From: a virus
Taxonomy: Duplodnaviria > Heunggongvirae > Uroviricota > Caudoviricetes
Length of the DNA: 34,194 bases
Virus record (IMG/VR): IMGVR_UViG_2778261184_000007
Location: 1 to 34,194 of that record
Direction: 5' to 3' (one strand)
The notes below the pieces were generated by a model. The model was not told the origin of the DNA and did not search any database. It was given only the letters and a program-made list of their open reading frames with translations. This document shows, in pieces, positions 1 to 34,194 of this stretch. Each line of letters starts with the position of its first letter. Within the stretch, counting starts at the first letter, position 1. The position numbers were made by a program, and so were the translations under genes.

Positions 1-50
1 TCTTCAGATATGTTATGAACGCACAGAAAGAGCATTAAGTTACATTGATG

Positions 51-1427
51 TTACCCAACAGAGGTTGACTCAAACATAGAAAAAATTAACCCTTTACCTT
101 CGCCAAACTCAGTCTCAATTTCATCAGAAACGGCAGATAAAATGCTACGCAGATCGACATCTCCGCCGCCGAACATATCGCCTAACGCTTGTTGTTGGTG
201 AATAAGTTCATCGTTAATTTTTTGCGCCAGTTTCTTGAAAGCGGCCCCCATTCGCTTAGCGCTTCGGTTGTTGGCAACAATAAACAGAGCAAGCGCTTCT
301 GCTTCCGGAGTGCTATCTCCAAACAATCCACGCTGTGCGATCACCTCTTCTACTGCCTGACCGTTATCTTTTGCTTCACGAACAAGGTTAATTGCTTCCT
401 GGAGTGCTGCTATCGCCTGTGTATCCAGGCCATTAACCTGCTCTATACCGTCCACTAAGCCTGTTACTGCGTCATGGTGAGCGTCGCCAGACAGCGACTG
501 CATTTGCGCAAAATCGCTGGCTGCCGTATTTAATGCGGTCAGGATATTACGCATTTCCGGATCTGGCTCTTCCGACACTAGCCGAACAAGCCTTTCATCC
601 TTGTACGCTTTGGCAAAAATTGCATTCTGGATGCGATCGATAAGCTGTTTCGTGGGACGCCCATCGGCAGTAAGCAAGCCTGCCGTCGCTGTATCGCCAA
701 TTTCGCGCAAAAACGCACGAATAAACGCATCATTGGACCGCGCCAGCAGATTTCCATCATCTGAAGGATTAAATAGCGCCATGACGCTCTCAGTGAGAAA
801 TTGCGCATCCGCATACGCTTTTTCACTTGCTGCCATCTCTTGCAGATCGCTAATGTTTGAATCGCGGGCAAATTGAGCGCGGTCTACATCTGTGAGTCTT
901 TCTCGCACTAGTACGGGCATAGACATTTGCGAAATTTCGTCAGGATTCAGACCAAACTCTTTCGCATGGTCGATCAGGTACTGGCGATACTCATCCGCCT
1001 GTCCTTGCTCATAGGCACGCCAGATACCCATACTCCTTCCGTTGCCGGATTCAACAACGTTGTCCGGACCAACTATCGGCGCTCCGTGGCTGCTCATACC
1101 GGAATCCGTTAATTGTGCCGGGCGTAAATTGGAGGCAATACGGTTAACCTGGAGTTTGCTGGATAGCCGGGTACGATCTCGTGGTTGGAGTTCTTCCGGG
1201 AAGGCCGGGTTAATCATACCGTCAAGGTTGTTCGAAATGATCAGACTGCTGGCATCAACGACCTTAAAAGCCGTCTTTACCTCTGCACCTTTGCTGGTGA
1301 CTACGTAGCTACTTCGCCCCAGGCGTGTTTCTTTCCTCTCTAATGAAGAAACCAGAGCAATGACGCTGTTAATATCTGCGGCCTCGGAAAGCGCAGAAGT
1401 AACTGATTTGTTCAAAATACACTCCAA
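51..1427 (-). CDS. 458-aa protein, distal gene of the dar-type (capsid-associated antirestriction) gene string; function not assignable
   Basis: Complete ORF with stop at 51-53; same strand and immediately downstream of the darA-like/ddrA-like genes; no recognisable catalytic motif. Preceded by a hairpin at 1485-1507. Confidence 0.5.
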   Translation of the reverse strand: MECILNKSVTSALSEAADINSVIALVSSLERKETRLGRSSYVVTSKGAEVKTAFKVVDASSLIISNNLDGMINPAFPEELQPRDRTRLSSKLQVNRIASNLRPAQLTDSGMSSHGAPIVGPDNVVESGNGRSMGIWRAYEQGQADEYRQYLIDHAKEFGLNPDEISQMSMPVLVRERLTDVDRAQFARDSNISDLQEMAASEKAYADAQFLTESVMALFNPSDDGNLLARSNDAFIRAFLREIGDTATAGLLTADGRPTKQLIDRIQNAIFAKAYKDERLVRLVSEEPDPEMRNILTALNTAASDFAQMQSLSGDAHHDAVTGLVDGIEQVNGLDTQAIAALQEAINLVREAKDNGQAVEEVIAQRGLFGDSTPEAEALALFIVANNRSAKRMGAAFKKLAQKINDELIHQQQALGDMFGGGDVDLRSILSAVSDEIETEFGEGKGLIFSMFESTSVG

Positions 1428-1484
1428 CTATAGAGAAAGCTGTGAGTGTAAAAAGAGTGTGATTTATGTGAGAACAGAGAAGTG

Positions 1485-1507
1485 AAAGGGGCATTTCGCC
1501 CCCTTTT
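1485..1507 (-). terminator. GC-rich hairpin (GGGGC-loop-GCCCC) between the ddrA-like stop and the next gene; candidate attenuator or bidirectional terminator
   Basis: Inverted repeat AAAGGGGC/GCCCCCTTT with 5-nt loop; T-run on the + strand side, U/C-rich on the - strand side. Confidence 0.35.
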
Positions 1508-1509
1508 GA

Positions 1510-1878
1510 TTACCCGGCATAACCGTTGGCTTTCACCCAGCTTATGGTCTGTTCTTTAGCCTGCTCCAACGTAAGGAACTCGCCAACATAGTTTGAGATC
1601 CCACGCAGCGCATCAATAAATTCCATTTGTGTGGACTTTGTGAACACACCGCCCAGGAAGTCAGTCACTATCTTAGGGACTTCATCTACAACAGGATCAG
1701 TCTGTTGTTGCGGTTCCGCTGCCGGTTGCGCGGCAGTCCCCAGGCCCAATTTCAGCATCACATCAACAATCTGCTTACCAATGGTGACGCGTTGCAATAC
1801 TGGCGCAGTTTTCTGCGCCTGCATTAGATCTGATAGCTCTTTACCTAATTTCAGGCGGTCTAAAACAGAGATGGTCAT
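1510..1878 (-). CDS. 122-aa small protein following darA-like gene (DdrA-position)
   Basis: ATG start overlaps the upstream gene stop by 1 nt (TAATG), implying translational coupling within the operon. Confidence 0.5.
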   Translation of the reverse strand: MTISVLDRLKLGKELSDLMQAQKTAPVLQRVTIGKQIVDVMLKLGLGTAAQPAAEPQQQTDPVVDEVPKIVTDFLGGVFTKSTQMEFIDALRGISNYVGEFLTLEQAKEQTISWVKANGYAG

Positions 1879-3803
1879 TAAGCACCTCCCTGCTGAATTT
1901 CAGCCAGAATGTTGATCAGGTAGTCAACTGCTGCACCCACAGTGGCTTCGTTCTCGTCGTATCGACCTGCACTGATTAGAGCATTTGCTGCTTCCTGTAC
2001 ATGATCAAGTTCAGTACTGATGACCGTCAGATCGCGGGATGTAAACTGCTCCGGAACGGATTTCAGGTACTCCAGCGCTTTATCTGCCTCCTGATCAGCT
2101 TCACTTGCTGATTCACCAGCTTCTTCTGGCTCCGGCTCCTGTTCTGTTGCTGGTTGTGGTTGTGATTCCGGCTCAACCACATGCTCTGTTTTTACTTCGA
2201 TTGAATGATTTTGAAGGGCGTTATACACGTCCATAATGAAAAGGTTCTCCCCATCACCAAGTGGATACGCCACGTTTGGAAACGCTTTGCGGAAAAGAAT
2301 TTTCACTTGCGCCTTGAATGTTTTCAGGTCACTGCCAAACAGGTCTACATAGCCATCAATATGTTTCGACATGCTGGACACAACCAATTGGCCTGCAAAA
2401 TCTTTCAGCTCATCTTCATCAGGAAGATAGAGCAACTCGTACTGGCTGACTTCTTCATCTGTCAGTTTACGGTCATACGTAATGATACCGTGACGAGCAT
2501 ATTCGTAATACTGATCAGCCTGGTCAGGACGATCAATCACGGCTTTATTTCCATCCGGCACAGCACCAACACCAGCCGGGCGAGATTGAAGTGCATAGTG
2601 GTATTTACCTACATCCTGGCTCTCTTGTTGTGATACTGGGTTCGTCTCGGGGTCTGTCTGTGGTGGTTCGGAGTCTTCCTGCTGGCCTGGTAACACATCA
2701 ACTTTATATTTATCTGCGTTATGCTCTCGGTAGGCTTTAAGTAATTTGGTTGCAGCATCTGCCAAACTGCCTCCTTTGACAGCACTGGCATCAATACTGA
2801 ATTTACCTTCAGGTGCTACTATCGTAACGAAATTGTCACTGCCGGACGTGACATAATTAACTTCAGCGCCATTATCCAGCACTGTTTTTCCGTCAATGGC
2901 AAGATTATGTTTTACATGTCGCAGCTGGTCACTAAACGCTCGCTCTTTCGTTTTTTCACCTTTAGCAGACAACAATTTATCGCGTTTTGCTTGTAATTCC
3001 TCGTTGATGGCTTTCTGGGCATCAAGTTTTTTTTGCATCTCCGTAAGAGCAGCACGCTTTTCAGTCAGCCCACGTTGCGCAACGTCCACCTGATCAATCA
3101 TTATTGACCGTTCTTCTGCCAGTTTATCTGCTTCATTGAGATAACTCTCAATATCTGCCTTCATTTTGTCCTGGCGCTCTTTTGCTTTCTTAAATTTTTC
3201 GCTGTTACGCTCAATCAAATTAGATAGCGCCTGGCATACCTGGCTTAAAGAAACATCTCTCCCACCAATCGGGGCGACAACGTGAGTTACGTTACGCTTA
3301 TTAAGTAAAAACTGAAATGCAACAAGCTCGTCGTTACTCTTTATTTTTGCCCCGTCAGCTGTTGGAGAGTGGAAAATTATGCTTGTACTCTGCCCGTCAG
3401 TAAGCGGTATCTGCGCGGTCAAAACAGGGATATTAGCTATCCGACGTACACGACCGATAATCGCACCACCAATACAATTACGTCCATTTTCATCGGTCCC
3501 AGCTTCATCAGTCCCTGCCATAATATTCGTACCATTCAGGCCACGATTCAGCGCACGGACGAAAGCTCGCATTGTTTGAGCTAACCGAATTCTGGTTGTA
3601 GTTATGGACTCAAACATAGCTTCGTCAGACACAACCAGAATTTCATTGCCCATATAGGCAAGCTCAATATCTTCTAAGGTCGCCGCCTCAAAAATCAGGT
3701 CATCTTCGTTTAATTCTTCTGAAGACCAGCGACTTGGCATATAGCCGGGGATCGTATCAGCAAAAGTAGACTGAATATTAATTCGTAAAGGATTGTTAAT
3801 CAT
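1878..3803 (-). CDS. darA: DarA-like capsid-internal antirestriction protein (about 641 aa from the ATG with best SD spacing)
   Basis: Large coiled-coil-rich protein in the position expected for darA in P1-family order (lydA-lydB-hdf-darA leftward from cin). Start chosen at the ATG 6 nt after GGAGG; the ORF track extends to 3842 on an alternative start. Assignment by synteny and size, not by alignment. Confidence 0.55.
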   Translation of the reverse strand: MINNPLRINIQSTFADTIPGYMPSRWSSEELNEDDLIFEAATLEDIELAYMGNEILVVSDEAMFESITTTRIRLAQTMRAFVRALNRGLNGTNIMAGTDEAGTDENGRNCIGGAIIGRVRRIANIPVLTAQIPLTDGQSTSIIFHSPTADGAKIKSNDELVAFQFLLNKRNVTHVVAPIGGRDVSLSQVCQALSNLIERNSEKFKKAKERQDKMKADIESYLNEADKLAEERSIMIDQVDVAQRGLTEKRAALTEMQKKLDAQKAINEELQAKRDKLLSAKGEKTKERAFSDQLRHVKHNLAIDGKTVLDNGAEVNYVTSGSDNFVTIVAPEGKFSIDASAVKGGSLADAATKLLKAYREHNADKYKVDVLPGQQEDSEPPQTDPETNPVSQQESQDVGKYHYALQSRPAGVGAVPDGNKAVIDRPDQADQYYEYARHGIITYDRKLTDEEVSQYELLYLPDEDELKDFAGQLVVSSMSKHIDGYVDLFGSDLKTFKAQVKILFRKAFPNVAYPLGDGENLFIMDVYNALQNHSIEVKTEHVVEPESQPQPATEQEPEPEEAGESASEADQEADKALEYLKSVPEQFTSRDLTVISTELDHVQEAANALISAGRYDENEATVGAAVDYLINILAEIQQGGA

Positions 3804-4416
3804 GCTCATCCTCCAGGCGCGCGATTTCTTCTTTAAGAGCACGTGTCTTAGCTACTTCCTGAGACAAGGCAGCTTTAACGTTACCCGTATCTTGCATTAC
3901 TTTGTCTGACTTGCTCTGGAGTTTAGACAGTTTGTCGTTAGCATTAGCGATATCTTCACGGAGTGCATCACGTGATTCTTTCGCTTCAGCTAATTTCTGA
4001 GCGTTAGATTTAACTCCCTGCCGCTTCTTATTTCCGTCATCAATATTTTTTGCTGCACGAGCAAGTTTTCGAGCTAATGACTTCTGGAAAGAAGTTGCTC
4101 CGCGATTAAATAAAGCCGCAAGAGATTGCCCCAAAGCCGACATTGTTTTTACTGGCTTGAACGGTACTGTTTTACCATTCAGTTTGATCCCAGATATATC
4201 ACCGGTATCGTTAACCTGAACTTCCATTGTCTGTTCATCAATACCAATAAGGGTAAACGTGCGCGTCATGATCCCATCTTTCTTCCTGCCATTACTGGCA
4301 GGGATCACCCTCGCTATCTTGTAACCACCTTTGCTGATTTCTTTGACGAGTTTTGCCAGCCCCTTTTCGTTTAACTCATCATAATTAAGAAGAACATAAT
4401 TATTCTTATTTGACAT
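3796..4416 (-). CDS. Hdf-position protein (about 206 aa) with C-terminal coiled coil, in dar-type operon
   Basis: ATG at 4416-4414 preceded by AAGGAG; the ORF track begins earlier on a GTG. Lies between the lydB-like and darA-like genes. Confidence 0.5.
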   Translation of the reverse strand: MSNKNNYVLLNYDELNEKGLAKLVKEISKGGYKIARVIPASNGRKKDGIMTRTFTLIGIDEQTMEVQVNDTGDISGIKLNGKTVPFKPVKTMSALGQSLAALFNRGATSFQKSLARKLARAAKNIDDGNKKRQGVKSNAQKLAEAKESRDALREDIANANDKLSKLQSKSDKVMQDTGNVKAALSQEVAKTRALKEEIARLEDEHD

Positions 4417-4852
4417 CCCAGTCTCCTTCACGCTTTCCGATCGTAAACTGGCGCTCTATGCAGTCATTGATAGGGAAAATGCGATAAAGCGGATTCAGTC
4501 GGCAGTTACCGTTAGTCAATGTGACTTTCAGATCCCACTTCGTTGGCTCAAGATATTTCGTATCGATGAGCAAATACTCTTCTCTCTCACCGCGTTTTGA
4601 GGCGTCAACTGGTCGCGTTTTCCCTGAAATAACCACAGATGGATTTTTCAGGTCTTGCAACCAATATTCGATTTGAGCATTGCTGACCCAGCTTCGCTTA
4701 ACACGTAGCGAAACAGGAAATGCTATAGCGGATTCTTTCACTACAGCGTCACCAATACTCAAAATCTCAACACTCTTGCGACGAAAAATGAAACGGTCAA
4801 TGATGGCAACAAATGCCATGATAAAAATGAAATAATTTCCAAAGTTACCCAT
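4406..4852 (-). CDS. lydB: LydB-like antiholin (148 aa)
   Basis: Follows and overlaps a 3-TM holin-like gene. Size and position match the P1 lydA-lydB pair next to cin as recalled. Confidence 0.5.
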   Translation of the reverse strand: MGNFGNYFIFIMAFVAIIDRFIFRRKSVEILSIGDAVVKESAIAFPVSLRVKRSWVSNAQIEYWLQDLKNPSVVISGKTRPVDASKRGEREEYLLIDTKYLEPTKWDLKVTLTNGNCRLNPLYRIFPINDCIERQFTIGKREGDWDVK

Positions 4853-5178
4853 TATTTCTCTCCACCTTTTCCCCCATTCGCTATTACGCTTAAGAGATTC
4901 AAGACGTTACTAGCTCTGGACTTCAAGCCCTGTAAAATTTCACTACCGTTGTTACTGGCAATCAGAACAACGCAGAAAATGATACCTTCAGGCCATTCTT
5001 GGCTAACCGCCACCCCATACCCCGCAAGCCCGGCTGTTACCGCAGTAAACAATTCACTCGCAAGATTGAGCAGGGACGCAGAAATGCGCCCATCTCTAAC
5101 TCCGAGAAGGAATACGCCGGTTCCACTTAGTAGGGATGTTATGACTACTACAGCCAGATTTTCATAATCTGCAAACAT
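4852..5178 (-). CDS. lydA: LydA-like holin (108 aa, three predicted transmembrane segments)
   Basis: Hydrophobic stretches LAVVVITSLLSGTGVFLLGV, LFTAVTAGLAGYGVAV and IIFCVVLIASN; charged C-terminus. First gene of the leftward operon. Confidence 0.55.
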   Translation of the reverse strand: MFADYENLAVVVITSLLSGTGVFLLGVRDGRISASLLNLASELFTAVTAGLAGYGVAVSQEWPEGIIFCVVLIASNNGSEILQGLKSRASNVLNLLSVIANGGKGGEK

Positions 5179-5281
5179 ACCCCTCCAGAAATAACATCTA
5201 ATGCGCCACTAACTTAGTCAGTTTGTTATTTCCTTACAGGACATCTTCTAGAATCGTATCCTTAGCATACAAGGGAGACAT

Positions 5282-5700
5282 ATGCTTATTGGATACATTC
5301 GCATATCAACAAATGACCAAAACACCGCTTTGCAACGCCCCCTTGAAAGCGCAGGATGTGAGCCAATTTTTGAGGGCAAAGCGAGTGGCAAAAAGGCTGA
5401 ACGCCAAGGGTTAAAAAAGGTTCTGCGTATGTTTTCCAGTGATGAAGCCTTGGTCGTATAGCAGTTAGAGCGGCTTGAGGGCAATTTAGTTGTGCTGCTG
5501 TAATCGCTGCGTGCCAGATGAATAAACCTTCTGAATCCCACTAATTCTATCGACATCTGTACACCAATGCAGCGCTCACGATGCAATTAAGATCAACATT
5601 ACAGGGATGGTTTTCATTAGTGGTCGGTCCGACACAAGATGCATCGAATTGATGCGCCGCGCGATAAGTGTATCTATCCCCTCGAGATAAACTACATCGA
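5282..5700 (+). pseudogene. Decayed serine DNA invertase (Hin/Gin/Cin/Pin family) remnant
   Basis: ATG at 5282 opens MLIGYIRISTNDQNTALQ...ALVV, then an in-frame TAG where the family has Trp (LVVW-KLDRLGRS here reads LVV*QLERLEGN). Further downstream TNSIDICTPMQR (cf. TDSIDTSTPMGR in the intact invertase) appears in a shifted frame. Below the 60-aa ORF-track cutoff. Confidence 0.7.
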
Positions 5701-5713
5701 CGCGGCATTTGTA

Positions 5714-6286
5714 TTACAACTCAGTTTGAGTTTGGCGCTTCTCTACAGGGTGATAACGATAAATCGTCGATACACCGATATCGTAAATAATTGCCAACTG
5801 TTTCCTGCTGTAGCCATTTTCGATCAACCTCGCTATTTGCTCATGTTGTTCTTTTGTCAACTTCGGGCGACGTCCGCCAATGCGTCCCTGTTCGCGTGCA
5901 GCTGCCAGTCCAGCCAGGGTTCTCTCAACAATTAATTCACGTTCCATTTCTGCTAAAGCCCCCATGACGTGAAAAAAGAAACGCCCCATGGGTGTTGAGG
6001 TGTCAATGCTGTCTGTCAGACTACGAAAATTAACACCTTTTTCCCGCAGCTCCTCAATAAGTGTGATCAGGTGTTTCATACTTCTGCCAAGCCTATCCAG
6101 CTTCCAGACAACCAGCGTATCTCCTTCTGATAACGTTCTGAGCAGCTTTTTCAAGCCTGGTCTGGCTGACTTTGTTCCGCTTATTTTATCTTCAAAAATC
6201 AGTTCACATCCTGCGCAGTTCAGTGCATTTCTTTGTAAATCTGTGTTTTGGTCATTTGTTGACACACGAATGTAGCCAATTTGCAT
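5714..6286 (-). CDS. cin: Cin/Min-type serine DNA invertase (190 aa from ATG)
   Basis: MQIGYIRVSTNDQNTDLQRNAL... with catalytic-serine motif, conserved LVVWKLDRLGRS and FFFHVMGALAEMERELI blocks, and C-terminal HTH; SD AAAGAGG upstream of ATG at 6286. The ORF track adds three codons from a TTG. Confidence 0.9.
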   Translation of the reverse strand: MQIGYIRVSTNDQNTDLQRNALNCAGCELIFEDKISGTKSARPGLKKLLRTLSEGDTLVVWKLDRLGRSMKHLITLIEELREKGVNFRSLTDSIDTSTPMGRFFFHVMGALAEMERELIVERTLAGLAAAREQGRIGGRRPKLTKEQHEQIARLIENGYSRKQLAIIYDIGVSTIYRYHPVEKRQTQTEL

Positions 6287-6340
6287 GAAAAACAACCTCT
6301 TTGTTTAGTTAAAAATACATCGTTGGTATAGGTAGGGATT

Positions 6341-6366
6341 AAGACTAAAACGTTGGTTTGGGGGAA
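6341..6366. other. Invertase crossover site 1 (cix/mix-like 26-bp imperfect palindrome), nearest the invertase gene
   Basis: Bottom strand reads TTCCCCCAAACC-AA-CGTTTTAGTCTT; the AAACC..GGTTT core resembles hix/gix/cix half-sites. Confidence 0.7.
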
Positions 6367-6864
6367 GGCTCTGCGCTGCCCGTTGGTGTGCCCGTTCCGT
6401 GGCCCTCAGCCACACCGCCAACGGGATGGCTGAAATGTAACGGAGCAGCATTTTCTGCTGAAGAATACCCAGAACTGGCAAAGGCTTATCCCACCAATAA
6501 ATTACCGGATTTACGCGGTGAGTTTATTCGCGGCTGGGATGACGGACGTGGTGTGGATGCGGGGAGAACAATATTATCCGCTCAAGGTGATGCCATACGT
6601 AATATCTATGGTGAGTTCAGAACTGTAAACACTGAAAATTATTCAATATGGGAATCAGTAGGCTCGTTTAAGGGGGCAGTGGTGCCTTTGAGTCCCTCAA
6701 CGAACAATAGTTATTTCTCCTTAATCAGAAGTATGGTGACAGAAAGAACAGACGGCACTGTTTACCCAAAAGTGATTGGCCTTGATGCTTCAAGAATTGT
6801 TCCAACTGCAAACGAAAACCGCCCACGCAACATTGCGTTTAATTACATCGTAAGAGCCGCATGA
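6358..6864 (+). CDS. Promoterless tail-fibre C-terminal tip cassette 1 (silent in this orientation)
   Basis: Frame opens at the TTG inside the crossover site (no ATG); conserved block GEGSALPVGVPVPWP...GWDDGRGVD, unique centre, conserved end RPRNIAFNYIVRAA. Confidence 0.75.
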   Translation: MGEGSALPVGVPVPWPSATPPTGWLKCNGAAFSAEEYPELAKAYPTNKLPDLRGEFIRGWDDGRGVDAGRTILSAQGDAIRNIYGEFRTVNTENYSIWESVGSFKGAVVPLSPSTNNSYFSLIRSMVTERTDGTVYPKVIGLDASRIVPTANENRPRNIAFNYIVRAA

Positions 6865-6883
6865 AAACGTTGGTTTGGGGGAA
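6858..6883. other. Invertase crossover site 2
   Basis: Same half-site TTCCCCCAAACC-AA-CGTTT on bottom strand, straddling the cassette 1 stop and the cassette 2 TTG. Confidence 0.7.
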
Positions 6884-7342
6884 GGCTCTGCACTGCCCGT
6901 TGGTGTGCCCGTTCCGTGGCCCTTAGAAATACCGCCAACGGGCTGGCTGAAATGTAACGGCGCAGCATTTTCTTCTGAAATGTACCCCAGGCTGGCAAAG
7001 GCTTATCCGACCAATAAATTACCGGATTTACGCGGTGAATTTATCCGTGGCTGGGATGACGGACGGGGCGTTGATAATGGACGCAACCTACTGTCTGCGC
7101 AGTCTGACGCTATTCAGAATATAGTTGGCACTTTTGGGCGTACTCAGCTTTTTAAAGATACGCTGAATTCAGGGCCATTTAGTCAAACTGACTCTATATT
7201 ATCAGTAGGCTTACAACCAACTGAGATCATTGAAGGATATGGTGCTTCTGTATGGACATTCGACGCCTCTCGCTCAGTTCGCACAGCGTCTGAAACACGC
7301 CCCCATAACATTGCGTTTAATTACATCGTAAGGGCGGCATAA
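6875..7342 (+). CDS. Promoterless tail-fibre C-terminal tip cassette 2
   Basis: Same conserved N- and C-terminal blocks with a distinct centre (…NGRNLLSAQSDAIQNIVGTFGRTQLFKDTLNSGPFSQTDSILSVGLQPTEIIEGYGASVWTFDASRSV…). Confidence 0.75.
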   Translation: MGEGSALPVGVPVPWPLEIPPTGWLKCNGAAFSSEMYPRLAKAYPTNKLPDLRGEFIRGWDDGRGVDNGRNLLSAQSDAIQNIVGTFGRTQLFKDTLNSGPFSQTDSILSVGLQPTEIIEGYGASVWTFDASRSVRTASETRPHNIAFNYIVRAA

Positions 7343-7361
7343 AAACGTTGGTTTGGGGGAA
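7336..7361. other. Invertase crossover site 3
   Basis: TTCCCCCAAACC-AA-CGTTTTTATGCC on bottom strand. Confidence 0.7.
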
Positions 7362-7814
7362 GGCTCTGCGCTGCCCGTTGGTGTGCCCGTTCCATGGCCC
7401 TCAGCCACACCGCCAACGGGATGGCTGAAATGTAACGGCGCAGCATTTTCTTCTGAAAAGTACCCAAATCTGGCAAAGGCTTACCCTACTAATAAATTGC
7501 CGGATTTACGCGGTGAATTTATTCGTGGCTGGGATGACGGACGTGGTGTGGATGCCGGGCGACAATTATTATCTTCACAGGGGGATGCAATAAGAAATAT
7601 TGAGGGGTTCGCAGATGGCGGGATTGGCATGTCTTTTGATGCAATCAGAGGGGCTTTTTATGATGCAGGAACACGATCTGCGAGAATGCCGAATAACACA
7701 ACTGATATAGGCAAAACCGATGACCTTGGATTCGACGCCTCTCGTGTCGTGCCAACAGCTAATGAAAACCGTCCTCGTAATATTGCCTTTAATTATATTG
7801 TGAGGGCGGCATAA
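7353..7814 (+). CDS. Promoterless tail-fibre C-terminal tip cassette 3
   Basis: Conserved ends, unique centre. Confidence 0.75.
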   Translation: MGEGSALPVGVPVPWPSATPPTGWLKCNGAAFSSEKYPNLAKAYPTNKLPDLRGEFIRGWDDGRGVDAGRQLLSSQGDAIRNIEGFADGGIGMSFDAIRGAFYDAGTRSARMPNNTTDIGKTDDLGFDASRVVPTANENRPRNIAFNYIVRAA

Positions 7815-7833
7815 AAACGTTGGTTTGGGAGAA
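7808..7833. other. Invertase crossover site 4
   Basis: Same motif with one substitution in the conserved half (GGGAGAAGG instead of GGGGGAAGG). Confidence 0.65.
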
Positions 7834-8301
7834 GGCTCGGCGCTGCCCGTTGGTGTGCCTGTTCCATGGCCCTCAGCCACGCCGCCAACGGGGTGGCTGA
7901 AATGTAACGGTGCAGCATTTTCTTCTGAAATGTACCCCAATCTGGCAAAGGCCTACCCCACCAATAAATTACCGGATTTACGCGGTGAATTTATCCGTGG
8001 CTGGGATGACGGACGAGGCGTTGATGCTGGACGTGCTTTATTGAGCATTCAGACTGGGATGCTGGAAAAACATCGCCATATTGTTGTTGCCAACGATGGG
8101 TATGATTCAAAAGAGGAATGGGAACTGGCGACAATCTTCAGAAGAGCATACACGCAAGGCCGGGGGCTTGATGCTGCTGATGTCGGAGGGACTCTGATTC
8201 CATCACCAACGCTTCATTCACGAGGAAGTATTGGTAACACAGGTGGTAGTGAAACCCGCCCCCGCAATATTGCATTTAACTATATCGTGAGGGCGGCTTA
8301 G
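7825..8301 (+). CDS. Promoterless tail-fibre C-terminal tip cassette 4
   Basis: Conserved ends, unique centre; converges on the chaperone gene with a 6-bp gap. Confidence 0.75.
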   Translation: MGEGSALPVGVPVPWPSATPPTGWLKCNGAAFSSEMYPNLAKAYPTNKLPDLRGEFIRGWDDGRGVDAGRALLSIQTGMLEKHRHIVVANDGYDSKEEWELATIFRRAYTQGRGLDAADVGGTLIPSPTLHSRGSIGNTGGSETRPRNIAFNYIVRAA

Positions 8302-8307
8302 TTATAT

Positions 8308-8919
8308 TCAACTGGCTGATGCCAGTGGTATTTCCGGCAAGTTGATATCTGGTGCCATGTTTATATCCATTGCGTTCAGCGCGTCTATATAATCCAGCAC
8401 GGCATTAAGCCGGGTGGTTTCTGCCTGCGTCAACTTCCGCCCGGCCCGCAACTTCAACTGAATCAGACTTATGGAATCCATTGCCGCATCAGCCAGTGAC
8501 TGGCGCTTGGTTTCTGCCGCTTCTACTGCGGCACGATGTTGTGCCTCAGTATCTGTCACCCATTTTTCACCATCCCATTTATCGTATGGTGTTAACGGGG
8601 CGATAGTGGTTGTATTTTTCGGGTAGTCACCCAGCGCCGTGATTTCTTCGGTGTTTCCCGTGTCAGTGCTATAGACGGTTTCACCACGATGGTCTGGCGC
8701 ATACTCCCATGAATTTAAATCCTCCGAACGGCGAATAGCATAGCCAGATTTATGTGCGCCTGGGGCATCTAAACAGGAATTAGCCGGAATACCAACACCC
8801 ACAGCAAGATATTCAGTTGACTCTGAAATATATTCCCGTGTCTCACCATCATAGTTATAAACGATGATGTTTCCTGCCTGTACGGCAATAAGATCATTAT
8901 TTAATATCGCGTTATTCAT
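8308..8919 (-). CDS. Tail-fibre assembly chaperone (Tfa/U-like, 203 aa)
   Basis: N-terminal region typical of Mu/P1 U and lambda Tfa-type proteins (…YDGETREYISESTEYLAVGVGIPANS…); ATG overlaps the stop of the preceding cassette by 1 nt. Confidence 0.65.
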   Translation of the reverse strand: MNNAILNNDLIAVQAGNIIVYNYDGETREYISESTEYLAVGVGIPANSCLDAPGAHKSGYAIRRSEDLNSWEYAPDHRGETVYSTDTGNTEEITALGDYPKNTTTIAPLTPYDKWDGEKWVTDTEAQHRAAVEAAETKRQSLADAAMDSISLIQLKLRAGRKLTQAETTRLNAVLDYIDALNAMDINMAPDINLPEIPLASAS

Positions 8920-9377
8920 TATGCGGCTCTCACAATATAATTGAAGGCAATATTGCGTGGACGGGTTTCATTCCCCCCTGAGGATTCCGTTCTGTATTGA
9001 CTGGAAAATTTACCATTAATCGCCCCTCCCTGGACGGCGTTATCTGTCGACAACAGACTATCCCCCCCTCTGTCATTTGGCACCAATACCGTGTTATCCC
9101 ACGCGTCCCATGACCGAATATTATGATAATGACTTCCAGTTAACCACCCCTGTATGCTTAAGATGCCCCTTCCCGCATCCACCCCGCGCCCATCATCCCA
9201 ACCGCGAATAAATTCTCCCCGTAAATCCGGTAATTTATTAGTGGGGTAAACCTTTGCCAGATTTGGGTACTTTTCAGAAGAAAATGCTGCTCCGTTACAT
9301 TTTAGCCAGCCCGTTGGTGGTGTTTCTAAGGGCCACGGAACGGGCACGCCAACGGGCAATGCTGAGCCTTCCCCCAA
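8919..9377 (-). CDS. Promoterless tail-fibre C-terminal tip cassette 5 (minus orientation, between the expressed tip and the chaperone)
   Basis: Begins at the TTG within crossover site 5; conserved N block, unique centre (…WLTGSHYHNIRSWDAWDNTVLVPNDRGGDS…), conserved RPRNIAFNYIVRAA end. Confidence 0.75.
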   Translation of the reverse strand: MGEGSALPVGVPVPWPLETPPTGWLKCNGAAFSSEKYPNLAKVYPTNKLPDLRGEFIRGWDDGRGVDAGRGILSIQGWLTGSHYHNIRSWDAWDNTVLVPNDRGGDSLLSTDNAVQGGAINGKFSSQYRTESSGGNETRPRNIAFNYIVRAA

Positions 9378-9394
9378 ACCAACGTTTCTATGCC
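9369..9394. other. Invertase crossover site 5 (inverted relative to sites 1-4)
   Basis: Top strand TTCCCCCAAACC-AA-CGTTTCTATGCC. Confidence 0.7.
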
Positions 9395-11694
9395 GCTCTT
9401 ACGATGTAATTAAATGCAATATTACGCGGACGAGCTGATACATAAGCCCACCAGTCATATTTTTGGGCACCTTTACTGGATGCATCAAATATCCACTTTT
9501 TGCCATTTATGGCCCCCCATTGATTAGAGGTTAAAGTGTCACCAAATCCGTATTGTGGTGAGCTGAGTGAACTGATATCCCCAGTATCATTATCATCAAA
9601 ACCGGAGACGATAGTGCCTTCCTGAAATGAAAGTATCTCTCGTCCTGCATCAATACCTCGTCCGTCATCCCAGCCACGGATAAATTCGCCCCGTAAATCC
9701 GGTAATTTATTGGTCGGATAAGCCTTTGCCAGTCTGGGGTACATTTCAGAAGAAAATGCTGCTCCGTTACATTTCAGCCATCCCGTTGGCGGTGTGGCTG
9801 AGGGCCATGGAACGGGCACACCAACGGGCAGCGCAGAGCCTTCCCCCAAACCAAGGTAATCAAGAACGCCCTGAGTGCTGGTTTTACCAAGAATGGCACG
9901 CCCAACACTTGTCAACGCGGTTAACGCGGCACGATCTTCCCCTGTAAAATATGGGAGTTTATCTGCTGATGTAGCAAGCTCTGCCAGCGCCGTCAGGGTG
10001 GCATCCTTCGGTTGCTTACCCGCAAGCGCGTTAGTCATGGTGGTCGCAAAATTCGGGTCGTTGCCCAGCGCCGCCGCTAACTCGTTCAGCGTATTCAGTG
10101 CGTCAGGCGACGAGTCTACAAGTGCGGCAATCGCGGCCATAACGAAAGCCGTGCTTGCGATCTGGGTATTATTAGTCCCCTGTGGCGCTGTTGGTGTTGT
10201 TGGCGTTCCGGTCAGTGCCGGGCTGTTTAATGGTGCTTTCTTGTTCGTTTCATCCATTACCGCCTTAACAGCTTTTGGTGTCGCTGCCAGCGTTTCAGAC
10301 GTGCTGTTCGTGGCGCTACTAAGCTGAACTATCCCTTTTTGTGCCGTCGTAGCGTCCTGTGCTGTGTATTTGCCATTAGCAAGATCATACGCTGCCTTAA
10401 CTGCCTTAGGCGTTGCTGCAAGAGTTTCAGACGAGCTGTTGATGGCACTACTAAGTTGTACAATGCCGCTCTGAGTGAGGCTGGCTGCTGGTACGTCGGT
10501 AATCTGGCTCCAAGGGTGGTTATGGCTGGCGTTGGCACACTCTGCAAAGCGAGCACTTAACCAGGAACTCAACCAACCGTCTCCCCACTGACTGCCATAC
10601 ACATCACCACCGGTGCTATAACGTGCATCCCCTATCAGAAGCTCTTTTAATGAGGTAATACTTCTTTCCGTGAAAAGGAACACACGCTGGCCGTTGGCGA
10701 ACACGGACAATGCGCCGTCTCCTTCATGTTTAATTCCGGTATCGTCATCGCCCAGCGTCAGAGAGTTCCCCCCCAGTCTGTTGTTGGTATTGATGCCGAA
10801 TGCAGAGGTCTGCGGCAGATTAAGTTTACCTGTCATAGTGTCGCCATCTTTGGCAACTTTTTCTCCAATCAGGCGAGTCACTGTCGCGGAAAAGTTCGGA
10901 TCATTACCAAGCGCGGCGGCCAGTTCGTTCAGAGTGTTAAGTGCGTCAGGCGATGAGTCTACAAGTTCAGCAATCGCAGCCATAACGAAAGCTGTGCTTG
11001 CGATCTGAGTGTTATTCGTTCCCTTAGTCGCCGTTGGTGCTGTTGGCGTCCCTGTCAGATTCGGGCTGTTGATCGGGGCTTTTGTATCAACCAAATCATG
11101 GAGAGTTTTGACAGCCAGAGGTGTAGCCGCTTTTCTTTCTTCTGTACTGCTTATTTCATTAGAGAATTCGACACCAACAGCACGGTTAACCCGGTATTTA
11201 AGCACAATCATTTCTTTAGTCACAGCCGTTGCGCCGCTAGGCACGATAACTCGACATAATTCAATTTGATTCTGCCCAATAGTATTGTCCGTACGCGCGT
11301 AAATTCTTGCAGCACTGACAGAAGATGCGCTATCTACCTGTGTCGTTTTTACACCATGTTCAAAATTGGCTTCCAGCACAATAATGTTGGTAGCCCCTGC
11401 CTTTACCGAGACAGTCACATCTTCTATTTGCTGAACGGATATCTGAACATTATTTACATCTACTGAAGCAGCCCCTTTACCTTCTGAGTTTTCAGAAGTT
11501 ATACGGACACTCAACCCTGTGCCGGGAACCGGTTCAAATCCACAGTAAAAGCCAGGCAAAACAATATTTTTAAGTTTTCTGTTAAGAGCCGAACTACTAT
11601 AGAGTTCGAAATATTGAACATCAGCAAGCAACGGCTGTGAGACACCAGAGGATAGTGTCATTATGTTGTTCGTTTTATCAGCACCCATAATCAA
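9388..11694 (-). CDS. Tail fibre protein (S-like, 768 aa): constant N-terminal part fused to the currently expressed variable tip
   Basis: Repeated fibre motifs (GIVQLSS..NS.SETLAATPKAVKA three times; NTLNELAAALGNDPNF twice); C-terminal 150 aa carry the same conserved blocks as the cassettes; ATGA overlap with the upstream R-like gene. Confidence 0.85.
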   Translation of the reverse strand: MIMGADKTNNIMTLSSGVSQPLLADVQYFELYSSSALNRKLKNIVLPGFYCGFEPVPGTGLSVRITSENSEGKGAASVDVNNVQISVQQIEDVTVSVKAGATNIIVLEANFEHGVKTTQVDSASSVSAARIYARTDNTIGQNQIELCRVIVPSGATAVTKEMIVLKYRVNRAVGVEFSNEISSTEERKAATPLAVKTLHDLVDTKAPINSPNLTGTPTAPTATKGTNNTQIASTAFVMAAIAELVDSSPDALNTLNELAAALGNDPNFSATVTRLIGEKVAKDGDTMTGKLNLPQTSAFGINTNNRLGGNSLTLGDDDTGIKHEGDGALSVFANGQRVFLFTERSITSLKELLIGDARYSTGGDVYGSQWGDGWLSSWLSARFAECANASHNHPWSQITDVPAASLTQSGIVQLSSAINSSSETLAATPKAVKAAYDLANGKYTAQDATTAQKGIVQLSSATNSTSETLAATPKAVKAVMDETNKKAPLNSPALTGTPTTPTAPQGTNNTQIASTAFVMAAIAALVDSSPDALNTLNELAAALGNDPNFATTMTNALAGKQPKDATLTALAELATSADKLPYFTGEDRAALTALTSVGRAILGKTSTQGVLDYLGLGEGSALPVGVPVPWPSATPPTGWLKCNGAAFSSEMYPRLAKAYPTNKLPDLRGEFIRGWDDGRGIDAGREILSFQEGTIVSGFDDNDTGDISSLSSPQYGFGDTLTSNQWGAINGKKWIFDASSKGAQKYDWWAYVSARPRNIAFNYIVRAA
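9841..9866. other. Invertase crossover site 6, inside the expressed tail-fibre gene at the constant/variable junction
   Basis: Top strand TTCCCCCAAACC-AA-GGTAATCAAGAA: conserved half-site intact, other half diverged because it is constrained by coding sequence (…DYLGLGEGS…). Confidence 0.65.
10050..10225. repeat. Intragenic direct repeat copy A within the tail-fibre gene (about 175 bp)
   Basis: Roughly 85% identical to 10890-11065 by eye; encodes the duplicated …NTQIASTAFVMAAIA.LVDSSPDALNTLNELAAALGNDPNF… block. Confidence 0.7.
10890..11065. repeat. Intragenic direct repeat copy B within the tail-fibre gene
   Basis: Partner of the 10050-10225 copy. Confidence 0.7.
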
Positions 11695-12137
11695 CCCTCA
11701 ACTTGCTCGATTGTCATGAGAATACTGTAACGTTTACCTTTATAGAGGGTGTCTTGCTGGGTGCAAAGCACAGCAAAAGCCTGTTCCTCAGCATCCACAA
11801 GCACAAGCGTGTTAAAGTCGTAAGGCGTGTTATCCGGCATTCTTTCTTGAGGGAAGGCTGCATTGATAGTGATAATCCCATCCACACTGGACAATATCAG
11901 ATCGGACACAGCAAACTGTTGAGCGTTACTCAATTTAAAATCGAGTGGAATGTCCGCTATATTCCAGCCTCCTGCACCATTAGCAGTTACCAGACTAGAT
12001 TTGCACCAATACGCCTTAGAGATAACAAAACGCGCACCTTTGCCGATCGCCGACTCAGCGCGGCGTGAATAATAGTAGGAAAGCAATTGCGCCTTATACA
12101 GGCGGTTACCATCTCTTGCCTTTAAATTTTCAGCCAT
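11691..12137 (-). CDS. Tail-fibre-associated structural protein (R-position, 148 aa)
   Basis: Immediately upstream of and translationally coupled to the tail-fibre gene; assignment by synteny only. Confidence 0.45.
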   Translation of the reverse strand: MAENLKARDGNRLYKAQLLSYYYSRRAESAIGKGARFVISKAYWCKSSLVTANGAGGWNIADIPLDFKLSNAQQFAVSDLILSSVDGIITINAAFPQERMPDNTPYDFNTLVLVDAEEQAFAVLCTQQDTLYKGKRYSILMTIEQVEG

Positions 12138-12202
12138 ACGAACATAGCCCCTTCATAAGCAATGAACCAATGGAGAGTATGCTCAGTTTGTGATTTCCGT
12201 TG

Positions 12203-12228
12203 TTCTTCCCCCGCATTTGGGGGAAGAA
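12203..12228. other. Perfect 10-bp-stem hairpin between the gp16-like and R-like genes
   Basis: TTCTTCCCCC-GCATTT-GGGGGAAGAA; no convincing U-tract on the minus transcript, so more likely an RNA processing/stability element than a strong terminator. Confidence 0.35.
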
Positions 12229-12231
12229 TTA

Positions 12232-13077
12232 TTAAACAGGTTGAAGGTGGTAATCCAAAGGCCACGCATCGAGTGGGGTTACATCAAGATGTAATTGCTT
12301 TTCTGCCGTTCTGTTCGGTATGGCGTTAAGAGAAATATTGTTTACCTGGCAGGAGGTATCACTACGGGATAGCATATCAGCCATACTCTCAGTAACATAA
12401 ACACCTTCAATTACCGAAACATCCGTAGACAGGCAATTTAGTATTTCTGCCACTTCAGGGAATACAGCACTAAGCCGAAACGAGACGCCATCAAAAACAA
12501 TATGCAATGGCAACAAAGGGGCTATTACTGTTTCGAAGTCAGATAACAATTTCTGCACAGCGGCTTCTTTATCCTGCTCTCCATATGAGCGATATAGCTT
12601 GTTCTGATCAACAACGACCAGCCCCCTTGATGTCAGGAAGAACTCACCGAATTGAGCCTGTGCCGTAGGTATTTCTATTTCGGTCGCAAAATATGAACCA
12701 TAGGGGTGTTTTTCTATATTTACAGGTGCATACAGCGGTTCCCAACTAACAGGAATACAACCGAATTCACGCCAGAATGTCTGCTCAATAGGCAAGATAG
12801 TACCTTTAAAGTGCACTTCATCTAAACGCTGCGCCAGAAGCATTGGCCTACGGGCATTATCTTTTTCAGTGATAACGAAAAAACGCCCGTATTCAGCAAT
12901 GCGGGCATCCATATCCTCACTGTCCATAGTGAAGAAGGATTTTCTGTTACTTATTCTTGTTAATATTGGTTCTACTGCCTCATTCCAGACATCCTGTAAA
13001 GCGTCTATAAAGGCACTCCAGAGATGTGAATCCTGCTTTACTTTAGTTAATCGTTCCTTAAGCCAATTATCTTTCAT
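12232..13077 (-). CDS. Baseplate protein (gp16-position, 281 aa)
   Basis: Position within the tail/baseplate gene string; no diagnostic motif recognised. Confidence 0.4.
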   Translation of the reverse strand: MKDNWLKERLTKVKQDSHLWSAFIDALQDVWNEAVEPILTRISNRKSFFTMDSEDMDARIAEYGRFFVITEKDNARRPMLLAQRLDEVHFKGTILPIEQTFWREFGCIPVSWEPLYAPVNIEKHPYGSYFATEIEIPTAQAQFGEFFLTSRGLVVVDQNKLYRSYGEQDKEAAVQKLLSDFETVIAPLLPLHIVFDGVSFRLSAVFPEVAEILNCLSTDVSVIEGVYVTESMADMLSRSDTSCQVNNISLNAIPNRTAEKQLHLDVTPLDAWPLDYHLQPV

Positions 13078-13087
13078 GCTAACCTCA

Positions 13088-14518
13088 TTACGGGTAAGAA
13101 ATGCTGAACGTGGAAGATTTCACGTCAAGATAAATGAAGTCATTAAAGTAAACTGCATCTTTCATATTTTGTATTGTTATGTCATAAGAGAGAAACATAT
13201 CCAGCGATTCTATTACTCGCCAAATATCTTTAACTTTTACCTGTGCATAACATTGCTGAGAATCATCATCACTCTGTAGTAATAAACTAAATGATGACGA
13301 ATCACGACCAAAATTATCTTCCAATGCTGCTTTAATAGCATTTTGAGCGTCGTCTATCAGAACATTTTTACGTGCAATACCTGTAAAATTTATAGTAAAT
13401 GGCTGTTCATTTGTATCTACATACTCGAACCGCTTGTTCAACTCATTTGGAACATTCTCTAGAGCTTTCAGTATTTCTGATTTTAGCTGAGCCTGGCTTA
13501 CACCCGGCTTATGTCCGCAAAAGAAAATTTTGTTGATGTTTCGAACGTCAAACCCAGTTATTTTCTCTTGTAACGCTTCGCCCCAAACGTTCAACCATGA
13601 AGTTCCATGAACAACATTCTGAATGAATTGGCGATAATCACCGCCCCATACCACTTGTTCATCGTATGCAACATAATACTGAGCACGATTTCGAGTTTCT
13701 TCTGTAGTTTCCATACCACTACCACCGGTAATGATCGAATCAGTTTTAAACTCAAGTGACTCCACATATTGAGCGATATTTCCAGCCGGTTCTAACTTTT
13801 GTCCTTCAGCCAAAGTATAGTCGCCAAGGCTAGCCATAACATCGATTCGAACCTGACAGCCTGCTGGAGGCATCATACCCATAGAACCATCACCAAACTT
13901 GACTCCAAGTTGTTCTGTAGGTTTATATGCCAATGAATAGTGCTTACTCTTGTCTCTGGACATTCTAAATAATGGGTTATATGTCCATTTTTCTTCTACG
14001 CCATCTGTAATAACATAAACATCCAGGCTAGAGACTTCTTTTGTTAACTCTCTGGAAAGCAACAATGTCAGAAATAAAGTTTCCTTCTCAATATCAAATG
14101 TAACGCTAACAGCTTCATGCTGTTTAGTTTCTACGCCAGAAACAGTTCCTCCAGCAGGAATTACAACACTGTTAATAATTGCCAAAGGTGTTTGGTCATT
14201 GGCAAGCAATTCAGCCCCGGCTGGTAATGTAATATCCCGATCAGTTTTATTGGTTATAGACGTTGTTCCGTATGAAGCACTAACAAATCGCCCTACGTAG
14301 CTACGGTCTTCAGCAACCGCTAAAATACTTGAGCGGCGCGTAGCCGTTGAAATAAGTCCCTCAGTGAGGCCGCGGCTTGCAAATGTACGGGCAATATAAA
14401 TAAGCTGTGATCCGAATATAGCGTGCATCTGCACAAACTGACTATTTACAAATCGTGACCACCATGTGTTTTCATTTAACTTAGCGTTAAATTTGTCCAG
14501 TAATTCTGTAATCGTCAC
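13088..14518 (-). CDS. Baseplate protein (BplA-position, 476 aa)
   Basis: Synteny; overlaps the upstream gene by 4 nt. Confidence 0.4.
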   Translation of the reverse strand: MTITELLDKFNAKLNENTWWSRFVNSQFVQMHAIFGSQLIYIARTFASRGLTEGLISTATRRSSILAVAEDRSYVGRFVSASYGTTSITNKTDRDITLPAGAELLANDQTPLAIINSVVIPAGGTVSGVETKQHEAVSVTFDIEKETLFLTLLLSRELTKEVSSLDVYVITDGVEEKWTYNPLFRMSRDKSKHYSLAYKPTEQLGVKFGDGSMGMMPPAGCQVRIDVMASLGDYTLAEGQKLEPAGNIAQYVESLEFKTDSIITGGSGMETTEETRNRAQYYVAYDEQVVWGGDYRQFIQNVVHGTSWLNVWGEALQEKITGFDVRNINKIFFCGHKPGVSQAQLKSEILKALENVPNELNKRFEYVDTNEQPFTINFTGIARKNVLIDDAQNAIKAALEDNFGRDSSSFSLLLQSDDDSQQCYAQVKVKDIWRVIESLDMFLSYDITIQNMKDAVYFNDFIYLDVKSSTFSISYP

Positions 14519-14889
14519 GCGCCCACCCCACTTGATTTCTGCATAACAATATCCATGCTCCCACCTTTCGCATAAAAACTAATTAATAAAGAATCTTCAG
14601 AAATTGATGTGCAACGAATCCCCTGCACATCCAAACCTGGCAAGTCTTGTCGTAGTTTTTTCATCATTCTCCCTTCAATAGCCACTTCAACTATGTGCGA
14701 AGTTTCAGAGCCGAATGGTTCATGCTTAAATTCTTCCATTGGATTCCCCCAAGAGGGTAAACCATAAACACTCCCTTCAGGGGTTCGTAACCACTCGTCA
14801 AGTCGGGCCATCCATGCTGCGGTACTTCCTTCTGCAATAATGACACCGCTCTCATTCGTTTGAAGTCTTGCGTCTATTTCATAAAGCAT
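14515..14889 (-). CDS. Small morphogenesis protein (PmgA-position, 124 aa)
   Basis: Synteny only. Confidence 0.35.
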   Translation of the reverse strand: MLYEIDARLQTNESGVIIAEGSTAAWMARLDEWLRTPEGSVYGLPSWGNPMEEFKHEPFGSETSHIVEVAIEGRMMKKLRQDLPGLDVQGIRCTSISEDSLLISFYAKGGSMDIVMQKSSGVGA

Positions 14890-14894
14890 CTGTA

Positions 14895-17800
14895 TTAATC
14901 CTCAAGCAGAGCATCCAGCGACGGGTCATTAATAGTTGTGCTAGCACGTGGTCGCGGTTGCGGCTGCGATGTTTTGACAACCTTATCCGGATCGCCTTTT
15001 GTATTGTTCTTGTTCACATTCAGAAGATCGTTCAGGATAGAGCAGATGTTATCCAGCGCCTTCAACATAGCAGGATCGTTATTTATAGTGTCAGTAGTTA
15101 ATGGTTGTCTTATTCCGCTTCGTGCGAGATCTGTTACAGTAGGAAGCTGTGGTGGCAAAGCAAGAAAAGGTTCTTGCACGGCAGACGCAGAGCCAAATAT
15201 GGCATTATTGGCTTCGTTTGATATACCTCTAATGCTATCTGCGGTTTGTTGAATACCATTATTCAGCCAACTACCGGCGCTCTTGGTAAGCGGGCTAATA
15301 GCCCTGGCAATTGTTGAGTTCTGCCCAGTAGCCTGATAAACCAAATCATTAACAATGCCTGTGCCATCTACCCCACCAATAAGTTGTGAAACGTTATCGC
15401 CAATTGCAGGTAACACAGCAGAGCTAATACGTTTCAGACCTGTTAATGACGAGTCAAACAAAGAGCCAAGCACCCCCTTATCTTCACCATCAATTACCTT
15501 GTATCCATTGTCATAAACTGGAATCCCCCTTGAGTTTACAGAGATTTTTTCACTCTCACTTGCCGAAGAAACACCGGAGAGAAGATCCACTGAAGGCATA
15601 TCGCGTTCAGCTTTTGGTCTTTTTTGTAAAGCGTCTCTTATATCAGTTACCTGGCTTGCTTTTTGAAATCCAAAAGATTTACCGGTTAAGCTGGATATCT
15701 TTTCAGTAAGAGCCTGATCCATTCCTTTCGCTTTTTCGGAAAGCGAAGATATAGAACCAAACGAAGTCGCCGACGCAAAATCCTTAATCAGGCCAAGGTT
15801 TGTACCAGCAAGGCTGGTAGCCGCACCTCCAAATAAATTACCTACCCCGCTGTCATTTATAGCGATTAATCTCTCAAGCAGACTTGATGGCGAGCCAGTA
15901 TTAACATCAACAATCTCTGGATTAATCGGTTGCGATTGATTGCCTGTTTTTTGTGGCTTTTTGACTGCCTGGGCATGTTGTGCAACCTCAATTGGCTGTT
16001 GTGTTGCTGTCGGAACGGCATTCAAAACTGGTTGAGCTGGAGATTTTCCATTAGCATATTTTACCTTGCGACCAACACTATATTGCGAATCGCGGGCAAT
16101 TAGCTGACCACCATTTTCTTTCTGAATTTTATTAATCCGCGCCAATGTTTCGTCAGAGAATTGTCCCTCCCATCGACCAGTGTTAGTGTTAAATGCTCCA
16201 AGTGCATTCTTAATGAACTCATTATTAACTGCCGGATTTCCGCCTTCTTTCGTCGCAATTGCACGAACTAATTGCGTCATAACCTCTGGGTTGCTGACAT
16301 CTATTTTTTCATTAGGCGATACACCAAGATATTTACTGACGTTATCAATATATTGGTTAGTATTGTTCTCATTTGGCGGTGCCCATTTTGAAATGATGCT
16401 GGATACCGTCTGTAACTTCTGATATCCCGCTGCAGCACTGGTGCCGTTGTAATAGCTGGAAACCTGGTTTGCCAGTGCCCTGATCCCTTCTTCAGGTGTG
16501 TTAAATCGCGCAAAACGTTGTTCACCCTTTGCATTTGGCGATTCCAGCGTCGCCCCTTCCTGGTTGGCAAAAACAAGATTACCGAGATTATTATTTCGGT
16601 AATTGCGGTTTTTAGCGTTGCTGCCGCCAATATTCAGATCCGCTGCAATGGTGTTGTTGGCAGGTGCACTAAATTCAGTTGGAGAAGTATACCCGTGCTC
16701 ACCAACTCCATCCTCGCCATTACGCCCACCTTGTAATTGTTCACCTAGAGAATGAATCGCATCGACAGTTTTTTTGGTGCCGTCTTCAACAGCTTTTTTT
16801 ACTTGTTTCGTGTTTTCGTCAGTGGATAAAAATGTATCCTTAAGGCTACCAAAAACAGATTTGGTGATATCTACCGCGCCGTTAACACCACGAGCAATAT
16901 CTCCGGTATCAAAATTCTGAAGTTTTTCACCTGCTCTTTCAAATCCTAGCGCAGAAATTCCTTTCCCTATCAAGTTCGTTGCGCCCGACACCAAGCCACC
17001 CATATCGAGCACATTAGCTGTTGCGTAAGCCGTTTTTTGCTGTTCGGATACAGCATCATCGTCACTTAAACCAAAGGCTGCCTTTTGCGCCTCTGTATCT
17101 GTGTAACCATCTATGGCGTCATATCCAGCCATTGCCAGCGAACCGATGATAGGGACCGCTCTTGCCGCTGTGGATGCTGCTGATTTAACACCTATTTTTG
17201 CTGCACTTTTGAGGGCTACAGATTCAGTTTTTTTCTTTGCAATGACTTCGCCGGTTTTAATGGTGGCATCTTCAGCCACAACACCAGCTGACTTCACGGC
17301 CTTAGCAGTATTTTTTGTTTCCTTTGCAATCCCCTTTGATGTATCGCTGATAGTGCTTACATCTTTGGGTTTGCTGATCTTATTTTTAACTACTTTTGCT
17401 GCTCCGACACCAGTGCCAGCCGCAGCGCTACCGGCAGCAACTTTTTCGCCAGCGGAGAGTGCTTTTTTCCCAAGATTGCGGCCTTTCCTTTTCGATTTGT
17501 TCCGTTTATTTTTTCCCGTCTGATCACCAATATTGATTTTATTTCTTCTGCTTGCTCGATTTTTCCAGAGATCACTTAAGCCGAACTTATTTCCAGAAGA
17601 CACTGATTTCCGAAGCTTAACTATCTCGTCAGAAACATTTTCCAGACCATCAATTATTTTGTTGTCATTGGTCTGAAGGATTTTGGTTTGCTCTTCTACT
17701 GCTTGTGCGGATTTTGTCTCAACAGCGTTATTGAATGCTTTTGCAGATGTTGCTTTTTGAGAATTCACCGCCGCCGGATAAGTAATTACTGGTGATATCG

Positions 17801-18677
17801 CTTTCGAGGTTGATGTTTCTTTTTTCCCCTTTTCTACCAATTCTTTAAGAGATTCTGCTTTACCTGTGATCTCTTTAGTTATGTCGTACATGCCACGAGC
17901 CGCCATCCATAACGGCCCACCAGCACCGACACCAGCTGCATTTGTTAAAGACTCTTCACTGGAAGACTGATTGCCATCTACCCCCATAATGGAACCTAGC
18001 TTTCTGAGAAAGCCAGCTTGTAATTTTGCGTCGGCTTTACGTGCGTTCTGCAATTCTTTTTTTCTGGCTACATCCTCATTGCTTTTTTGGGATACAAAAC
18101 GTCCATTACTATCCCGCAGCGGGCCTTTTAGACTTTGGGGGGATTGTGGTTCAAGAGGGGCTGAATTAGCAGCTACCGGTATAAAACCGTCCGATTTTCG
18201 GATGGTCTGACGTGATTGCACGGAGCGAACACTTTCTTGTGTGTTCGTTGCAACGATAGAGCGGTCCACGGTTTGGTTTATCGGTGCCCTTTCCTTTTTA
18301 GCAGGGAGACGTTTTTTATATGGGTTAGTTTGGACATCTCTAACGCTATCAGATGTACTTTGCTCGTAGTCTTTACGCCTGCGTGATAGTCTGTTGCTAA
18401 CTCTGCCTTGCCTTTCGTCCTGTTGCGTTATGGTGCTTGCCCCAGAAAGAATGGCGTCTTTTACCTCAGCAAGAGCTTTAAGTTCGTTTGTGCTCGCCCC
18501 CTGTATAGCGTCAATTATTGCGATACGGTCTTTATTCTCTTTCAAAATAACCTCTCTTTTGCCAGCGCGATCAACGTTTCCCGGCTTGAGCTTTGTATTT
18601 TTCTTCCAGGGCTTTTGACATATGGAGTGCTCGCCATTGCGGTAATTGTTCAACGTCGCTAACGGGCTGATATCCAT
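14895..18677 (-). CDS. sit: Sit-like tape-measure / structural injection protein (1260 aa) with an internal muralytic-like domain
   Basis: Very long protein in the tail cluster; Lys/Ala/Ser-rich low-complexity segment (about aa 340-520); domain …NLVFANQEGATLESPNAKGEQRFARFNTPEEGIRALANQV…KWAPPNENNTNQYIDNVSKYLGV… (about nt 16250-16650) resembles transglycosylase-type folds. Confidence 0.6.
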   Translation of the reverse strand: MDISPLATLNNYRNGEHSICQKPWKKNTKLKPGNVDRAGKREVILKENKDRIAIIDAIQGASTNELKALAEVKDAILSGASTITQQDERQGRVSNRLSRRRKDYEQSTSDSVRDVQTNPYKKRLPAKKERAPINQTVDRSIVATNTQESVRSVQSRQTIRKSDGFIPVAANSAPLEPQSPQSLKGPLRDSNGRFVSQKSNEDVARKKELQNARKADAKLQAGFLRKLGSIMGVDGNQSSSEESLTNAAGVGAGGPLWMAARGMYDITKEITGKAESLKELVEKGKKETSTSKAISPVITYPAAVNSQKATSAKAFNNAVETKSAQAVEEQTKILQTNDNKIIDGLENVSDEIVKLRKSVSSGNKFGLSDLWKNRASRRNKINIGDQTGKNKRNKSKRKGRNLGKKALSAGEKVAAGSAAAGTGVGAAKVVKNKISKPKDVSTISDTSKGIAKETKNTAKAVKSAGVVAEDATIKTGEVIAKKKTESVALKSAAKIGVKSAASTAARAVPIIGSLAMAGYDAIDGYTDTEAQKAAFGLSDDDAVSEQQKTAYATANVLDMGGLVSGATNLIGKGISALGFERAGEKLQNFDTGDIARGVNGAVDITKSVFGSLKDTFLSTDENTKQVKKAVEDGTKKTVDAIHSLGEQLQGGRNGEDGVGEHGYTSPTEFSAPANNTIAADLNIGGSNAKNRNYRNNNLGNLVFANQEGATLESPNAKGEQRFARFNTPEEGIRALANQVSSYYNGTSAAAGYQKLQTVSSIISKWAPPNENNTNQYIDNVSKYLGVSPNEKIDVSNPEVMTQLVRAIATKEGGNPAVNNEFIKNALGAFNTNTGRWEGQFSDETLARINKIQKENGGQLIARDSQYSVGRKVKYANGKSPAQPVLNAVPTATQQPIEVAQHAQAVKKPQKTGNQSQPINPEIVDVNTGSPSSLLERLIAINDSGVGNLFGGAATSLAGTNLGLIKDFASATSFGSISSLSEKAKGMDQALTEKISSLTGKSFGFQKASQVTDIRDALQKRPKAERDMPSVDLLSGVSSASESEKISVNSRGIPVYDNGYKVIDGEDKGVLGSLFDSSLTGLKRISSAVLPAIGDNVSQLIGGVDGTGIVNDLVYQATGQNSTIARAISPLTKSAGSWLNNGIQQTADSIRGISNEANNAIFGSASAVQEPFLALPPQLPTVTDLARSGIRQPLTTDTINNDPAMLKALDNICSILNDLLNVNKNNTKGDPDKVVKTSQPQPRPRASTTINDPSLDALLED

Positions 18678-18691
18678 ATAGAGTCAGGTTG

Positions 18692-19513
18692 TTAATAATG
18701 GTTAGCCATCCATTCAGATCTAATTGATGGGATAAACTCTCTATTGAGAAAGGGGACGTACAGTGTGGTTGTCACATCTGCACCCTCCTTAGCGTTTTTG
18801 CAATGTTGCGGAGGCAGGATCAGTCGGCTTGTGCCTCTCTCAATAGACATTTTCAGGCCGTGGCGTAGGTCTTTTTGCATAAGCTGTATGCGAGCCACAA
18901 GCGGTGTAAACTCGGTTTCAAGCGCCATGCTTTCAATGATGTCGAAGCGTCGGTTAGCTGCTTGAGTGAAGTCTTCCGGATCGTCGTCCAGTGCTGTGCA
19001 TAAAGCGAGTTCTGCAATGCGCATACGGGCCACGCCTGCACTGTATTCGGGGCTTTTCATATCAGGAAGTGACGCTCGCATTCGTTCAAGGAGTTCCGCG
19101 CCTTTCCCGGTTAATGGTTTAAGTATCCAGTCAGTTGGTACTCCATTTACTGGTACGTTGGTTTTCACGTAAGGAGGTACAGTGAGTATTTCTACTGTTT
19201 GGGCCAGGTCGCTCAGGTTAATATCTGCATGATGCGTATTACCGCAGTGACTGCACTCATAGGAGTAGGTCATTACTGCATCGGGGCGCGAATTAACAAA
19301 TATCCACCAAAGAGCAGTTCTGCGATCCTGAACTGTCCAGTTAGCACTGTCGTTAATTTCACCATCCTGCATAGAGTTAAGGTACTCTGTAGTAGTTGCC
19401 TCATCTTCTGCCGGGTTCAGGTCAGAATATTTCAGCGCATCCTTCACGGTAGGGGCGTGGAACTGAATTTCTGTCTCAGGACGGGAAGGCAATGGGAATT
19501 TTGGAATGTTCAA
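18692..19513 (-). CDS. Morphogenesis protein (PmgB-position, 273 aa)
   Basis: Synteny only. Confidence 0.35.
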   Translation of the reverse strand: MNIPKFPLPSRPETEIQFHAPTVKDALKYSDLNPAEDEATTTEYLNSMQDGEINDSANWTVQDRRTALWWIFVNSRPDAVMTYSYECSHCGNTHHADINLSDLAQTVEILTVPPYVKTNVPVNGVPTDWILKPLTGKGAELLERMRASLPDMKSPEYSAGVARMRIAELALCTALDDDPEDFTQAANRRFDIIESMALETEFTPLVARIQLMQKDLRHGLKMSIERGTSRLILPPQHCKNAKEGADVTTTLYVPFLNREFIPSIRSEWMANHY

Positions 19514-19655
19514 TTATTCCTCCGAAAAGCAGGTATCTGTTCATTTTCCAGAGGATAGGGAGTGTGTGATTTGCGATGGGGATTGAATGAAGATCTTTGC
19601 TAGTCGAGAAGCGATTATTGAGGGTGATTTTTACACCTTAAGTGACGCTACTCAC

Positions 19656-19664
19656 ATATCCACA
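19656..19664. promoter_or_regulatory. DnaA-box-like 9-mer (ATATCCACA) followed by an AT-rich stretch with short CCTTTTT repeats (19671-19715), candidate DNA-unwinding element
   Basis: 8/9 match to TTATCCACA; sits upstream of the direct iteron array and rep gene. Confidence 0.4.
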
Positions 19665-19760
19665 GAGTATTTTTATAAACCTTTTTCCATTTTTAATCCT
19701 TTTTAGATCCTTTTTAGGCGTCGCTGGAGCCAGTAGTGGCGCGGGCTGTAGAGGAGGCTG

Positions 19761-19877
19761 GTGTAAGATTTGCCCTCAATTAAATACGATCGGTGTAAGA
19801 TTTGCCCTCAAAAGGTGTAAGATTTGCCCTCAAAAGGTGTAGTAATTGCCCTCAAAGTGATGTAAAAATTGCCCTCA
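19761..19877 (+). repeat. Five direct iterons (GTGTAAGATTTGCCCTCAA and variants), 22-bp phased after the first pair
   Basis: Copies at 19761, 19793, 19815, 19837, 19859; an inverted copy at 19621-19640. Confidence 0.85.
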
Positions 19878-19901
19878 CCATTTGAAGGATCACACAGGGT
19901 T

Positions 19902-20657
19902 ATGAACAGAGCGGAATTAACAGCAAAAGCAGTCAGCCTGATTGAGTCAGCGACACCTATTAGTCGTAGTTTGGCACAAGCCAATGAGATCACGGAGGCT
20001 GCTTATCACCTGACTCGCGACCAAAAGCGACTGTTGTTTATTGTGGTGGGAAGACTTCGCTATGCTTCTAAGGATGGCGTTCTTGGTTCAGGTGCCTGTG
20101 AGTTGACGGTCAACGAATATGCAGAGATGTATAATTTGCCCTCTGCTGAAGCCAGCAAGGATATTCGTAAGGCCATTTCAGGGCTTAGCGAGAAGAAAGT
20201 TACGATATATAACCCTGATGAATCGACCGAATCAGAAGACAGTTATGAGTCTTATCCTTGGATGATTAAGGATGCCTATTCACCACGGCGCGGGACTTAC
20301 ATTATTCATCTTAATCCATATCTCATGCCGTTTTTTACTCTGCTTGATAAGAGATTCACAAGGCTGAATTTTACCGAAGTATCTCGCCTTACAAATCCTT
20401 ATTCTATGCGGCTTTATGAGTCCTTATGCCAGTACAGGAAGGATGATGGAAGCGGCTTTGCCATACTTGGCGTCGAATGGATGCGGGAGCGTTATGGGTT
20501 ACCAAAAAGCTATCAGCGGTATGCCGAATTTAAGAGAAGTTTTTTAACGAAGGCTGTAGCAGAGATTGAAAAAAATACAAAAATGAAAATAGTCTTCTCA
20601 GAGGTGACGGAAGGCGGCAAAGTTACCAGGATAAAATTTACCTATCAGCAGTCTTAA
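19902..20657 (+). CDS. Iteron-binding replication initiator, Rep_3 (pSC101 RepA-like) family, about 251 aa from ATG 19902
   Basis: Motifs matching pSC101 RepA as recalled: …ELTVNEYAEMYNL…VTIYNP… and …NPYSMRLYESL…; flanked by iterons. The ORF track starts 33 nt earlier inside the iteron array. Confidence 0.8.
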   Translation: MNRAELTAKAVSLIESATPISRSLAQANEITEAAYHLTRDQKRLLFIVVGRLRYASKDGVLGSGACELTVNEYAEMYNLPSAEASKDIRKAISGLSEKKVTIYNPDESTESEDSYESYPWMIKDAYSPRRGTYIIHLNPYLMPFFTLLDKRFTRLNFTEVSRLTNPYSMRLYESLCQYRKDDGSGFAILGVEWMRERYGLPKSYQRYAEFKRSFLTKAVAEIEKNTKMKIVFSEVTEGGKVTRIKFTYQQS

Positions 20658-20948
20658 GGGCAATTTTTACACCCCTCTCAAGGTGTAGAATTTGCCCTTA
20701 ACGATCGGCAATTGAGGGCAATTTTTACATCTTAATTGCATGTATCTTGTTATTAGCAAGTTGTGTTTTTATATAACGTATTGATATGTAAGGACTATGT
20801 AAAAATCGCCCTCAACCAATATCGTGCGTATCGTGCATTCTTATTGCGCTTTTTTATTATCATTCACTGTGTTAACTGATTGATATTATTGAAATGTGTA
20901 AAGAATGCCTTCATTACAGATGAATTGATGATGTAAAAAATGCCCTCA
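20655..20948. repeat. Downstream iteron cluster (mixed orientation), candidate copy-control locus
   Basis: Copies at 20655-20675 (inverted), 20681-20701, 20712-20731 (inverted), 20797-20816, 20929-20948; AT-rich stretch 20740-20790. Confidence 0.75.
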
Positions 20949-21038
20949 AAATTGCGCTACCTTCCCTACCCGCTATCGTTGAGGGCGTGGGTGCTGACGG
21001 GAAATGAGCAACCCTCCAGCACACATAATTAAAGCTAT

Positions 21039-21746
21039 TCAGAATTTGATCACTCCACTCACAGCCCCCTTTAACGCACTTGTAGCCATGCCAGCGGCAC
21101 CGTTGACCAAAGCAGAAACACCTGAGCCTGCGGATGTGTATTTCTGGAAAGTGATTGGGTATGACAAGAACTCTGACACCTGATCACGTGAGCGTGTGAT
21201 TTCCCCAAGTTGCGTAGGAAATACGCGCATTTCTTCTTCCAGTTCTTTTCCGCCGTCCTGAGTCACCCGGTAGACACGGATTTTCATCAGATATTCAGGA
21301 GGAAGGTTTATTGTTCCATCAGGATTTGTTACACGAGAACGACGCTCTTTGAACCAGTCCATGATCTTGCCATCTTCGGTATCCCTCACGGTCATAGTGA
21401 CCGGTCCGGCGCTAACATAGGTTGGCTTGCTGAATTCTACGCTGCCGATCACCTTGCTTTCTGTCTCAATGTTTCCACTGCTGTAGGTGATATCCTTCAC
21501 GAACATATCGAAGCCGTTCAGGCCATCCACTTCAACGGTCCACTGCCACCCCTGGGCGTAACGGATACGCATAGCGGCAGCAACAATATTTTTCCCGTAG
21601 GCAATATCGCTACTGTAATTCCCGCTTACCCCGCCGCCTGATATGGCTTTATCAAGAATGTCGCTAATGAGGTTGCTGGTGAATGATTTCGTGTTAAATG
21701 ACAATGCGGTGGTCAACGTTCTACCAACGCTGCTGAAAATACTCAC
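21039..21746 (-). CDS. Tail structural protein (possible tube, Tub-position, 235 aa)
   Basis: Position after the PmgB-like gene; no diagnostic motif. Confidence 0.35.
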   Translation of the reverse strand: MSIFSSVGRTLTTALSFNTKSFTSNLISDILDKAISGGGVSGNYSSDIAYGKNIVAAAMRIRYAQGWQWTVEVDGLNGFDMFVKDITYSSGNIETESKVIGSVEFSKPTYVSAGPVTMTVRDTEDGKIMDWFKERRSRVTNPDGTINLPPEYLMKIRVYRVTQDGGKELEEEMRVFPTQLGEITRSRDQVSEFLSYPITFQKYTSAGSGVSALVNGAAGMATSALKGAVSGVIKF

Positions 21747-21761
21747 TCTGCGCCTCCAGCG

Positions 21762-22313
21762 TTAAAAAATGGTAGCCCCCGGAATAATGGCCCGGTTTGA
21801 GGACATTTTTTCCTCAATCTCCTGCACGCGGGCATATAGCGTGGCTTCATCGGGCAGATCTGAGTAGTCAAATTTCCCGTCGATGGACGCTCTACGCTGC
21901 CGGGCGACATTTCTTACATTGATAAGCGCCTCCAGATATTCCTCCAGCATTCCAATGATTGCAGGAGGCACTTGCCATTCATCCAGCTCTCTGTCGCGTA
22001 GATTAACCAGATACAGCATTCGAAAAGGCCAGCGTTCTGAACCTGTTAGCTCTAATTCAATAAATCCGGATAATTCATCCGAATAGACCAACAAGCCGTT
22101 GTTGTCGGTAACATGAACCAGAGAGAGATAATCTTCTGGCAACGGGATTGCAGTACCACCAGCTTTTTCAAGTTTTAACGTTTTCACTACCCCTGCCCTG
22201 TCCTGATACGTGGTCAGAGCTTTGATCAGGAATGCTTTCAACGTTTCTTCTTCACGCACAAGCAGCGGATTAAATCGCTCTTTAACGCTTTCTAATAATT
22301 CAATTGGTGTCAT
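21762..22313 (-). CDS. Phage morphogenesis protein (183 aa)
   Basis: ORF in the structural string. Confidence 0.35.
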   Translation of the reverse strand: MTPIELLESVKERFNPLLVREEETLKAFLIKALTTYQDRAGVVKTLKLEKAGGTAIPLPEDYLSLVHVTDNNGLLVYSDELSGFIELELTGSERWPFRMLYLVNLRDRELDEWQVPPAIIGMLEEYLEALINVRNVARQRRASIDGKFDYSDLPDEATLYARVQEIEEKMSSNRAIIPGATIF

Positions 22314-22367
22314 TGTTGCCTACAACTCAATAACAAGGATGTTCCCGCCACAAGGGCGGGATAGGGA

Positions 22368-22859
22368 TTATTCCGCCCAGTTGTAAACAATGCGCAGGGA
22401 AGGTTTAACGACCGCCGTTACGTCTTCGGATGAGAAGTCCACGGCGTCGGAATACACTTTGCAATGAGAATATGTGCGGATCAGACCTTTATGGTTACCG
22501 CTATTCGATTCAGCCGCCGCCTGTAAGGTAATTTCCAGATATTCTTTTCCGTATACCATCTGTTTTACAGCGGCGAGAACTGCGCCTTCGATAGTTTCCG
22601 CGCATGTGACCTGAAATTCACCAGAGTTGCGTAATGGTCCGTGCTGGTTGAATTTCATGCCACCGGGGGCGTAATCCTCCACATCTTCACGTGTCATTTC
22701 TGGTAACTGAGCTGTACGAACTAGTACAGACAGATGTTCGTAACCCTTAATGGTCATCCAATATTCAGAACCAATAAGTTTTTCGCCTGCAGCCAGGTTT
22801 TTATTAAACCGGGATTTTAGAAAGGCCATATCGGCTTTTGTATTTGCAAAACCGGACAT
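22368..22859 (-). CDS. Phage tail/baseplate protein (163 aa)
   Basis: ORF in the structural string; short GC hairpin (22344-22360) in the gap to the next gene. Confidence 0.35.
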   Translation of the reverse strand: MSGFANTKADMAFLKSRFNKNLAAGEKLIGSEYWMTIKGYEHLSVLVRTAQLPEMTREDVEDYAPGGMKFNQHGPLRNSGEFQVTCAETIEGAVLAAVKQMVYGKEYLEITLQAAAESNSGNHKGLIRTYSHCKVYSDAVDFSSEDVTAVVKPSLRIVYNWAE

Positions 22860-22867
22860 AAATACTC

Positions 22868-23458
22868 CTACACAAAAACAGATGAGATATTGCTACGGTT
22901 GATCGATGTGTTACCGCTGCATTGCAGGGTTACCGTGTTATGAGTGAAATAGCCTTCCGGTGTGCGCGGGGCGTCCAGTTGGTAACTCACGCTTTTGATA
23001 ACAACGTCGGTAAGGGCTATGTTCCTACCTATGTTTAACGTTACTGTCTCCGGGCGACGACCGAATGGCGCTACATTGTTCAGTTCCGGCGATTCCATCT
23101 TCAGCAATGCTGTAATGGCTGCGTTCACTTCAAGTTGCGCGTTCGTTGTCGCCATGAAATCAATTATCAGATTAAATTCAGGCGGTTGCTGACCTTCCCA
23201 AACAAGCATTGAGTTGAAGAGGGTTTTTGTTGTTACGCCGGTTGCGGTCTGAAGCGTATCTGCAAGAGAGCCAGCCGCAGCGCTAATACCGCCAAGCAAA
23301 CCTCCTACTGACTGGTTTTCAAATGGTGATTGCCACATTGATGACAGTTCTGCGGTAGATCCTTCACCGATATAACCGACGACCATATCCTCTGAAGAGA
23401 GGATATAAACCTTCATTAACGGACTTATTCCGTCAGGCATTATCGCGCCGCAAATCAA
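22868..23458 (-). CDS. Phage tail/baseplate protein (196 aa, TTG start inferred)
   Basis: GGGAG SD 9 nt upstream of TTG; the first in-frame ATGs lack an SD. Confidence 0.35.
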   Translation of the reverse strand: MICGAIMPDGISPLMKVYILSSEDMVVGYIGEGSTAELSSMWQSPFENQSVGGLLGGISAAAGSLADTLQTATGVTTKTLFNSMLVWEGQQPPEFNLIIDFMATTNAQLEVNAAITALLKMESPELNNVAPFGRRPETVTLNIGRNIALTDVVIKSVSYQLDAPRTPEGYFTHNTVTLQCSGNTSINRSNISSVFV

Positions 23459-23507
23459 ACGCTATTTCTCCCAGGTAGAGGCCACCTTTGCAGGCGGCCT
23501 ATGTCAC

Positions 23508-24248
23508 TTACAAACCGCGTTTTTTGCGAATGCGCATTGATTTTTTGCGGTTGATATTCGCTACGGATGTATGTGCTTTGCGGCGTGCTTTTTTCAGCGC
23601 CTGTTTTTGCAATGACGTCATGCGGCGAGGACGCGGGCGTTTACGGATGATGGTAACCTTGCCATCACGAACCACTTTTTTACGTACCGCTTCCAGCATT
23701 GCGCTATCACCACCAGCAACGGTGTAAATGGCAATAGCTGTTTCCATCATGTCGGTGTCGCTTTCGGAAAGAGCGTCATAAACACGTTCGGCAGCTGAGT
23801 CATCTTCATCGTCGATCATTTCGGTTACATCGTCCTGATCAGCGCCAAGCGCAACAGCTGCATCAGCAAGAGCTGCGAGAGCATCGTTATAAGCATCGAT
23901 TTGCTCATCGGTGAAATCGGTGTCTTCATCGATATCAGCCAGGCCAGCCATAGTGATTGCTAATGCATCAAATGAGTCAGCCTCCGGATCACCATCTTCA
24001 ACCCAACCAGCAAGCATGGAAGCTGCCAGGCTGCGCATATCACCTTGTGCACGGGATTCAACCGCTTCCATCATCGCGGTTTCAATGTCGCCTTTGGGCT
24101 TTGGTTGAGTGTCCTTTCCTTTCTGTCCTGCGCTTTCCAGCATGGCGTTATCATTATTGTCCTGCGTGGATTTACCACCGCTTTCAAAGCAGCCAGAACC
24201 GAAAATCGCACGCATAAAAGGATCAGCAGTATAATTTTTCATATTCAA
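23508..24248 (-). CDS. 246-aa protein with acidic body and strongly basic C-terminal tail
   Basis: D/E-rich centre (…DEDTDFTDEQIDAYND…DDEDDSAAE…) followed by RKRPRPRRMTSLQKQALKKARRKAH…RKKSMRIRKKRGL. Confidence 0.4.
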   Translation of the reverse strand: MNMKNYTADPFMRAIFGSGCFESGGKSTQDNNDNAMLESAGQKGKDTQPKPKGDIETAMMEAVESRAQGDMRSLAASMLAGWVEDGDPEADSFDALAITMAGLADIDEDTDFTDEQIDAYNDALAALADAAVALGADQDDVTEMIDDEDDSAAERVYDALSESDTDMMETAIAIYTVAGGDSAMLEAVRKKVVRDGKVTIIRKRPRPRRMTSLQKQALKKARRKAHTSVANINRKKSMRIRKKRGL

Positions 24249-24257
24249 ACCTCTCTC

Positions 24258-24280
24258 CCCCGCATCATTTAGCGGGGGGT
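24258..24280. other. GC hairpin (CCCCCGC-loop-GCGGGGG) immediately downstream of the sheath-like gene stop
   Basis: On the minus transcript it sits between the stop codon and the SD of the next gene; candidate attenuator. Confidence 0.35.
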
Positions 24281-24286
24281 TATAAA

Positions 24287-25945
24287 TCAGCGCATCAGAA
24301 TTGGCTTACCGACGATTCGGCGAGCTGTACCGGTCGGACAAACAGACCAGGACACTTCCCACAGATCGATGTCCTTTTGGACAACCTGAACAACATATGG
24401 ATCTTCGCCCTGGGACTTGTCACGTGGAGTAACCAGCGCACCGGCTGCAACGTAACGGTCAAGCAATTCAGTCATTGCTTTCATTAGCGTTTCTTTGGTA
24501 ATGCCATCCGGTTCGTGCTTAATCGCCTGAGCTACTTCATAGAAATCTCTGGCGATGGCGTTCATCAAGGAAGACACATGCTGGAATCGCAGATAGTTGT
24601 TTTTGCTGTAAGTTGTTAAAGAGTCGTCAATGTAAACGGACCCGTCAGCAGCAACTGAAACTGGATTAATGCGCGCAAGAACGAACGCTTCACGATCAAC
24701 TGCACCGATATTTGGAATTCGGGCAATGTTCTGTCGATCAATAATCGCGCGTGATATACCTGCAGGTGCGTAATGCCAACCACCAACATCCGGTACCAGC
24801 GCCACTCCTTTTGCTTTCGCTACGAATGCGTCGCAGCTAATGCCATAGACGACATTCATTCCAGTGAAAGTATCTCGGCAGGAGAGCGGGAAGTAGTAAC
24901 GGCTTGGTTGATGTGAGCCGCCAAAACTATGGCTTTTCGCTTCTGAAATAGCGTTTTCAGGTGTCTGGTTGCCCTTCAGGTCATAGAACATGTCTACGCG
25001 AACATCTTCAGCCAGCTTTTTGATTGCGGCTAAGGCGGATGCGTCATAACAACCCAGTGACAGCAATGCGGTGTAATTAACCTCTGAAGCTTCGAGAACC
25101 TTTAATGCTTCCAGATAGTCTTCAGTGTCAATTTCGGACAGATCTCCATCAGTACCACCTTCAAAAGCTACATCCTCAAAAATGAGTTGAGCAGCGGATG
25201 CTTCTGCATTATCTGCCAGTACGGCACCAATGCGAGTGGACTGGCTTTCAAGCAGTGTCGGAATCCATGCTGGTTGGCCCATGTCGTTAGTGCCTTCTGG
25301 ATTGAAAGACACCTGGTGGCTTTCCAGCACCTCAATGGACCCATCGGTTTGTTTTTCTTTCAGCGTCAGCGTAAAGAGTTCGCTTTCTTCATCATCGCGA
25401 GTTAGTGATAACGTGCGATTTTGAGATGCATCACCATCTTTGATGAAGAATAATGCCTTCTCTTCACCTTTAATCCTGGGCGTCTCTTTGGGTGTGAAGG
25501 ACACTGATTGAGTCGTTGCAGTTGAAGCAACACCAACGCTTAATGTGTCACCTGGATTTACTGTGGTTTCAGTAGGTTCAACGGAAAGTTCTTTGCTCGC
25601 CTTTGCCGCTTTTGCTTTGCCCACAACGGAAACAGAAATACCCGGCACCTTCATGTCTTTAGCGCAAACTCGAACGACATATCCAGAGCCGCCTTTTACT
25701 GCACGCTCCACGTGGCGATATGGTTCAAATGCCGCACCCTGGCGAGGGTGAATCGGTGAACCTAATACGCTTTGATAAGTCGTATCGTCAACTTTCAGTA
25801 CCTTACCCGGTGCGCCACGACGCGATATTACAAGCCCAGCAAAGACGGATGCGCCACCGCTGGTATTGGTGAGGGTAGCGTCAGCATTTACTGACATTAC
25901 AGCAACGCCAGCTGCCTGCCCTACCGAAAAACTAATCTTATTCAT
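24287..25945 (-). CDS. Contractile tail sheath-like protein (552 aa)
   Basis: Size and C-terminal region (…GWHYAPAGISRAI…ARINPV…) consistent with myovirus sheath proteins; flanked by hairpins as is common for highly expressed structural genes. Confidence 0.5.
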   Translation of the reverse strand: MNKISFSVGQAAGVAVMSVNADATLTNTSGGASVFAGLVISRRGAPGKVLKVDDTTYQSVLGSPIHPRQGAAFEPYRHVERAVKGGSGYVVRVCAKDMKVPGISVSVVGKAKAAKASKELSVEPTETTVNPGDTLSVGVASTATTQSVSFTPKETPRIKGEEKALFFIKDGDASQNRTLSLTRDDEESELFTLTLKEKQTDGSIEVLESHQVSFNPEGTNDMGQPAWIPTLLESQSTRIGAVLADNAEASAAQLIFEDVAFEGGTDGDLSEIDTEDYLEALKVLEASEVNYTALLSLGCYDASALAAIKKLAEDVRVDMFYDLKGNQTPENAISEAKSHSFGGSHQPSRYYFPLSCRDTFTGMNVVYGISCDAFVAKAKGVALVPDVGGWHYAPAGISRAIIDRQNIARIPNIGAVDREAFVLARINPVSVAADGSVYIDDSLTTYSKNNYLRFQHVSSLMNAIARDFYEVAQAIKHEPDGITKETLMKAMTELLDRYVAAGALVTPRDKSQGEDPYVVQVVQKDIDLWEVSWSVCPTGTARRIVGKPILMR

Positions 25946-26012
25946 GCTGGTTCTTATCCTCTAAAGCGAGAGAACGAGGCAAGGCTACCCACGGTTAATG
26001 GGCAGCCTCTGA

Positions 26013-26291
26013 TCAGGATTCGCTTACCGTGAAGTTGTCGCCTACGGTTACTTCTTTCGTAGTTGGTTCAACACTGACGGCGCTTACGCTTTTAGGTGCC
26101 TCCCTAACAGTGACTGTGCACTGTGCTGTTTTATTGCCGTCATTTGTTTTGATTGTCAGCACTGCCTGCCCGGCCTTAAGAGCGGTACATGTAGTGCCAT
26201 CAACCTGGACAATTTCAGGGTGATCTGACTCAACAGTGAAAGATTTGTCTGTTGCGTCAGATGGCGTGATAGTTACTTGAATGTTTGCCAT
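26013..26291 (-). CDS. Small Ig-like (Big_2-type) domain protein (92 aa)
   Basis: Beta-rich motif …VTITPSDAT…KAGQAVLTIKTNDGNKTAQCTVTV… typical of bacterial Ig-like domains found in phage decoration/tail proteins. Confidence 0.5.
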   Translation of the reverse strand: MANIQVTITPSDATDKSFTVESDHPEIVQVDGTTCTALKAGQAVLTIKTNDGNKTAQCTVTVREAPKSVSAVSVEPTTKEVTVGDNFTVSES

Positions 26292-26304
26292 TCTTTTCTC
26301 CTGA

Positions 26305-26334
26305 ACGCCCCTTATTCAGGGGCGTGTTTTTGCC
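26305..26334 (+). terminator. Intrinsic-terminator-like hairpin with T-run on the + strand (ACGCCCCT-TATTC-AGGGGCGT-GTTTTTG)
   Basis: Sits 4 nt upstream of the SD of the minus-strand Big_2 gene; would stop antisense (+) transcription entering the structural operon. Confidence 0.4.
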
Positions 26335-26438
26335 TTACTTCTGCTTTGTTTTTTTCTGTGCCTTTGAAGTGTTCGCGGCGATAGTTTCACCTTCATCTAC
26401 GTCAAGTGACGTTGGTGATACCGACACGTTCGCCACCA

Positions 26439-28136
26439 TCACTTTTTTTCGTTAACCTTGCCTGTCAGCATGTCGATAGCACCTTCTTTGGCGCGAGTCA
26501 GACGCAGGCGGGTGAAGTAGTTTTCACCGTTGCGAGGATGTACTTCGTTGATGGCACTGCCCCAGAGGGTGGTACGGTTAACGAGAGACGGATTGGTTTC
26601 GTGCACGTAAGGGATTGCTGGGACTGCATCACCAGCAATCAGACCGGCTTTACCGATGCCTTCGCCACGCCCATAGAAGAAGATGTCATCCAGCCCGAAG
26701 TCATATCCCTGTGCCTGGAATTGCTCACAGACAGGTTGCGGCACTTCGTAAATACGAATCGTGCCAAACAGGGTGCCGATGTACTGTACATACGGCGACT
26801 GAACGTAACCTGGTGCGATCTGGAAGTGCTGTGGAGGCAGAGAGCGCAGGAAGTTCGCGGCGTCACCACCAGCAAAGCCGCCACGAATACCCGTTGTCAG
26901 GGTACGATTTGCCATTTCTTGAGACAGAGCGTTTACTACGTGACGCAGGAGGCCGACCCAGGACTCATAGTTTTGAGCTTCCGGCAGAGCCACATCAAAT
27001 TCACGACCATAAACGGTATGGAATACCAGGGTGCGCAGACGCATGATGTCGGTTTCATGGGAGATCCAGTTACGCATCGCGGAGAACTGAAGTGCCGCTA
27101 ATTCAAGGCCGTGCTCACGGCTTAAATCGGATGCGGACATTACCGTGTGTTCGGAAGCAATTACGTACTGGGACGGACGAACTTCGTACTTACGCATAGC
27201 CTGGTTGATCACAGGAATCAGGCTTGGATTGCGCTCGATGTTAATTTCGACCTGAACAGCAATTTCAGTACCTTCTGGCGGAGCCTGGGTAAATGTAATG
27301 TCAATGACACCAGTGTCATAGGCAACTTTGGCAGTCGCTGAGAAAGCATTACCTTTGCTGTCTTTAGCATTGAAATAAAGGTTGCCATCGCCGTCGTCAA
27401 CTTTGGACGGTTTGCGGTTGATCAGCAGTTTGTTATAACCAGCGCGAAGCGGGCAGGATTGTCCCTCAAAATTTTGGATGTCGAACTGGAAGGTTTTGGT
27501 GCTGCCATCCCCTTTAGTGGAAAGGGTATACAGGCGCTTCATTTGAGAATAAACACCAGCTGACTGCATATTCAGTTCGTCACCTTGTTTGAAGGTGCCG
27601 AATTTTGTGCCTGCTACGTTGACCAGTTCATAAATATTTGACTCGTCACGATCACAAGGAACAAAAGTACAGGCATCACTGGTAGCAGCGCCCAGAGAGG
27701 CAGGCAGTATTAGTGCAGCATATTGAGCAACTTTCATTACGCCGTCAGAGCTACGCATTGATTGCGCGACAGACTCAAACATTGCCTTACCCGTGCCTTC
27801 ATGGGTATCACTGGCACATTCAGTCATCAGGCGTTCAAGAGCCATGTGTGCGTTCGCCAGGATGTCACTTGCCGGGTAATGACCATGTTGACGTTTATAC
27901 TCATGCAGAGACATAGCCCACCCACCAGTGATCTGACGAGCGACCTCTGGATTTACGCCTTCAAACATAGGCACTTTCTGGATTGCTTTATCCAGGTTTT
28001 CCATCATTACTGCCTGGTCAGCAATCATGTTGCCTGCTGCATCGGTGGTCGGATCGACGGTCATAGCCATGACGCTTGCCGCCCGATTCATAATCTCGCG
28101 CTCGCGATCACGAGCTGGCTGAATGTTTTTATTCAC
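26439..28136 (-). CDS. Large virion structural protein (565 aa), candidate major head protein (gene 23-position)
   Basis: First gene after a divergent AT-rich promoter region; size fits a capsid precursor with an N-terminal delta region; no alignment done. Confidence 0.45.
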   Translation of the reverse strand: MNKNIQPARDREREIMNRAASVMAMTVDPTTDAAGNMIADQAVMMENLDKAIQKVPMFEGVNPEVARQITGGWAMSLHEYKRQHGHYPASDILANAHMALERLMTECASDTHEGTGKAMFESVAQSMRSSDGVMKVAQYAALILPASLGAATSDACTFVPCDRDESNIYELVNVAGTKFGTFKQGDELNMQSAGVYSQMKRLYTLSTKGDGSTKTFQFDIQNFEGQSCPLRAGYNKLLINRKPSKVDDGDGNLYFNAKDSKGNAFSATAKVAYDTGVIDITFTQAPPEGTEIAVQVEINIERNPSLIPVINQAMRKYEVRPSQYVIASEHTVMSASDLSREHGLELAALQFSAMRNWISHETDIMRLRTLVFHTVYGREFDVALPEAQNYESWVGLLRHVVNALSQEMANRTLTTGIRGGFAGGDAANFLRSLPPQHFQIAPGYVQSPYVQYIGTLFGTIRIYEVPQPVCEQFQAQGYDFGLDDIFFYGRGEGIGKAGLIAGDAVPAIPYVHETNPSLVNRTTLWGSAINEVHPRNGENYFTRLRLTRAKEGAIDMLTGKVNEKK

Positions 28137-28294
28137 GGTTAAGCCCTAAATTCGGGCGCGGCGTGAAGGTTCTTTTGACGGGCTAACAATACCTACTTTG
28201 TGATTTAGTCAATAGGTTTAGTAAAATAAAATATATTAACACTCATGTTGTTATGTGATTTAATTTTAGTTTTCTAACACAAAACATTAGAGTT

Positions 28295-28687
28295 ATGGCG
28301 TATCGAATCTTTGTTTCGTATAAAAATGGCGCTAAGAGCCACTCTCTGAACACAACAAGTCGCTTTCTTGTTGAGGCGCAGTTGGCATCAATTCTTGCCG
28401 AAAGTGAGATACTCTCGCTCGCTGAACGGATCGTTATCCAGTTTTCTGGTAGAGATATACTCAATGTCCCCGCCCTCACCCCGGCATCCGAAGTTATGGA
28501 ATCAATTAAATGGCCCGTATGCGGATGTCCTGCCAGGGTTGAAGAGCCGGTAACTGCAACGCTCTACATGCCGAAAGCTGTAAGAGATTGGCTTGCTATG
28601 GTTGGCAATGGGAAAGTCAGTGCTGGACTTCGCAAGTTAATTGAAATGGCAGATATTCCTGAGTTAAAAAATGCATGGCGACAATGA
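28295..28687 (+). CDS. Hypothetical 130-aa protein, first gene of a rightward two-gene accessory operon
   Basis: Preceded by a very AT-rich region (28200-28290); no recognisable family. Confidence 0.5.
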   Translation: MAYRIFVSYKNGAKSHSLNTTSRFLVEAQLASILAESEILSLAERIVIQFSGRDILNVPALTPASEVMESIKWPVCGCPARVEEPVTATLYMPKAVRDWLAMVGNGKVSAGLRKLIEMADIPELKNAWRQ

Positions 28688-28703
28688 GTAAACAAGGGAC
28701 AAA

Positions 28704-29162
28704 ATGAGTCACGTTAACCCATCAAAAACACAATATCGCTTAATGCTGGCGATCGCGTCAGCTATACCAACCAGCCTGAATCCCCCGACAGGCTATCCCG
28801 CTGTTGTTGATGATTGTTTTCAGTATTACGGAGAAGACATCCTGAGCCAGTCCAAAGCGCTCAAGCAGTTATGTAAGGCAGGTATTCTTCACTGTATCGG
28901 AGATCCGGACGATTTTGTTGTTATGCTGGCGGATCGTGACTCTTTTCTACTGTCCTGGAAAGCCGGTGCGCGCGAAGCACGTTTGGGGAATGGTATTGGT
29001 TACATAGACTATAGTGATTGTCCGCTGGCATTTGCTGGTGGATATATGCATTGGCATGAGCGAAATAGAGGCCGTCAGCGTCAGTATCGCTTGAGTGACT
29101 TTAACGTCTGTCACGGTTTCGAAGAAGCTGACAGCCAGGACATCTGGCTTCAGGAGCCTTGA
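28704..29162 (+). CDS. Hypothetical 152-aa protein, second gene of the accessory operon
   Basis: SD AAGGGA upstream of ATG; 16-nt spacing from the upstream gene; Cys/His-containing (…DCFQYY…LHCIGDPDD…YSDCPLAFAGGYMHWHERNRG…CHGF…). Confidence 0.5.
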   Translation: MSHVNPSKTQYRLMLAIASAIPTSLNPPTGYPAVVDDCFQYYGEDILSQSKALKQLCKAGILHCIGDPDDFVVMLADRDSFLLSWKAGAREARLGNGIGYIDYSDCPLAFAGGYMHWHERNRGRQRQYRLSDFNVCHGFEEADSQDIWLQEP

Positions 29163-29482
29163 TCCCCCTTCCCTTCCCAAATCTCCCTGTTTCTTTGGTT
29201 ATTCAGTGCGTTTCGTTGGTTGCATTCGTCGATCGTGCTGAATAACTGTTCAGCGTATGTCGGATACTTGTTTAACAGCACTGGCGTGTCCTCTGGCACT
29301 AAACAAGGGGAGTAATCAATCAGATTTGCCTGCGGCTTGCTGGTGGCTTCTACGGTAATTTTCACTGGCACGCTGGTTGATGGCTTTTGCCCGTTCCCGC
29401 TGCATCCTGATAACGTCATCAGGCACACGCACATCGTTAATCCCAGCACGGCGCAACGCATTTTCAAGGCGAGTGATTTCAT
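29150..29482 (-). CDS. Outer-membrane spanin (o-spanin, Rz1-like lipoprotein, 110 aa)
   Basis: Signal peptide with lipobox LSGC (MKSLALKMRCAVLGLTMCVCLMTLSGC); starts inside the i-spanin gene in another frame and extends beyond it (overlapped architecture); SD GAGAGGAA. Confidence 0.7.
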   Translation of the reverse strand: MKSLALKMRCAVLGLTMCVCLMTLSGCSGNGQKPSTSVPVKITVEATSKPQANLIDYSPCLVPEDTPVLLNKYPTYAEQLFSTIDECNQRNALNNQRNREIWEGKGDQGS

Positions 29483-29789
29483 TCTGGCTTTCCTCTCGTT
29501 GTTTGATTAGGTTGGCATTCAGTTCTGCTGTTTTGCGCTGGTACTCCTTTTCCAGTGCTTTAATTCTTTCGTTTTCGGTCAGCATGGCTGAGCGAGCGTT
29601 CTCACTTAACTGTAATGCGGTAGAAAGCGTGTTGTTCGTGCTTTCCAGTTGTGATTTTGAGTCTTCAAGCGATCGGACATACCTGATGTGTTCGATAACT
29701 GCCGTCGTTGTTCGGTAAATTCCAGAAATGGCTAAAAGCGCAATTACAATCAAAATTATCTTTTTCAAAACCATCCTCTCCAGGTTCAT
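29316..29789 (-). CDS. Inner-membrane spanin (i-spanin, Rz-like, 157 aa)
   Basis: N-terminal TM helix (KKIILIVIALLAISGIY) followed by a long coiled-coil periplasmic domain. Confidence 0.7.
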   Translation of the reverse strand: MNLERMVLKKIILIVIALLAISGIYRTTTAVIEHIRYVRSLEDSKSQLESTNNTLSTALQLSENARSAMLTENERIKALEKEYQRKTAELNANLIKQREESQNEITRLENALRRAGINDVRVPDDVIRMQRERAKAINQRASENYRRSHQQAAGKSD

Positions 29790-29844
29790 TTTTGGTGTTA
29801 AACATGTACCAATTTACATCCTTTTGTGTGCCTAAGTGGTGTTT

Positions 29845-30654
29845 CTATGGTTCCTTTTTGGTGTTCTTTTGGAGCGCATCGATAACGCCTTGTGGCATGA
29901 TTAAACTGATTGCCGGACTCATTACTGCATCATCCAGTAGAGAACCAGTTAACGTGATGGCGACAGCGTTCTCTAAACCTTTGGTTGCCTGAGTGGTTGA
30001 CGTTTTAATGCGACCTGTAAGGGCTACGACACCCTCACTTGCTGAGTTAATTTCGGAGAGTAAAACTTCGGCGGCTGTCACTGCTTCCCGTAAAGCATCA
30101 ATTTCATCCTGAGTAATGACTGGAGCCTGAGCGCCCCCAGCACCACCCTGTCCACCATTGCTTTCACCACCACCAGCACTTCCGGCAGCTTCAATTTTTG
30201 CGTTAATGGCGTTCATGGCGGTTTTCAGAGCATCAAGTTTTAGCGCCGTCAATGCGTCCGTTAGAGATTGCGGAATGGAAACATTCCCCATTCCCTCAAC
30301 AAGGGCGAAAGCAGGTATGGGGGTCAGCTCGTTACCTTTTGCGTAGCATTCCCAGCCAATCTTCATCTGTAACAGCTCTGATGGCTTGGTGTATGGGGAA
30401 AGAGAATCAGCCAGTGATGAAGACGCTTTGCTGGCCTCATTGAGCTGTTCAGAAAAGCCAAGCAATTGAGTAGTCCAGGCCGAAACAGAATCAGGATAGG
30501 TTTTATCGGCGTGAACTATTCCCTGTATGGCGCTGGCGAGCGATGAGGCTTTTACAGAAGCTGCCCGGCTTATGGTTATAGATTCTGGTGTAGAGATACC
30601 GGCATCTGACAGAATTTTGAAGGCTTTAACTTCACCTATTGAATCAAGCATTAT
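29845..30654 (-). CDS. 269-aa Ser/Ala/Gly-rich protein translationally coupled to the PAAR-like gene
   Basis: ATGA overlap with the upstream gene stop; internal Gly-rich linker GSAGGGESNGGQGGAGGAQAP. The ORF track extends upstream on an alternative start. Confidence 0.5.
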   Translation of the reverse strand: MMLDSIGEVKAFKILSDAGISTPESITISRAASVKASSLASAIQGIVHADKTYPDSVSAWTTQLLGFSEQLNEASKASSSLADSLSPYTKPSELLQMKIGWECYAKGNELTPIPAFALVEGMGNVSIPQSLTDALTALKLDALKTAMNAINAKIEAAGSAGGGESNGGQGGAGGAQAPVITQDEIDALREAVTAAEVLLSEINSASEGVVALTGRIKTSTTQATKGLENAVAITLTGSLLDDAVMSPAISLIMPQGVIDALQKNTKKEP

Positions 30655-30935
30655 GCAACCTGAAAAATATCCTCGCCGTTGGCGATAACAGAACCACAAG
30701 AAAGCGGATCGCCTACACAGACAACTCCCTTTCCACCTATCGAAAACCATACTCGCGTCGATACAGCTGCCCCTGGATGTGCACTGTTACCGTCAGTGTG
30801 ACTGGGAAACATGGCACCATCTACAACAACTGGCTTACCGTTAACGGTGAACCAGGGAACGGTTTCAGCTACCAGTCGCGGCGGAAATCCTCCGTGACCA
30901 GAACAAAGGGTGTCGCTGGTGGCTATTGCGCTCAT
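30651..30935 (-). CDS. PAAR-like spike-tip domain protein (94 aa)
   Basis: Three-repeat pattern reminiscent of PAAR proteins: …CSGHGGFPP…FTVNGKPVVVDGAMFPSH…GVVCVGDPLSCGSVIANGEDIF…. Confidence 0.55.
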   Translation of the reverse strand: MSAIATSDTLCSGHGGFPPRLVAETVPWFTVNGKPVVVDGAMFPSHTDGNSAHPGAAVSTRVWFSIGGKGVVCVGDPLSCGSVIANGEDIFQVA

Positions 30936-30979
30936 TCTTCATCTCCTGGTTATCCTCCTATTGTCATCACTTTGTTATT

Positions 30980-31176
30980 TCGTCATTCAAACTGAGAGTT
31001 AAATTTCGGAATATTTTTGTATTCTCAATTCATTCTCAAATAAATCTCACTGTCAGACCATCATTCATTTGGTGATTAAGATATTCTCAAAATGAACTCA
31101 ATAATCACTCTTTTTTATCTCTTTTGGTGTGGATTTTTGGTTGCTTCTCTTTTAAAATTGCATTTTGATTCTCAAA
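30980..31176. repeat. Centromere-like repeat region upstream of parM (parC-type)
   Basis: Repeated ATTCTCAA(A) units at 31021, 31032, 31083, 31168 and TCATTCA variants in an AT-rich divergent promoter region. Confidence 0.5.
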
Positions 31177-31201
31177 TGTGTCTCAGAAGTGGAGCAAGAA
31201 G

Positions 31202-32158
31202 ATGCGCATTTTTATCGATGATGGTTCAACCAATATCAAAATGCTGTGGGAGCACGACGGGGAAACTCGCACTCACATCAGCCCTAACAGCTTTAAGCGC
31301 GGATGGTCAGCAACATTTGGTGCGGGCAAGCCGTTTAACTATGTCATTGACGACGAAAAGTATTCGTATGATTTGATCTCGCCAGATGTTCTGCCGACGA
31401 ATAACGTGGAATGGCAATACAGCCCGCTTAACGTCCTGGCTGTTCACCATGCCCTGCTGACAAGTGGCATTGAGCCGCAGGAAGTAGAAATTGTGGTCAC
31501 GCTGCCTCTGGCGGAGTTTTACGACGACGACGCGCAATACAATCTCGATAACATCGAGCGCAAGAAAGCCAGCCTTATGCGCCCCGTCACGCTGAATAAA
31601 GGCAATGTGTTCACGATTAAGAAAGTTACGGTACGCCCGGAGTCTATTCCGGCAGGAATTGGCCTGTGCGACAATCTGAACCCTGCCCATTCTGTTCTTA
31701 TCGTCGATTTGGGTGGAACTACCCTTGATGTTTCAATGGTCGCCGGGCAAATGACGGCAGTTTCCCGTGTTTTTGGCGATTCGAATCTTGGCGTCTCTCT
31801 GGTTACCAGGGAAGTAAGGCAAGCACTTGCCAGAGCCAATACCGAAACGTCAAATTACAATGTCGATCAGCTCATTATTAACCGCCACGATGAAGATTAT
31901 CTGAACGACAATATCAATGACCCATCAGCGGTTGGTGATGTGAAAAAGGCCATTGCCGCAAGCATTGACCGTCTGCGTACCCGCGTTCTTGATGTGATTG
32001 GCGACTTTAAAGGATATACGCATGTCATGGTGATCGGTGGTGGCGCACCGCTGGTGGCAGATGCAATTCGCGAGCAAGTTAATATTCGTGATGACCGTTT
32101 CTTCGTGGCGGATGACCCGCAACTTGCTCTTGTTCATGGCCTGAAAGCAATCGGTTAA
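31202..32158 (+). CDS. parM: Actin-like plasmid segregation ATPase ParM/StbA (318 aa from ATG)
   Basis: N-terminus MRIFIDDGSTNIKMLW…HISPNSFK…, …NVEWQYSPLNVLAVHHALLTSG… and DLGGTTLD match the R1/R100 ParM/StbA pattern; SD GGAG 7 nt upstream. Confidence 0.85.
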   Translation: MRIFIDDGSTNIKMLWEHDGETRTHISPNSFKRGWSATFGAGKPFNYVIDDEKYSYDLISPDVLPTNNVEWQYSPLNVLAVHHALLTSGIEPQEVEIVVTLPLAEFYDDDAQYNLDNIERKKASLMRPVTLNKGNVFTIKKVTVRPESIPAGIGLCDNLNPAHSVLIVDLGGTTLDVSMVAGQMTAVSRVFGDSNLGVSLVTREVRQALARANTETSNYNVDQLIINRHDEDYLNDNINDPSAVGDVKKAIAASIDRLRTRVLDVIGDFKGYTHVMVIGGGAPLVADAIREQVNIRDDRFFVADDPQLALVHGLKAIG

Positions 32159-32165
32159 CGAGGTA

Positions 32166-32510
32166 ATGTCCATGTCTCAGGAACGTAAGAAAGTGATGAT
32201 TTATCTTCGCCCAGAGGCTTATGCCAATGAAAAGGCGGCGAGCGAGAAGATAAAAAAACATAGCGATATGGCAAGAACCGCATTGTTGGCAGGGCTTGCG
32301 CTGGGAGAAGTCGATAGCAGGCTTCCAGGATTACTGGCTTCCCTGCTGACCGAAGACAATAACCCGGAGCTGATCCGAAAAATGCTGGCATCCTTCCTGG
32401 AACTACCAGCTGCGGTTGAGGAGCGCCCTGCCTCCATTGAGCCAGTGAAGGAGCAAGTTGTTGCCAAAAGCGCGTCGGCGCGCAATCTGGCTGACTCTCT
32501 ACCTGATTGA
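32166..32510 (+). CDS. parR: ParR/StbB-like centromere-binding adaptor (114 aa)
   Basis: Directly downstream of parM; …RTALLAGLALGE… resembles the ParR helix. Confidence 0.6.
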   Translation: MSMSQERKKVMIYLRPEAYANEKAASEKIKKHSDMARTALLAGLALGEVDSRLPGLLASLLTEDNNPELIRKMLASFLELPAAVEERPASIEPVKEQVVAKSASARNLADSLPD

Positions 32511-32528
32511 CAGAAGATGTGCTGGTTT

Positions 32529-32554
32529 AAGGCTGCAAATTGCAGCCTTTTTTA
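32529..32554 (+). terminator. Rho-independent terminator after parR
   Basis: GGCTGC-AAATT-GCAGCC followed by TTTTTTA. Confidence 0.7.
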
Positions 32555-32583
32555 TGCATTAATGGTGTCTAATTGGTGTTAAT

Positions 32584-32764
32584 CTGGAACCAGTTAGGTG
32601 CTGTTATGGTGTAATTTTGTATCTGGTTCCAATTTGGGGCTGATTTCGTGTTAAATAGGATGCAATATAAGGTGTATTTGGTCTGATTGATGTTATACTT
32701 TGCCAAACATTCATGACTCCATTATAGAGCCTGTCCCGCATCAAAAAGGCTCTTATCTGGAACC
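32584..32764. repeat. Operator/centromere-like repeats upstream of the ParA-type gene
   Basis: CTGGAACC at 32584 and 32757 and the inverted CTGGTTCC at 32623, interspersed with GGTGT repeats. Confidence 0.45.
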
Positions 32765-32797
32765 GTTTTGATACCAAAATCACACCGAGGAACGGAT

Positions 32798-33439
32798 ATG
32801 ATTATATTGGTAGCCAGCCAAAAAGGTGGCTGTGGCAAATCAACCACCAGCGTAAATATTTGTGCGGAGCTTGCCCGCGCAAATAAGGACGTAGTTCTAC
32901 TTGATGCAGATAAGCAAGGAACATCTGCCCGTTGGGCATCGGACCGTAATGCGGCAGAGGTTTCTCCAGTAATTCATTGCGTCCAGAAGTTTGGGAATAT
33001 TCGTGAAACACTTCTTGATCTGGACAAGCGTTATGAATTTGTGGTTGTTGATACCGCTGGTCGTGATAGCAAAGAAATGCGCACCGGTATTACTGCGGCG
33101 GATGTTTTGCTTGTTCCATTCAGGCCATCTCAGCCAGATTTAGACACTCTGGCGCATTTTGTTGAAGTCTTTGAAGAGGCTTTGGATCTGATGCCTAATC
33201 CTAGCATTAAGGCGTGCGCAGTCTTAACAATGGCCCCATCCAATCCGGTTGTGAATGAAGCCAATGAGGCCAAAGAGTACCTGGCTGAATATCCGCAACT
33301 GAAGTTGCTGAAAACCATCATTCGCGATCGCAAGGTTTACCGCGATTGTATGGCTGAAGGGAAGGGCGTTGTTGAGATGGACAACGGGAAAGCTAAAGGT
33401 GAAATCCAGATGTTGGTTAAGGAGTTATTAAGTGATTAA
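32798..33439 (+). CDS. Small Walker-type partition ATPase (ParA/ParF-like, 213 aa from ATG)
   Basis: Deviant Walker A KGGCGKST near the N-terminus; size typical of type Ib ParA; SD GAGG 7 nt upstream. The ORF track adds 10 codons upstream. Confidence 0.85.
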   Translation: MIILVASQKGGCGKSTTSVNICAELARANKDVVLLDADKQGTSARWASDRNAAEVSPVIHCVQKFGNIRETLLDLDKRYEFVVVDTAGRDSKEMRTGITAADVLLVPFRPSQPDLDTLAHFVEVFEEALDLMPNPSIKACAVLTMAPSNPVVNEANEAKEYLAEYPQLKLLKTIIRDRKVYRDCMAEGKGVVEMDNGKAKGEIQMLVKELLSD

Positions 33440-33719
33440 GCCTCGTAAATCGGTAAAAGCCCCCGAAGTAAAAGACCTCGATCTTGAACGCCGAATTGAG
33501 GCTTTTGCCAGCAAAGCTGATTTGGTGCCGGGTGAGCAACCAGAAGACAACAAAGTGCTCGATAAGGACGCCCCACGTGATTTTAAATCCATTCGTGTTG
33601 GCTTCAATGAATACGAGTACCAGGTACTTGATGCGTTAAGCAAAAAGCATAATCGCAGCAAATTGAATATGATCCGCCATGCTATCCTCATGTTAGCGGA
33701 GTCTGAGGAAGCAAAATAA
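33432..33719 (+). CDS. Small ribbon-helix-helix-type partner protein (ParG-like, 95 aa, GTG start)
   Basis: Overlaps the parA stop; C-terminal …VGFNEYEYQVLDALSKKHNRSKLNMIRHAILMLAE… looks like an RHH DNA-binding domain; SD AAGGAG. Confidence 0.5.
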   Translation: MIKPRKSVKAPEVKDLDLERRIEAFASKADLVPGEQPEDNKVLDKDAPRDFKSIRVGFNEYEYQVLDALSKKHNRSKLNMIRHAILMLAESEEAK

Positions 33720-33760
33720 AGTCTTTCAGGTTGGTTTTAGAACTTAAAAAGTTTTGAACC

Positions 33761-33833
33761 AAAGGTGCACCAATACACCACTAATTTGGTGCACTTTTAC
33801 ATCCTTTTTTGGTACCAATTGTGCACCATTTGT
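33761..33833. repeat. Cluster of GGTGCACC-type palindromes downstream of the partition genes
   Basis: AAAGGTGCACCAA, TTTGGTGCACTTTT, TTGGTACCAATTGTGCACCATTTG; function unknown. Confidence 0.4.
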
Positions 33834-33988
33834 CATTAATTTACTTATGCGCAAAAGTGGGCTTCATGAAAAAGCTCATTATTGAAATAACGATAGAAAG
33901 CAATTTCTAATCAACTAGTGGTTGTCAGCCTATTCGGCTTATAAGATCATACGCTGTTATACGTTGTTTACGCTTTGAGGAATCCACA

Positions 33989-34194
33989 ATGAGTGAGGCA
34001 GAAGCCCGCCCGACTAACTTCATTCGTCAGATCATCGATGAAGATCTGGCCAGTGGTAAGCACACCACAGTACATACCCGTTTCCCGCCGGAACCAAATG
34101 GCTATCTGCATATTGGTCATGCGAAATCTATCTGCCTGAACTTCGGGATCGCCCAGGACTATAAAGGCCAGTGCAACCTGCGTTTCGACGACAC
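33989..34194 (+). CDS. glnS: Glutaminyl-tRNA synthetase, 5' partial (first 68 codons; runs off the window)
   Basis: Translation [68 protein letters not shown] matches the enterobacterial GlnRS N-terminus including the class I HIGH motif; SD GAGG upstream. Confidence 0.9.

Follow-up and report, generated by a model that had tools for sequence, protein, structure and literature searches.

Partition modules and the start of glnS

The window, i.e., the whole stretch of 34,194 nucleotides that was analyzed, closes with two partition systems followed by the 5' part of the gene for a glutaminyl-tRNA synthetase (glnS), and all of these genes lie on the plus strand. The first system is of type II and comprises an actin-like ParM/StbA partition ATPase (31202..32158; Pfam StbA_N with 1.8e-69 and ParM C-terminal domain with 7e-55) and a ParR/StbB adaptor (32172..32510; Pfam Plasmid_stab_B with 3.5e-11), behind which a terminator-like hairpin is present (32529-32549). 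In the related phage D6, orf58 is annotated as a StbA-type protein. The second system starts with a plus-strand array of TGGTGY boxes (32560..32700) that is a candidate centromere or operator in the parC1 position. Its GGTG boxes are located at intergenic offsets 54, 65, 87, 98 and 161, with a spacing of ~11 or 22 bp, and equivalent upstream arrays occur in four other par variants. The array precedes the gene for a small, ParF-like Walker-type ParA of 213 amino acids (32798..33439; Pfam AAA_31, MipZ and CbiA). This protein fits a type Ib partition ATPase in its deviant Walker A motif, its size class (~200-220 amino acids) and its lack of an N-terminal DNA-binding domain, and its best PDB match is ParF of TP228 (4dzz, 3e-18), over the full length. 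Its score against the NCBIfam ParA_partition profile is 157.8 bits and does not reach the equivalog cut-off (180), by which the protein is classed as a relative rather than a curated equivalog.

The parA stop codon is overlapped by an ORF of 95 amino acids (33432..33719), which is the last partition gene of the first-pass annotation, corresponds to D6 orf61 and keeps this position in all par variants. Searches of Pfam, NCBIfam and the PDB returned no match for it. Its AF2 single-sequence model (pLDDT 58) has two C-terminal helices after a possible strand and would be compatible, at low confidence, with a ribbon-helix-helix fold. The ORF is presumed to encode the centromere-binding partner of ParA.

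After the stop of this ORF at 33719, a spacer of 269 bp leads to the glnS start codon (33989-33991), one base before the position implied by the first-pass annotation. The earlier observation, namely a glnS N-terminus with its own Shine-Dalgarno sequence about 270 bp past the last partition gene, is thus borne out; the Shine-Dalgarno motif GAGG is found at 33977-33980, 8 nt ahead of the ATG. The window holds 68 complete codons of the gene (33989..34194) and ends inside codon 69. This part already encodes the HIGH motif of class I aminoacyl-tRNA synthetases (LHIGHAKS, at ~34106-34129).

The spacer contains a cluster of boxes of the types GGTGCACC, GGTACC and TGTGCACC (33752..33835, no strand assigned), located 3' of the par operon in the parC2 position. 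The cluster of GGTGCACC-type palindromes noticed in the first reading is real: one exact copy is present at 33764-33771, and variants matching seven of the eight positions occur at 33788 and 33820. Allowing at most one mismatch, there are 10 such sites in the 34-kb window, three of them within 64 bp, where ~0.02 would be expected, so the clustering is not due to chance. Two further observations assign the palindromes to the par module. The stretch 33752-33835 diverges along with the par genes, with 80-82% identity in the related plasmids L006 and L007 (whose ParA proteins are 78-83% identical), while the identity jumps from 33867 onward (92-100% over 33867-34016). Moreover, similar boxes are found 3' of orf61 in every par variant, including those of plasmids without glnS, where they are of the type GGTGY/RCACC. 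On this comparison, the palindromes are read as part of the partition module, unrelated to the glnS junction, and not as att sites. As five par variants have both an upstream and a downstream array, the most economical interpretation would be a type Ib partition locus with putative adaptor-binding arrays on both sides of the operon, in which the GGTGCACC-type palindromes form the second putative box array for the partition adaptor protein. The boxes that flank this operon lend themselves to a simple binding assay.

Context of the junction in phage D6 and related plasmids

The adjacency of phage-plasmid DNA and a housekeeping gene had suggested three explanations in the first-pass annotation, i.e., chromosomal integration of a P1-type element, capture of a chromosomal segment by the plasmid, or an assembly chimera. 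The label of a P1-type element stands in so far as the window belongs to the P1/D6 group, but it needs refinement: based on collinear nucleotide similarity, the window is part of a D6-like phage-plasmid. Its identity to Escherichia phage D6 (MF356679) is 96.5-98.6%, the tail-fibre inversion region excepted. Positions 1-5576 match D6 at 96.5% and positions 11042-34194 at 98.5%; the stretch from 26000 to 34194 corresponds to D6 51938-60130 with 98.0% identity over the full length. Only the tail-fibre inversion region (5577-11041) is without a D6 match, and apart from it the window is collinear with the 26.3-60.1 kb region of D6. Across this region, the D6 annotation comprises ddrB/ddrA/darA, lydAB, cin, tail fibres, baseplate, sit, a Rep3-type repA (in the window, a Rep3-type initiator at 19869-20657), tail tube and sheath, capsid, StbA/StbB, the small ParA, orf61 and then orf62. 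The immunity and lytic-replication genes of D6 (genome of ~91 kb) are located elsewhere, beyond the counterpart of the window, in agreement with the earlier suspicion that these genes, which were not seen, could simply lie outside it. A tRNA scan of the window found no tRNA genes, hence no tRNA-Gln partner is encoded there.

The terminal 8 kb of the window are found, to an extent of 80% or more, in 110 plasmid records, mostly of ~90 kb and non-mobilizable, with Escherichia, Salmonella, Shigella, Klebsiella, Enterobacter and Citrobacter as host genera. A query of the par module with its spacer (32520-33900), free of glnS, detects 101 carriers among the 5426 complete genomes of E. coli, in all cases on a plasmid (~75-130 kb) and never on a chromosome. 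Judged by these records, the element type is maintained extrachromosomally, with its own Rep and partition genes.

The glnS junction itself recurs, with 99.9% identity, in six or more closed circular plasmids of E. coli. The query of the par-glnS junction is covered to 80% or more by 75 records from this species, and the same junction is found in phage D6 and in plasmids of Salmonella, Shigella and E. fergusonii. In D6, orf62 is annotated as a 553-aa 'glutaminyl-tRNA synthetase, similar to E. coli GlnS'. Past the junction, a full-length glnS (553 aa) follows in D6 and in more than 100 circular plasmids with closed sequences. One of these is the E. coli plasmid NZ_CP069886 (hereafter L002; 91.6 kb), where the gene measures 1662 nt, as it does in D6, and the 206 nt of glnS in the window are identical to the start of the full-length gene of L002. 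At 48 bp past glnS, D6 and L002 carry dmt on the opposite strand, followed by rdgC/hrdC, baseplate and tape measure genes. The gene order is parA - orf61 - glnS - dmt, with the glnS-dmt side seen in D6, L002, L006, L007 and L094. As relatives are 99.9-100% identical over the junction, glnS is probably of full length in the present molecule as well.

These data bear directly on the assembly chimera, in which a phage-plasmid contig would have been joined erroneously to a chromosomal contig. That a housekeeping gene on a phage is unusual speaks for it, and nothing further does. An identical junction in many independently closed circular replicons from four hosts (E. coli, Salmonella, Shigella and E. 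fergusonii), and in phage D6, which was sequenced from virions, leads us to reject it; we regard the chance that it applies as negligible. The presence of glnS in D6-type elements is, in fact, already known, as orf62 of D6 has been published (PMC6799933). PMC6799933, a population study, describes glnS in D6-like genomes as a cargo gene or moron, with reference to the genome paper on D6 (Gilcrease & Casjens 2018, Virology). What appeared to be a prophage-chromosome junction or a misassembly is thus a documented trait of D6-like elements, and the main value of the present analysis in this respect is negative, with no anomaly left.

Boundaries and history of the captured cassette

A BLAST comparison with the nagE-glnS-chiP region of E. 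coli K-12 delimits the chromosomal part. The first-pass annotation had proposed comparing the spacer with the native sequence upstream of glnS, and this locates the edge: homology starts at window position 33901, 88 bp upstream of the ATG, runs at 94-97% identity and, in the full-length plasmid gene, stops 7 nt before the K-12 stop codon. The captured native upstream region (33901..33988, plus strand) includes, besides the Shine-Dalgarno motif, a promoter with the same sequence as in K-12 (TTGTCA-17 nt-GATCAT, 33922-33950), the -10 hexamer of which contains a Dam site (GATC, 33945-33948). Dam methylation represses glnS transcription, according to PMC12369378, citing Plumbridge & Soll 1987. Homology to the K-12 glnS locus from 33901 through the gene, with phage genes resuming afterwards, supports the capture of a chromosomal segment among the three explanations given above.

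The same boundaries count against integration, in which a P1/D6-like element would sit beside the host's own glnS and the window end would be a prophage-chromosome junction. A segment of ~1.75 kb of glnS plus 88 bp of upstream sequence, 94-97% identical to the E. coli chromosome, could indeed support RecA-mediated integration, and the mosaic alleles described below show that plasmid and chromosome recombine. Nonetheless, the upstream neighbor nagE and its terminator are absent, homology ends at -88, and phage genes resume 48 bp past glnS in all relatives. The 5' end of glnS in the window is moreover a plasmid-specific allele, with no differences to L002 over 206 nt, two to D6 and five or six to E. 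coli chromosomes. Since the par module was located on plasmids in 101 out of 101 cases, at no chromosomal place among the 5426 complete E. coli genomes, and since phage genes follow glnS, chromosomal integration is rejected; we consider it highly improbable. The captured segment is by far the best-supported reading: with high confidence, the start of glnS in the window is the start of a complete gene inside a circular element, with the type Ib par operon on one side and dmt on the other, and carried there as a captured moron.

The 3' end of the cassette is less straightforward. The plasmid gene ends in ...WAKLG*, the chromosomal glnS in ...WAKVGE*. It is followed by a terminator hairpin, AAACGCCGC-tact-GCGGCGTTTTTT, and the same stem is present at the same distance from the stop codon in chromosomes of Citrobacter, Enterobacter, Kluyvera, Salmonella and Atlantibacter. 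Instead of such a hairpin, E. coli K-12 and E. ruysiae, the latter being the only entry of the genus Escherichia among the chromosomal matches listed in the contig scan, have a REP-type repeat 3' of glnS. That the E. coli flank is a repeat is confirmed by its occurrence in ~39 copies per genome. The donor would then be a chromosome of the Escherichia lineage in which the ancestral terminator was preserved (E. albertii, E. fergusonii and E. marmotae being possible candidates); otherwise, a different history would apply to the 3' end. Alternatively, the hairpin could be a terminator of the plasmid backbone that resembles the native glnS terminator by chance. Short repeats on both sides (CATGAAAAAG and TCATTATTGMAAT) make the exact right-hand boundary ambiguous.

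On the left-hand side, the segment 33855..33900 (no strand assigned) appears to be backbone-derived spacer and a possible relic of the par/dmt intergenic terminator, a reading that is suggestive only. Within it, AAAAGCTCATTAT resembles the ascending hairpin arm AAAAGCCCCATAT of the glnS-less plasmid L004, and this likeness of the left flank to the orf61-dmt hairpin arm is clearer in the E. fergusonii plasmid than in the window. The cassette is bracketed by a direct repeat, TCATTATTG[A/C]AAT, of which 12 out of 13 positions agree. The left copy, TCATTATTGAAAT, is found at 33876-33888 and the right copy, TCATTATTGCAAT, just past the glnS terminator, inside the 3' end of dmt. In addition, the 10-nt sequence CATGAAAAAG is present on both sides. 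The left copy of the 13-mer is poorly conserved in the E. fergusonii lineage, and the probability of such a repeat arising by chance is ~0.03 (a rough estimate). A search for att sites or target-site duplications at the cassette borders yielded only these kinds of short, ambiguous repeats, and neither an integrase nor an IS element is adjacent to the cassette. The flanking repeats may hint at the insertion route, suggestively rather than decisively.

Related plasmids without glnS provide a view of the presumptive insertion point. Among the 101 E. coli plasmids that have the par module, 20 or more are devoid of glnS (101 par places versus at most 81 plasmid glnS places). For instance, orf61 is separated from dmt by only 135-145 bp in NZ_CP098883 and NZ_CP028585, and this short spacer contains GGTGY/RCACC boxes and a GCCCC hairpin terminator. 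While PMC6799933 describes glnS as present in all D6-like genomes, this universality is not upheld, at the level of gene presence, in the larger set of 101 plasmids. The maintenance of at least 20 related plasmids without glnS implies that the gene is dispensable for plasmid maintenance. We propose that a chromosomal segment of ~1.8 kb from a bacterium of the Escherichia lineage would have been captured once, long ago, into the par-dmt intergenic terminator region. It would consist of 88 bp of native upstream sequence (with the Dam-sensitive sigma-70 promoter and the ribosome binding site), the coding sequence and an enterobacterial glnS-type terminator.

Once captured, the gene seems to have been kept functional. 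The plasmid GlnRS differs from that of K-12 at 4-5 of 553 positions (99% protein identity), retains the HIGH and VMSKR motifs, and, in the case of L002, scores 1067 bits against TIGR00440 (cut-off 425.8). Among four plasmid alleles, pairwise dS is 0.03-0.17 and dN/dS is 0.02-0.05, a range as found between chromosomal orthologues, with 12-55 synonymous versus 2-5 non-synonymous differences. These ratios argue for strong purifying selection while the gene resided on plasmids. Together with the 99% identity to E. coli GlnRS, they make aminoacylation activity likely. A short non-functional fragment or a decaying pseudogene, which the first-pass annotation had named as an outcome that would undermine its reading, might be suspected because only 68 codons lie inside the window and the neighboring dmt is flagged as a pseudogene by PGAP in many such plasmids. 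Yet, an open gene of 553-554 codons is present in each of the five relatives studied in detail, the catalytic motifs are intact and the differences are overwhelmingly synonymous. Decay of the gene is therefore very improbable, and an intact glnS under selection is the preferred reading.

The age and origin of the plasmid alleles differ along the gene. In a tree of the first 600 nt, they form one clade, the sister group of E. coli plus E. ruysiae. Of 18 fixed differences between plasmid and E. coli alleles, 10 show the outgroup state in the plasmid, and each of the 60 best matches to the first 450 nt in the 5426 complete genomes of E. coli is a record of plasmid size. For the 3' 750 nt, the plasmid alleles are nested within E. 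coli, so that the 5' and 3' tree topologies are incongruent. The D6 allele groups there with K-12 and O157, with 7 differences in the 3' 750 nt versus 29 in the first 600 nt. It is a mosaic of plasmid-type (1-820) and K-12/O157-type (1020-1584) sequence, with a maximum chi-square on informative sites of 30-33 (permutation p = 0.0002). From these alignments, the 5' third of plasmid glnS is seen as a plasmid-specific lineage outside E. coli diversity, and the 3' parts as mosaic with chromosomal alleles. Over the whole gene, L002 and D6 differ at 39 positions.

A D6-like plasmid of E. fergusonii adds a further element. It has the same junctions and, compared with L002, its neighboring genes have diverged to a dS of 0.9-3.8, but its glnS to a dS of only 0.24. 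With a glnS dS so far below that of its neighbors, one capture followed by vertical descent is an incomplete account, and lateral spread or gene conversion must be added. The data point to one old capture, after which the cassette would have undergone gene conversion with chromosomal alleles of its hosts, spread laterally among lineages, or both. Two other candidates for additional events were discarded. The Salmonella plasmid pSa1423-90k, with 90% glnS identity an apparent Salmonella/E. coli mosaic, proved to be an assembly full of indels, with 222 gap openings over 6.4 kb, and the Klebsiella 'plasmid' NZ_OP378648, an apparent independent capture, shows the chromosomal synteny nagA-nagB-nagE-glnS-chiP-fur.

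The mosaic structure also raises the question of whether glnS serves the element mainly as a patch of chromosomal homology, for transient integration, allele exchange or marker mobilization, rather than as an enzyme. The significant mosaicism of the D6 allele, the incongruent trees and a dS far below that of the flanking genes are in line with such a use. However, a homology patch does not need an intact reading frame, so a dN/dS of 0.02-0.05 is not what it predicts, and no integrated form was encountered in the 5426 genomes. We therefore judge it to be quite unlikely and continue with glnS as a selected gene that recombines. A more elaborate version of this history is tentative, with a probability somewhat short of even. 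Repeated gene conversion, with the chromosomal glnS of one host after another, might keep the plasmid gene 'Escherichia-like', the 5' third being an old lineage that predates the E. coli radiation, and ~1.7 kb at 96-97% identity might act as a standing recombination bridge from the phage-plasmid to the chromosome. In the same scenario, the Dam-sensitive promoter beside a phage adenine methylase might let GlnRS expression follow the methylation state of the incoming or replicating phage DNA.

The cassette boundaries, the origin of the terminator, the mosaic evolution, the glnS-less relatives and the par-box arrays are incremental additions to a known feature. In the literature accessible to us, we found no earlier report of a cassette start ~88 bp upstream with the native Dam-sensitive promoter, of the native-type terminator of plasmid glnS, of its strong purifying selection and mosaic 5'/3' history, or of the existence of glnS-less relatives.

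Possible roles of plasmid glnS and comparison with known systems

With its native promoter and terminator, plasmid glnS is independent of the phage operons. In the plasmid prophage, transcription would start from the gene's own promoter, so that a lysogen would gain a second copy of GlnRS and a doubled glnS gene dosage. Expression may rise while the GATC of the -10 hexamer is unmethylated, e.g., just after infection or during rapid replication. A full-length glnS locus of the chromosomal type is present in 5424 of the 5426 complete E. coli genomes, from which it follows that the ~80 strains hosting a plasmid with glnS have retained their own gene; loss of the chromosomal gene by these hosts is thereby ruled out at the level of gene presence. 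Because around one fifth of the related plasmids lack glnS and the hosts keep their own copy, an essential role is disfavored. Our best guess is that the lysogen or the phage would benefit through dosage or fitness rather than through an essential function. Candidate values are lysogen fitness, support of phage protein synthesis, or a host dependence as for a plasmid-borne cysS (see below). In our ranking, a moron acting through dosage or fitness comes first, ahead of addiction. For research on phage-plasmids and morons, the finer anatomy has a modest interest and frames testable questions about the reason for which an essential translation gene is retained in duplicate by a temperate phage.

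Compared with orf62 of D6 and glnS of D6-like plasmid prophages such as pYU39_89, the window has the same gene in the same position and nothing essential differs, although its allele is nearer to those of NZ_CP069886 and NZ_CP047663 than to that of D6 itself. With the P1 plasmid prophage, the element shares its lifestyle and, to a large extent, its structural, anti-restriction, lysis and cin/tail-fibre modules. Accordingly, D6 genes are annotated via their P1 homologues ('similar to P1 gene ...'), while orf62 (glnS) is without such a note. The partition equipment is different: the window element has ParMR and a small ParF-like ParA, while the large type Ia ParA/ParB of P1 is absent, and the D6 record describes orf60 only as 'similar to the C-terminal 1/3 of P1 ParA'. 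Centromere repeats that flank a type Ib operon on either side are known from pB171 par2 (parC1 and parC2) and TP228 parFGH. The D6-like locus is similar to these in its small ParF-like ATPase, its adaptor ORF of ~90 amino acids and its short box arrays 5' and 3' of the operon, but differs in the boxes themselves (TGGTGY and GGTGCACC) and in an adaptor that matches no known family.

For glnS, the closest parallel raised so far concerns another synthetase gene. In Salmonella Typhimurium ST313 strain D23580, cysS is located on plasmid pBT1, and this copy reportedly substitutes for the chromosomal one, the expression of which is strongly reduced (Canals et al. 2019, discussed in PMC6799933). By analogy, PMC6799933 raises the possibility that glnS is a plasmid-maintenance (addiction) device, in which the host would depend on the plasmid copy once the chromosomal one is silenced or lost. 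The retention of glnS over a long evolutionary time under purifying selection agrees with this. On the other hand, the near-universal chromosomal glnS counters loss of the host copy (though not its silencing), the glnS-less plasmids with the same par module are maintained nonetheless, and D6-like elements already carry toxin-antitoxin systems (PMC6799933). Addiction is thus unlikely, if less so than the other alternatives weighed above, and a dosage or fitness effect is preferred. The two cases are alike in that a housekeeping aminoacyl-tRNA synthetase gene has been duplicated onto an enterobacterial extrachromosomal replicon. Unlike cysS on pBT1, the glnS of D6-like elements is dispensable for related plasmids, and the chromosomal glnS is retained in essentially all genomes.

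glnS and its neighbours on chromosomes and plasmids

In E. coli, the chromosomal counterpart of the glutaminyl-tRNA synthetase gene captured by the element is close to universal. Across 5426 complete E. coli genomes, 5427-5428 chromosomal glnS places were counted, with a few chromosomes carrying more than one. Only two of the 5426 genomes are without a full-length locus of the chromosomal type, and a glnS match was wholly absent by megablast in one of the 5426. Upstream of chromosomal glnS, nagE is found in K-12, O157 and strain 1190, while in APEC O1 a DeoR/GlpR regulator gene occupies this side (positions 1-300 of the chromosomal locus L090). The upstream neighbourhood of chromosomal glnS is therefore polymorphic within E. 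coli. A further glnS-bearing record is filed as a Klebsiella pneumoniae plasmid (pKLP00155_2, NZ_OP378648.1; 316 kb). Its gene order, nagA-nagB-nagE-glnS-chiP-chiQ-fur-fldA, is that of the chromosome, and the record appears to be a piece of a chromosome, or else a capture of chromosomal DNA on a very large scale.

On the element itself, the spacer between the partition genes and glnS contains a run of six T at 33806-33811, compared to five in phage D6 and in all four aligned plasmids. Either this additional T reflects a true indel of one base, or the homopolymer was misread in sequencing. On the other side of glnS, relatives carry the phage methylase gene dmt. In every RefSeq D6-like plasmid inspected, the NCBI annotation pipeline PGAP labels this adenine methylase as 'incomplete; missing N-terminus', as in the closed plasmid L002 (NZ_CP069886; 8299-9138), in L004, which is devoid of glnS (5827-6645), and in L005 (3083-3922). 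At the dmt position, the D6 record lists two separate methylase ORFs, orf63 (adenine) and orf64 (cytosine).

The invertible tail-fibre region

At the megablast level, no D6 match is present for the cin-invertible tail-fibre region (5577-11041), and both of its flanks match D6 at 96.5-98.5%. Within this region lie four tandem paralogous ORFs of 153-168 amino acids on the + strand (6358-6864, 6875-7342, 7353-7814 and 7825-8301). All four encode a Phage Tail Collar domain at the N-terminus (PF07484; E-values from 1e-14 to 6e-16). The four tail-collar ORFs may provide alternative receptor-binding tips.

Replication and partition modules

A Rep3-type plasmid replication initiator, corresponding to D6 orf42, is encoded at 19869-20657 (Rep3_N, 3e-29; Rep3_C, 1e-15). 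Its gene is surrounded by tail morphogenesis genes and lies on the opposite strand. Two unlike partition systems adjoin each other within 31202-33719: a type II operon (ParM/ParR, or StbA/StbB) and a type Ib operon consisting of a small ParA and a 95-aa ORF. Among plasmids that are alike elsewhere, the ParA module is strongly mosaic (78-100% identity), which may reflect incompatibility-driven diversification. The par region is also adjoined by a homologue of P1 upfC (30651-30935, - strand), annotated in RefSeq plasmids as a PAAR domain-containing protein; a PAAR domain is unusual for a P1-type phage gene in this position.
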